Origin: Xylographa opegraphella
Lineage: Eukaryota
Reading direction: 5' to 3'
Assembly: GCA_022813865.1 (NCBI GenBank)
Contig: JALDZX010000019.1
Coordinates: 62,001-126,000 of the forward strand
Length of the DNA: 64,000 bases
The notes under the pieces were generated by a model. The model was not told the DNA's origin. It worked only from the letters and a program-made list of their open reading frames with translations, and searched no databases. The position numbers and the translations under genes were made by a program. Shown here in pieces: positions 1 through 64,000 of the stretch (position 1 is its first letter; every line of letters begins with the position of its first letter).

Positions 1-2
1 TA

Positions 3-1181
3 CAAGACACTGGGTTACCAGAAACAGCCAAGCCAGAACATCGCCTTATATGTCTTTACACCCTTGGTTTCAATGGGAAGACCGGCAAACTCTTCAGCTC
101 AGTCAACAACCTCGCAGAAAACGGTGATAATGCTCAAGCTTGTCTACTGTCCCTGATGTACAGCAACTCCGACCTCGCGCTCAAGGCTCTACAATCAGGT
201 CCTCGTAGAGATGAAACCATTCACAAAGGTCTCGCAATGGCAATCACCGCTTTCTCACTCATTGAAGAGGCCAGGCTGCAAGGAGAGCGCCGAAAGCTAG
301 CTTTGTCTCGCATTCAGGATTCAGTCAGCACCACCAATGAACCGTATGCCCAAGCCATCACATCTTATGTAACAGCAGGCGATTGGAAAACGGTTCTGCA
401 AATTCCCTTTGTACCTCTCCGCTACCGCCTCGCTATCGCCCTCCGCACGCTATCAGACGCCTTCCTTTCCACTTTCCTCGCTCATGAAACCTCCCAAGCC
501 ATTCTCCTCGGCGGCCCACAAGCTTTACCACTGACAGGGCTCACCACTCCCACACTTTCCTTGTTCCAGTCTTACCTTAATCGCACTAGCGACCTTCAAT
601 CCGCCGTCCTCGCCATGTCGTTTGCCGCTCCACGTTTCGTCCGCGATCTCCGCTTCGACGTTTGGCGCGCCGCCTACCGAAAGCAGCTCAACACTTGGAA
701 ATTGTTCATCGAGCGCACCTACTTCGACACCCAGTCCACTAAGCTGTCCGTCACCTGGGATGGGACCAAGATGTTGCAGCCCAGCCCCGCACAAGTAACC
801 CTTCGCTGCGGTAAGTGCGGCGATGCTCTGCATCGTGATGCGCCGCCGACAGAACTTTCGGCTTCTGTGGCTAGTGGAACCGTGGGCCACCATACAGGCA
901 GTATATTCGGAGACGCCCGGTCTGGGACCGTGTGTCCAAAATGCTACGCTCATCTACCGCGCTGCGCTATCTGCGATTTGTGGCTTGGAGTGCCAGATCC
1001 AAGGTCCAGGGGAGCGCTCACGGCAAATAGGGATCCGTTCGCGGAGGCGCTAGAAGTTTGTCTGCGTTGTAGCCATATGTACCATCGCGGACATGCTGAA
1101 GAGTGGTTTCGTGGACATGAGGAGTGTCCGGTGCCTGATTGCGAGTGTAAATGTAACGACCTGGATCATGCAGGGAGGTAG
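3..1181 (+). CDS. SEA4: SEACAT/GATOR2 subunit Sea4/MIOS-like protein, 3' part (gene starts left of the window)
   Basis: The frame is open from base 3. It contains DLQSAVL and WRAAYRKQLNTWKLFIERTYFD, then a zinc ribbon plus RING-like tail (CGKC...CPKCYAHLPRCAICDLWLG...CLRCSHMYHRGHAEEWFRGHEECPVPDCECKC) typical of Sea4/Mios. Confidence 0.85.
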   Translation, partial: QDTGLPETAKPEHRLICLYTLGFNGKTGKLFSSVNNLAENGDNAQACLLSLMYSNSDLALKALQSGPRRDETIHKGLAMAITAFSLIEEARLQGERRKLALSRIQDSVSTTNEPYAQAITSYVTAGDWKTVLQIPFVPLRYRLAIALRTLSDAFLSTFLAHETSQAILLGGPQALPLTGLTTPTLSLFQSYLNRTSDLQSAVLAMSFAAPRFVRDLRFDVWRAAYRKQLNTWKLFIERTYFDTQSTKLSVTWDGTKMLQPSPAQVTLRCGKCGDALHRDAPPTELSASVASGTVGHHTGSIFGDARSGTVCPKCYAHLPRCAICDLWLGVPDPRSRGALTANRDPFAEALEVCLRCSHMYHRGHAEEWFRGHEECPVPDCECKCNDLDHAGR

Positions 1182-2167
1182 GTATGGGGGGGCGACTTGG
1201 TTATGGTTCGAAGATTGCTCGGAGTAACGAGTGCTTGACTACCTAATACCCTGGGAGCGGGCGCTGAGGACTCGATTTATCACGAATACTGCTTCATATC
1301 AACCGGTCTCGTCTGTTTGAAGTTGATGTGGAATTGGCGATTTGCTCGTAGCCTTTTCTGCACATCTACTATGTCTACAAAAGAACCTAGTGACTCGGAG
1401 GCCTTCTTGGTGTCAATAACTTCTTGCCTAGGGTTCTCATCGATGCAGCACGTGGTACCGGCATGTCTTAAGCCGTCAATTACAACCAGCGGCTTCTGAA
1501 GGCGAGCCACGAGTTGGTCGGGTACGATCTTTCGGTTGTGGGCAGCTCGATTCCGAGGACAAGAAGATTGACAAAGCGAAAGTCCTTGCGGGGTTTCGAT
1601 TCATGGCAAGTTCTTTGAATGTATTGCAGCGTCAGGAGGCCGTGGTATCATAACCCTTCTGGACTTTTGGCTCTGTTGTTAGACATTCAGAGCTGTGCCA
1701 TTAGCATTTCAGGTAGAACAGGCTCATTGCGAGAGACGAAACTCTTTCGGATATGACATAACTTCTTTCACTGCCAGTCAAAGATAAAGTCAGAGGACTG
1801 GTCAGTGCATCTCCACTTCCATTATGGATATGTTCCAGTGTCCTCAAAATGGCTGTAGTGAATACATGGGGAAAAGCCGTTCGACTATTTACACTTGTTT
1901 GAGAGTACTCGGGCTGGTGCGCAGGACATACAGCAAAATGACTCGTGCAGAAAACTTTCCCACAATTTCTTCGCCAACTTATAAGATTGTGTGAGAAAAA
2001 GTAAGTTTTAGATGCTATGTTTGTCATTCCACTCAGCACCGGGTAACAAAGAATAGGTTCACGCTTTAATCCGCATGACGAGCACAACCTATACACGTTA
2101 GAAGATGTGATCAAACACCGACGAAAGAAATCATATGATATCAAGTTCGCCATCAGAAAGTACCAAC

Positions 2168-3451
2168 ATGGATAGTACAGCGGATGCTCAAATCCCGCTT
2201 TGGCTTGACTGCGATCCAGGTACACTGGTGAAGACCGCCAGCACGCCCTACCTGGGCGGCACCTTCTCTAACACTCCTTCTAGGTCATGATGTACATCAA
2301 ACCCTCTCCACCACATGGTTTATAATTTGTTGACCTTTTCATAAGGACGCCTTCGCCATTCTCATTGTTGCTCATCACCCCAATCTCCACCCTCTCGGTA
2401 TCAGCACCGTTCACGGCAATGCGTCCTTAGACCATACCACGGCAAATGCAAGTCGCGTCTTGCAAGCTGTTGGCCGCGCAGATATCCCTGTGTATCCTGG
2501 GTCGGCAAAACCATTTTGCAGAGAAGCTGTCGCAGCGCCCAACATCCATGGTAAACTTTCTGCCCTTGCAATGTATACCAGCATAGTACTAAAACCCCAA
2601 TTTCAGGCGTCTCCGGCCTCGATGGTACCGATCTCCTTCCTGCGGCTTCCTCTCCTCCCATAATACATACGCCTTATCTGCTTGCCATGAGATCTGCCCT
2701 TCTCGCATATCCGTCCGGAGTTGCCCATCTCGTCGCCACCGGCGCCCTCACGAACGTCGCCCTCCTCTTCGCCTCCTTTCCGTCCCTTGTCACACACATC
2801 GCCTCGCTAAGCGTCATGGGCGGCGCCCTTGGAGGCGGCTTCACTGATGCTCCGCTCGGGCACCTTACTGGTGAAGGCGAACGCATCGGGAACGTCTCAC
2901 GATGGGCGGAGTTCAACATCTACTGTGATCCGGAGGCTGCAGCAGCTATATTTGGGAACAAAGAGCTAGCAGCGAAAACGACACTTATTCCGCTGGACTT
3001 GACGCACCAAGTGCTTGGGACCGCTGAGGTGCAGCGGACGCTCTTGTATGGGAATTCAGAAGAGGGCGAGGAGCCAACGACATTGAGAAAGATGTTACAC
3101 GATTTACTGATCTTTTTTGCCGGGACATACACGGAGGTTTTTGGCTTGGTGGAGGGGCCGCCGCTGCATGATCCAGTTGCAGTGGCGGTACTACTGGACA
3201 ATTTCGGGTTCGAGCAGTTGGGGTTTGATGATCGAGGAGGAGAGAGGTGGGAAGTCAATGTTGTGACTGATGGACAGCACAGCAAGGATGAGAGTTTGCG
3301 GGGCCAGTTGGGAAGGACCGTGGTGAGTCGAGTAGATGGGGAAGGGGTGAGGATACCGAGAGGACTGGACGTGAAAGCCTTTTGGCGCGTTTTTGAAGAG
3401 TGCGTCCAAAGGGCGGAAGAGCGCTTGAAATGGAAGCGGAGCTTGGAGTGA
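2168..3451 (+). CDS. URH1: Inosine/uridine-preferring nucleoside hydrolase (4 exons)
   Basis: The spliced N-terminus reads IPLWLDCDPGHDDAFAI (exons 2168-2219, 2284-2291, 2346-~2550, ~2608-3451). Other motifs: ISTVHGN, ATGALTNVA, MGG, AEFNIYCDPEAA, PLDLTH, PLHDPVAV. Confidence 0.92.
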
Positions 3452-4277
3452 TTCAACGATTATGTGATTTGCCAATCGTTTTCTGGGGTTTCTATGGACT
3501 TGTAGAAAAGACAAGCGGAGTTCTCTTTGGGTAGCAAATACACATAATGTACTGAATATTTACTTGTAGCTTGGGTATATGATCTGTGGACATATTTGTC
3601 TCGGTATAATTGATCAGCGGACGCCAAGCAGTCTCATGTTCGACCAGGTAGGATATCCGGCAGTCGTTGAAGATACTTCTGCTGTCTAAGCGTCATGCCA
3701 TGTTTTCATCGGGTATGTCAGAAATCAACGACGCGTTCGTATTCCCATATGGTTTCTAGAGATTTGGGTCGCTGCTACCAGCCCATGTTGGGCATGAGAG
3801 TGTGCTGCTTGTTCCTTACCATATACAAACCGGAACAGGTTTTCTTCATTGTGTGCTTGTGGCAGAAGATAAGGATTGAGTCGTTACTGTAGTCACGGTT
3901 TCTGTGTCAAAGACACCGGAAGTGAGTTTGCTGGTACGTACTTTTACCTTTTGCTGAAGGGTCAGCGCTGGGTGCCCTACAGTGATGGAACTCCCGCATT
4001 AGCACTCATATACAGAGATGCCGAAATCATGGGTGCAGAATATTGAGAAATCCACAGTCGGATGAAATGCTGAAGATCTCGGAGATGTATCATTGATATA
4101 TGATATTGGGAATCTAAAAATGTGACAAGCAATAGCAATCGCCCAGAAGATCATCGTCAAAAATGCCACAATCCGAATGCGCCGTGGAACGTAGTGGACA
4201 ACTTGAGCGACATCAATGCATTCCAAACCCACCCTAGCCATAGCATTCCCATCTATGTTTCGGTCCTGTGCTCCCTA

Positions 4278-5381
4278 TCACTTGTTTGATACGACTTGCT
4301 TCTCGCCCGCAGCCTCAACGTCCGACCCACTCAAGTCACTTGAGTGCCTGTCCAGGGCTGGCCGACCGACACTGTTGTGTTCTTGCATCTGGGGAAAATA
4401 TTGTCCTTGAGAGAAGATTGTCAAGACGATGACAGCAATAAGACACATTCTAAATATTATTAGCCTGGGAGTCAAGTGATAGGTTGGGAACGTGAACATA
4501 CACTCCATCGAAGACGATAAACTCAACCTCATTCTGCATGATGGGACTCTTCCACCCATCAGCCAGCTCCGCGATACGGAATGCGCAACGGATGAAGATG
4601 GTGGTGAACGCAATGGTTACGGCAGCCACGAATAGGCGGAACTTGGTACTGTTGAAAACCGCAGTGGCGGACGGAGTCAAATTGTAGCGGTTGACATAGA
4701 CCCTTCGGAAGTACTCGGCACAAAGACCGCCGAAGACCATGAGGGTGAAAACCTGCCAGACGATACCGGCAAGCATGACGTTGCCGCCAGCATCTGCGAG
4801 TGTTTTGTTCCCTTTCGCGGTGGCAGCCGTACCGCCGCCTGCCGCCTGCAGGACAAGAGAGAGAAAATCGCAGGAGATGAAGATCCAAGGATAAAACTTG
4901 GGGGTTATTGGGGAATATTGAGGGCCCAGTGTGTTGACAATGTGCATGAGAGTCAAATAAATGGCAGCAGCAAGGAAGGCCTACAGCGTGTGTTAGGAAG
5001 GTGGCCATAACGATAGGACCAAAGGACTGACTGGTGCCATTATCAAACAGCAGATCTGCATTTCGAAGCCGACGTTGTCCCAAACGTTCTTGTGCAGAAG
5101 TATCCTGCCGACATAGCCTGTTTTACTGTGAGTCAGAGCTTCAGGGCCGCAGTTGATAATTTGGACTCACCAATGCACTCTGCCAGACATCCGAGCGCGA
5201 ACGGGATTGTAAAGCTCTTCGATTTATACTTGATTCCTTGGGCGACTTGAATAATAAGGCATAGGCCGAAAAATGCGGCGAAGAAGACATTGACGCCGAG
5301 ATTTGGAGCGTATCCATATACGGAGATGGACACAGGACAATAGGACGAGACTTCCAGGCATACATAACTAGAGTAAGACAT
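4278..5381 (-). CDS. RTA1/RSB1-like lipid-translocating exporter family membrane protein (multi-exon)
   Basis: YGYAPNL, GCLAECIGY, PKFYPWIFISCDFLSLVLQAAGGG, GIVWQV, IFIRCAFRIAELADGW; GT-AG introns between the ORF pieces. Confidence 0.88.
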
Positions 5382-6431
5382 GATGGAGTGTCCACAGTCG
5401 CTTAATGAGCACACCGGAGCAAAAAGGGCACGACAAGAGCTGGAAGGTATTCGAGGATATGATTGCTTGTGATATGAGAAAGTAGGAGAAATAGTCTAAG
5501 GTTTATATTGAAATGCTGTCAATGCTAAACAAATCTATAACTACCATGGCTCTCTGGGGAACGCAATAGGCTGCAGAAGACCCTACGTCTTCGATCCGAT
5601 AGTTACAGCCATCACGGAGCATCGGAAGTTCCGTCCAGGAGGCCGCACTCAGACGGGAGACTCGCGAAGTTGGTCGTGCTGCAGAAGCGGTGCAATCAAT
5701 AGGCAATGGGTCCACGATTCGGGGCTTCGGAGCCTCCGAGCCATGGCACCGGCGTAGGTTGCAGCGGCAGACTAGTTGCTGTCCCACATTTGAACACATT
5801 TGAATTGTTTGACGTTGTCCCGGTCGTGTGGGCGTGTCCTATGTACGCACGTACTCCGTACAGAAATGGCGATAGTGCAACGGTAAGATGTGATGGAAAG
5901 CTCTCGACCTCCGACACTGGGCCTTAGTCAGGCTCCCGAGCGTACTCTATGCCTCTCTCGGTTAGAGCTGTCGACGTAATCATGTTCTCAGAGCCTTGGC
6001 TCACTCTTACCGCTCCGCACCGTCTTTAATCCATCCCTATTGTTCTCTAGGCCGTCCAGCTGTTCTATGAATACGCACAATAATGGTGAAAAGACCAGTC
6101 ACCTTCTCAAGGATCAAGCGACCGATCCTTAGCTTTTGGCGCGTACCGTCGAGGTCGCCAAGCGTACCATCGCTGGCATGGACATGAGAGCAACTCCATA
6201 CAATCACCCCACGGTCACAGTGCCATGTGCTCTACCTCCGACCAACTTTCGCTGCAACTAGCGGACGTCGTCCTACCACTCTGCAATTGCGCTTGCGCCA
6301 AGTGCTACTCTACCGCGCCACCAGTCATCTTGCTGCCGGGGACGCGGGCCTTCGATTCCTTGCGCTGTTAACGACAAGGCGTTGGACACAGGACTTGTCA
6401 GTTCGGAGGCCATATCCGACTCAACCGCGAT

Positions 6432-8512
6432 ATGGTTTACGGGGGCCGTCCTTCCAGAGGATGTGTCAACTGTAAGAAAAGCCACGCTAAGGTAGACACG
6501 CCCTACTTATGAGTGAGAGCCCGAACGAGCTGCAAGGCTGATAGCAACTCGACAGTGTGACGAGGTCTTGCCGGCATGTTCGTTGTGCGTCAGGAGAAAG
6601 CTGGTGTGTCCCGGCTATAGGGATGATTTTGACCTGGTACTCCGCGATCAGACACAGGCATTACAGAAGAAAGAAATGCGGAAACACAGGAAAGATTCTG
6701 CTTCTGTCAAATCACTTGCTGACAACAAACTGTCCACTGCTCTGGTTGTTCAGAAAAGGTCAGTCGCGCCTGGTCGAAAACAGATGATTCCCAGCAGCCT
6801 TAATGTTACTGCTGAGGAACTGGCGATCTCCTCATGGTTTGACTCCTTCATTCTCCTATATCGCGACCAAGAGTCCAGGCGCGGCTATTTGGAGTATCTC
6901 TTACCCCTTTACACGTCCGCCAGATATGATTCGCCTTTGTCTATGGCTACTTCTGCGCTTGCCATGATCGTCTTTTCTGGCCCACCTTCTCACCGACCAA
7001 TGATGGACATGGCATTGAAAGTGTTCGGCGAAGCAATGGTTTTAACCCGGAAAGCTCTTCAAAATCCGGTTGATAGTAAGCATGACCAGACACTGATGGC
7101 AGTCTTGTTGTTAAGCATGGCCGAGGTATGTGTCATTTCATGGAAGTGCAAATAAATGTAAATACTATCCATGCTATAAGCACGTCACGTGTCGGTCACT
7201 TTCCGAGCAGCGTAGCCGCCATGCGATTCTAGGACTACAAAAATGTGTTTTGCATCATAGAAATCGGGAGCTTTCTTGATTCTGGGGGAGTGCTTCACAC
7301 CTTTATTATATTTCTTGTTCGAGTGGTGGTGGCAGGGGTTTGGTGCGCAAAATCGCTAACCTACCTAACCATATCAGGGCTTGCTTGCGATGGCGAATAG
7401 AACTGTTCCTTCCGGCGCACACGCTCAAGGGGCTGTCGCATTAGTCAAACATCGGGGCAGGGACAATTTCAAGAGCGACATTGCTCAACGACTCTTCATA
7501 GCAGTGCAGACGCAGATGGTGTGTCTCAGGAATAACCTTGCCAACATTTTGAACTGAAGCCTAATTCAAACAGGTTGGTCATGCAATACAGCACGGTGCA
7601 CCTGTAGAGAAGCTCCCAGAGCAATTTGCCGAAGATATCAAAGCCCTACCAAGCAACGCTGCGACACGATTGACTGCTCTGGAGGTAGAGGTTGCTGATC
7701 TTCTTGCAGCCGCAAGGTGGGCCCTTGATCCTGACCAGGGAACAGCACATAGCCAAATCTTCGGACTGAGTGCTTTGGCTTTGAATCTTGACGACAAGCT
7801 CTTTCACTGGGCCAACAATGTTCCTCAACAATGGAACCCATTGCCTGCAGAGGATACTTCACCGGCCGCATTGACCAAGTTTCAGGCCTTTGGAAGCAGA
7901 ATGGATATATACTCAGAAGTATGGGTGGTAAGCATATGGAACTCGTATCGCATCCTCCACATTGCCGTTCAAGAAGTGATCACGTGTTGTACTGCCTTGG
8001 ACGGAATGATCGATCAGATGCCGGGTAGCACCGATTACAGTATTCGGGACCACACAGAAGTTGGACAGCGGCTGGTCAACGACATCTGCGCTAGTATTCC
8101 ATATTGTCTTGGAAACCGAGTGAAGCACGAAGCAGACAGTGAGATCGATTACCCTTTTGCCGCTGGATCACGTATCACGAACGACCATCGTAAAGCAGCG
8201 AAGGCGCTCGGCGGATGGTATGTTCTCGGCTCTCTCAACGCGTGCTTGGGTGTGAGAGGCATAGCGGCAGATCAACTTCGCTGGATACGGTCACAACTAT
8301 CTCGTGTCAAGGGATTTTATAACTTGGGCCAGCCGCTGTCAACCGACAGCGAGGATCTTTCAGCTGGACATACTGACATTCCTCTGGCAGGACGTTCGCA
8401 TTGCTTGACGCGCATTTCTCAACCAGATGCTCAACTGATGGTACCGCAACTTGGTATCCCCGACCACTTGCACCGACGAAAAAAAACGGGCAATCCGATA
8501 GCACTAAGCTAA
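6432..8512 (+). CDS. Zn(II)2Cys6 transcription factor (4 exons)
   Basis: MVYGGRPSRGCVNCKKSHAK|CDEVLPACSLCVRRKLVCPGY, with the cluster split by intron 6492-6555. Later introns at ~7127-7377 and ~7519-7573. C-terminal WNSYR and DICASIPY motifs. Confidence 0.88.
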
Positions 8513-10228
8513 AATTGATTGAAAATACCGAAGTTGTGACTCTCCACTTCCCTGTAAGTGACTGCACAAACGCCCACCAGGACCGATCGCAGCATATGTG
8601 CATGCCTCCTTTGAAGTTCTAGCAGGGCAATCATTCAGTCCGCTCCAAGATCGAATGCCTAGGATCATCTTCGTGGCGCCAGTCTCGTGGAAGATACATT
8701 ACTTCCTCACGTTGATTTTCATTCTCACGAGCGTCTGGAGATTGGACAACCGTGTTTCATAGGCACGGCTTTGTACTTCCGTATCCACATGGATCGCACA
8801 GTAAAGTTCGAGCGTTCATTCCTCCCCCGAAAAACCAACGCAGGGCCGTTGTAATGATAGTAGTCTCCGCATCATCATCCTCCTTCAACAGCCACAATTC
8901 GGAAAGGGCCAAGCAGAGGCGGCACGTCTCAATGCTCAGGTAGGCATGCGTGTCCCAGAGGACCCTAGCATATAGCTTTTCGACTCGATCGCATAACCCA
9001 ACCAATTGCCCGCAACGTCGCCTTCCGCCATCGAGTTCCCCCACCCATCGAAGCTTTGGAAGCTTCGACGCACACGCTTCCGCCGGGTGGCCGCAGCGGT
9101 TTCGCCAGGGGAAAACAGGCAAGTTTGCACGGCCACCAATCGTATTGAAGACCCTCCCTGCGGGGCCCATGTGGTGTGGAGAACCTGGAGAGCGCTACGG
9201 TCAGTCTAGCCAGCTCGTCGACGGACATACTGTTAGTCTCCCTCGGAGTTTTGGGTTGAAAGGTCACTCGGAAGTCAGCACTGGGCAGGAGGCACGGACA
9301 CGCATTGGCCTGATCACCGAAGGGACAGAGTGGTGATAAGAGCCAGAGGCCATTGAGCAAGGGGACAGCTTCTTATAGCTGCAAAGAATAGACACTTCTA
9401 TAATTATTACTTTGAATGCGTGTGGATCGTGGGATCATCACGCTTGAGTTGGCCACGGAGCTGCGTGGCACCCGTCCAGAGTACAAGCGGGGTACGAGCC
9501 GGAATCCAGACGGGCGATCCGACTGCCCCCGCCGGACACGAGGCTGCGTCTGGGCTCCCCCCCCCCGGGCTGGCAGAACTCCAGATCCAGCACCTCGGGG
9601 ATGGTTGAACGATTTAGCCAAGGCCCGTTCCTCCAAATCATTAAATTGCATCCGTGACACCTCTGCACTCATTCTTCTCGGCCAATCTTCCTTACCGTTC
9701 ACTGTACTCTATCATACGTATTCCTGACCGACGAGACGTTTGTGGCCGCCGAGCCGTGAAATCGAATCAAGCGAAGCCGCTAACGAGGATAGCTATCCTT
9801 CCTCTCCTATCGATAGTGACGATAAGAGAGCGGAGGGGCCGTCTGCTCCGAGGAACCTCAGCAGACTACATGAGCGAGAACTCCCGGGTGAAGACAACCG
9901 CAGGCTTTGGATTTGCAGTCTCGTACCCTGTCGTCCACTGCACCAGTGTGCATTCTCGATCGAGGTGAAATTTCCAAAAAGCTGTAAGTACCGATCTCTT
10001 GCCGGTGCGACCGGCTGTGTGCTGGATGACAAGCTGACCATCCACGACTTCAAGGTCGCTATCTTCGCAGTATCTTGCCTCGAAATCATTCTGGACCCCA
10101 TGCGTCTCCTGTCTTGAATCAGCAGTGAGCTTTGCGTGGCGCGCTGTGGGTCACAAGCTCCTCTCAGTACACCTCCGACGATCGCCTGACCCAGCTCTTG
10201 GCGAGGAACGACGCCGAGCATTGCAATA

Positions 10229-12355
10229 ATGGCACAACTCGTTGAAGAGCATACGCTCATGTCGCCTGAGTCAATCTCCTTCACTCCTGCCCTCTCAGGT
10301 GCATTGCCAGACGAAGTCCCTCCAAAGCTCAAGGGACGTCGGCGTCTGCTCCAAAGTCTACAAAGGATGTCATCCTCCCCATCTTTAGCTAAGATGGGAC
10401 GAACCCCTGCCTCTAACTATAGAGGAGGTCAAGCATCTCTCTCCTGTGTTTCCCTGAATCCGACTACAACCACATATGGTCATTCACACAGCAGCTCGTA
10501 TGCCTCCCAATCCTCAGCTGGGTTCTCCACTGCTCCCACGTCTGTCGCCAGCACACCCGGTGCCGACATGCGATTCTTCAATTCGAAGAGCCGGATCCGA
10601 ATTGTGGATGACGAGATCACAAAGCACCGAATTATCTCCCCAACTAGTGTACCGGTGCCTGCAGAACTCCGATATGGCTCGATGGGAGCGACCCTGACTT
10701 CTGCTCCTCAACTCCAAGCGAATTTCCAGGATTATTTCTCGATACCTGTGGCGAAGCCAAAGGTCCCCCTAAGAAGGGTGAACTTTGATTTCTGGGGGGA
10801 GATGCCGAATGAGATTAAAGTGCAGATATTCCAGTATTTGCTTCCCAAAGAGATCATCCGGTGCTCGTCCGTGTCAAAGACTTGGCATAAGATGTGTTTT
10901 GATGGCCAACTGTGGATCAAGCTCGATACGTCGGGCTTTTATACAGATATCACGAGCGAATCATTGGTGAAGATCATGACTGGGGCCGGTCCTTTCGTCA
11001 GAGACCTGAACCTCAGAGGCTGCGTACAGATGCGGGAAAGGTGGCAGATGGACAGTCAAAAGATCACGGACGTGTGCAGAAACCTCGAGTACTTCTCCAT
11101 TGAAGATTGCCGCATTGACAGAAGCACTGTACACTGTTTCCTCCTCCGCAATCCTCGCTTAGTCCATATCAATCTTTCTCGTCTTTCCACATTGAACAAT
11201 TCAGCAATGAAGATCATTGCTCAAGGCTGCCCACAACTGGAGCATTTGAATGTTTCTTGGTGCCAGAACATCGATACCAAAGGCTTACAGAAAATTGTGG
11301 AGTCGTGTCCCAAGCTCAAGGAGCTTTGGGCTGGTGAAATAAAAGGATTTGACAACCATGAGTTCCTCCTGGAGCTTTTCAACCGCAACACGTTGGAGAG
11401 ACTCTTCATTTCTCATTGCGTAGATTTGAATGATGAAAGTCTTGCAATACTGATTCACGGCAAAGAACCTGAAATTGACGTGTTGACCGGCCGTACCATG
11501 GTACCGCCGAGGAACTTTCGCCACTTGAGCTTTGATCGCTGCAGCGCACTCACGGACCAAAGCCTGAAAATTCTCGCACATAATGTACCGAGATTGGTCG
11601 GTCTTCAAATTGATCAGTGTGCTAAATTGACGGACGATGCACTTACCGGAATCCTGGAGTCGACCCCGTATCTGACCCACCTCAACATGGAAGAGCTCGA
11701 CAAAGTCACCAATTCCACACTACAAAACATAGCCAAAGCGCCGTGCGCGAAATCGCTCGAGCACCTGAGCATAAGCTACTGCGAGAATCTCGGAGACACT
11801 GGTATGCTTCCCGTTATCAGAAATTGCCGGAAGCTGAAGAGTATAATGATGGATAACACCCGTATCTCGGATCTCGTACTCACAGAGGCTGCCGCTCAGG
11901 CAAGGCACAGAAATCGGAAGCGCACAGTCGGAAACGCTTCTGGAAAGCCTGAGATCGGCTTGAAGATGGTGGTATATGACTGCCAAAATGTGAACTGGAC
12001 TGGTGTTCGAGAAGTTCTCTCACGTAACGCTGAGTTCTATCGCTTACCACACGACTCGACGGCACCCACATATCCATGCGAGATCATCTCACTCAAATGC
12101 TTTTACGGCTACCAACCGACGGTCGAGGAGCACACAAAGCGCGTCCTTCGGGGCGACCTAGCACGAGCCAGCATGCTGGAGAGGAAGTGGGCTGAATACA
12201 TGGTTGCCACCGAAGAAGCTGGGGCACAAGGTGTAGGCCAGCGGAGACGCCGGCGACGTGCTCGAGATGCAGCAATGGTACACGCTGACGAAGAAGAAGG
12301 CGGTGCTCGAGGTGGAAGGAGGCGAGCCCGCAGTGGTGGCTGCATTGTTATGTGA
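10229..12355 (+). CDS. F-box/leucine-rich-repeat protein (FBXL2/20-like) with C-terminal CAAX box
   Basis: F-box FWGEMPNEIKVQIFQYLLPKEIIRCSSVSKTWHKMCFDGQLW; multiple cysteine-containing LRRs (LNLRGC, LEHLNVSWC, LSISYCENLGD); ends RRRARSGGCIVM*. Single exon. Confidence 0.9.
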   Translation: MAQLVEEHTLMSPESISFTPALSGALPDEVPPKLKGRRRLLQSLQRMSSSPSLAKMGRTPASNYRGGQASLSCVSLNPTTTTYGHSHSSSYASQSSAGFSTAPTSVASTPGADMRFFNSKSRIRIVDDEITKHRIISPTSVPVPAELRYGSMGATLTSAPQLQANFQDYFSIPVAKPKVPLRRVNFDFWGEMPNEIKVQIFQYLLPKEIIRCSSVSKTWHKMCFDGQLWIKLDTSGFYTDITSESLVKIMTGAGPFVRDLNLRGCVQMRERWQMDSQKITDVCRNLEYFSIEDCRIDRSTVHCFLLRNPRLVHINLSRLSTLNNSAMKIIAQGCPQLEHLNVSWCQNIDTKGLQKIVESCPKLKELWAGEIKGFDNHEFLLELFNRNTLERLFISHCVDLNDESLAILIHGKEPEIDVLTGRTMVPPRNFRHLSFDRCSALTDQSLKILAHNVPRLVGLQIDQCAKLTDDALTGILESTPYLTHLNMEELDKVTNSTLQNIAKAPCAKSLEHLSISYCENLGDTGMLPVIRNCRKLKSIMMDNTRISDLVLTEAAAQARHRNRKRTVGNASGKPEIGLKMVVYDCQNVNWTGVREVLSRNAEFYRLPHDSTAPTYPCEIISLKCFYGYQPTVEEHTKRVLRGDLARASMLERKWAEYMVATEEAGAQGVGQRRRRRRARDAAMVHADEEEGGARGGRRRARSGGCIVM

Positions 12356-13070
12356 CGTGATCCAGCATAGCGAAGCGAGAGCGTCAGCTACGAAGACCAA
12401 CGGATAGCATATAGACGCGTCAAGGAGTCATCGTCAAATCTGGAGCTGATTGAGTGGATTTTTCATAGGGACTGCCTCCGGTTTTCACTTTCTGTTTAGG
12501 AATTACTCGGTGAGGCGACAAGATAGGGGGCTGGGGGTAGTGTACGGTATGACCAGGGCGATGGACGGACAATGCGGTTCGGCAGGTTTATTGTTCTGAT
12601 GGAACTGGAGACTATCATAGATATTGCTATCTGACCACTTATACATCGTATAACTAGAGAACACAGAATCATTCACACAAACTGAAACAAGACCTTGAAG
12701 CATACTCTGGCCTTGAAGTCTGCTGCAATATTGGGAGCCGAGCAGAGGCTTGTTGAGGAATTGGTTTGGCTGTAGAGTATGTGGTTCAAGAATCTCCTTA
12801 TCCATTGGGTTCACAAGACTCGAGATCTGCAGTCGTCGAGACCGTGTGAAAGATTGATAGTCTCGATGTGAGTGGACCGCCCGTAGATTGAGCCGCTAAG
12901 TCAAGGGTCTCGGCCAGAACAGGTGGGAGCTTGGGCGCTATGACGACCGAGTCTGCGGGGAAGAGAACGGCCAAAATCCTACCCGCCAAAACTTGCTCTC
13001 GCTCATCACTCTCCACCAACAGCTTGTAGATAGCTTTGCAACGCTCCGTGGAGAGCGTAATAAGCTGCTG

Positions 13071-15340
13071 ATGGTATCTCCAGGGCAAGAGGCGTACTGT
13101 ACGGTATGTCATTCCTCAGACTGCAAATCCAGAGAGTCAAGAGAACAAAGCTAATCGGTCTGTAGCTCTTGATGAGCGATAACTATCTTCCTGGTGAACT
13201 ACTCCGATAACCACTTTACATTCAACTTCAACTTATATGTGTTAGGTGCTATGGTTCTGGCTCACTCTTTGCGGGACAACGGCACGAAGAAGCAGCTTGC
13301 GGCTCTTGTAACGCTTGATACCTTACAAGCTACAACCATCGGAGAACTAAAAGTGCGACAACTGCTCAAGAACATTCTGCTGGACTATTACTGATATTAT
13401 ATAAAGAATATGTACGATTATATAATACCCGTCGACCGTATCGTGAACAAATCCCCTGCAAATCTCTACCTGATGGACCGTCCCGACCTCTCGTCCACTT
13501 TTACCAAGATAGCGTTATGGAAACAGACACAATTTCGCCGTATAGTCTACCTCGACTCCGATATTGTAGCTCTCCGAGCGCCCGATGAGCTCTTTGCTCG
13601 TGAATCGAGCTTTGCTGCTGTGCCAGACATAGGCTGGCCAGACTGTTTCAATAGCGGTGTGCTTGCATTGACACCAAACATGGGAGACTATTACGCCTTA
13701 TTTGCGTTGGCACAGCGGGGTATCAGCTTCGATGGTGCAGATCAAGGCCTTCTCAATATGCACTTCCGAGATTGGGATAGACTGAGTTTCACCTACAATT
13801 GCACGCCCAGTGGAAGTTATCAGTATATACCAGCATACAAACACTTTCAAAGCAGCATCAACATGGTGCATTTCATCGGTCATGATAAACCTTGGAGGAT
13901 AGGACGCGATGGAAATAAGTCGGCGGGAGCTTACGAAGAGCTGCTCGCACGATGGTGGGCAGTATATGACAGGCATTTTAGAGCACCGGTATCATTTGTG
14001 CAGAGACTTTAGTTTGGATGTGACTGACATTGGAGACAGAGTGTAGCCTACAATTCCGGGCAATCCGATCGTGGCAAGCAATCCGTGCAGCAGGTGCAAT
14101 ACTATGTGAAAGGCGAAGAACCGATTGACGATTACGGAGCTTTCTCATCTGATCTCTCTGTGGAATCGTATGCGGAGAATTCCGACGGAAACCATATTTC
14201 AGCTTCTTTAGCTGAGCAGCCTTTAAGCGAAAAAGCGGAAGTTTTTCAAGAAAAGACGAATCAAGGAGATGTTCAACCCGTTCCGACCATGGAGCAGCGG
14301 CGATTCTCTGCGCCAACGTCCGACTGGGACCCTGTTACGTAAAATATAAATCTGCAATTTCGAGGTGTTTACATAGCTAAGACACTCCCAATAGAGAACC
14401 TCCACCTACGCATTCCCGTCCCGAAGCAGCAAACTTTCCGAACGACGTCTACATCATGTCAAGTGACCGAAACCTCTATCATGCTCCGAAATCATATCCC
14501 GAGCCCCCGAAAGATATGTGGTATGAAGTACCAAAAGCACAGCCTGCTAATGAACGACCAAAACCTATTTTCCCCTGGGAAGAAAATCAAGCAAGACCTA
14601 CTCGAGTTTTTGCAGACGACAAGGAGCTATCACCTGAGCCGACGCCCTCATTCGAAACCGATGACGAAACTCAAGATGACACAGAGAGTCCGACAACGCC
14701 CACAATTCGAGTTTCGAGTCCCGAGCCTTTCTCATCTTACGCTCGTACAAATGCTTGGGATGAAGTTCCAGAAATAGAGCGGTACATTGCAGCTTTGGCT
14801 CAAAGCCGAAGGAGTAGGATCCAATTACCACGCTCAGGCTCTAGTTCGGGCGAAGATGTGCTCTCGCCTGGCATCGAGGAGGGTCCTCCAAGACGGCGTC
14901 CAAGCATGAAGCTGACAGATTTTCCAACTGAGTTCGAGCGCCCTAGTCTCCCAGTCACCCCAGCGCCAGTAAGGAGACCTAGCTTCTGGGGAGATGAGCG
15001 AGATGCGGCGGGAGATTTACCCGGTGCTGAGGGTGTACCAAAGCAAGAAGATTGGGACCCTTTGCGCAAGCTTGAGGAGCTTCAGATGAAACAGGCCGAA
15101 GTCCTTGCTCAAGGTCCGGCAAGTCCTACTCGAGTGATTCCGGATCGAGAACTACCCGAATCTGCCGTATTATTACCAACGTCTGAGGACACGATGATTC
15201 CTCTAACTTCCGTCACATCTATGGGCAGCCCACCGCCTCCGCTCAAAGGTTCTGCTCCGATGTCTGAAGAATTGGACTTTGGGAGTAGGGACGTTAAAAA
15301 GAGTGGGGAGGATGAAGGTGTCTTTGGCTCTACCGAATGA
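13071..15340 (+). CDS. Glycogenin (glycosyltransferase family 8), multi-exon
   Basis: EAYCT|LLMSDNYLP|GAMVLAHSLRD, STFTKIALWKQTQFRRIVYLDSD, PDIGWPDCFNSG, SFDGADQGLLN, VHFIGHDKPW. The C-terminal fungal extension has KPIFPWE, NAWDEVPEI and LPGAEGVPKQEDWDP. Confidence 0.93.
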
Positions 15341-18039
15341 GAGGCATGGGCTGTGATATCGAAGCAACAGAGCTCTTCGGGTTGTCAAAGAGACGCACAT
15401 GTCTAGCTGAGAGCGCTACCGACACCTTCGCTAATGAGTGCGCCGCAATCCAGTACCACTAGGTTCATTCTCCACTACAAACAGCGTCTCCCTTGAGGCG
15501 TCTCGAACTTCGCGCGATACTGTACAAATCAACAATCATAGGCTGCATACATTGATTACAGCGTCAGGGTCCCTGCATGCATGGGCCTTATGTTCGCCTT
15601 GACTTCTCTATGTTTGCTAAGCGCATGTTTTCCATTCCAACCTTTTGGGCGGCATAGCGTACAGCGTCTCACATGTAACATGTTGCACGTGCGTCGTGTT
15701 TTTTTTTTTCAGATACCCGAGCATAACTGCGCACAAGCCGAGCTTACTTGTACCTTACTACTTCTCCAAGACCCATAGCTTACCTTATCTAATGACTAAT
15801 ATTACCTTGTACTGCGAGAGTTCTCTCTCTCTCAAAACTGGGTCCGTCGATGCCGTGATCATTCACCCGTCCCTCCATGCTTCTTTCCCTACGCATCACA
15901 CCCCCCACGAAGCGGTCCTCGGTCTCGACACCGCGCGGTAGTAGCCGCAGCACGAAGCAATCCCCTCGAGCAGCTTTTTTTGTGGATCCTGTTGTCAGCG
16001 CGGGGAGACTTGCCACCCGGCGTTTCTAGAAAATGCGGAGGGAGGAGAGGAAGCCGCTTCGGCTCGCTGCCCGTGGTGGTGGTCTCGCTTGCGAGAGGGC
16101 GGGGGTTGGGGGAGTGGAGGATGGTGATTTTTCTCTTTTCTTCTGTGTGGTTGACGGTTGGGGCGGAGCGGAAGGTTGGAGCGGGTTGTTCTGGGTGGAT
16201 TTGGAATGCGGTGGAAGGGTGGGACACGTCGTTAGGTAAGGTACCTTACGGGGTACGCACGGGTATTATGGGCCTACTACGTAGTCTGGACTTTGGAAGT
16301 ATCAGACTAGCTGTATCTTGGCTCCGTTCCCGTCGGCTGCCTACCTAAGGTACCCAGCTACCTTAGGTATGGAAGCACTAAGATTAACTAGAGGACTGGG
16401 AGTCTAGCATTAGGTTCAGAGCTGTCCGTAGTCTACCGTTTTACTTGTGGTCCTCGAATTTCGTAGATATCAACATAGCGTGATTCTGACCAGCCAAATC
16501 GTCGACAGTACAGCACTGACAAGAGTGACTCGTCGAGGTCTGTGATCTAAGAATAGGATATTCTAGGACTTGTGCGATGGACGCTAAGCGGCACGTGTTC
16601 TGGCTGCCTGTAGGATATCTTACCCCACCTCTGCTTGCCCATTATTCAACATGCCCGCACAACCAAGTCCGAGCTTTGCAGTATGTCGGACGACGGAACA
16701 CGACCAAGACGTCGAGATCGCTTTCTTCTTCCATTTCGGAGCAAAGCGAGCAGGTCGGACGCTCCTGTTCCAACATCGAGTCATGCCCCGGATGTAAGTA
16801 CTCGCGGCAGGCTCTGATCCATGCCCTTAAATATGGGTTGGTATTTTCCACAATTGAATATGATTTTTCATCTCCGCCATCTCAGGCAGTAAATATTCAT
16901 GATCTGATATAGTTTGCCCAGAACCGGAATGTACCGTCACTACCAGGAAGAATCTCCGCTCCCTCTCAATTGACTGCATCGTCGAGCTCGGATCCTCTCC
17001 TAGTGCTTCCTCAATCGAGAGAGAATGCAGCTTTCGAAGCGTCAGGCGGCCAAGATTCAGTAGAAGCATGTTCAGAGAAGCTTGCCACATCCGCTACGCC
17101 AAACCCCCGTTGTGGATAGGTCTTGCCTTTGGGAACTGGCCTACCATGCTTTACTAAAGGCGAATCCGGAACTGATGAAGAAGTTCAATTACTGTCTAGG
17201 CCTAAGCAGTATAGAAATTGGCAACAAGACCTCAGTCTCCCCAAGTATTGACCGAGTTGTGCAAAAAGCTTTCGAAGAACTCAAAGAAGCTTGTGGTCCC
17301 AACGGCAAGCTGAACAGAACATCTGAAACGATACGAAAGTGCTTCGAGCAGACGAACAACGTTATCGTTGCAAGCAGAGACTACATAGCTTTGATAGTAT
17401 CAGCAAATCCATATGCAGCACTAGCATGGACTGGAGTCAGCGTGTTGCTTCCAGTAAGTCAGTGTACATTGTGATCGTATATTACTGATACCGGAAAAGC
17501 TTCTTCTCAGTCCAACCGAGGAGGACGCGGCAGCAATCAAAGGGGTGGACTACATAACAAATCTCATGATGGTTTATGAGTGGAAACAGAATATTTATCT
17601 ACATGATGGTGAGGCTGTGTCGGACTTCAAAGTTCAGACAGTACGTCTTTACACCATGATCCTTGAGTATGCAGCCACTCTGCTGGTTCACAAGCATCAG
17701 AACCCATCGAAACGATGGGTGAGAGATGTGTTTCAGGCGGGTGATTGGTCATCGCGTATAGAATCGATTCAGGAGCGCGATACTAGTTGCAGAGACGTAA
17801 CCGACGCCATTGCAGCACTTCGAGCCAAGCAGTGGCAAGACGAGGAACGAAGGTGGTATGAGAAGCTTCTTCAACAGCCTCGTCAAGACGAAGAGAGGCG
17901 CCACATTCGATCACTGTATTCGAACTACAACGCAGACAAGAATGTCGTTCCAGAACGTATCGTAGGAACCTGCGAATGGTTTTTCAATCACAATAGCTTT
18001 TTGACGTGGCGCATGTCGCAGCGTTCGAGCCTGCTCTGG

Positions 18040-18090
18040 CTGTCTGCTGACCCTGGCTGTCTGCTGACCCTGGTTGTCTGCTGACCCTGG
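18040..18090 (+). repeat. 3 x 17-nt tandem repeat (C/T)TGTCTGCTGACCCTGG within the NACHT P-loop codons
   Basis: Copies at 18040-18056, 18057-18073 and 18074-18090 (third copy starts with T). Confidence 0.95.
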
Positions 18091-19270
18091 CTGTGGAAAG
18101 TCGGTTCTAGCAAAATATCTGGTTAACAGAAGAGGGGAGGTCTTGACTGTGGACACCAAGGCACCGACCATGTGCTACTTTTTCTTCAAAGACGGAGACA
18201 TAAACCGAGTCGACGCAGCTAAGGCTCTATGTGCTTTCCTCCACCAGCTCATCATGCAGCAATCCGATCTCTATCAGTACGCTAAGAAAGACTTCGAAAA
18301 CAAGAGCGAGATATTCTTAACAGACTTTGATGCGTTGTGGAGCATATTTTTGAAAGCCACTGCGAATGCCTCCGGGAGGGAAATCATTTGTGTTCTTGAC
18401 GCACTCGACGAATGTAACGAATCTTCAAGGAAGATGCTAATTGCTAAGCTCGTCCAACTATATAGTATTGCCGATTCGATCGATAGCAGGAAGCCAGTCC
18501 TCAAATTCCTTGTGACCAGTCGTCCAGATTTCAATATCGTCCGTGACTTCAAATATTTGACAAGCACAATCACTGAAGTCAGGTTACGTGGTGAAAATGA
18601 GTCAGTGCATATCAGTCGCGAAATTGATCTTGTAATCGATTTCAAAGTAAAAGAACTTGGGTCGAAAATGGACTTGAGTGAATCACAGCAATCAAGCCTG
18701 CAAGAAGAACTTCTTAGTGTCCCCCACCGAACGTATCTCTGGTTGTACCTTACCTTTGATACCATCGAAAAGAAGCTGGAGCTTAGCAAAGACGAAATCG
18801 CAGTCATCGCAAAAACCATCCCTAAAAACGTCGACGAGGCCTACCCTACCATTCTGGACAGAAGTCCTGATAGAGATAGGGCCAGGAGGCTTCTTCATAT
18901 TGTTCTTGCTGCTACTAGGCCATTGACCTTGCAGGAGGCGAACGTCGCTATCGTTATGCGAGAAAGTCAAGAGTCCTATACGGATCTCGACCTTTGGCGA
19001 CCCGACATAGCCGAGGACAGAATCAAGAACATGTGTGGGCTTTTCTTAAGTGTGGTAGATTCAAAGGTTTACCTGATCCATCAAATGGCAAGGGAGTTTT
19101 TAGTTTGCGATGATCACGCTAGTTGCTCTCTTGTGGAACAAAATCTCTCTTCCACGCACTGGAAAATGTCGTTCCATCCTGAACGATCGAACTTGTCAAT
19201 GGCTAGGATATGCATACGGTATCTTCAACTCGAGGATTTTGAGAAGACAGAGTTGGCAATCTTTGAGGAA

Positions 19271-19450
19271 AAAAGCGAGGTGGCAGAAAGCGAGGTGTCA
19301 GAAAACGAGGTGTCAGAAAACGAGGTGTCAGAAAACGAGTTGTCAGAAAACGAGGTGTCAAAAAACGATGTGGTAACAATCAATGAAGAAGAAAACGAGG
19401 TTGAAGAAAGCGAGGTGGAAGAAAGCGAGATGTCAGAAGGAAAGGTAGAA
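19271..19450 (+). repeat. In-frame 15-nt coding repeat (GAAAACGAGGTGTCA; ENEVS) forming an acidic linker
   Basis: About 7 consecutive units at 19271-19375, plus degenerate units to ~19450. Confidence 0.9.
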
Positions 19451-20851
19451 GGAAAAGCGTTGGAAAAGATTCGTCAATATGAAAGGGATTACATTTTCTT
19501 GTCTTATGCAGCTCAATACTGGGCAGCACACTTCACTCAAGCCAACACTTTACCGGATTATGAGCTCATCAAAACGGTGGCAGACCGAGTTTGTAACACT
19601 TCTTCTCGATCCTTCCGCATCTGGTTCTATATGTATTCGTGGATAACGGGAAACTACAAGATAATATCGACTCTGCATGTGACAAATATACTTGTTGGAG
19701 CACTTTTTGGACACGTGGCGGTGGTTCAACTGCTTTTAAAACATAAAAACGTTCGAATCAATTCGAAGGACAATGATGGTTTAACGCCGTTATTGTATGC
19801 CGCAATTGAAGGGCACGAGGCTATAGTCGAATTACTGCTAAAACAAAAAAACGTTCAAGTCGATTCGAAAGATAATTTTGGCCAGACGCCGTTATTATAC
19901 GCAGCGAGGTCAGGCCATGAAACAGTGGTTGCATTGCTATTAAAACGAGCGAATGTAAAGGCCGACTCGAAAGACCACGACGGCCGTACACCGTTATCAT
20001 ACGCAGCGGAGTCTGGCCAAGTGGCAGTAATTGCATTGCTGTTAAAACGGGCGAATGTAAAGGCCGACTCGAAAGACCACGACGGCCGTACACCGTTATC
20101 ATATGCAGCAGGGTCAAGTCAAGTGGCAGTGGTTGCATTGCTGTTAAAACGGGCGGATGTAAAGGCCGACTCGAAAGACCACGACCGCCATACGCCTCTA
20201 TTTTACGCGAAAAAGAAGAAGGCGGTGGTCAAGCTGCTGGAAGAACACCTCGCCCAAAGCGAGCACTCTCACTCTATCGAGACATCAGAAGTGTTATAGG
20301 CGGGAGGAGACCTCATTTGGAGTACTTGTCTATTTCAACACACCCAGCGCCATGAAGCTTGCCGTGGTATTCTTTCTGTTCGATTGTCTGCCAGCTTCGC
20401 CATCAGTCTGTGATTCTCATCCGGTGGGCGAACGGTTGGAAGTGCTTTGTGCGTCGCGATACCCTCCTGAGGTATGGTTGTGTCATGTCGGAGTTGAAGT
20501 GCATCCGGGCGGTACGTATGAAGCAATGGCATCTGTGTTGATCGACGACGGGCAGTCTGCCGAGAGTCATGCTCTGGGTTGGACGTTGAGTGGGGCTTCA
20601 TCGGAGGAAGTGGAGCAGATGGATGGACCGCGCTTCTGAGTCGTGTTGGCAGATTCGTTGATGGTCGAGTGGAGAGTAATGATCGGGTCAGTCGACTCGA
20701 GTGCGGTGGTCGCGATGGTGTTGAGTGTTGTGCAGTGTCATCTCGAAGGGCGCGTTCACGAGTGGTCGAAGATGGGACAGGAGAAAAAGCTGCGAAAGAG
20801 AGAGAGTTGGATGAGACTGCAGTACAGAGATGATGGCAAGATGAAAATGGT

Positions 20852-21004
20852 AACGAGATGAAGAAGGTGACGAGATGAAGAAGGTGACGAGATGAAGAAG
20901 GTGACGAGATGAAGAAGGTGACGAGATGAAGAAGGTGACGAGATGAAGAAGGTGACGAGATGAAGAAGGTGACGAGATGAAGAAGGTGACGAGATGAAGA
21001 AGGT
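20852..21004. repeat. Minisatellite, 9 x 17 nt (GACGAGATGAAGAAGGT)
   Basis: Eight perfect copies plus one single-mismatch first copy, with no spacers. Confidence 0.95.
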
Positions 21005-21707
21005 GGCCAATCAAACACCGAGCAACACTCTCCGATCGCCCAGCTCCTGGCCCCTCAACACCTAGCCACCCGAACGCGAACCGACAAGCCAACGCGACCA
21101 AGAAGACCCTATCTTGCAAAATCCCAGAGATCCTTTTTCCGAACCTCGAGTACGCCCACTCACCCACGATCGATCACACTCTGCGCCACTGAGCGAGCGG
21201 TCGTTCGGCCGCGTCCATCGCCCCGTGGAGTTGCATGAGAATTGCTGAGCGGTGTTGGACGGGTGTGGTGGTGGAATATGGCGAGAGGGGAGCTGCTGCG
21301 CTTGGTGGTGGTGGTTGGTGGTCCAGAGGCGCGCGGGTAATTTCTTGGCGTGTGATGTCTTTCGCGAGTGGCGGGTGGTGTTCTGGGAAGGCGGGTTCGT
21401 GCAAAGTATAGATCGGATTGGAGCTGAAGCGGGTTCTTCAGGATTAGCGAGGACTTTGGTGCGAGGCAGGGGCGGGGAACGGCGGCGTTTTATGACACTG
21501 GCAATGGTGGGGGAGTTATGTACACAGCGTGAATGCACAACTCGTACCAAGCGAAGCAGAGTTTTCTCCAAATTATTATATCAAAGTCCTGTTGCATGCT
21601 GCACCGCATGGTCCAAAGCCACAGCGATCACGATTCGCTAGCAGATTACGCCGACGGCCTTGCAAGGCCATCCATCCCAGCCAGCTCAGAGAGTGCAAAC
21701 ACCCCTT

Positions 21708-22838
21708 CTACGGCGCGATGAGCGTCAGCAACCCCATCCCCGGATTCTCCGCCGCCGTATCAAAAGCCCTTCCCCACTCCCCCAGCCCGAACTGTCCCAC
21801 AACTTTCACCCCGGCCGCGGCACCCAGCTTCAGCACGCCCCTCTCCACCAGCTTGACCATCGCTCGGGCGTCCTCGCGCGTGTACATCCAGCAGCCCTGG
21901 AGCGTCAGGTTCCGATGCATAACGGCCGAGTGCGGGATCGCCACGTCGCCCACAATACCACCCATGAGGCTGACGCGCCCGCCCGGCCGCAGCGCCAGGA
22001 TCCCGCTCTTGAGGTGCGTCGAGCCCGCAGCCGCCGGCGGCGAGATGTCGAAGTAGGCGTCGACGAGCCCGAACGCTTGCAGCGCCTTCGTGTCCGCCGC
22101 CCCGTCGCCCGTGATGGGCACCGCCTCGACGCGCTCCGCGCTCGCGGCCACTTTCACCAGCGCGTCCGCGTTGCGGCCCATGGAGATGACCCGCGCTCCC
22201 ATCGCCGTGGCGACGTGCACCGCGGCTCCGCCGAAGGACCCCGTCGCCGGCGCGACGATCACTGTCTCCCCGGGCTGGAGGCCGATGCTGCGGAGCCCGC
22301 CGTACGGCACCATCAGGCTGGAGAGGTACATCAGGTCCGCGAGCTCGTAGCCCAAGCCGCCGTCCTGCATCTCGCTGAGCAGGCGCGTCTCGTCCAGCGC
22401 GATGCAGTTCTCCAGCGGCACTTTGGTGTACTCGGCGTAGGTCGAGTGCCGCCACTCGCCGCGCATCAGGGCGCGGCTGCCGTCGGTGAAGCCCTCGTGG
22501 ATACCGGACAGGCAGACGGAGGTGGGATCGTCGCGGCAGCGGAGCGTGCTGTCGACGAGCACGAGTTGGCCGCGGGTGAGGGAGGTGGCGTCGGGGCCGA
22601 GGGCGGCGATGTGGCCTACGGCGCTGCAGCCGATGACGAGGGGCGTGGGGAAGGCGTACTTGCGCTTTCCGTTGTAGATGTCGCGCGAGTAGGAGAGCAC
22701 ATTGGCGACGACGACTTTGATGATGGCGCTGCCGGGGCTGGGCTGAGGCGTGGCGATCGTTTGCACGGTGGGGGGTTCGGCGATGGAGGTCAGGACCAGA
22801 GCGCGGTGCGTCTCGGGGAGTCTGGGTTCACAAGCCAT
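21708..22838 (-). CDS. Medium-chain dehydrogenase/reductase (GroES-like ADH superfamily), intronless
   Basis: PTPLVIGCSAVGHIAALG, TYAEYTKVPLENC, VPYGGL, LQPGETVIVAPATGSFGGAAV, ALRPGGRVSLMG, NLTLQGCWMY. Confidence 0.88.
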   Translation of the reverse strand: MACEPRLPETHRALVLTSIAEPPTVQTIATPQPSPGSAIIKVVVANVLSYSRDIYNGKRKYAFPTPLVIGCSAVGHIAALGPDATSLTRGQLVLVDSTLRCRDDPTSVCLSGIHEGFTDGSRALMRGEWRHSTYAEYTKVPLENCIALDETRLLSEMQDGGLGYELADLMYLSSLMVPYGGLRSIGLQPGETVIVAPATGSFGGAAVHVATAMGARVISMGRNADALVKVAASAERVEAVPITGDGAADTKALQAFGLVDAYFDISPPAAAGSTHLKSGILALRPGGRVSLMGGIVGDVAIPHSAVMHRNLTLQGCWMYTREDARAMVKLVERGVLKLGAAAGVKVVGQFGLGEWGRAFDTAAENPGMGLLTLIAP

Positions 22839-24216
22839 GCTGTTGGTGGAGTCTTAGGACGGAGTTGTTCCGATGTGCTGGAAGAATGAAGAGATGGCCG
22901 AAGACTACTGCAGGACATCGCAAATATTGTTGACAACACGCATCTTTTATGTCGCCGCTCAGAGTGCATTTCAGCTGTGAATGAGCATCACCATATCCCG
23001 GAGATTGCACGTCTTGTCTCCTATGGCCGATTAGAAGGCCGCTAACGCCGCAAATTTGTGCGCGTGGCAGTGCGCTTCCATGAAAACTGTCGCTCGCTTG
23101 AGCGGCTCCGCACGACGACCGAGAAGCGGGCATCGAGTTACGCGAGGATGTTTCGACATCGATGGTGGCCTGGTCCGATATAAGGTATCATGTATATCGC
23201 TCCAGTGCTAAAATATACCACAGGGACAAATCAGCAGTGGACGTGTACCTCCGTGGGCTTTTCGCAGAACAGCGACAATTGCAAGCTCGCCACTTCCGGC
23301 AACACGCCACCCTACCTATGGCCTCTCTTTCCATAGTACAATGTACATAATACTCACCCCCACCCTCGCAATCTCCCCATGAGCCCGCAACCCCTCCAAG
23401 TACGACCGTGCAGCTTTGCCAGGATCCTATCAAATCTCCTCAACCTTTCGTTCCGGGCTTGAGACTCAACGTAGCCTTTCTTAGTATTCCTATCCAGTAT
23501 TCAGCAGTCACATACCTGTAATCAGAACCTTCTCACCCATAAGCCAACACGCCCGTGCGACCAGCACCGCCGGAAAACAAAGCTGAGAAAGATGTACACG
23601 ACATCATGCCCCAGTTTTGCCGGCACAGAAGCAGACGTCTTCATCTCCGTCTCCGGTAAAAGAAGGTTGCAGGCTTGTTTCCATAGGGATCTTGACATTT
23701 GCGACCGCAATCTAGATAGTGCGCAGGAGAGATCGGTAGTCGTGCGCAGTGTACGTAGTGTGTCGTCTTCGACTTACCTACAGATTGGCGTCGATAGTAG
23801 ACAGTGTGGCGCTCTAAAGAATCTTAAGCTGGCGGGCTTCACGGTGTCAATCAAGCACGACATGCAAGGCACAGCAATCGAGGCAAATTTCCCCGTTCAC
23901 TGTGTAGCATGTCTGGTGTTCTTCATGTGCAAACGACCATATTTTGATTAGATCGCTCGAAAGCGTAGTATTCCACAAGCTATTCCAGCAGCTGGTTACG
24001 CTAGCCATCGTACAGTGAGTATATTAGATACAGCTCTCGATCGAGTGGGGAGGAGATGAGTGCCAGGAAACGCCATTCAAATGCTGTGCGAGACCTAGAG
24101 TAGCGTGAGCTTCCTTTGTAGGTAGATGACCGCGCAAATGCCAACCAAGAATATGTAAACAGAAGAAGAATATGCTTTCGCGGGGAAGTATCAACATGGT
24201 AAGGCCAAGGAAGAGT

Positions 24217-27200
24217 CTAAACAGCATTTCCGAACAATCCACCCCTTCTTTTCGGGTTGCCTCTGGATGACCGCTTCTTCGCTGGCGATCTTTTCGAGGT
24301 CTCCCCGCCGCCTTCAATGAATCTCAACAGCTCATCGACACTTCGGGAATCAATCCTGTTCAGTTCTCTAGGATCACTGCCCAAAGTGGTTCCCGCAGAC
24401 GACTGACCAACTTGAGGTTGCGGTCGAGTCCCCAACGTTATGGCCGGACTAAACTGGACGCGCCTTAGTTTCCGTGCCTGCACATCTTTGGCATGCTTGG
24501 CAATAGACACAGCATTTTGGGTGAGCTGTTCCAACCAGCTCTCCGACTCCTTGGTATTGCGGTCATCCGGTCCAAGCTTTGAGAGGAAAATGCTGTACGC
24601 ATCGCGCATTCGATTTACCGCGGCTTTGGCTTCTTGATCCAGAGCCAACGCCTGAGCCAATTGGAAGCACAATGTCGCAGTATTTACTGATTGTTTTCCA
24701 GATACCTCTTCACATATCGTAAGCGATGTCTCAAACCAGATTCTAGAGTCGTGGTAATGTTTCAGTGTTTGCAGCATGACCGCAGCATTGTTGATCGTTG
24801 TAATCGAATCAGGGTGTTTCGACCCATATATGATCTTCCACAGCTCCAGAGCATGCTTCATGTATATCAATGCAATCTTTGTGTTGCCATTCCCGTGCTC
24901 GAAGAGACCAAGATTGAGATAGCTCAGGATTGTTTCATTGGAATCGACACCGAGGGTTCGTTCTGAAACATAAACCGCTTTTCGAGCCAATTCGACCGCC
25001 GCAGTCTTTTCGTCTAGTTGATAGTATAGCATCGAAAGCTGATGGTACATTCGAGCAACCTCGGGATGCAGCACCCCGTATATCTGTTCGTGGAGCGATA
25101 GTGACTCCAACAGGAGCTCCTGACCAATTTCTTTCTGATTTTGCATCATTGACATTTTGCCAGCTTCCAAAGCTTCTTCGGCGAGTGTGCTTCTCGGGCA
25201 CGCATCTTTGACTACCGGTATAATATTCACAATATCATCCGGAGAGAACGTTGTTGGGGCGCTCAAAGAAAGAGATTCAGAAGACTGCGATGCGAGCTCA
25301 TGGTCACCGTTCTTCTTCTTTTTACGGCTGCTGACACCGTTGGAAGGTTGATTTACGCCATCTGCAGCACCATTTGTATTACCATTTGTGATTGGCTTTG
25401 AACTTGCACTGAATCGATAGTCTTTTGCTATGATCTGCAAGCCCAATTTCAAAGCTATTTCCCGAAGTAGCTGGATATGCTTTAGGTTAGCGGCCCAGTC
25501 CCGGTCAAGGATGTATCGATATCGTAAATGGACCTCAGCTTGTACCTTGACTCGTAGACTTTGTACATCAACATCTTTGAAAGACCAATCAGCATTGGGA
25601 TAGTAAGCTTGCAGTTCTTCATCAAGACACGCTTTGGGCGCTTGATTGAAATCTGCCCCCAGAAGACAGTTGAGGAGATGAGCCAAACAGGACGAAACAA
25701 AGACGGCCGGCAGCCCTCTCATATAGCGATTTGCAATATGCTTAAACGATCTTGCAATCATCTCTTGGACTGACAGCGCGTTCAAGGCTTCAAGCCGCGA
25801 ACTCTGCTCCTTCGCAAGAGTAGCAAGCTTTCCGAGGTATCTTATATTTATACCACGTTTGTGCAACAGACGTGCCAAAGAGTGACCGTCCATGGGAAAA
25901 CCTACCTCTCCTTCGCGCAAATCACGTACCTGTAAGACTGTGAGATGATGGTTTCCCAGAACACGAGAGTGGAAAGCGAGGGTGGCTTACTAGATCTGAC
26001 ATGACATTTTGACGCAGATAATCACAAACAGACCGCACTTCCCTCTCATCCCTAAGTAGTTCCTCCTTCTCTTGATCACTCTGTGGAGACTGACCACAGA
26101 AGACGTCTGGATTGAATGCTAAATCAAAGTCTGACATATCGACACGTTCTTGTAGTCCGTCGGGTTCTACTTTCTCGCCAGTGGCAGTTGGCCCAGTTCC
26201 GTCGTGGTCATGACCTACTCCATTTGTGATAGCCTTTGATTCCGCAATGCCCTTGGCGTCGGAGAGGACTTTACTGTCAACGTGTTCTGGTCCACTGGTT
26301 TGGGTTCTGCGTCGTTCGAGCTTTGCTTTGATAAATTCACCCATTTTGGAACGCCAATATGTCTCGATCAATTCTGGTCTTAGTACAGTCATCCGGTGGG
26401 GGTAGTTAGTCTCTTCGGGTTTCGCATCGGAGTCCGATACATCGCTCCAGTACTCCTCAATCCATGTAATATCCAGAGGTGAAAGTCTATACAGATCGAG
26501 AACATATTTCCTTCCGTCGGTGCCAAGCAAGCCTTTCGTCTCAACACTGCCTTCAAGCGTATGCTTCTTACCTTCTTTGTCCCACACATCATGTTTCTTG
26601 ACTATCAAATGTTTGGACAGCTTCGAGAAGACCGGTATGAAGGCTTCGTTCTCTGCAACCACGTCTCGACCTTCCACTCCGCCGTAATCGATTTGATTTT
26701 CACCCGGTTCGCGCTGCTTGAAGATCCCAGGCACAATGCTTTGTCCCACCAAGCGTTTACCAAGATAATCGACAACCACAGTACCCGGTGTGAATAATCC
26801 GTCAATATCAAGCTGGTTGACGATCCTGATCCCTGTAACGTCTTTGCCGACGGCAACACGGGCCGCATCGTCGCCACCCTCTGAAGTGAAGGTACCGACG
26901 CCATCGGCACCATAAGAAAAGAACACATTGTTATAGACGAATATCTGAGCATCACGGTTTTCTGTAGGATTGAGTGGTGCTACCTCGCCTCTAGCAACCA
27001 TGACGGCACCACGAGTAGCCGCATCCGTGTAGTCAGCGAATAACTTCGAGGTTATCCTCTCTCTGAAAACCCGATCTTGAATTGTTTCCTTGGGCAACTC
27101 GCGCGTGGACTGAAATTCCTCGTTCCAGTCTCGAAGAGTCTCTGCATTTTCAATGCCCGACATGAGGTACGTTTCTTGTGTTCTCGTGAGATCCGACTGA

Positions 27201-28421
27201 TGGGCGAGAAGAGATGATTCGGAGACCGGGACCAGCCAAGGATTAGCGGGAATAGTGTTGGTTATTTGAAAATTGGCCAGAGGATCTTTACGGTTGTTGT
27301 ATTCTTGTAGTGCAGTGAAAGACATTTGGAACGAGGGAGACAGCTTCTCAATGAGAGCCAGTAGAGAGTGGGCCGATGCGCTTTTGGGTTGTGGGCGTGG
27401 ATAAGGGTCGAATTTACTGTTGGAAGACTTGTTGACGAAGAAGCCTGAGACGTGAGAGGTGATCTGAAACTGTTCTCCTTCGTTCGTCGTAAGCTGCAGG
27501 TACAGCAGATGACCTTTTTGGCGGAGATGATGTGGAGGAGGATTCCATGCTGACACACAGATCGACTTTACAGTCTTCGAAGGGGTGTCTTTTGTTTGAG
27601 GAAGAATTGTTTGAATCGAGGCGGGCCCATTGAAGTCGTACTCAGACAAGGCATGCGAGTCCTCGGTACTGGTCGGGGCCGATGCCGATCGCCTCCCGTT
27701 CTGAAGCGTGGGGTTGAGCATCTCCGGTGGCACGATACTGTCGTGAAGTGATAATCCTGCTGATATACCATGTACGGTATCGACCCTATCTCCAGCAGCA
27801 CCGATCAGGTCTCGGACCCTTATCATATGCATACGGGCTTCTTTTTCAGTGTAAGGATCCTCGACGAGTGTCATCTCCGCCCCCGGTGCCAGTTCCTTGA
27901 CCTCGGAGAGCTCGACGTAATCGTTGACACGACTGCCATTGTATTCGAGGTGGAAGCAGGAGTACTGGAAGGTATCGGGAAATTCAACAATAGAATTTCG
28001 CAGATCTTGTACCTGTTCTTGGGTGGATACCTATGACAGAGTCAGTACGAGCTATTGGTCGTATGACAATCCATCCACACACCATGACCTGAATTTGGTA
28101 AGGTTTATGAGGTAACTTGACAACGATCTGGAACACCGCTGCAGCTGAAATCAGTCTAGATTTGCATAAAGAACGGTGGTCATCCTACGATCCAAATTTT
28201 GTTCCTCTAACCCCTTCTCCGCTTTCTCTGGATCGGAGGGCTCGTTGCTGACAGACTCTTCGGCAGGTAGCTCTGTGCCATCGTGATCACCATTGGCGAT
28301 TTCTGGAGCCATACCGGGTAGTCAGTTGCACGACTTCTTATGAGTGTCATGTCCAGTCAGGACGGAAGTCTCAGGGAGAGGACGAACCATCGGGTGTCTT
28401 CGCGTCATGATTTTGCTCCAT
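24217..28421 (-). CDS. CLU1: Clustered mitochondria protein Clu1/TIF31 (CLU domain + TPR), multi-exon
   Basis: IMVSTQEQVQDLRNSIVEFPDTFQYSCFHL, WNPPPHHLRQKGHLLYL, LRDWNEEFQSTRELP, GLLGTDGRKYVLDLYR, PMDGHSLARLLHKRGINIRYLG, TPRs (EQIYGVLHPE). The start at 28421 is inferred from splice signals. Confidence 0.95.
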
Positions 28422-29256
28422 TATAAGTTGAATTTTTATGTTACAGGTGAAGGAACGACAAAAGGTTGGAATTAGTAGCTATCGGAAGCTGTAGGTCTAT
28501 CAAAACACATGAGAGAGCTTGAGACAAGTATTTAAATGTACAAAATGAAGGGAGTATGAGACACAATGAAGCTCTCCAAATGCCATATTATTTTTCTCTT
28601 TAGACACTAGTTCGTGACGTCGGAAGTATCCGGTTCGGCGGAAGTCCCCTGCAAGAAAACCGCGCATGTTTTAGCCAGTTCCGCTCACGATGGCCCTGTT
28701 CTTTGTCAATTATCGGCCCCTTCACATCAACTGGCAATTGTTCGGCACGATGTACGAAAGATCTCGTCGAGCTGCCTGGACGCAATACAGTACGCCGTGA
28801 CTGAAGTCCCATTAGTACAAAGTTCGTCATAATACAGAATAGGTGAAGATTATAGCTGTCTCAAATGGCTAGTCACCCACTGTTTTTGGGCCGTGGGCCT
28901 CTATTATTCAAGGGCTTCCTCCAGCCACCAGCCGATCAGGGCCACTAATTCATTCCACTTTGGTGTTTTCGTCGGGAATGCCGAACTCAAACAACCACAC
29001 ACTCAGATGAGAGAGATTTTGTACTGCAGGACGGCTTTTTAGTCATAGCTACCTGATGCTCAAAATACCTTGATAATAAATGAGAAATAATCATATACCG
29101 ACTATCTATACTTGTGCAAGACCCCTTTCTTATTCATAGTAGGTAGGAGGGACCTCGAAGCCTCCATCACTCTTCTCCAGGCCAGTATTTTCAACCTCTC
29201 GGGTTGATCCTTTTCCCGGGAACCCGGTACAGTTATAGTTGTAATCACCATCATCG

Positions 29257-29499
29257 CTGCTGAGGTCAATGCAGATCTGCTGAAGTCAATGCAGATCTGC
29301 TGGAATCAATCCAATCTGCTGAAGTCAATCCAAATCCGTTGAAGTCAATCCAATCTGCTGAAGCCAATCCAAATCCGTTGAAGTCAATCCAATCTGCTGA
29401 AGTCAATTTAATCTGCTGAAGTCAATTTAATCTGCTGAAGTCAATTTAATCTGCTGAAGTCAATCCAGACCTGCTGAAGTCAACCCAGACCTGCTCAAG
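29257..29499. repeat. Degenerate minisatellite, ~12.5 units of 19-20 nt (consensus CTGCTGAAGTCAAT+CCAAT/TTAAT/GCAGAT)
   Basis: Contiguous units start at 29257, 29277, 29297, 29316, 29336, 29355, 29375, 29394, 29413, 29432, 29451, 29471 and 29491 (partial). Confidence 0.92.
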
Positions 29500-31460
29500 C
29501 TAGTAAATGAGGTTTCCGATGACCTGCCACACCCGGCACAGAGGCCAGAGAGCTTAGTGGACCATATCACCAGTCAGATGGCCGCTATCTATCGCCGGAT
29601 ATATTCCTTCGTCTCTGATTTATTGACGGGAGGTTGTAGCATCGCAAATTCTATGGACACTGCGGAGATCTTGACACATCTAGCCCTGTCCCTTCGTGCC
29701 TTTTTGAGGACTGAGGCAACATTCGGGATACGATTCGATCAATGGCTCCCCATCGGATCATGGGTGAATGATAGAGATCACGTGCATACCGGCTGTAAAC
29801 ACCGCAGAACCAGACTCCAAGAAGAGACCTCAAAAAAGGGTTTGCACGATGTCTAGTACCTTACTCAACCGAAGATGCAAAAGCCTCCATCACGCAGCCC
29901 AGAGTCATCTTCGACGATGAGCAACATGCACATTCGAACGGTCGCATTGTAGATATCCTGACCCCAACAACAGATGACGAAGCTTTGATTAGCACCCATC
30001 CTCGAGATATGATCCCCATTCCCGTGGCAGTGTCACGCATGGATCCGAATCGGCATACGCCCGGGCCACAATGGGACTAGCTCACGCCGCGTGGCTGAAG
30101 ATGGCTTGCGACGAGAAGAGAGCGAGGGGCTGCACGAAAGACGGCGGTCCATGGCGCAATAAGAACATCGGCTGCATATGATTCGTTGCACGGACCCCTG
30201 TTCCGCTGGGTGAATAGCTGGCCGCGATGCAGAGGGTCAACAATGGTACAACAATAATACTGGACGTCCTGGTACTCTGATCCTTCTGCGAGCCCGACTT
30301 TCCTTGTATTTGTTTCAGGATGAATTCTGATGGGACCGGACCGACTCACGTCAGGTGCACGGGTGCGAGGCGGAACGAATGACTTGCACGAACGATAGGC
30401 GGAAGTAAATGATGCCTATCACTCGGCCTGGACCGCCCACACGCTCGGCTTGACCCCCCTCGCCCAGAGAAGATCGGCGGCATTCGCGTGGTGGAGCGCA
30501 ATCGGCCGTGGTGCAGGCGGCTCTTTAGTAAGTCGCTCGGGGATCAGGGTTCTTCGCGTGCATCAGTCAAGTCAAGGAGGAGGAAAAGTAGTGGACTTCT
30601 AGGTGATCATCAATCGATGGCTTGTCAGGTACGAGGGCGGGGGCTGCATGTGCGTCGAGGGGGACGGTTGCCAGCTCTGTTACGAATGCTCCAGGCACCG
30701 AGTAACTGGTGAGAGGGTCCGTTATCGACGAAGCGACAATTGTGCGTGGCGGGACGACGGCCAGCTGAGGCCTACTCCGTTTTCGCCTGTGTCAAACTGT
30801 GAAAGCCCGGTGACTTCAGGAGTGATCAAGAGGACGCTGAAAGCAAGTATTCTTTTAGTAAGGTCGTCGGTAGCAACGTTCCCAGGCACTTCGCCCTTCC
30901 CACGCTTACCTTACTTACCCCGGCCCAGAGCTCGCGCGTGATGGAGCCCCGCTCCCCGTGCCATGCTCCATTCAATCGTGGGTGTGCTAAGTCGTTCTGC
31001 CCACTCAACCAAGCATTTTTATTTTCCCTATTCTCCTTCGAATTTCATCCCTTTGGAAACGTCTACCACAGGCTCGGTGCTGCTGAGGAATAGGGAATAA
31101 TACCGGCTTCACAGGGCACAGCTGCGGAAGCTGCCACATCACATGCAATTTAGCCGCTCTAAGCCCCGTTCACTCCCAAACATTCACGCCGGCACGTCCT
31201 TCTCCCCGAACATTATTCTTCATTTTCAGCTCCACGCAATCCACAGTACCACGCACAGGACAATCAGACCACAAACTCGACCCGCTCTTGCTCTTGTCTC
31301 AATCGCTCTCTCGCCCGCTTCTTGTCGTTGATTCCCACGATCTACCACCACTCGGGAGGCTGCATCGTTGATATCGTCGCCGTGCACCAACACTACCTCG
31401 ACGGCTCTCTAAGTTGTGGCTTTGCGGAGCCACCTGACGAGAGGGCCGCTGTAACTCACC

Positions 31461-33069
31461 ATGGCATCATACAAGGTAAGGCACGTCGTGGGCGAAGCAT
31501 CCCCAACGATTGCTAATCGGGTGGTGTGGCAGGAGCCTCATACTACACGCCCTCTCAGTCAAAGTCGACCAACCACGGCCACCACTCCCTCGTCGAGTGT
31601 GCCCGCTCGACATGCGACGGCGCGGAATCATTCTCATTCGGTGTCCCTCGGCACCTTCAATGCAACGCACCGTGTCACACGGCGGAAGAGCATGACATCC
31701 AATGCGGCCAACAATATTGCTGCAGTGGCTGCGGCCATAAGTGGATATGATGGCGCGTCTCTTGGCGCTCTCGTGTCGTCGGATGGTCGTCCGTCGATAG
31801 CAAGGCCGAATGGTGGAAGGCTTGGGCACGACCCCATAACGACGGCGCAGGCGGCCCTCGGCAAGACCAGCCGCTACACCACCGTCGATCAGCAAGGTAT
31901 GGACCATCTGAACGTTTCAGATGAGGTGATGGAGGATGATAGTACCACGGTTTATGGCAACGGGGTGCCTGAGCAGAACAAAGACAGCTCCAAAGCCAGA
32001 GCTCGTAGGGCGAGTGAAGGAGCGTACCTCACGAAGACCGATGGCAAGCGAGCAAGCGGAGAGTTGAGATGTGAAAAATGCGGGAAAGGATATAAGCACA
32101 GCAGCTGCTTGTCAAAGCATCTGTTAGTCTTCCTGACCTTCATTCTCCCGCATACTTTCTCATCATAAGCTATCCTCGTCGCCCTCTCCGTCGATTCGGA
32201 TGAGCCTTGATCGTCCATCTTGCCTGCACACCTTTCTCGGCACTATGCTAACACGTTGCAGTTGGGAGCATACCCCGGAGTGGTCGTATACCTCCAAGCT
32301 GCTGATATCAAAACATCAGCAAGTCCAGCTTCTGGAGGCCGCCCAAGTGCTGGTCACGATGAATCAAGACGCAGTGCCTGCTGCCGAATCAGCGAAAGCG
32401 AGCGACAGTGACAATTCATCTGCCTCTCCGGTGCCGTTCACGCCGTCGGATCCGGACGATGACGATGAGGTGAGTTCGGTGGAGACCAGTCCGCCGCCGA
32501 CGAGCGAGCAAGCGGATTTCACGAGCTACGATGAACTGCGGAATGCGAAACGGTACAGCAACAATAGTTCCGTGTTTTCCCGATCCTATCAGTCCGCCCC
32601 GTCCACGTCTTTTGCGCCAAGCAGTGTCCCGACTGCCGCATCCTACGGCAGCTTTCGCCAATTCGGCTACCAGCGGCGGCCGTCGACCCCAGGCATCAGC
32701 GCATTAGGGCATGGCGCTTCGGAAGAAGATACCGCCCTTGCCGCCGCGGTTGAGCTGTGTCACTTCAACGGCACGCCAAGGACTGGGCCCACCCTGATGG
32801 ATGACATACCTCCCGTGCCGCCGCTTCCAGCTCGGTATGCTTCCCATAATGCCCACCGGCCTGTGAGCGGCACGGGCTACTTGGGGATGCAGGATCTCGG
32901 CCTCCCACCACCCTTGACTCACCGCCTCTCCGACGAGCGAAGCAGCAAAGTCCACCACAACGTCCCGCACGCGACCGACGACGACGAAGAATACTTCGAC
33001 CAACGTTCCGTCTCTCGCGGCCGCAGCGACGAAGACGACGACGGCGTTTTCGGTCGCATGGAAGAGTGA
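31461..33069 (+). CDS. Single C2H2 zinc-finger protein
   Basis: LRCEKCGKGYKHSSCLSKHL|WEHTPEWSYTSKLLISKHQQVQLLEAA, joined across intron ~32122-32261. A probable in-frame first intron lies at ~31476-31532. Ends DDGVFGRMEE. Confidence 0.88.
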
Positions 33070-33540
33070 CTGCGCTTCCGCTGCAGTATTCTCGCCCCCC
33101 TCCTGCATGCCATCACATGACTTACATCAACATTTTTTTACATCTTCTGGAAATTCCATCACGAAACGAAAGCATCCGGAGGGAGCAGCCGGGTTCCTTG
33201 TCACTATACACATACGAATCAAACATGCCCATCTATGCGCCTGCGCGCCGGTGCGCCTGTCTCCGCAGCACGATCTCTATCACCGAAGAGTGGGGCCCCG
33301 CGCCACACGAGGTTAAAGTGGAGATCTGTCCTCGAGCGTTGAGCGGCCACCTTTGCTTTATTTTTTTTCTCTGACTGGCACAATGGTCTCTGATGTCATT
33401 TACGGGGTTGGGATGGGGGAGGGAGAGGGGTTGTGTAGTTGGATATGTAGCTAGCTAGCTAGATGGGTACATACCCCCGAGCGCAGCTGGGAGCCATATG
33501 TAGAACTTGACGCCTGGCTGTGATGGCATGACTTGGCCGT

Positions 33541-33671
33541 GATTATTATATATTGAAGTTGCCTATCCCATATTATATTGGAAGGACATGTAAAGGATGT
33601 GATGCCACGACTCCGCTGTGACTATTATATATTGGAGTGCCTATCCCATATTATATTTGAAGGACATTTAA
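33541..33671. repeat. Two imperfect ~50-nt AT-rich direct repeats
   Basis: ..TATTATATATTG(A/G)AG(T)TGCCTATCCCATATTATATT(G/T)GAAGGACAT occurs at ~33541-33590 and ~33620-33668. Confidence 0.85.
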
Positions 33672-33777
33672 CCTTAACAACTCACTATAATACCACGAAC
33701 TCAACCATGACTAGCACATCATAGACTGACTATCAGCAATCAAACCACCTCCCCTCCTTCCCCCCTTCTAACCCTCC

Positions 33778-35990
33778 TCAANCCCCCCCATCCCTCTCCC
33801 TAACCCACCGCACAACCCTCCCCCCCACATCGCCCACCAACCCCTCATAATGCACTTTGCCCGCGACAAACAAGCCACAATGCGCGCCCACCTCGTCCAC
33901 GCCGCGCATGAACACGCGCGGCCAGCACGCATCGCGCTCTTGGCCCTTGCCGCGCGGCGGCAGCATGCAGAATTTGCGGTCACGGGGCGGGGGCTGCTGC
34001 TGCTGCTGCTGTGGGAGGGCGGGTTGGGGAGGCCGCTCCTGCTCGTCCTCGTGCGCGTTATGCGTCTTCAGGCGAGCGGCGTCGTCTTTGCGCCGCTTCT
34101 TCTCGTCCGCTCGGGCAGCTTGCAGGGCAGCCTTGTCCCGCTTCGCGAGCAAGTGGCGCCGGGCGGCGATGGCGCGGTCGCGGTCGCGGACGGCGCGCTG
34201 GTGCGTCTTGACTAGGTGGGCGTGGGCGCGCTGGGCGAGCTTGAGGGTGTCTTTGGAGGGGTAGGGAGTTGGATCGAAATGGGAGGGAGGGGAGGGGACG
34301 GGGGGGAGGGGGGGGAGAGTTGGGGAGGAGGGGGAGGGGGGGGAAGAGGGTTCTGAGGGGGCGGGGAGGGCGGAGGTGGTTGATGGGGGAGGGGGGGGTT
34401 CGTGGGTGCTGTTGTTGTTGTCCTCGTCGTCGTCATCGTCGTGCGGTGGGGCTTCGTCGTCAGTGGTGGGGTCGGGGGCGAGGTGGGCCATGGAATGGGT
34501 TTGAAGAGCGTGCGGCTCTTCCTCCGCTGGATCTGCGTCCTCGTCTGCGTCTGCCTCGACGTGAGCGCCGGCGGGGTCCTCAATCGAGATGCGCGGGCTG
34601 CGCGAGGCGGAGCGCGTGCTGGCGTCGCTGGCGGCCGACAGGGTGGCTCGTTGGAGGCAGTCCTCCAGCCCGGCAGTCGTGCCGTCGAGTTGCTGCTGCT
34701 CCGGGTGCGCTTTCACCTTGGCGGTGGGAGACGCCGCTCTGCCCGTGCTGGCGGTGTAGTAGTTGACGAACCTGATCCTGCGGGGTGGCCGGTACTCCTG
34801 CATCGACTCCGGCCGGGATTCGTCGACATCCTCGAGGGCTCGCAGCCGCTCGTAGCGGGCCTTGAGGCCCCGGTAATCGGCAAGGGCGCCGCCGAATTCG
34901 AGATGGGAGGTCACGTAGGACTTGGTGGCTTTGGTCAGGCCGTCGGAGTGCTTCATGATGAAGTGCAGGGTGCTGTCCCAGCCCTTGCGGACGGGGAGGC
35001 GGACGTCGTTCGGGAAGGGAGGGTCGAAGTTGGGGTCGTTGATGGGTGTTGCTAGTGGGGATAGTGAGGATACGGGAGATCGTAAGCTTTCCGCGGTTTG
35101 GTCGGGAAAGTATCCCGAACTGGGGGAATCTTCCCTTCCTGGCGTCGGCAGTAGCCCGCTTCCGGCGAAGGTACCATTTGGAGTCGCGAGCTGCTGAGGC
35201 ATCGGCATCAAGGCAATGACTGCCTCGGTACCATCCACTGGCTTCAAGGTTGGAGAAGCTGGCTTAGCCTTGAATAGAGATCCGATGCCACTCACGATGA
35301 CGCCTGGGTGCATCCCCAGGAACGGGGTGTCAAAGTTGATGGTTCCTAGGATGCGGTGCCGGTATGTTCGGCGATCTGCAGCTGAATATGGGGCCAGCAA
35401 GGCCACCTCGGCGGACAGTATGCCTCCCATACTATGGCCAAGGAGGATGACATCCGTCTCAGGCGTCTCATTTGGATACAGCCTGCATGCTTGTTTCAGT
35501 ATGTTTCCTGGGAAGGAAACAATAGGTCTTACCAGTTGCTAAAATCATCCCGGGCGTAGTCAACCGCTTTCCTGGACTTATATCGCGGGTAGATTTTGGT
35601 ATGCACGGTATGCGTATCCGCCAGTCTCGTGGTGACGAGATTATGAATATGTGCAGGAAAAGACTGGAAGGAAGTTTCATTGCCTAGGAAGCCATGTATA
35701 AAGATGAGAAGTAGTGTTCGTCGACCAGCCCTTCCTTCGCCAGATGGGACTAAAGATTCAGTTGATCGCTGTCGTGGGTCTTGTCCAGACCATGAATGCG
35801 TCAACGGCTGTGATTTATATTCAGACGCCGTTCTTTCATAGGGAGGAGGGTCGGGCAGGACAGGCCTCAGCAAAGCTGATGCTGCTCTTGGAGGAAGAGG
35901 CGGGGGAACACCGTGCGGAGGGGCAATGGGTTGCTGCGTGCCGGGACGATATGTCGTACCCGTGAAGGATTGGTCTTTTTGGAAGCCCAT
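33778..35990 (-). CDS. DUF676-like alpha/beta-hydrolase (putative serine esterase/lipase) with a low-complexity C-terminus
   Basis: LLIFIHGFLGNETSF, nucleophile elbow ILLGHSMGGIL, FDTPFLGMHPG, RKFCMLP...VDEVGAHCGLF; one intron ~35485-35532. There is an N base at 33782 near the stop. Confidence 0.85.
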
Positions 35991-36339
35991 TCTATGCAGC
36001 TACGAGAGAGCGGCTGATAACTATGGAAAGACGAATGCCATCATGCCCTGGAAGTGCTGCTGCTGATCAGCACCGAATGATCGCGGGGCATGTATTGACG
36101 ATCTTTTGCTCCAAACGAGGTCGGGGTAGCTATTTTCGACGGCGAGACACCCTTGTCATGTACCTGATCTCTATTTATCTGGGTAGGTATGCTCCGTTGC
36201 TAGGGCTTGGTTTTGGGCGATGTTGCCTTGTGGTTCGAAGCCGGTATTGATTCACTGGCTTCTGCTTGGCAAGCCCCATTTCCACACTTTGGCCAGTACT
36301 CGGTTTCATAGTTGTCTTCGTTTCTGCCTGGAAAGTTGC

Positions 36340-36874
36340 ATGCGAATGGACTCGGAACCGTACCGAATTGCCGGTCGTGGTGGTGCAGGAAATTACTTCA
36401 GTCACGAGCAGATCGAAGCTCAAAAGCAAAACGCTTCAAAGGTGGTTCTACATAAGTGCAACCTAGGTTACACGACTAAATCGAACATAGGATGTCGAGG
36501 CCCAAGCATCCTCGGAGCCGATTCCAGAGCGCTCTATCGGCCGCCCACCACCCAAGTACGCCCTCTCTGGTCGAGGAGGATTAGGTAACCTATTTTCACC
36601 TCAAGAAGTTTCGCAAGCTGTTCCAGCCGCCACTGGATCCAACCCACCAACACTTGTCACTGCCAGTGCAAAGTCAAGTTACAGTGGTCGAGGTGGTGCA
36701 GGTAATTACGAGAATAATTCCCGAATCAACGAGGCCCACGAGACGACGAAGAGAGGAGAAATGGCCGACCAAACGCGCAAACGAGTGGAGGCCGTGACCA
36801 AAGAAGTCGAAGCGGAGCTGAAGGCGCCGGAACGAGCGCATCTCGCGCCAGAACAATCGTCAGAAGGCGACTGA
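36340..36874 (+). CDS. Small protein with three GRGG(A/L)GN repeats (DUF3602-like)
   Basis: IAGRGGAGNY, SGRGGLGNL and SGRGGAGNY; intron 36442-36490; stop TGA at 36872-36874. Confidence 0.75.
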
Positions 36875-37003
36875 AATGTTCGTCACCCAGTACCTTGTGG
36901 AGTTGCAGCAATTGACAATATGACTTCTGGTTGATATTCGAGTCCTCTTAAAAACTCCGCAACGCCACGCTGTAGAGTCACGCGGAAGTGAAGGCCACCC
37001 ACT

Positions 37004-37759
37004 TCAATCGACATCCATGTCTTCCACACCACCACCCACCAACAACCTTTGCTTGAGTTTCTGTTTGCTCTTCTCTTGCGAAACCTGCACGGTCATTCTC
37101 TCTTCGTCCATCTCCTCCAAAGCCATTCTCTCGCTGGCCCTTTGCCTGGGTAGAAGATGCTCGTTCTCCGCAACCAGTTTCCGGTCCGCCTCTCGTTGCC
37201 TCTCTTTATTGCCAGCCATTCTCTTCTTATAAAAAGCCCTTTCTCGCTTAGCGCGAATCTCCGAGATCCGTTCCATCGCCTTGAGTGTGGTCTCAATGTG
37301 GTCACGATTGTATCTGACGGGAATATTCCGGCGGGCTGCAAAAGTGAGAGTGGTGTCCACGATCATTTCCTTCCCCGCAGACTTTCTGAAAGCTTTCGTC
37401 CATTTGAGCTGTGATCGATGTTAGAGATGATGCTCCATAGGCAGGAACCAGAATGATTGAACGGACCTTGCGCGGGTTTCTCTTCATTTTAAACTACAAT
37501 TCCGTCGTCAGCGTTGTCCGTCAATAAACTCAAAGATCCTTGTACATTTTTATGACATTTACTCCTGCAGAACTTAAATACGCGGGCATCATTGCGCACA
37601 AACGTTATGCCTGTAGCAACTTAGTAACCCCCGAATGCCGATATAGCTCAGATTCCAACCTTTGGAGGGGTAGCAGGGCTGCGAACAGAAATAACAGGTC
37701 TCAATCCTTTCTCTCTGTCAGTGGGTACAGATGATCAAAGAACTTGGAAATTACCTCAT
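37004..37759 (-). CDS. RLP24: Ribosome biogenesis protein Rlp24 (5 exons)
   Basis: Spliced: [83 protein letters not shown]. Confidence 0.95.
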
Positions 37760-37977
37760 CTTTATAGTCCTTCTTGGAGATTATGAGCATAATAAACGTT
37801 AAAGTAGTGGAACAAAAGCTCTCAAGAATTTCAACATCCCGCTAATGTGTTAGGGCTGCTACTAGTGGCGAATAGGCGAACAGCTGGAAAAAGTTTTGAC
37901 CGGGTCATACATAGGTGCGTTCCTTTGCTCAGATACCCAACCACCCTCACACAACTCCATTCTCCTCAATCTACATC

Positions 37978-38428
37978 ATGACAACAGTGCTAGCTGTCGG
38001 TGTCGGCGTTGCGGCAGCAGCCTTTCTAGTATGTCTCACTCCGACTCTTCCCCTCTCCAAGCCGCACATAACAGTTCACAACTGACAAATTACCTTAGGG
38101 ACGTGCTGGATTGGTCGCAATGCGCAAATACCGCGCTGGAGCCTCCGGGGTTGCTGCACTGGGTAAAGCGTTTTACAAAGGGGGTTTCGAGCCCAGAATG
38201 AATCGTAGGGAAGCTGCACTCATTCTTCAGCTAAGGTAAATTCCTGATGCTCTCTGCTGTAGGAAGACAAGCTGACATGTTCACCAAAGCGAGAGGACGC
38301 TTACCAAAGAGAAAATCCGGAAAAATCACAGGCAACTTATGCTTTTAAATCACCCAGATCGAGGCGGCAGTCCTTATTTGGCCACGAAGGTCAACGAGGC
38401 GAAAGAATATCTGGAGAAAAACCAATAA
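37978..38428 (+). CDS. PAM18: Mitochondrial import motor J-protein Pam18/Tim14 (3 exons; absent from the ORF track)
   Basis: [28 protein letters not shown]...[63 protein letters not shown], including the HPD motif. Confidence 0.95.
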
Positions 38429-38951
38429 TTCTTGGAAAGTGGTTGGCATTTTCTCTGCATAGCGAAGGCGTCTGCACATCTGTATCACGATGGGGCTATT
38501 ATGGAAGGTAACTAATTTTGAACGCTCGACCCTACTCATCACTGTATAATATGTACTTGAGACGGCTCCACGATCCTACGTATGAACTTTCAGTTCATAA
38601 GTTCGACAGAGGCGATTCGGCGATATTGACCGCACTGTTCACAAGTTGCCTGTGCAAGATCCTCTGTTCTTTACTATTGGAAATTTTTGTAAAGATAAAA
38701 ACAATGTTACTACATTTTGAGTTTGCTCACGTGTTGACTGGTAGAAAACTTTTGCGAGTGATGCTAGGTTACCTGTGAATGCACCCGTACCATAGCACGC
38801 TACCCATTGCCAGCCTGTTCTCGAGCAACCCTTCCGTCTATCTGGCACAGCATCAGTAATAAAGGTCATATGTAGCGCTAGCATACATCCTCAACGTTCA
38901 ATAGCCACGGCCTTTGGTTACCTGAAGATCTGTTCTGGTGATCCTTACACA

Positions 38952-39692
38952 ATGAGCTTTTCACCAACACCTATTCCTGAAAGTGCAGTTCAAGCTCCTA
39001 GCAGTTCGAGTCAGAGGTACAAGTTCATGCTCATCAACTGGATGAAACTGACAGAATACAGCAGTTACTATGGAAGTCCTATCATCAGTGTCGTCGTTGG
39101 GACTGGTCATCACAGCGTGACATTCAACGTGCACCGCGACCTAATATGTGCCGAGTCTAATTACTTCTCTTGCGCTTGTTCAAAAATGTGGCTGGTCGGA
39201 AATAGCGTGATTCTGCCAGAAGACGATCCAGCACTGTTCAGACGGCTGTTGGACTGGCTGTACTCGAAGTCGTACACAGGGCACCTGGACGCTTTGCCTA
39301 TGGGCACTGAAGTTAGAACCTACTTTCTTCTTGGTGTACTTGCCGACAAGTTACAAGTCTCAAAGCTCATCACTCAAATGGGAGATTGGACGGACGCACA
39401 GATCAAAGCAATCCCGGGTTACCACACTGTTGCAATTTTCAAAGTCAAAGGGCTTGAAGCACAATATGTGTACCAGAATACCACGCCATTGTCCAGATTA
39501 CGTGTTTCTCTCACACGGATGGTTGCAAACGAGATAATGACATACGACGCAAAGTACTGGCAGAAAAGAATGAGGGAGGATTCTGAATTCGCGTTCGATC
39601 TCGTGGCAGCTCTCAGGTGGAGGCTGGAATCTTCCAATTTTGTTCTCCAAGAAATTGAGAGTCACCGAGCTGGTGGGGGCCAGTCTGTTTAA
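38952..39692 (+). CDS. BTB/POZ domain protein
   Basis: IISVVVG...TFNVHRDLICAESNYF...VILPEDDPALFRRLLDWLY...LGVLADKL; a possible in-frame intron at ~39017-39061. Confidence 0.82.
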   Translation: MSFSPTPIPESAVQAPSSSSQRYKFMLINWMKLTEYSSYYGSPIISVVVGTGHHSVTFNVHRDLICAESNYFSCACSKMWLVGNSVILPEDDPALFRRLLDWLYSKSYTGHLDALPMGTEVRTYFLLGVLADKLQVSKLITQMGDWTDAQIKAIPGYHTVAIFKVKGLEAQYVYQNTTPLSRLRVSLTRMVANEIMTYDAKYWQKRMREDSEFAFDLVAALRWRLESSNFVLQEIESHRAGGGQSV

Positions 39693-39997
39693 TTGAGGAT
39701 CCCCGAAAGAACTTGGCCTATCTACACTAGTGCCAAACCTTGACATGACACTCAAGGTAGGTAGTCTTTGCATTGATTCTTATGGATAAGGAAGAAGTCT
39801 ACCGTGGCTGGCACTGCCTGAAGATTATAGACTGACTGATTTCTCCTGCAGTTTTACGTCTGTAAGCCCTGGCTTGTTCAACTGAATCATAGTTATTCCG
39901 ATCCTGTGGCGATATTGGTGCCTGACAGAGGGTTTTCGTGAAGCTATTGAATCCCAGCAATAGCCGTCAATATGAGCATATTGATATGAGCTTTGTT

Positions 39998-41261
39998 CTA
40001 TTTTCCGCTGGTCTTGTCTACAATTCGCTCTATCAGTCGCGCAAATTCTTCCCTCTCTTCCATTGGCAGCACATGACCACGATCTTTAAAGAAAACAGAG
40101 GTCACTCCAGATCCCTCTCCGCCAAGTTCCTTGACCAGCATCTCTCCGTGATAGAACGTGATCATTTTGTCTATAGTTCCGTGTATCACTTGAATACGCT
40201 CTCTTCCTACCTTGTCGCCAATCCCCTGCAACTGTTCGGGACTTTTGTGGTGCCACCCTGCCGCAATTGCTTGCAAAGTAAAACCCTTCCGCGTGAAAGC
40301 CTCAGTATTCCGCCTTTTCTTGATTTCTTGCGCGGCAAATCTGTCACCATTCGTGGGGAAGTTACCATCGGCATCAGGCGCTGCAAGCCATTCTTCACTG
40401 AACAAGCGGGCTTTGATCTCTGCCAGCTGAACATCTGTGTCCTTCGGTATGCTGCAGGCATCAGTGAAAAGACCGAATCCTGCTAATACGACTTACAAGA
40501 GATTAATACGCTGTCTGAGATTCTCTACGAAACCCTGTTCGACCATGAGCATGGCTCCACACAAGACACGACGAGAATTACCTACCACTGTATTGACAAG
40601 GCGTGAAGCTGTTGACACGAGAGACAACGAGGCTATTCGGTTGGGTTCTTGATATGCCTACTCCTTGTATTATTTTTCCGTTTGACACTCTTATGCTGGA
40701 GACGGAAACTTACCATCTCCTGAGCAATCATGCCGCCCATGCTGATTCCAATTACGTGTAGTTGCCGTTCAGTAGTCCAGCCTATATGATTTAGAAGCTC
40801 CAAGACATCTGTGGCCATCTCGGAGGTAGAATATCGCATGAGTGGCTTATCTGACTCCCCCATGCCTCGGTTGTCAAATATCAGACTTGAATATTTAGTC
40901 CCTTGATCGTGACCAAAGTCCTTTGTCTGCCGCTGCCAACCACCCATCATAGACCCAAGCCCCATGATCCACTATACATGAAGACGTCAGTCTCCGACTG
41001 CGGCCTTCAGCACACTCTGTGACTTTTCGACATCAAGTTAGTCCTTACCACGAGGCGTGTCGGGCCATTTCCATGTATTTCATAGGCAATATTTATTGGT
41101 CCACCACGACCTTTGGCAACTCCTACGGTGCCCTTTTCGGAAGGCTCCAGATCCCAAATAACCTTCTTGTATTCGGGGTGGTTTACAAGCTCTTCGGCTG
41201 TAAGGGGCGGCCTGCAGAGAAGTCAGACCGCAGACTGGGTGCAACGGCTCAGTGCCCACAT
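39998..41261 (-). CDS. Alpha/beta-hydrolase fold protein, multi-exon
   Basis: INIAYEIHGNGP, WIMGLG, FDNRGMGESDKP, HVIGISMGGMIAQE, VIHGTIDKMI, GHVLPME. The start codon is apparently split by intron 41212-41259. Confidence 0.88.
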
Positions 41262-41865
41262 GTTCTTTGTCGTAACCTAGCAAGGCATATTTCGGACTTC
41301 GTGTCCTTCGTACTTGGTGTAACTACAAGTAATTATATATTGATTGTATTGATCGCCCAGCCACTGGTCTATCTAACATGCCTAGGCTAATCCGAGCTCG
41401 TTAATTACATCGAGTAATAGGAGGGCAAAAAAAGCTTCAGGGGCGCCGGATCCCTAGGAACATGACGGCGATAGCGAGCTAGCCCCTCCATTTAGGGGAC
41501 TTTCTCCCTAAGTGACTATTTTCTACGCAAATGGAAAAGTCCGACTCGCAACCGGAGATAAGACAATCCGCCCTGTCTCCGACTCTAACGCTTGATGATG
41601 CTACCGCAACGCTGACCAATTGTATGAAGCCGTCAGACTGGAGCCTACGGCATACGATACATGCCGCAGGATCCAGGGAAAAAGTCGTTGGTTTTCTGAC
41701 GGAAGGAAGTAGTACATTTGCCCAGCGTCCACAGAAGCAACCTTCTGTTCTTGTAATTGCCTTTTGACTCGTCCAGTGACCTTGCGAGTTATGAAACCTC
41801 AGTCAATGAAAATAACTGCAACTTGACGTCTTTTCAGGAATCACGAGCGACTGGACTCATTCAAC

Positions 41866-44800
41866 ATGGACTCATATTCGCAGCCTCAGGATGACAGTTC
41901 ATTTGAAGTCCCACTGCTTACGAACCCACCTCCCCAAATCTTCGGCGCATATCCTCCAGCATCCCCATCTTCGATCCCATATAATTACTTCGGAGACGAT
42001 CAAGGTGATGGCGGGGAGGATAGCAACGATCCCAAGAGGAGGAGAATCGCAAGGGTACGAGAAGCACCCCTTGCGCGAAGAGAGACATCAAGACTGATCA
42101 GTATATACTAGGCATGCGACATGTGCCGGAAAAAGAAGATAAAATGCGACGGGAAGATGCCAGCGTGCTCGCATTGTATCAATTATAAGACGGAGTGTAT
42201 ATTCACCCAGGTGGAGAAGAAAAGAAATCCCCCGAAAGGGTGGGTCTGATCCAGCCATTGTGGATGCTTGAGGTAGAGATGCTGAAGCAGATAGCAGAGC
42301 CAAGTATATTGAAGGGCTAGAAAACCGCCTGGGACGTATGGAATCACTTCTGAAGCTATCCGGCTTACTCAATGAAGAAGACGGAGACAGAACAGATTTG
42401 GGAACCCTAGAGAAAAGGCTGGCTGATAAGACCCTCAACCAGAGCAATGGAGGTACACCTTCGAAGTCTCCAGCTGTCAACAACTCTACCCCTCAAGCAA
42501 GCGCATCATCAGACTCCCGGCATGAAACCCCGCAACGAGAGCGAAGAGCAAGTCCCAAGAGTACTGTGACCTCACCAGAGACCGGAAAGCGGAACGAAGA
42601 AGAAGTAGAGGCATTGTCAGACTTGATGTGTTCGTTGGTGACCAACAATCAGGGAGAAAGCCGGTATCTCGGTATGCCTGCACTGAAATATGCAGAAACC
42701 AATCCGCTCACTTGCTTAGGTTCATCCTCCGGTTTCTCTATTTTCTCGCCGAAGGGTATTCAATGGGTCAATGAGAAGACTGGGGACAACTCTTTCCAAG
42801 AAATGATATCCTCCGCTACGCATGATGATACTAAATGGGTTTACTGGAAGCCTGAATTGTTCAGTGATATATTTCAACGTCGTACATACATGCCTTTGCC
42901 GCCGTACAACGAGGCTTTATCATTACTGAAGGACTACTTTGAAAATTTCAACTGCATGTTTCCCTTGTTTCACGAACCAACGTTCATGCACCTTGTTCAA
43001 AGGCAATATTCTCGAAACCCATACGAAGGTTCTGGCTGGTGGGCCAGTCTCAACGTTGCTCTTGCGATTGCTCATAGATTACGGGTCATGAGCAACTTGG
43101 TGCCGCAGGAGGAGGACAATAAGGCTTCGGCATTTTTGAAGAATGCTCTCGGAGTATTGTCAGAATTGACTATGCGGAATACAGACTTACTCAGTGTCCA
43201 GGCCCTGCTTGGGATGGTGAGCTGAGCTTGAAGGATTTCATGGGCACGAGGACCTACTGACATAATTCTCCAGGCCCTTTTCCTAATGGGAACTCCTAAC
43301 CCACAGCCATCATTTTTCCTTGTGGCCGCGGCCGTACGTTTGGCACATGCAATTGGTCTTCATAAAAGAGGAACGGCATTCAATCTCAACCCGATCGAAG
43401 CTGAACAACGCAAGCGGGTCTTCTGGATTGCTTATTTACTAGACAAGGAGTACGTATATACTGCAGGGCTAAAGGAAATTGCTGATCATTGTAGCATCTG
43501 TCTTCGATCAGGCCGACCGCCTGCCCAAGATGATAACGACATGAATGTTGAGCTACCAAGCGAAGATCCGGGCGACAATATCGGTAACATTCCACTGGCT
43601 GATGGCAAAGGAAAAACAAACCTGTTCCGACTTATGTCGACATTTGCCGTCATTGAAAGCAAGGTTTACAACCAATTATACTCTACAAAGGCCTCGCAGC
43701 AATCGGATGGCGAACTCTTGAATACGATTGGGGAGCTTGATAAAGAGCTTGAGGAATGGAAAGATGCGATCCCGATAGATTTCAGACCTGAGCACGAGAT
43801 CAAGGCCTCACATACACCCTTAATTCTTCATGTTGTTGTCCTACATTTCGCATACTACAATTGTCTCACCACTATCCACCGAATGTCAGTCCATCACGGG
43901 TATTGGACTAGTCGTCTCTCCAACTATGCTATTCAGGGCCTCAACGCACGACCCTTGAACCCTCGAGTGTTCTCCTCGGCTGCGTTATGCGTCCAAGCCG
44001 CTCGGGCCTCTATACAGTTGGTAAGATATGTTCCGCAGGGTGATTTTGCCTGTGTCTGGTGAGTGTATGTTCTATAGAATGCTTTCATCTGCTAACTCTA
44101 CCAGGATGATCCTGTACTATCCTGTGTCGGCCTTGGTCACACTCTTCGCCAACATATTACAGAACCCACAGGACGCAAGAGTCCGGTCCGATATCCGCTT
44201 GATGAACCAGGTCGTCAACTTCCTCTCCGTCTTGAGCGTGGACGAGGAGACGCACAGCATCAAGCGTATGCTCAGCGTCTGTACCGAGTTTGAACGCATT
44301 GCGAAAATCGTCCTCGATAAAGCAGACAAAGAAGCCCATACGCGCCGCAAGCGCAAAAGCCCCAAAGATGCCGACGAGCAACCAACTCAACAGATACCCG
44401 AAAAGCGACCTATGCCACAATCCTCGGAAGCCCCTCCCATGACCTCGCCCACTTTCGCATTTAACTCTAACTTTAGCACCGATCTCCTCACCCAACCATT
44501 CCACCCCACTCCAAACGGCTACCCCTCGCCGAGCTCCACGGCGGACATGCCGATCGTCACGGATTTCATGCCCGGCCCAGGCGACTTCCCGAACATGATG
44601 ACCGATTTCTCGGACATGCAGCAATTCGGCAACCCGAACGTCGGATCACCACTGAACGTGGGCTCCTTCCAACAGCCCTTCGTGCCCCAAGACTTGTGGC
44701 AGATGCCTATGACCCTGGAGTGGGACTGGGCTGACCTTCAGGGCGGGAACAGTTACCCCGGTCTCGAAGGCGCAGGACACGGCCCGATGGGCTTTCCCAG

Positions 44801-44876
44801 CGGCCAGGGCCAGTCGCCGCTGATGAATGCCAACGACGGGATGGGGCAGAATAGCTCGCCGGCGCAGCCGCGATAA
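41866..44876 (+). CDS. Zn(II)2Cys6 transcription factor with Fungal_trans domain, multi-exon
   Basis: [64 protein letters not shown]...[15 protein letters not shown]. Confidence 0.93.
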
Positions 44877-45530
44877 GACCTCGGGACGGCGGGAGCGTTC
44901 TGTGAAGGTCCACGTGGATATGCGATACCTGAAGTTGAGAGAAAGCAAGCATCATCACGGGCGTTCTTTCTGGCAAGGGACGGTTGGACTTTAATGACAG
45001 CACCCCGGCCGTTTCGCTGGCTGATGGGGTGGAAATGTATATTAGGCCCGGGCCGGGCACATATTTGCCTCTCCGTCTGCTTCTTCGCCTTCTCTCCGCC
45101 CTATCTCCATCGCCGACCATCTCGCTACCATCCATAGCTGGCCATACCACCGTCAAGACCATTGCATCCACCGCCTTCCCAATCCCCTTCCAAGCGGTTA
45201 CCACATCCCTCTCACAAGGCCCCAACCCCACACGGCCCCTCCCATATTGCAGCCTCTGCATCCACATCCATGCCCACTTTTCTATCCCAGTCCCCGGGCT
45301 CTGGACTAGGAAAAACACAACCGCGACGACAGAACCATGGCGGAAGCTCTTCACATAGCTGGAGGTATCGCCAGCTTGAAAAACTGATTCTACTAGGTAA
45401 AAATTACCGTATTCTGAAGAGCACATTGTAAATGACGTCAAACGTATATGTACGCTAGGTCGATCCGCAAAGGTAAGTCTGACATTTGTATCCCACAGAA
45501 CTGAAAGTTAAATAATGCACATTTTACCAA

Positions 45531-45927
45531 TTAAAATTCCTCCATCTTGTACACTTCGTATGCCGGCTCCTCATACGGATGGGCACTAGATATTCCGTCA
45601 GAGCGTCCCCGCTGTAGGACATAAAAAGTCACACAAAATCTCACCTTATCAGGGCGTCGACCGCCTTCCTAACCACGTCCTCACCCAAACACAGTGTTTC
45701 AACCCTGGCCTCCTTTACCTCTTCCCGCGCGCCCACGCGCCCGATACTTGGATTCGCCTTGTCTCCAGGGCGGAATTGACCAATACCCATAGCGGTCCAG
45801 TAGCATTCTGTGTAATTCCTGGGCCGGGGTAGCGACCTGCACCCGCATCAAAAATGGCGGTCTTGCAGGCTTGGAGAGCGGACTCGGGTACGAAGAAGAC
45901 GAGCTTGAAGCGAGCTACGGTCGCCAT
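45531..45927 (-). pseudogene. Small NIF3/YqfO-associated PII(GlnB)-like domain protein with a 1-nt frameshift as assembled
   Basis: MATVARFKLVFFVPESALQACKTAIFDAGAGRYPGPG, then after a shift at ~45816 NYTECYWTAMGIGQFRPGDKANPSIG...EARVETLC...AVDALI|SAHPYEEPAYEVYKMEEF*. One intron (~45588-45645). Confidence 0.75.
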
Positions 45928-46662
45928 CTCAAAATTACCATCCTTAGGTCGGATGATCACTTTGCCTCAGTGCCTTAGTCCCGACGCACTATGCCCCTGC
46001 GGGTTAGTGCCTACGCTTACTGGCAAGTTAGCGCTTGCTCCTAACCTGCTAGTAAGCAAAGCACGAGCACTAACCCGTAAGGGCTTAGTGCGCAATGTCC
46101 GAAGCACAGAGGCAAATGATCACTATGCCGAGGATGATATACAATAACGTCAAAGACTTCCATATTACTCGTACTGTGTCTGAATTGAGGAATAGAATAT
46201 CGGCGATCAGCCCAAATCTGTTATGTTAAACTAGTGAAATCTGAAGGACCTTGGCAGTAAATAATTATTGCTTGGTCGGGTCTTCCAAAACAATGCCAAG
46301 AATTAACCGATTCCTTCAATTTAACAGAACAGATTTTAGCAAAACGTCTCTAGTGTAATTTACTTGCAGTGGCTGACGGACTTGTGGCGCAGCCTTTCCC
46401 TTCGTGCGGGCAACTCGGAACACAAGATTTATAGAGGCCGGCAATAGTCCTACAAAAAATTCTCTTGCGAACATGCAGAACTATTTACGACCACAGTTAA
46501 GGCTTTATCTGACAACCTATCCATTCCATTGGCTCTAGTTCAGCGCTGGAACGCCTACACTGTCTCTGTGCAATGTCCTGTCTGCACGAAAATTCACACT
46601 CACAGTCTCGGTGGCAGCTATACCAGCATCTTCCGCACCGAAACCTTGCTTACGAAGGTGAA

Positions 46663-49600
46663 TCAATCACCGCCAAAGACTAAAAGGCTTTGAACATTGA
46701 TTCTGCCAAACCCACGTTGGCGCAACACTTCTCGGCCACGATGAACCGGGAACTCGGCCACGACCATGATGCTGACATCCTCCGCGTCGATGCCAGCCTC
46801 ACCTAACAGCTTTAAGACCGCACAAAGCGTCTCGCCTGTAGAAAGCACATCGTCCACGACCACCACTGACGCGCCTATGGGCACTACATTTCGCTCCATC
46901 TCGACCCGCTTCTCTGTCGGATCATTGAATGCCAAAGACGAGATATACGACGCCGGTTTACTGAAAGAAACTGTGGGTGGGGGCAACTTGCCAGCTTCGC
47001 GAATCAGCACTAAGGGCACATCGACCCGCGAGGCCAACGCCGACGCATAGACAAAGCCGCCGACCTCGCAACACGCCACCGCATGGATTTTGGCCCAGTC
47101 ACCGGTGAAGTGCGTTTGGAGCAGGAGCGTGCACAGTGCCAGCCCACCCGGCTGCTGTGAGATGCCAAGCACGTGGCGGAACTCGATACCCAGGCGTGGG
47201 AAGTCGGGTATTCGATGCACCATATTGGCCAGTCGCTGCAGGTCCTCATGGAAAAGGGGAAGCAAGTTATTTTCGGCAAACCTTACTGCCGCCTCGTTTC
47301 CGGCCGTATCATTGTCGAAGATGAAACTGGGGTGGTAGTTCAAGGCCGTCAAATAGGACTCGTTAACATTTCTGTCCTCGTTGTCATCACTCTCACCGTC
47401 TTCGCCATTGCACGCCCGGCGGATCCGCCGCGTCTGCTCACTAGCTTGGACGTGAACTTCGAGTAGCCTGCTGTCTGGCACCAAATGCGAGAAGGCTGCG
47501 ACCGGTGCCTCGTCTCTCATCCCAGTGATCATCAACACGTCCACATCTGCGGCACCGTATACCACGTTCAGGAAATGCTCCTCTGGCAGTCGAGGTCGTT
47601 GGCGAACCTGTCCCTGGAAAAATGCCGTCAGCGCTGGGCGGTGTTGCTCCTTGTAGGCACGGTCCCGAAGCAGGCGACTCAAGTCAGCACCAGTAGCCGC
47701 AGCGTAATCCCGCTTGGTCGCATCGCTTATGCTGACTACACGCGCCGTGAGGCTTTTGTGGGCGTATTCGGTAAACACAGAGACCCAGACGTCGGCGCAA
47801 TAGTCCTTGCCGGCGCAGCTTTCGCCCGTGACGAGAATGATAAGCTTTGGATCCATCGGCTTTTGCGGGAGCGGGCAGGCGTAAGCTAGCACATCATGCG
47901 GGTCCATGCTGCGTTTGAGACGGGCCAGGCGCGGCCGGTTCGGTCCGAAAGCCTTGGTCGCTAGCGCAGCGTCTCTAGGGTCCGGCCCGAGGTCGGCGCC
48001 GTATACTCCGCTACTCAAGGACAACAAGTTCTCGGCGACATTGTACACCCACCGCACGGTAGAGCGTGCGACTTCTGTGCCATCTTGATCGCGGGGCCAG
48101 ACACCGGTTATCACGCAGGCAAAGTCCCAGTCTCGACAGCCAAAAGCGGTTGCATCGGCCGCAATTTTGCCAACCGCTCCGCCCCCTTGCAGCAGATGGA
48201 GGTAGCAGAGTGGTGAGGGACGAGTCTCAACGGCCATTATCAAACGGTCAGCGACATTCGCTTCTCCGATGCGTTTTAAAAACAAGCATCGCTTGAATGA
48301 AGAGGTCTTGCCGCCGCTGTGCCCGCCGTGCATTCCGGACACGTACATTTCGGTTTTGAACAATCCGACACCGTCCACGGCCTCGGGATTTTCTTTCAGT
48401 TCCGAAAATGCACCTATGTGCGTGGGTGTTGCACAGGTGAACCCAGTCGTGGAGGCCTCGATCATGGTTACGCCGAGATGTAGCTGCCCATTGTCCCAAA
48501 ACAGATATGCGTCTGCAGAACAGTTTGGGGCCAGCTTCTTGGCGACGAGTTTATCAAACTCGCTGAGCCTTAGTCGCGCCTCGAAGCTGCCATTCAGCGG
48601 GACAACGCAGTTTCTGGTTAAGTATGTCGGAGCCGAGTAAGACTTGAAAGTTACGCTGACCACGATTCCAAAGTTGGTCCCGGCGCCTTTCATCGCCCAC
48701 AACAGATCCGATTCGTTTTCTGGGCGAATGGCATCAGCAGGCTGGTATTGATTTGGCACATAACCGATGCAGAGAACCTGGCTAGAGTCGACGCTGACCA
48801 CGACAGCACCGACAATGGCGTCACATGCGAGTCCGTGTAACCTTGCCAAGTGTCCAATACCGCCTTGTAGACACAGTCCCACACCTACGCTTGGGCGAGC
48901 TCCTAAGGGTACTGTCAGGCCCGCCGCCATGGTTTGCCGGACAATATCGCCTATCTTGCAGCCGGCCCCGGCCACGACCAAAGAACAAGAATCGATACCA
49001 AAATCTCCTCCATACTCCCCTGCTGTTATAATGTGAACCTGGTCAAAGGCGCCCATGTCGACCGAGACCACGTTGGGCCAGAGAGAGTGACCACTATGAC
49101 TCCCCCCGATGACGGTCAGGTTAACCTTATGCCTCAGAGCCCATCGAACGCACTGCTGGACGTGTCGAATCTCTGTCGGCCTCATAATAGAGGCGGGGTT
49201 GTGAAAGCGAGCCTCCCGGTTCTTAATCGTCTTATCCCCCTTCACCAATGGCACCTGCGCCGTCAGCTCCGGTAACGTGGTGGCATGTTGGGTAAAGGCC
49301 GCCATGATGTTAGGCGAGCTGAACAAAAGATGGTCTGGATGGGCTTCCTCGCGATGGCCCAAGGCTCGGCATTCTTTACGCCAATTGACGCGCATAGCCT
49401 CGTCTTCGTCCACATTCTGCATGATAAACCCAGCCACGAAGGGAGCAAAACAGTCCAGTACTTCATCGTCATTCGCCACGCGAACGACTCCGGTAGGGAA
49501 AGAAGCCGTTCGATGGCACACCAAGCCGTCGAGGTGCAGAGCCCCATCACGATGGAAAACCGCCACGATCCCACCTTCAACAAGCATTTCCAAGGCCCGT

Positions 49601-50184
49601 TCGATAAACTTGCGCTTGGGCTTCATGCCGTACATGCTGTCGCAGAATAAGATGACATCGTATTTTTCGTCCTTATCGCGCGTACCGGTGTTGGTGCCGC
49701 CCCCTACTCTATCCTGCAAAACGAACGGGATCCGATGGATATTGGGCAAGTTCTCCAGACAGGGCAGCGGGGACTCCGTTTCCGAGGTAGAGCATAGCCA
49801 TTCTGCCAAACTTGCAGCAAACAAGCCGTTAGGTTCGAAAGCAGTGAATCTCCTGACCTTTCGTCTCAGATGGTGAGGAAGATACCCAAAGACGCTCTTC
49901 GGGCCCGGGCCGATTTCCAGCACGGAGATATGGTGACGCGCTTCGAAGAGAGGGGCCAGCAGCTGAGATAGTTGTGGTATGATAAAGTCTTCGTACGTCA
50001 TCCATCCTAGGTCCCGTATCACGATATCGAAGCCCGCTCTGTACTGTTTCGCGGACAAAGCTTGCGTTGGGGAGGACGCCATTCCCTTGGCTTTCTCCCT
50101 AAGCGCCTGCTTCAGGGACTCAAGCGTGGCCATTTCCGGTTTGGGCATGAATGCACCCGTCTCTCGCACTCGTGATAACAACAA
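46663..50184 (-). CDS. Intronless multi-enzyme fusion: class I SAM-methyltransferase-like + FAD-binding PCMH/BBE oxidase + animal-type phosphomevalonate kinase-like + adenine phosphoribosyltransferase
   Basis: Methyltransferase: ISVLEIGPG / FTAFEPN / YDVILFCDSMY. FAD oxidase: VIGGSHSGH, GLCLQGGIGHLARLHGLACD, LLWAMKGAGTNFGIV, RLARLKRSMDP. Kinase: LVTGESCAGKDY...ISDATKRDYA...RLLRDRAYKEQHR. APRT: IPDFPRLGIEFRHV...LIREAGKLP...VVVDDVLSTGETL. The real ATG is probably 50148 or 50133. Confidence 0.88.
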   Translation of the reverse strand: MLLSRVRETGAFMPKPEMATLESLKQALREKAKGMASSPTQALSAKQYRAGFDIVIRDLGWMTYEDFIIPQLSQLLAPLFEARHHISVLEIGPGPKSVFGYLPHHLRRKVRRFTAFEPNGLFAASLAEWLCSTSETESPLPCLENLPNIHRIPFVLQDRVGGGTNTGTRDKDEKYDVILFCDSMYGMKPKRKFIERALEMLVEGGIVAVFHRDGALHLDGLVCHRTASFPTGVVRVANDDEVLDCFAPFVAGFIMQNVDEDEAMRVNWRKECRALGHREEAHPDHLLFSSPNIMAAFTQHATTLPELTAQVPLVKGDKTIKNREARFHNPASIMRPTEIRHVQQCVRWALRHKVNLTVIGGSHSGHSLWPNVVSVDMGAFDQVHIITAGEYGGDFGIDSCSLVVAGAGCKIGDIVRQTMAAGLTVPLGARPSVGVGLCLQGGIGHLARLHGLACDAIVGAVVVSVDSSQVLCIGYVPNQYQPADAIRPENESDLLWAMKGAGTNFGIVVSVTFKSYSAPTYLTRNCVVPLNGSFEARLRLSEFDKLVAKKLAPNCSADAYLFWDNGQLHLGVTMIEASTTGFTCATPTHIGAFSELKENPEAVDGVGLFKTEMYVSGMHGGHSGGKTSSFKRCLFLKRIGEANVADRLIMAVETRPSPLCYLHLLQGGGAVGKIAADATAFGCRDWDFACVITGVWPRDQDGTEVARSTVRWVYNVAENLLSLSSGVYGADLGPDPRDAALATKAFGPNRPRLARLKRSMDPHDVLAYACPLPQKPMDPKLIILVTGESCAGKDYCADVWVSVFTEYAHKSLTARVVSISDATKRDYAAATGADLSRLLRDRAYKEQHRPALTAFFQGQVRQRPRLPEEHFLNVVYGAADVDVLMITGMRDEAPVAAFSHLVPDSRLLEVHVQASEQTRRIRRACNGEDGESDDNEDRNVNESYLTALNYHPSFIFDNDTAGNEAAVRFAENNLLPLFHEDLQRLANMVHRIPDFPRLGIEFRHVLGISQQPGGLALCTLLLQTHFTGDWAKIHAVACCEVGGFVYASALASRVDVPLVLIREAGKLPPPTVSFSKPASYISSLAFNDPTEKRVEMERNVVPIGASVVVVDDVLSTGETLCAVLKLLGEAGIDAEDVSIMVVAEFPVHRGREVLRQRGFGRINVQSLLVFGGD

Positions 50185-51083
50185 TGCTTGACGTCGGTCT
50201 TATTCAGGGTTGAGAGAGCAGTACATTCAAGCGGATTGAGGTAACGAAGCAGCCGAAAAGGAAAAAAAGAGGGCAATATCTGAGTAAGGGTAGGTATGCT
50301 TTGTGCCATGGATATTGCACGTGGCCAGCTCTGACTCACAAGGAAAGGACATGCACATGCACATGGGGCCCATCTAAGGCATACTCCCGACGTCGCCGCT
50401 TACCGACATAAAACTTCCCAAACATGGACGCGCTGCTTTTTTGTATCTGACGTTCCGTGGCTTCCAGGCCTTTTCTCGGTATGGGCCTCACTGGTATCTG
50501 CATTGGTGATCCTACCAAGATATTTAGCTTGCCGAAACGCATAGCCCGCGACGTTCGGGGCTCGTGCGTGTCTGTCTTGTCTAGACTATCCTTCGTACCC
50601 GTGTTTCGACATCTTTCCCAACCACAAAGCGTGCGGGCCAATCTTCCTCCCTTCCTCCCTTCGGCTGAGCGATTAGAGTCACGGGCGTTCTATACAACCA
50701 CTGTGGATCAAAGGTAACAACGCTCGAGGATATCCTCAAGATAGAGGTATAGTCATAACCCCATCGAGGGAGGAAGTATTATATCCCCCCAAGAGCCCTC
50801 GAAGCCCCCCCCCTAGACACGAGGAAATATGTACAAAGAAGCCTCCCCCCCAAGGAATCCAAGAATCCAGTCCTGTGCGGAGCCATACTCGATCGCAGAT
50901 TCCCTTACTAACCATGCGACGGAAAACCCTCTCTCATCTCGAGCCAGGTATGAGATGAAAAGAGATAGAAAGGAAATCCATTTCATCCCAAGAGCTCGCG
51001 CGCTCCCCTCCCGCACTGGCGCGTCCCATTCCCACAACTCTCGCAGCGCATCACGTCAGCCCCCACCCCCACCCCCTCCCCCT

Positions 51084-53022
51084 TTACCAACTATAGCTCT
51101 CCTCCACGAAATCGATATTCGCCACGCCCTGCCTCTTCCGCACCGCCATGCGCACATCGTCCGCCAGCGCACCCGTCCCACACACGCTCACGCCCATGGC
51201 CCCCACCTGGGCCTCGCACTCCAAGCCGACGAGGGTGTCGATGTTCGGTCTCCCGGGGAACATCTGCACCGTGGCGCTGGGGGAGTGGATCTCCTTGGTG
51301 GCGCGGGGCCGCGTGACGAAGAGCTGGACGCGCAACACGTCGCGCCGCTTGTCGAGCGCGAGAATGGCCGTCATCCACGGCCGGATCCACTCGAGGTGCT
51401 CGGGCGACTGGATGATCCACACGAGCATGATGCGGCGGGTGGCGACGGTGCCGTTGGCGAAGCCGGCGACCAGGTCGCGGACGTAGCCAACTTGGTGCGT
51501 GATGCCGACGCCGCCGGCGAAGATGAGGACGGAGCCGTACGAGCGGAGGGAGTGCAGTCCGCCGTAGGGACCTTCGACCATCGCCGTCATGGTGAGACGA
51601 CCTCGCGCCTTCTCGGCCTTCTTGTACAGCGCATTGGTGAAGCCGTCGCGACGGCGGATGACGGCCGAAATGGTGGTTTGCTGCAGGGCAAGGATGTCTT
51701 GGCGATTCCTGGCGAGGCCTTTTTCGGAGTCGAGACACTCTTCCGTGGCGGACCAGGCGACGGAGAAGGGGTGAGATGTCCATAGCCCGATGGATGGGAG
51801 GGTCAGGAACATGTACTGGCCCGGTTGATAATCCCATGGGCGGGCCATCTTGATGGTAACGCGGATGGCGTCACCAGCGAGAGGCTCTATGGTGGCGACG
51901 GTGCCGCCGCGGCCGGCGTTACGGTAAATCATGAGCGCTAGGCGGATAGCCCGCTAAAGAAATGTGAGTTTCTCCCCACAACGGACGAAAGGGATGCTGT
52001 GAGAACTTACCTCGATGGCCCATGAAGTAATCGCAATTTGTACGTAGATCAGTTGTTGCAAGCCATCGAGATGGATGTAGAGGGCAGCGAAGACGAGTAT
52101 GACGACCAGGATATGCATATGCAAGAAGGTCTCATAGAAGGCGTGGCGCAATATGGCCGACGAGTGGAGGATGATGAACACAAAGCCCACCGTGCCCTGA
52201 GAATCAATCAGTGCTCTGCCTTGACGGCATGCATGAAGCTGCAGACTTACAATGAAACCGGAGATAATCAACTTGCTGGAGTGCAACTCCGCTTGAATGC
52301 CATTCCATCCCGCTACATGATTTTAGCTCGGTTCAACGCTCGGTTTGGCAACCGCACCCGTACTAACCTAGTTTGACTGCTTTGACGGTAAAGGAAATCG
52401 TATGAACGATTGCTTCGATCACAATAATTCTTCCGAACCACCGGTGCACCAGGTTAAAGGTATCGAACGAGATCTTGAGCCCCTGGATTAGAGGATTGTT
52501 CCGACCACCCATAATGACCAGAGGGATCAGGTTCACGACAGCCAGCGTACCGGCACGATTTCGAAGGTGGTCCAGCATGTTCGGAGATCCTGCTTGGGAC
52601 CACTCGATTCCTGTGGCGCACAGAGCGACGTTCATGCCGATGACCAGGGTCAGGAAGATTGTCTGGAATCTCGTGGGAAGAACGCCGATGCCCCATCTGC
52701 CCAGCAGCTGCAGCTCTTGCATATGTCGAGACCTGAAGAGCGGTGCGTAGAGGAGATGCTTCTTCACTCTGCCGAACCAGATATTTGGCATCCTGAAGTA
52801 CATCTGGGTGTCATTGTTCAGGCATGTCAGTCTCCGGATGTAACGAGCGGCACTCGAGATCAACCGGTAAATGGAAAAGAGCCCAGTCAAGCTTGCCAGG
52901 CTAATAAGAACGTAAGTCGCGAATAGAATGTTATCCACGCTGGAGGTGGAAACGGGAGTGCTCGCACTGCCACTGGCAGATGAGGTGCCCGTGGACATCG
53001 GAGTGCTTGTCGGTGTTGACAT
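51084..53022 (-). CDS. Ferric/cupric reductase (FRE family, NAD(P)H/FAD-dependent transmembrane), multi-exon
   Basis: RNRAGTLAVVN...GRNNPLI...FNLVHRWFGR...AIVH; RHAFYETFLHMH; PGQYMFL...SHPFS; VEGPYG; FAGGVGIT; VSVCG...ADDVR...FVEESYSW. Confidence 0.92.
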
Positions 53023-54929
53023 TATTGCGTGTGCCAAGTCGCCGATATCAAGTGCGAGAAGTTGAAGCCAGGATTCCGATCCGGGTTATCGGAGCGCCAG
53101 AGACGGACACGATATCGAACAGATTTGCTCAAGACAGCAGAGCGGCTGATAGTGTCAAAGATTTCGTGTTGAGCTGGCAACAGAGGATTGTATAGTTGGA
53201 CAAGATCAAAGTCCACCCAAAAAACCACACGAAGATCCAGTAAGAAGAGATCGTGTTGGAATGTGAAGAGATAGTGGTGTCGACCTGCGAGAGTTGATTT
53301 ATAGAATCGAATGAAAAGACAGCCGCGTGTCACACACTGATCAAAGTGAGCACCCGAGGTTGGAAGAGACTGTGGCTGTGAGTAACAGATAACGAGCGCG
53401 GTCCTCGAGATTCATGCAGCGCTGGACGGGCAGCTCATCCATGTGCGTGTGTCTGGACAGTGGAAACAAACAATGATTCCAGTTCCCACACCGGTGAGTT
53501 GATGGTCCAGGGCGATCAACGTGAGCGAGCACGGAAGCAAACACAATGGGTGCTGTCGCGAATCCGACCAGGGATTGACGGCAGGAGTGTCCAAGTCGCA
53601 GGGGCCCAGAACCACACACTGCAGAGGAGGCGACAGATGCGGCAACTGCCTAGAGAGCGGGAGGCAAAAGCTGTACGAGCCAGAGCAGAAAGGAAGGTCA
53701 GTGTTTTCGACTGATAGAGCGAGTACACACGAGAAGGGTTGCACCGTGGGCCAGCACCAGGGGGTGGTGTGGTGGTGAAGAAGAATTGAGGAATTAGATG
53801 CGAGAAAGGAGTCTTCTAGCGCACTCGTCATCCCGGCGCTACCAGGGGGGTCCCTTAAACACGTTTGAGATTTCGGCGGGCGCGCCCCCCCGGAAGATGA
53901 CGCGCAGCCAATGAGCACGGGGGGGCAATCTTCAGTCAAAGTGCCCCTAGAACTAACTAAACTCTTCATCTTTCCGCAGCCCGTAATTAAACGGTAAGGG
54001 GGGTCCCGCCCCCATGTCTCTCTTGACACCCGATCATGACTCCTTTTATCCCTATCCCACTCACTTCCTCGCGAAACCCTCATCGCCCACACCGTGACAC
54101 TCCGTACCTGGCCGTTTGACAATCCCGCAGTCAGCAGCGGCTCACCGAACCTTCTTCTCGGGGGCAGCAGCACCCCTCCATCTGCAACCTCGTCCTCCGT
54201 CCCGAACGAGTCCATCCAGCGCAATCCTGCAGATCTGCATCCTCCGAGCCCCCCGCAACTTAAATCATAAACTTTATTTCCAATGGCTTTCACGAGCGCC
54301 TGATATGCTATCAATGGGAAGGAAATGTCACCGTCCTCCACTGCAGACGATAGTCCAGTCATCCCCGACCAAGCCACCGTACCCAATCCCCATAAACCAG
54401 GCCCCTCCCACCGTCGTGTTGCACACCCGCGTCTGCACCCCGTCGTGCGCCCGTCCTTCCCCAACACCTCCTGCCCGTTACAGACTCGACCGTCGTGCTG
54501 CACATTTGCTGATGCACCTTCCACCCACCATGCCGGCCCCTCCCCTTCCCAACCAGCACCTGTCCAACCCACAGCCCGACCCACTGAAAGTTGTGATATC
54601 ATGCCCTTGGACCGTCACATTCGACATCTTTGTTGCAGCCCCAACGGGACTGTCAAGTAGGTGATCTACTCCACTAGGGATCGGGCCGCATATCTACCGC
54701 CCACGGCCCGACCATCTCCCAGCCAATCAGCGGACCGGACGTCACATGCCATAGGCGCAGATCGCATCACCCGCGCCCCGTTGCAACGACAACGACTGCT
54801 GCTGTGGAATCCAATGCTCACCAAAACCCACAACACCCTCATCTGCTCTCCTCTCCGCTTTCCTGGTGGGGGGGGGGGGCGCACATGCACGTCAAACAAC
54901 CCCACCCCCACGCACCTCCCATGGCCATG

Positions 54930-57770
54930 TCAAACGGCCAGCTCATCCTCGCTCCCATTCTCCTGCCCTATGCGAATGCGCTCCACCACCTTCCTCTCCC
55001 TCTCCCGCTGCTGGCGACGGAGGCCGGCCGACCTTCCCTCCCGCGAGCCTGTTCCGTTGGCGCATTGCATTGCAGCCCGTGCTAAGCCGCTGGCCTGGTT
55101 GGTCACGTCCAGCAGGTATCGACGCTTCCTGCCCGCAGCCCCGACCGGTGCCGTCCATTCGATCAGCTCGTCCACCTCCTCTTCCAACCCGTGAACTCTC
55201 GAACACTCGAAAACTCTTGCCTGTTCGCGGGCCGGAGCAGTGTCTCCGTGAGCCCCTCGACTGCCGCACTGGGCTCGGCCGGGATGCTCTTTCATGCCTG
55301 CACCGCAGCATCGGTGGCGGCTGCCTATTGATCCTACCTGCGCGGTCTCATGTCGGTGCCCAAACGCCTTGCAGACCTTGGGGCGCCCTTTCGACTGCAA
55401 CGGCGACATGGTTTGGTCGTGAATCTGCTCATGTTCGGGCGCCGGTCCGATAGACTCGTGGGGAACAGCGTCCTCGTCGGGAAAAGCGTGGACGACCGTG
55501 AGCCGTTGAATGGGAGCCGGCGTCTTCGCGACCCATTCACAGATCCCTTCCTCCCATCTGAAGCCAGCAGCCTGTGTGTCGATTGCATGCCCGCTCGATC
55601 TGCTCCCACCCAGACGATGTGACTCCGGAGCGCTGTGATCTACGCTTTCTTCGATCTCCAATGCCCAGTCCAGGTGGTCGCGCTCGTTCGTCTGCTCCGC
55701 GAATTCCAGAGCTGCCTTCACGGCAAGATGTTCCAGACCCTGTTCGGCCGTATGTTCGCTCGACTGACGGGATGCAAGGTCAAACAGCCAGCTCACAATC
55801 TTCTGCATATAGTGAAATGCCGTTTTGGTCCCAGCTTGCCCGCTGCAATGCGCCGTGGCGCACAAGAACGATGCCAGCTCGTCCGTCAGCCCAACTGTGG
55901 TTTTCATTCTAGCCAGTAGATTTACGTGGTCCATCCCTTCCTCTCCAGACTTGGCGACCAGGTCGAACGATTTCATGGAAATGACATTAGCGAGAAGAGG
56001 TAGACATAACCTGGTAGCATAGACGGAGTGACCGCGGCCAGTTTGAGTATTATAGGGTGACATCTCATGCTCGTCTAGCTCGAGAGCCAGACCATGCAGC
56101 ACGTCCCGTGTAAAGACATGTGCGAAAGAAACTTCGGAATGGTGCGGTTCGCGAGATACAATCGTTATTGATAATAAAACAGTCAGTAAATTCGATATGG
56201 TGGTCGTGAGTGCGGTATCAAGCTGGTGAGCCTTGTGATTTGCACGATCAAGGGGCTTAGCCTCCGCAAGGCTTCGATCGGACCTCGATGCAGTTGTCCA
56301 TGGCCGACGTCTTATCTTTGAGCTCTTCATAGTCATCCGTGAACGTAAGCGATCTTCGTGGATCCGAGAAGCTTTGGAGGTGCTTCCGGAACCACACGAC
56401 AATGCCAGTGCTGTCTGAAGCAGAGCCACCGCTTCGGTAGCGTGGCTATCTTGCTGCGTTATGGAAACGATTACTTGATTCCAGCATGAGACCATGTCTT
56501 GGCTGGAGATCCACTCCACCGGCACAGTCTTGGCCGCAAGCAGTGAGCTCAACTGGCCGAACAGAAACCCTCGCCGTTCCGTCTGATTGGAAAACTCCCG
56601 CAGGATCTGAAGTGCAACGGACGTGTGAGAGTGGAATAGACCATCGGAGGGCGTGCTTGGCATAGCGATCCGACCGAGACGAGTGAGCATACACCGGACG
56701 AGCGCTTCCGCTTCGTCATAAGCCGCCGCTTGCAGACACAGAATTATCAAGCCTCGGGCGATAGCAGGTCCTACTGAGCCATCCTTGATACCGTCTCCAA
56801 TAATTGTGATGCCATGTGCCCTTGCCACTTCTCTCAATGGTTTCCATCCGCCGTTTTCGGCAGAGCTGAATGACTCGAGCTCAGCATAAGTATTCAGGGC
56901 CACATCGATATCTGTATCATCGTCCTCTTGATCAACAAAATACTGTTCCACCGCGATGTACACAGGTATGTTCCGTAAGCATGTTGAGAAAAGTGATCGA
57001 GCCCCTTCGTTCCGCGTAGGCGTTCCCTTCTTCGTTGCTTTCAGAAGAGCCTCCAGCCCAGTATAGAGTCCATCTTGAAGCATCCATTCGGACGGAGATA
57101 CAAATTTTGCCAACTTCCGAAAGGAGTCGCGGGTGAAAGACTGTATACTGGAGCCTTTGCGCTGGCTGGAAGCATTTGTCCCTACCTCACCATCGTCTTT
57201 CTCGACATACCCCTTGGAGGTCAATCCCCCCTCGACACTACTGCTATCCGAAGCATAGCGTTCCAAGTCTTTCGATATGTGCAAGCCGACTGCTGGAATT
57301 TGTATCCTCGATGCAGCCGGTACCACTGCTGGGCACGGCTCTGCCCTAGATTCTGATCCTCTGTCCTTCAAAGTACTGCCCTTCGAAGAGTATGTCCGCT
57401 TCAGCCTCTTTCTCGGTATATTGTCGGGCGTCCAATCCGGATCTTCTGCCGTGCCTGACGGCGGTTGAAACAGTGCTGGAAACGAGCGCACCTCATGCTC
57501 AGGTTTCAATGATGATTTAGCACGCTCGTCTCGCATCGCTGCTTCTGCATCAGAGAGTCGCTGTATCTGGAGCTCCTTACGTTTCCGAAGCAGTGCCACC
57601 CTCGAGGACAGAGGGCGCAACAAGCGGTTGCATCTCGTCGTCGTCCACGGGGTTGCAGTCGATATGGCTGGAGATTGGACCGGTAGGTTTTGTGTTCGGC
57701 GCCTTACAGGCGTGAATCCGGAGCAATGATTCGGTATGACGACCTGGGGAACATTGGGAACGAATTCCAT
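54930..57770 (-). CDS. Hypothetical 946-aa protein of unknown function
   Basis: Long uninterrupted ORF with conserved-looking blocks WTTTRCNRLLRPLSSR, GARSLFSTCLRNIP, GWKPLREVARAHG, FRWEEGICEWVAKTP and a terminal SEDEL. No family was recognised. Confidence 0.75.
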   Translation of the reverse strand: MEFVPNVPQVVIPNHCSGFTPVRRRTQNLPVQSPAISTATPWTTTRCNRLLRPLSSRVALLRKRKELQIQRLSDAEAAMRDERAKSSLKPEHEVRSFPALFQPPSGTAEDPDWTPDNIPRKRLKRTYSSKGSTLKDRGSESRAEPCPAVVPAASRIQIPAVGLHISKDLERYASDSSSVEGGLTSKGYVEKDDGEVGTNASSQRKGSSIQSFTRDSFRKLAKFVSPSEWMLQDGLYTGLEALLKATKKGTPTRNEGARSLFSTCLRNIPVYIAVEQYFVDQEDDDTDIDVALNTYAELESFSSAENGGWKPLREVARAHGITIIGDGIKDGSVGPAIARGLIILCLQAAAYDEAEALVRCMLTRLGRIAMPSTPSDGLFHSHTSVALQILREFSNQTERRGFLFGQLSSLLAAKTVPVEWISSQDMVSCWNQVIVSITQQDSHATEAVALLQTALALSCGSGSTSKASRIHEDRLRSRMTMKSSKIRRRPWTTASRSDRSLAEAKPLDRANHKAHQLDTALTTTISNLLTVLLSITIVSREPHHSEVSFAHVFTRDVLHGLALELDEHEMSPYNTQTGRGHSVYATRLCLPLLANVISMKSFDLVAKSGEEGMDHVNLLARMKTTVGLTDELASFLCATAHCSGQAGTKTAFHYMQKIVSWLFDLASRQSSEHTAEQGLEHLAVKAALEFAEQTNERDHLDWALEIEESVDHSAPESHRLGGSRSSGHAIDTQAAGFRWEEGICEWVAKTPAPIQRLTVVHAFPDEDAVPHESIGPAPEHEQIHDQTMSPLQSKGRPKVCKAFGHRHETAQVGSIGSRHRCCGAGMKEHPGRAQCGSRGAHGDTAPAREQARVFECSRVHGLEEEVDELIEWTAPVGAAGRKRRYLLDVTNQASGLARAAMQCANGTGSREGRSAGLRRQQRERERKVVERIRIGQENGSEDELAV

Positions 57771-58381
57771 GTTGTTTATTGTGACTATTCAAGGTAGAGT
57801 ATCCTGGAATTGATGAAATATAAATATGCGATGGAACATTGTTTGAACTTCAAGTCTGTAAAGCAAACATACTGAAAGCCAAGCGCATAATAGGAGCAGG
57901 GGGAGCAATGCGAGCGAAATAGCTATGGATGATAAGTGATCGATATTGATACTCCGATGTCAACAAAGGCATTCCACAAGCGTGTCCGAAGGGCCAAGGA
58001 TACTCCGTGTTCCGGTCGAGCTTAGCCTGTTTCGCATTAGTTACTATACTACTGCGTAGTACCTCACGTTAGTGCTTCAGACCTAAATGACCCTCATACC
58101 TCAGCTTTCAATCACGCAACATGCTATCAGTCGACGTGCTCTGCGAAGTGCATATCCGCAACTCCCTCAAGGTTCAGACAAGCGGCCTCTCGGTGAAATA
58201 AGTCGCCTCCTGTACTACTACAGAGTAAAAAAATGGGCTGACATTTCTGGAAACAGTGCAATACAACTTTCGCACTGCACCGCGTATAATGGAAAGTCGT
58301 GTCTACCAAACTATATCTTCTCTACTCCATCTACGTCGAAAACACGAAAACCAGCAACCCTCCTCAGCCTGAACTCCTGCG

Positions 58382-61025
58382 TCAATAATATTCCTTCCTT
58401 CCGCCAATTCCCCCACGTCGAGTGTAGTTCAACTTTGCCGGCCTCCCACCGCCTCTGCTCGTTCTTTGCGCATTACTGGCCTGCTGCCTTTGGAGGATTT
58501 CGTCAACATTGCTAATCGCTTGAGGCGCTAATTCAGATGCGCCTACTGGCCTTTCGACCCTTGCTTGCAGCATTTCCTCTTCGAAATTGTTATCGTCCGT
58601 TGTGACATCCGCATCTGTCATCTCATCGCTTTCTTCTACTACGGCGAAGCTTTCATCACGACTTGAATCTGGTGAAGAGGCTGGTCGGGTTTCTGTTGGT
58701 GAAAATGTGGCCCCCCGTGACAGCCGGTAGCGGTCAGACGGGATGGCTTCCCGGCCGTCAATGGCTTCAAGGGCTTTTGACGCCTGTCGGAAGTATTGCA
58801 CCGTTTCCTGCTGGCGTTTCTTCTCATCTAGATTAGTGGGCGCGCCTTTAGGGTTATAGCAATAGTATGCGGTAAGTTTCTTATAGCCACGGGTGGCGGA
58901 CCGGAAATTATGGGATGAGGGAGAACCTTCGAGAAAGACCACATTCTGGTCAGAGGATTCCCGACGTTGATCGGTCGCTGCTAGTGCCTCGTTTCGATGA
59001 TTGCTCAAATCCGGTGGTGTGGAAGGACACCCGACATTGGGCTTTGGGGTATGCTCACTGGGTGTATCCTCAGGGACTATGTTCATTCCGCGATCCTTAG
59101 CTGCAAGTAGCCTTGCCACCCAACCATCGATACCAGCAAGCGCTGCAGCAGGGTCTTCCATATTCATTATAAGATATCCTTGAATCTCGGCGGGAGTGAA
59201 CCTGTTCTCCGGTACCCTGCTACCAAATTTTCGAGCCATCTCTCGAAGTTTCTCAAGCTCAATGTTGGTCATCGATGAACCGTCTGGTACGGCCGGTTCT
59301 CCCTGGAGTTGAGACTTCAGTGGTACGGCTGAAACGCCTAATGTAGGCTCTGGTGCGCTTGTTGTAGGCTCTCGTTTTTCAATGAAGATGGCGAGCCAGC
59401 AGAACAAAACTATTACGACTGCCGTGTATATGCCGACCCCAAGTAATAACTTTGATATAACAATTTCGATGTTGCAGAGATAATGGGTCACAGACACTGC
59501 CCAAGTAGGGGGAATTATCCAAACCATTAGGAATATCCACCAAGAGAAGATCGTCAAGCTTCTGATTAGTTTCGTGAATCTAGATTGGTTCTTTGAGTTC
59601 GATTCCGTGCTAGTGTATGAGAGTGCCGAATCATGAGCATCCCTCGTATACATGCGTATGAAGATGTGCTCCGCAACCCTCTGGGATACAGGGCCGAAAA
59701 AAATTTGCATATCGATTCGGCCAGGTCGAATCAGAGCTTCATCGAGAGCCTCTGGGTCATTTGAAGTCATTATCAAGACTCGTCCTTCTTGCGATGTAGC
59801 ACCATCAATGGCATTCAGAAGCCCTGACAGAGTGATTGAGTTTTTGGCTTTCGAGGGTTTGCCTTTGGTCTTCGGCACGTTATCCTGTCCTCTTTCCCGC
59901 CGAATGTTCTCGCGTTTGATTCCTGCTGAATCAATATCTTCAAGCAGGACTATACATTTTCGTGGAAGCGTCTCAAATGTGTCCGCTAAAGCAGCATCCC
60001 CTCTGGGGAATGCGGCAAGATTGATGATATAAAGATCGAGGTGGAAATGCCCTGCGAGCGTCACGCTCATCGAAGTCTTACCGGTGCCTGCATGTCATTA
60101 GCTACAATCAAATTTAGTCGTCTTGCCAGAACATACCTGGAGGACCGTGAAACAGGTATCCGCGGCGGTGGGGAATGCCACGCGTCGCGTAGAACCGAAA
60201 GCTGGCCGGATGAAGATATCTTTGAATATCTTGTACGAGCTGCTCTTTGGTCTTGAGGTCAAGATCAATGGTTCTCAGAGGCCTGGTTGGTCTGCGGACG
60301 GCTCTGAAGGTTTCTATATTCTCTGAAAATTTATAAAAGGTCGTATTGGTTTTCGCATTACTGACTGCTGCCTTGCTACATTCATCGATGAAGGTTTTAA
60401 GGAAGTCTGGAGAAAAGCCGATAGTTGTCAAAACAATCCCTGCAGCCTGAGGTCTACCGCCTTCAGGTGCCTGCCCATATTGTGGTATACTAAGCGGTAC
60501 CATTTGGCGTATACTGTAAATCACCCGCCATCCTCGCCTGAACCAAAGATACTTCTGAGTCGCTGGCTCATAGTAGACAGTTGCGTCTGCTTTAAAGAGC
60601 GATTAAAGTTAGCGAAGACTGTCGACTAGAGTGATCCTTAATGTATCCGAATGGTGAGGGATTGCAAGAAAATAAAGAATATGCCAAAAAGGTAAGTACG
60701 TACAGGCGTGGGGAGGGGGGAATCCTCTTTTTTCGATCTTTGAAGCATTCAAACTGACTGCTCCCAATCCTTTTTTGCTGATGACATTCACAGTCAACCA
60801 ATCTATTACATCTCCACAAAGTGGATCGGTCGCAAGTATCGAAATTGAAACCAGAAAAAAGCTAGCAAATCCACGAATCAGATGCTCCCATATATAGCCA
60901 ATGACATTGAAACCCGCGAGGCTGTATATCACCGGAAGTATGCCTGAGGCTCCGGGAACGTAGCTCTCGACGATACTACTGATATCGCGTGGAAACTTGG
61001 TCCCAGATGTTCTTGTGGAATTCAT
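58382..61025 (-). CDS. BCS1-like AAA+ ATPase, multi-exon, with C-terminal extension
   Basis: BCS1_N-like region (YYEPATQKYLWFRRGW), RPTRPLRTI, FYATRGIPHRRGYLFHGPP|GTGKTS (Walker A split by an intron), CIVLLEDID, ITLSGLLNAIDG...EGRVLIMTSN, ALIRPGRID, FTPAEIQGYL. Confidence 0.9.
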
Positions 61026-62321
61026 CGCGGTCTGTCGTAATGATGCTATCCACGCTGAATTAATCCGCAACTAGAAAACACAAGTATGCGATGACCAGGG
61101 ACGTGGAGCTCAACCACTTTTCACCCATTGCGGTACGCTTCCCATTTCCGAAAACAGTCTCCTTACGCACCAGTGGGCGCGAAAAGAACGTTTGAATAAA
61201 AGCAAACAAAGGCTATCTTTGGTATTCAAGCCAATAGCAGGAGAACGTAATAAGGACTTTCGATCTTGGAAACGGTCGAGCAAGTCTTTGTCAAATTGCA
61301 AAGCCATGACAGCGCATCGCACTTCGAGCACGTTGGTAGAGGAAGTAATTTGCCAGACCATGAAGAGCCACAGAATCACACCTGAGAATTCTACTGAGCT
61401 TATGGTCCAACATGACTACTACATGTTGATGTGGTACCGAAAGTGAAGACTGCATGTGCAAGGGCCGTTTCCATGTACTAATGAAAAATGCGCCTTCGGA
61501 CCCTCGACCGCTCACCGGAGGTCTTAATGGAAAAGCTAAAGTAGGTCCATCGCAAATGAGGATCGATCGCTTGTTGACCACACGACGAACGAACTCAGAA
61601 AGGAATAGGTACCTTAACGTATTGTTTACTGTAAGTCGTTGCTCCGTAAACTATGGTAACGAGTATGAAGGGCATAAAGTAAGGCAAGGAAGGTATCTTA
61701 CCTCAGACATAACGTGAACGGACTAGCCTTACGGCGGTTAGATTATCCTAGCGTGACAGGGCTGTGAAACGCACAGGAGACTTCAGCCTGAGGGTTTATC
61801 AGCTGGAACACCCTGAATTAGGTACCTACCATAGTACCGTACTATGTACCTAATTACTCAACCAATTCTGCCTGTATACGGAGGACTCAACTAATCAAAC
61901 CCCACTGGAATCCAGTTTTGCTCGCAAGATATCGTATTTTAGCGTACGGCCCAGACGTTTGGCGTTATGGGCAGCTAAACATTAACGGAGTTTGATAGAC
62001 GAGCTGAGTAGAACGCCGCAATGATTTGCTTCCACCAGCCGAAACCTGGAGCGGAACGTAAATGTCGCTATCGTCCTGAGCTTATTCCGTTCCTCGCAGT
62101 CTGAGAAGTAAGTTGACACGATTTTTGCGCTTTTACTCACGGTGTGGCTCCTAAAAAGAGATGATTATTTAAGCGGACCGTGATTTATGCTTTATCCGAT
62201 TGGCATGAGCATATTGAGACATGCCATTGAGGCCTGGTAGTTTCTAAATATCGAGCATGATCTAGTTGGAATATCGTGGTGGTTTCCAATTGCGAAGTCC
62301 AGCGTCAATACAAAGATCTCC

Positions 62322-64000
62322 ATGGATGTGGACTTTACCATGAGCGTGAGCGAATGGAGAAGGATCTTCGAAATCCAGAAAAATCATTTATCAGACGAAG
62401 CAAACCCGGTCTCTACCCCACTGGTACTTGCAAGCCCTCGAGTGCCACTGCGGAACATTGAACCTCATTCACTGTCGCCTGGTCACGCCAAAAGTCTGCA
62501 TGGTTCTCCTGTAATTCGAATAACTGGCCGAGGCTCACCTGTTGAAGCAGATGCAGAGAAGAGTCAGAATGCATCTGACAGCGCCGTCAGTCTTTTGCAA
62601 GCACCTACCCTCCCGGAGAGGAGCTATAGCAGTAATGGCAGGTTGGAACAATCCAATATTAAAGCTCCGCCCCCAGTCCCAAGCAAGTCAAGTGCCACAA
62701 TGCAGAAGTTCAAGGCCTTGCACTCGGCAAACACGCCACGCTGGAGTCATCCGGAGTTTTCGCGAATACAGAGCACAAATTCGCATTTACTGGATGACGA
62801 GGACAGAGCTTTCATCTCGATGGTAGACAACGATCTAGAGCAGGGCGAGAGTCTCTCTCCACGAAAACAGGTGTCGCCTCAGATCGAAGAACCGGCTAAT
62901 GCAATCGACGAACCTGGGGACCCTTTTCAGCATGCCTTCCGGCAAGCAACTAATTTTTCAACTAGGGTATTCGGAAACGTGCAAAACTTTGTCACCACTG
63001 TACCACCGAAGCCGCCCAAGCCGGCCGAACTTGGGCGAAAGATCTCGCAGACGGTCAACCCAATGCTTAGCGGAGCGAAGGAAAATCTAGATAAAGTTGT
63101 CCTTGTGGCCAAGCCGGTCGTCACGGAAGTAGGGCGTGGTCTCGAAGAGGTACGAGTCACAGCACAGACCGTGCTTGATGAGACGGGGGTCACCAAAGTC
63201 TTTGAAGAAACGCAGGATGATTTATCAGACGCAGCAGCAAAAATCAGTGGTAAGGAAGGGCTGTGTAGTAAGTGTCAAGCACTTCCGGCAACCCTATGTC
63301 TGTCAGGTAAGGCAGTAGATACCTCAAGCCCAGAGCATGAATGGACGACGCCATTGTCACGAATCATATATCATGCCGATTGGTGCCGAGTCTGTCACCT
63401 GCTACAAAACATGTTGTGCGAGCCTGGTAATGACCCGCTCAAGCATCCTGCCGTTGCTCCTTACGTACAGGAGGAAATCTCTGGGTGGACCATGCGGGAT
63501 TGGATCATGGCAGGTTGGGTTTTTAATGATGCCTGTTGGCCTTTTGGCCTCGGAGAATTCCGGCACGAGGGCGCTTCATATCTGCCCGGGCCTTCAGGTC
63601 AAAAACTTGGAGAGATCTTCGGCCGAGCTGGGCGTCTTGCGACTAGCTATGGTGTTCGAACCGCAATAAATCCTCGTAGGAGTTTCAAAGAGGGCACAAG
63701 AGATCAAGCATATCGAGAAAAGCTTAAACTTGAGCGAGAGAAGCAAAATCGCTATCCTCTTAGCTGCGTTGTCAAAATCACGACAAGAACACAGCCCGGA
63801 ATGCGATTGCCTGGTATGCTGTTCGTCAGTTTGTATGGTTACGGGAGAAAAGTCGGAGCCGACCTCCAGATCCTCAGCAGCTTTAAGCTGCGAGCTACCT
63901 CATCAAAAGCGTCGAGTGATGTCGATAATTTGATTTTGTCACGCACGACTGGCTCGTTCTCTTATGGAAGACTGTTGGACTCAGATTGGATCGATCCTTC
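62322..64000 (+). CDS. 5' part of a long ORF running off the window; probable HET (TOL-like) domain protein
   Basis: By manual translation the frame from ATG 62322 has no stop up to 64000 (~560 codons). It contains LCSKCQAL...WCRVCHLL and ends SYGRLLDSDWIDP, a pattern I associate with the region just upstream of fungal HET domains. The domain itself lies outside the window. Confidence 0.6.
   Translation, partial: MDVDFTMSVSEWRRIFEIQKNHLSDEANPVSTPLVLASPRVPLRNIEPHSLSPGHAKSLHGSPVIRITGRGSPVEADAEKSQNASDSAVSLLQAPTLPERSYSSNGRLEQSNIKAPPPVPSKSSATMQKFKALHSANTPRWSHPEFSRIQSTNSHLLDDEDRAFISMVDNDLEQGESLSPRKQVSPQIEEPANAIDEPGDPFQHAFRQATNFSTRVFGNVQNFVTTVPPKPPKPAELGRKISQTVNPMLSGAKENLDKVVLVAKPVVTEVGRGLEEVRVTAQTVLDETGVTKVFEETQDDLSDAAAKISGKEGLCSKCQALPATLCLSGKAVDTSSPEHEWTTPLSRIIYHADWCRVCHLLQNMLCEPGNDPLKHPAVAPYVQEEISGWTMRDWIMAGWVFNDACWPFGLGEFRHEGASYLPGPSGQKLGEIFGRAGRLATSYGVRTAINPRRSFKEGTRDQAYREKLKLEREKQNRYPLSCVVKITTRTQPGMRLPGMLFVSLYGYGRKVGADLQILSSFKLRATSSKASSDVDNLILSRTTGSFSYGRLLDSDWIDP

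Follow-up and report, generated by a model that had tools for sequence, protein, structure and literature searches.

A four-enzyme fusion protein conserved in filamentous fungi, with links to GTP cyclohydrolase I and a possible role in pterin tailoring

The 64,000-nucleotide stretch of Xylographa opegraphella contig JALDZX010000019.1 analysed here (the window) carries a genuine fusion of four enzymes that is highly conserved in filamentous fungi. From the N- to the C-terminus it joins a SAM methyltransferase, a berberine bridge enzyme (BBE)-like flavoprotein, a P-loop kinase of the phosphomevalonate kinase (PMK) fold and a type I phosphoribosyltransferase (PRTase) derived from adenine phosphoribosyltransferase (APRT). 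Relatives of the protein are tied in three separate ways to the first steps of pterin synthesis, namely through fusion to GTP cyclohydrolase I (GCH I) in diatoms, fusion to dihydroneopterin aldolase (FolB) and a neighbouring GCH I gene in fungi. We see about an even chance that the protein is a cytosolic enzyme that methylates, oxidises and phosphoribosylates a 6-hydroxymethyl-7,8-dihydropterin-type intermediate downstream of GCH I. Its features, all on the minus strand, are as follows.

46663..50148, minus: whole intronless ORF, 1161 aa plus stop, counted from the first ATG
49279..50082, minus: domain 1, class I SAM-dependent methyltransferase, histamine-N-methyltransferase-like (residues 23-290), predicted from motifs and structure match
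49903-49920, minus: LEIGPG, SAM motif I of domain 1, from the sequence
47869..49236, minus: domain 2, BBE-like/VAO-fold flavoprotein oxidase (residues 305-760), from FAD_binding_4, a weak BBE match and fold match
49093-49107, minus: GGSHS, around the predicted covalent-FAD His351 (codon 49096-49098)
47410..47847, minus: domain 3, P-loop kinase of the animal phosphomevalonate-kinase fold family (residues 768-913), from PF04275 and PDB matches
47803-47826, minus: GESCAGKD, P-loop of domain 3, from the sequence
47344..47409, minus: acidic linker between kinase and PRTase (residues 914-935), low confidence, pLDDT <50
46678..47247, minus: domain 4, APRT-derived type I PRTase (residues 968-1157), from Pribosyltran and APRT PDB matches
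46828-46866, minus: VVVVDDVLSTGET, PRPP loop of domain 4, from the sequence

Translation and a Pfam scan confirmed the single intronless ORF of ~1150 aa with four motif sets in order that an initial annotation had described. The motifs it had named (LEIGPG, FEPN, GGSH, RLxxLKxxxDP, GESCAGKD, PDFP..G..F and the PRPP loop) all lie where it had placed them, with RLARLKRSMDP, FEPN and PDFPRLGIEF visible in the ORF translation, and Pfam and structure checks assign the domains to the fold families proposed (methyltransferase, VAO/BBE flavoprotein, PMK-fold kinase and type I PRTase). Its end coordinate, 50184, falls instead in a 5' stop-free leader with no start codon at that point; the stop-free frame reaches 50199 and, at 1178 codons, is the longest of the window. 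Since homologues begin at the second methionine (MATL..., residue 6, nucleotide 50133 of the window), translation more probably starts at this ATG, for a protein of 1156 aa. Independent assemblies supply more than 100 full-length proteins (1110-1180 aa) that span 96-100% of the query, and diatom transcriptome ORFs have the identical domain order, which together rule out an assembly chimera. Database names for homologues are restricted to 'phosphoribosyl transferase domain protein', 'FAD-binding PCMH-type' or 'adenine phosphoribosyltransferase', and a literature search returned no publication and no experiment on the four-domain protein, in agreement with the earlier statement that no characterised function is on record.

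Conservation is high and evenly spread. For domains 1-4, identity to 33 close homologues averages 77.2, 78.0, 77.6 and 80.1%, respectively, a level that spans classes of Pezizomycotina, and identity to 17 distant homologues ranges from 21.6 to 35.0% over the four domains; judged by these values, the four domains are under equal constraint. Degeneration of catalytic residues had been raised beforehand as a possible objection; the catalytic cores proved invariant in 59 sequences (G82 and E105; H351; G775, G780, K781 and D782; D1099, D1100 and T1107), the core motifs remaining unchanged as far as a chytrid, a streptophyte alga and diatoms. Within Aspergillus section Flavi, the species A. parasiticus, A. 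novoparasiticus and A. sergii possess the core orthologue. A search for prokaryotic relatives found none.

Domain 1 is predicted to be a class I SAM-dependent methyltransferase by its modelled fold, its motif I (LEIGPG) and the acidic residue of FEPN, with G82 and E105 as the invariant positions. Methyltransf_23 scores 21.7 bits on the window protein (residues 58-196), under the cut-off of 27, and exceeds the cut-off in relatives aligned to the same columns (P0164, 36.8; P0220, 34.3; P0195, 32.2 bits); a PDB sequence search with the domain gave no significant match (best E 0.24). The AF2 model (pLDDT 88.7, pTM 0.87) retrieved only class I methyltransferases among its top structural matches (Z 12.6-16.6), the best VIA-align match being 1jqd_A (Z 16.6, rmsd 4.0, 243 aligned residues) and the next reaching Z 14.8.

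Domain 2 is a BBE-like/VAO-type flavoprotein oxidase. FAD_binding_4 matches residues 318-455 (E 6.1e-13, 49.1 bits, cut-off 26.4); BBE matches residues 731-755 at 14.6 bits, under its cut-off of 20.6, and lies above it in relatives aligned to the same columns (P0233, 25.3; P0192, 21.1 bits). The best Foldseek match is EncM (TMt 0.78-0.80 over ~500 columns), and the closest protein by sequence is 6-hydroxy-D-nicotine oxidase (6-HDNO; 61.2 bits), whose substrate bond is a C-N bond adjoining an N-methyl group. The family-invariant His351 aligns with His72 of 6-HDNO (2bvf), which we take to be the flavinylated residue, and Arg418 falls opposite the GTCPGVG Cys of 6y0r and 5k8e, the site of the second, 6-S-cysteinyl linkage. 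As Arg418 stands where bicovalent members have Cys, domain 2 belongs with the monocovalent subgroup, and its FAD is probably linked through His351 alone. The flavoprotein had been compared to cytokinin dehydrogenases, a link that the matches do not support: Pfam and Foldseek both indicate the BBE type, the C-terminal half fits the BBE-like fold, and the cytokinin-binding family is absent among Pfam matches at E ≤0.1. The label 'CAZyme family AA7', given by one source, is no more than annotation.

Domain 3 matches P-mevalo_kinase (PF04275) over residues 773-890 (E 3.7e-22, 78.8 bits, cut-off 33.8), and its PDB sequence matches are the PMK structures 7xnd and 3ch4. S808, K812 and R837 are invariant in the 59 sequences together with the P-loop residues given above; K812 and R837 are the equivalents of PMK Lys48 and Arg73, which bind the acceptor phosphate in that enzyme. 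The P-loop GESCAGKD, however, aligns with GKRKSGKD of the two PMKs and has lost three basic residues, and the equivalog model of animal-type PMK, TIGR01223, reaches 24.7 bits where its cut-off is 188.15. The previous description as a PMVK-like kinase thus holds for PF04275 membership and fold family and fails for the equivalog score and basic P-loop of true PMK; domain 3 probably phosphorylates a phosphomonoester other than that used by PMK.

Domain 4 matches Pribosyltran over residues 998-1131 (E 1.4e-17, 63.9 bits, cut-off 26.3) and finds APRTs as its best PDB sequence matches (E ~1e-17); these matches identify it as a type I PRTase fold with a PRPP-binding loop, in which G1105 is invariant along with D1099, D1100 and T1107. 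In the alignment with human APRT, G1030 occupies the Arg67 position, where the family consensus CEAGGF likewise has Gly, and A1073-F1074 occupy the position of Glu104-Tyr105. In human APRT, Arg67 and the catalytic loop with Glu104-Tyr105 act on adenine and pyrophosphate. NCBIfam APRT models score at best 90.4 bits against 125, with the others at 82 against 185.85, 76.9 against 170 and 67.5 against 243. Accordingly, the claim of an APRT stands for an APRT-derived type I PRTase with its PRPP loop; it does not extend to the equivalog scores or to the equivalents of Arg67 and Glu104-Tyr105.

The link to pterin synthesis comes from relatives. Among 22 diatom-clade proteins found with P0273, twelve carry an N-terminal GCH I domain (PF01227, E ~1e-60), with Odontella transcripts and a Thalassiosira gene model as named sources and a further fused model prefixed CCRYP; the CEHH and HxCMxMRG motifs are kept in all 13 of the 13 complete fused GCH I domains. 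In another lineage, P0270, a cluster of three members, carries FolB (PF02152, 41.7 bits, cut-off 31.8). In fungi, a GCH I gene adjoins the fusion gene in two of five loci with at least 3 kb of upstream sequence (the window and L001-L004): in L002 the two genes share a strand, GCH I being 2.7 kb upstream and separated by a DDE transposase fragment, and in L004 it lies ~460 bp away and is divergently transcribed. A Rutstroemia gene model (P0096), possibly mis-joined, also connects GCH I to the four-domain gene. As GCH I is absent from the 64-kb window and from the 10 kb upstream of the gene in L001, and PF01227 occurs in one of the 120 closest homologues listed and in none of 120 in a second homologue listing, the fungal link amounts to two loci and one gene model; these may all come from a single lineage, and the neighbouring GCH I could be an ordinary folate gene. 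The window protein itself has no Pfam match to the HPPK or DHPS families. Together, GCH I and FolB as recurrent partners point to a pterin rather than a purine.

From the domain families, the catalytic motifs and the GCH I and FolB links, we infer a substrate, a set of steps, their order and a product. The enzyme would act downstream of GCH I and probably also of dihydroneopterin aldolase. The histamine-N-methyltransferase-like domain would methylate a ring nitrogen; the 6-HDNO-like flavoprotein would then oxidise the adjacent C-N bond using O2, and hydration with a second oxidation would yield a 7-oxo (isoxanthopterin-type) ring. The APRT-derived domain would transfer 5-phosphoribose from PRPP with inversion to give a beta-riboside 5'-phosphate, and the PMK-fold kinase would phosphorylate the phosphomonoester of a substrate or product. 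This scheme is supported by the structural proximity of domain 1 to histamine N-methyltransferase, an enzyme that methylates a ring nitrogen (Z 16.6 versus 14.8 for the second match), the sequence proximity of domain 2 to 6-HDNO with the same single His linkage, the retention of the PRPP loop with loss of the adenine-acting APRT residues, and the invariance of the acceptor-phosphate equivalents K812 and R837, as well as by equal constraint on four domains with invariant catalytic cores and an orthologue in section Flavi, the section of A. oryzae.

Asperopterin A of A. oryzae, which we take to be the beta-D-ribofuranoside of 6-hydroxymethyl-8-methyl-isoxanthopterin, is to our knowledge the only natural product nameable that needs the methylation, oxidation and ribosylation steps proposed, and we know of no genes for asperopterins A and B in A. 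oryzae. In the accessible portions of two sources, the asperopterins are reported from A. oryzae only and their chemistry is given as a 'pteridin ring system' and an 'isoxanthopterin glycoside' (PMC6208954, PMC6080641). Against the pterin scheme, the kinase is without a role in an asperopterin route, and ribosylation of an oxygen would be out of the ordinary for a type I PRTase. Moreover, one would sooner expect 77-80% identity across fungal classes in a core enzyme than in a pigment pathway. It is possible, if somewhat doubtful, that an unrecognised pterin pathway, almost wholly contained in one polypeptide, is common to filamentous ascomycetes, chytrids, diatoms and a streptophyte alga and yields a ribosylated, methylated 7-oxopterin. 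If so, the pathway would combine GCH I and/or FolB with four further activities (N-methyltransferase, flavin amine oxidase, phosphate kinase and PRPP-dependent ribosyltransferase), the last of which would be the first type I PRTase with a pterin as acceptor, and its product would be an asperopterin-type glycoside or a pterin nucleotide. Conservation at this near-housekeeping level suggests that such a product would have a general role in the cell, as a chromophore or cofactor, for instance.

As an alternative, the protein might include a GTP-supply module, in which the APRT-like domain salvages guanine or a similar base to the NMP and the kinase forms the diphosphate that feeds GCH I, with only the methyltransferase and oxidase acting on a pterin and no ribosylation of the product. 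This would give the kinase a role, which pterin ribosylation does not; the PRTase is clearly APRT-derived, PMK has a nucleoside-monophosphate-kinase fold, and the nearest ESM Atlas architectures, useful as leads only, are adenylate kinase-PRTase and uridine kinase-UPRTase (scores 0.77-0.85). We nevertheless regard it as unlikely, given the family-wide replacement of the APRT residues for base and pyrophosphate and the presence of guanine salvage and guanylate kinase in all cells, and it leaves a long-lasting fusion of supply module to tailoring enzymes unexplained. The initial annotation had proposed a cytokinin-like adenine, modified or prenylated, that the fusion would make, activate, salvage or detoxify, a reading to which the APRT-like PDFP..G..FR motif and APRTs as top PDB and NCBIfam matches for domain 4 lend some weight. 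It is improbable, however, in view of equivalog scores far under every APRT cut-off, Gly for Arg67 and Ala-Phe for Glu104-Tyr105, a BBE-type flavoprotein and GCH I and FolB as recurrent partners, all of which leave adenine, cytokinin or another modified purine unsupported as substrate class. Of the gene neighbours it had suggested, IPT/LOG, prenyltransferase and terpene synthase families had no match in the 30 large window frames scanned, nor had IPT/LOG and prenyltransferases in the scanned frames of L001, L002 and L004.

A 7-deazapurine-type nucleoside pathway, with GCH I starting preQ0-type synthesis and the APRT-like enzyme phosphoribosylating a deazapurine base, would resemble the bacterial toyocamycin and tubercidin clusters, whose signature is a GCH I together with an APRT homologue, and the GCH I link is indeed present in relatives by fusion and neighbourhood. 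Yet FolB, the second fused partner, belongs to the aldolase branch, other pterin- and deazapurine-pathway families had no match in the scanned ORFs of fused proteins and flanks, and the search found no prokaryotic relative, all of which makes this very improbable. That domain 3 is a genuine PMK coupled to isoprenoid or prenylated-metabolite chemistry is very unlikely: the Pfam score is well above cut-off and the Lys48 and Arg73 equivalents are conserved, but the three basic P-loop residues are missing, TIGR01223 is far from its cut-off, fungi use Erg8 for the PMK step, and no isoprenoid genes were found nearby in the scanned window frames.

The preferred pterin-tailoring reading can be set against known systems. 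Human histamine N-methyltransferase (1jqd) shares with domain 1 a class I SAM fold with an extra beta-sheet substrate domain (243 of 295 residues; Foldseek TM 0.57-0.60), at an identity of only 12-14% and without the fusion to three other enzymes. 6-HDNO and the BBE-like oxidases (EncM, chito- and xylo-oligosaccharide oxidases) share the two-domain VAO/PCMH fold (TMt ≤0.80), and 6-HDNO also the single His linkage without Cys at the second site, whereas identity is ~20% and domain 2 is internal to a cytosolic 1161-aa protein. Animal-type PMK has the same fold family, GxxxxGKD P-loop and S..K..YA and YKE..R motifs as domain 3, set apart by its basic P-loop and TIGR01223 score, and human APRT (1ore/4x45/6fd4) has the type I fold, PRPP loop, GKLPPPT strand and PDFP..G..FR motif of domain 4, which differs at Arg67 and Glu104-Tyr105 and in its sub-threshold equivalog scores. 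By analogy, the asperopterin A/B structure, taken to be a GTP-derived 6-hydroxymethylpterin with N-methyl, 7-oxo and beta-ribofuranosyl groups, would match the protein feature by feature, each fitting one domain or fused partner, except that its pathway needs no kinase. FOL1, the fungal trifunctional folate enzyme (FolB-HPPK-DHPS), is built of entirely different domains, yet offers a multi-domain fungal precedent for handling the GCH I product through 6-hydroxymethyl-dihydropterin.

A single uninterrupted frame in the window encodes a predicted methyltransferase, flavoprotein, kinase and phosphoribosyltransferase (PRTase), referred to below as domains 1–4. Their positions are as follows:

46663–50148, minus strand: four-domain ORF, 1161 codons plus stop
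49903–49920, minus strand: LEIGPG motif of domain 1
49093–49107, minus strand: GGSHS motif of domain 2
47803–47826, minus strand: P-loop GESCAGKD of domain 3
46828–46866, minus strand: PRPP loop of domain 4, VVVVDDVLSTGET

This frame is the longest in the window (1178 codons stop to stop, reaching 50199), and the upper boundary of 50184 proposed in the initial annotation falls inside its stop-free leader. Each motif named there was found in the protein where it had been placed. Homologous proteins begin with what is here the second methionine (MATL..., nt 50133), and the mature product is therefore probably 1156 aa. Three domains scored above Pfam cut-offs (P-mevalo_kinase 78.8 bits, Pribosyltran 63.9, FAD_binding_4 49.1); Methyltransf_23 (21.7 versus 27 bits) and BBE (14.6 versus 20.6) fell below, and both pass in relatives aligned to the same columns.

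The four-domain fusion is real, as first proposed: nearly all of the closest homologues listed measure 1110–1180 aa, and they cover 96–100% of the window protein. Searching 5.8 billion proteins returned at least 120 homologues at 74–81% identity and 96–100% query coverage, the named ones among the matches listed belonging to Lecanoromycetes, Leotiomycetes, Dothideomycetes, Sordariomycetes and Geoglossomycetes. Identity of 74–81% holds between lichen-forming fungi and members of the Leotiomycetes, Dothideomycetes and Sordariomycetes. A second search added Aspergillus, Penicillium, Trichoderma, Orbilia, Gaeumannomyces and Cytospora, including A. parasiticus, A. novoparasiticus and A. sergii of section Flavi, together with a divergent second copy in Penicillium malachiteum (P0127, 46% identity). 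Some species carry both a slowly evolving core type and a divergent copy ~46% identical to it (P0127, P0327, P0328 and P0143 in P. malachiteum/P. herquei; P0337 and P0343 in Aspergillus chevalieri); the divergent copies might serve another, lineage-specific product.

Beyond these taxa, when 1.84 billion representatives were scanned without a profile, full-length relatives were recovered down to 26–40% identity; named ones include proteins of Blyttiomyces helicus (a chytrid), Mesostigma viride (an alga) and Odontella aurita (a diatom). The fused form is present in diatom transcriptome ORFs. Pattern scans with the search alignment A1 and with P0270, a distant relative, found none among 185,579 bacterial and archaeal species, each represented by a single genome. 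Within the limits of these scans the family looks eukaryotic, and there is consequently no operon context to draw on. In a metagenome scan, 6 of 79 loci held true relatives; the other 73 were ordinary short APRT genes caught by the PRPP-loop pattern and were left out.

Conservation extends over all four domains. Mean identities for domains 1–4 were 77.2, 78.0, 77.6 and 80.1% across 33 close homologues, and 21.6, 35.0, 27.3 and 32.4% across 17 distant ones. Catalytic residues are not degenerate, key positions of all four domains being invariant in 59 sequences: G82 (SAM motif I) and E105 (the acidic residue past strand 2) in domain 1; H351 in domain 2; G775, G780, K781 and D782 of the P-loop with S808, K812 and R837 in domain 3; and D1099, D1100, G1105 and T1107 of the PRPP loop in domain 4. 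Judged by sequence identity, few uncharacterised enzymes of Pezizomycotina are as well conserved. The full-length chain, modelled with AlphaFold2 (mean pLDDT 82.1, pTM 0.66), contained floppy segments at 148–159, 914–935 (an acidic linker), 979–989 and 1069–1076 (a PRTase loop).

Domain 1, modelled alone (pLDDT 88.7, pTM 0.87), is a class I methyltransferase by fold, in agreement with its original assignment. Its top structural match, at Z 16.6 and rmsd 4.0 over 243 aligned residues, was human histamine N-methyltransferase, ahead of the second-best at Z 14.8, and Foldseek concurred; by sequence, no significant match was obtained in the PDB (best E 0.24). At residue 170 (nt 49639–49641) the window protein has Asp (LFCDSMYG), versus a nearly invariant His in the LFCHSxYG methyltransferase motif.

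Domain 2 is a complete two-domain BBE-like flavoprotein, with EncM as its best structural match (TMt 0.78–0.80); BBE-like chains filled the whole-model Foldseek list, which was thus uninformative on the kinase and PRTase. The earlier suggestion of a cytokinin-dehydrogenase-type oxidase found no such family match in the Pfam scan. The best solved relative by sequence is 6-hydroxy-D-nicotine oxidase, whose His72 aligns with His351, whereas the Cys of GTCPGVG in chito- and xylo-oligosaccharide oxidases is replaced by Arg418. From these two positions, domain 2 should carry a single covalent FAD link.

Domains 3 and 4 match their proposed families in ancestry but probably not in function. Domain 3 had been likened to animal-type phosphomevalonate kinase (PMK): it is a PF04275 member and shares the S..K..YA and YKE..R motifs with PMK, but it is not a PMK equivalog, scoring 24.7 bits against TIGR01223 (cut-off 188), and GESCAGKD stands in its P-loop at the place of GKRKSGKD in two solved PMKs. 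In human PMK, Lys48 and Arg73, the counterparts of the retained residues, bind the acceptor phosphate, and the residues lost here aid ATP binding; we therefore infer that domain 3 still phosphorylates a phosphomonoester, other than mevalonate 5-phosphate. Domain 4, initially called an APRT, is APRT-derived (E ~1e-17 to human APRT) but lies below every NCBIfam APRT cut-off. Both the PRPP loop and the GKLPPPT strand are retained, whereas Arg67 of the human enzyme is replaced by Gly1030 and Glu104-Tyr105 by Ala1073-Phe1074. Domain 4 is a PRPP-using transferase, its acceptor probably being other than adenine. Matches to residues 766–1161 in the ESM Atlas scored at most 0.87 and serve as leads only.

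Two genes adjoin the four-domain ORF in the window:

51084–53085, minus strand: ferric reductase/NOX-type gene (Ferric_reduct, FAD_binding_8, NAD_binding_6), ~0.9 kb upstream on the same strand
42272–44876, plus strand: Zn2Cys6 transcription factor

No biosynthetic cluster was seen around the gene within the window. The ferric-reductase gene was not found beside the relatives at fungal loci L001, L002 and L004, and neighbours other than GTP cyclohydrolase I (GCH I, PF01227) are not shared among these loci and the window. The loci have other genes: P450 fragments and a fungal-rhodopsin-domain ORF in L001, a DDE transposase fragment in L002, and NACHT and eEF1A-like genes in L004. An L004 gene with NACHT_N/NPHP3_N (3–2053) resembles an NLR-type gene at 17064–20299 (plus) of the window, which combines a NACHT_N/NPHP3_N NTPase with ankyrin repeats in frames split by probable introns. 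Elsewhere in the window lie a clustered-mitochondria (CLU/eIF3 p135) gene that carries TPR repeats and is spread over two frames (24217–28030, minus), a BCS1-like AAA ATPase gene in three frames (58382–61070, minus; BCS1_N, AAA, AAA_lid_BCS1) and the stretch of highest GC (34001–36000; 0.614, with strong GC skew of +0.24), overlapped by a 586-codon frame (33778–35538, minus) with a weak PGAP1-like match only. An inosine-uridine-preferring nucleoside hydrolase (2555–3451, plus; PF01156, E 3.6e-47) is 43 kb from the four-domain gene, with no connection seen.

Extra N-terminal domains in distant family members point to a substrate class. Searching with the Odontella protein gave 22 proteins, and GCH I is fused N-terminally in 12 of them (Pfam E ~1e-60), including transcript-derived ORFs and a Thalassiosira gene model, and CEHH and HxCMxMRG are retained in all 13 complete fused GCH I domains. 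The three-member P0270 lineage carries instead a dihydroneopterin aldolase (FolB) domain above the Pfam cut-off. Five fungal loci (the window and L001–L004) offered 3 kb or more of upstream sequence. In L004 a GCH I gene lies ~460 bp from the four-domain gene and is divergently transcribed; in L002 one lies 2.7 kb upstream in the same orientation, beyond a transposase fragment; none was present in the upstream sequence of L001 or L003, or in the window. In a Rutstroemia gene model (P0096), GCH I and the four-domain gene are merged; the join may be an annotation artefact, and either way the two adjoin. The fused domain occurs in only one of the 120 closest homologues listed and in none of 120 in a second list. 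The fungal adjacency may stem from one lineage, and the GCH I next to the four-domain gene may be the ordinary folate gene. In folate biochemistry, GCH I followed by FolB leads to 6-hydroxymethyl-7,8-dihydropterin. Because three separate GCH I/FolB associations were found, a pterin, rather than the purine or cytokinin originally proposed, is the most likely substrate class, as far as comparative genomics indicates.

In a pterin pathway, domain 1 would N-methylate a ring nitrogen, fitting its histamine-N-methyltransferase-like fold; domain 2 would oxidise the adjacent C–N bond with its flavin, as suits a 6-hydroxy-D-nicotine-oxidase-like domain, and hydration and further oxidation would give a 7-oxo ring; domain 4 would perform PRPP-dependent β-ribosylation, as fits a PRTase. 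Phosphorylation by domain 3 would be a fourth step without a place in this scheme, and O-ribosylation would be unusual for a type I PRTase. The main rival reading takes the kinase–PRTase pair as a purine-salvage module supplying GTP to GCH I, which gives the kinase a role and agrees with kinase–PRTase fusions among the weak ESM Atlas look-alikes, but leaves the loss of APRT residues unexplained. Were the pterin product a pigment, the very high conservation would sit less easily with it than with a core function.

The pterin link gives this so far unexplained fusion a hypothesis that can be tested, with candidate substrates: 6-hydroxymethyl-dihydropterin, SAM, O2, PRPP and ATP. Full-text literature searches found no study of the four-domain protein or its fusion; one candidate, PMC2705460, was unrelated in the portion available. 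The domain families are known, and their combination, breadth of distribution and tie to the enzymes of pterin entry seem not to have been described in the literature searched. Database names taken from one domain or another (‘adenine phosphoribosyltransferase’, ‘phosphomevalonate kinase’, ‘CAZyme family AA7’) are probably wrong as statements of function.

Aspergillus oryzae makes asperopterin A, the β-D-ribofuranoside of 6-hydroxymethyl-8-methyl-isoxanthopterin. In the accessible parts of PMC6208954 and PMC6080641, asperopterins A and B are described no further than as blue-fluorescent compounds with a pteridine ring; reference titles call them ‘isoxanthopterin glycoside’, A. oryzae is the one species for which they are reported, and those parts mention no biosynthetic genes for them. 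Since the match to the four-domain protein is built on the chemistry of the compound and on comparative genomics, we offer it as a hypothesis; the pterin link, if confirmed, would supply the genes for a 50-year-old orphan metabolite or point to a novel pterin derivative shared by fungi and diatoms. Asperopterin A would use every element of the four-domain scheme except the kinase.
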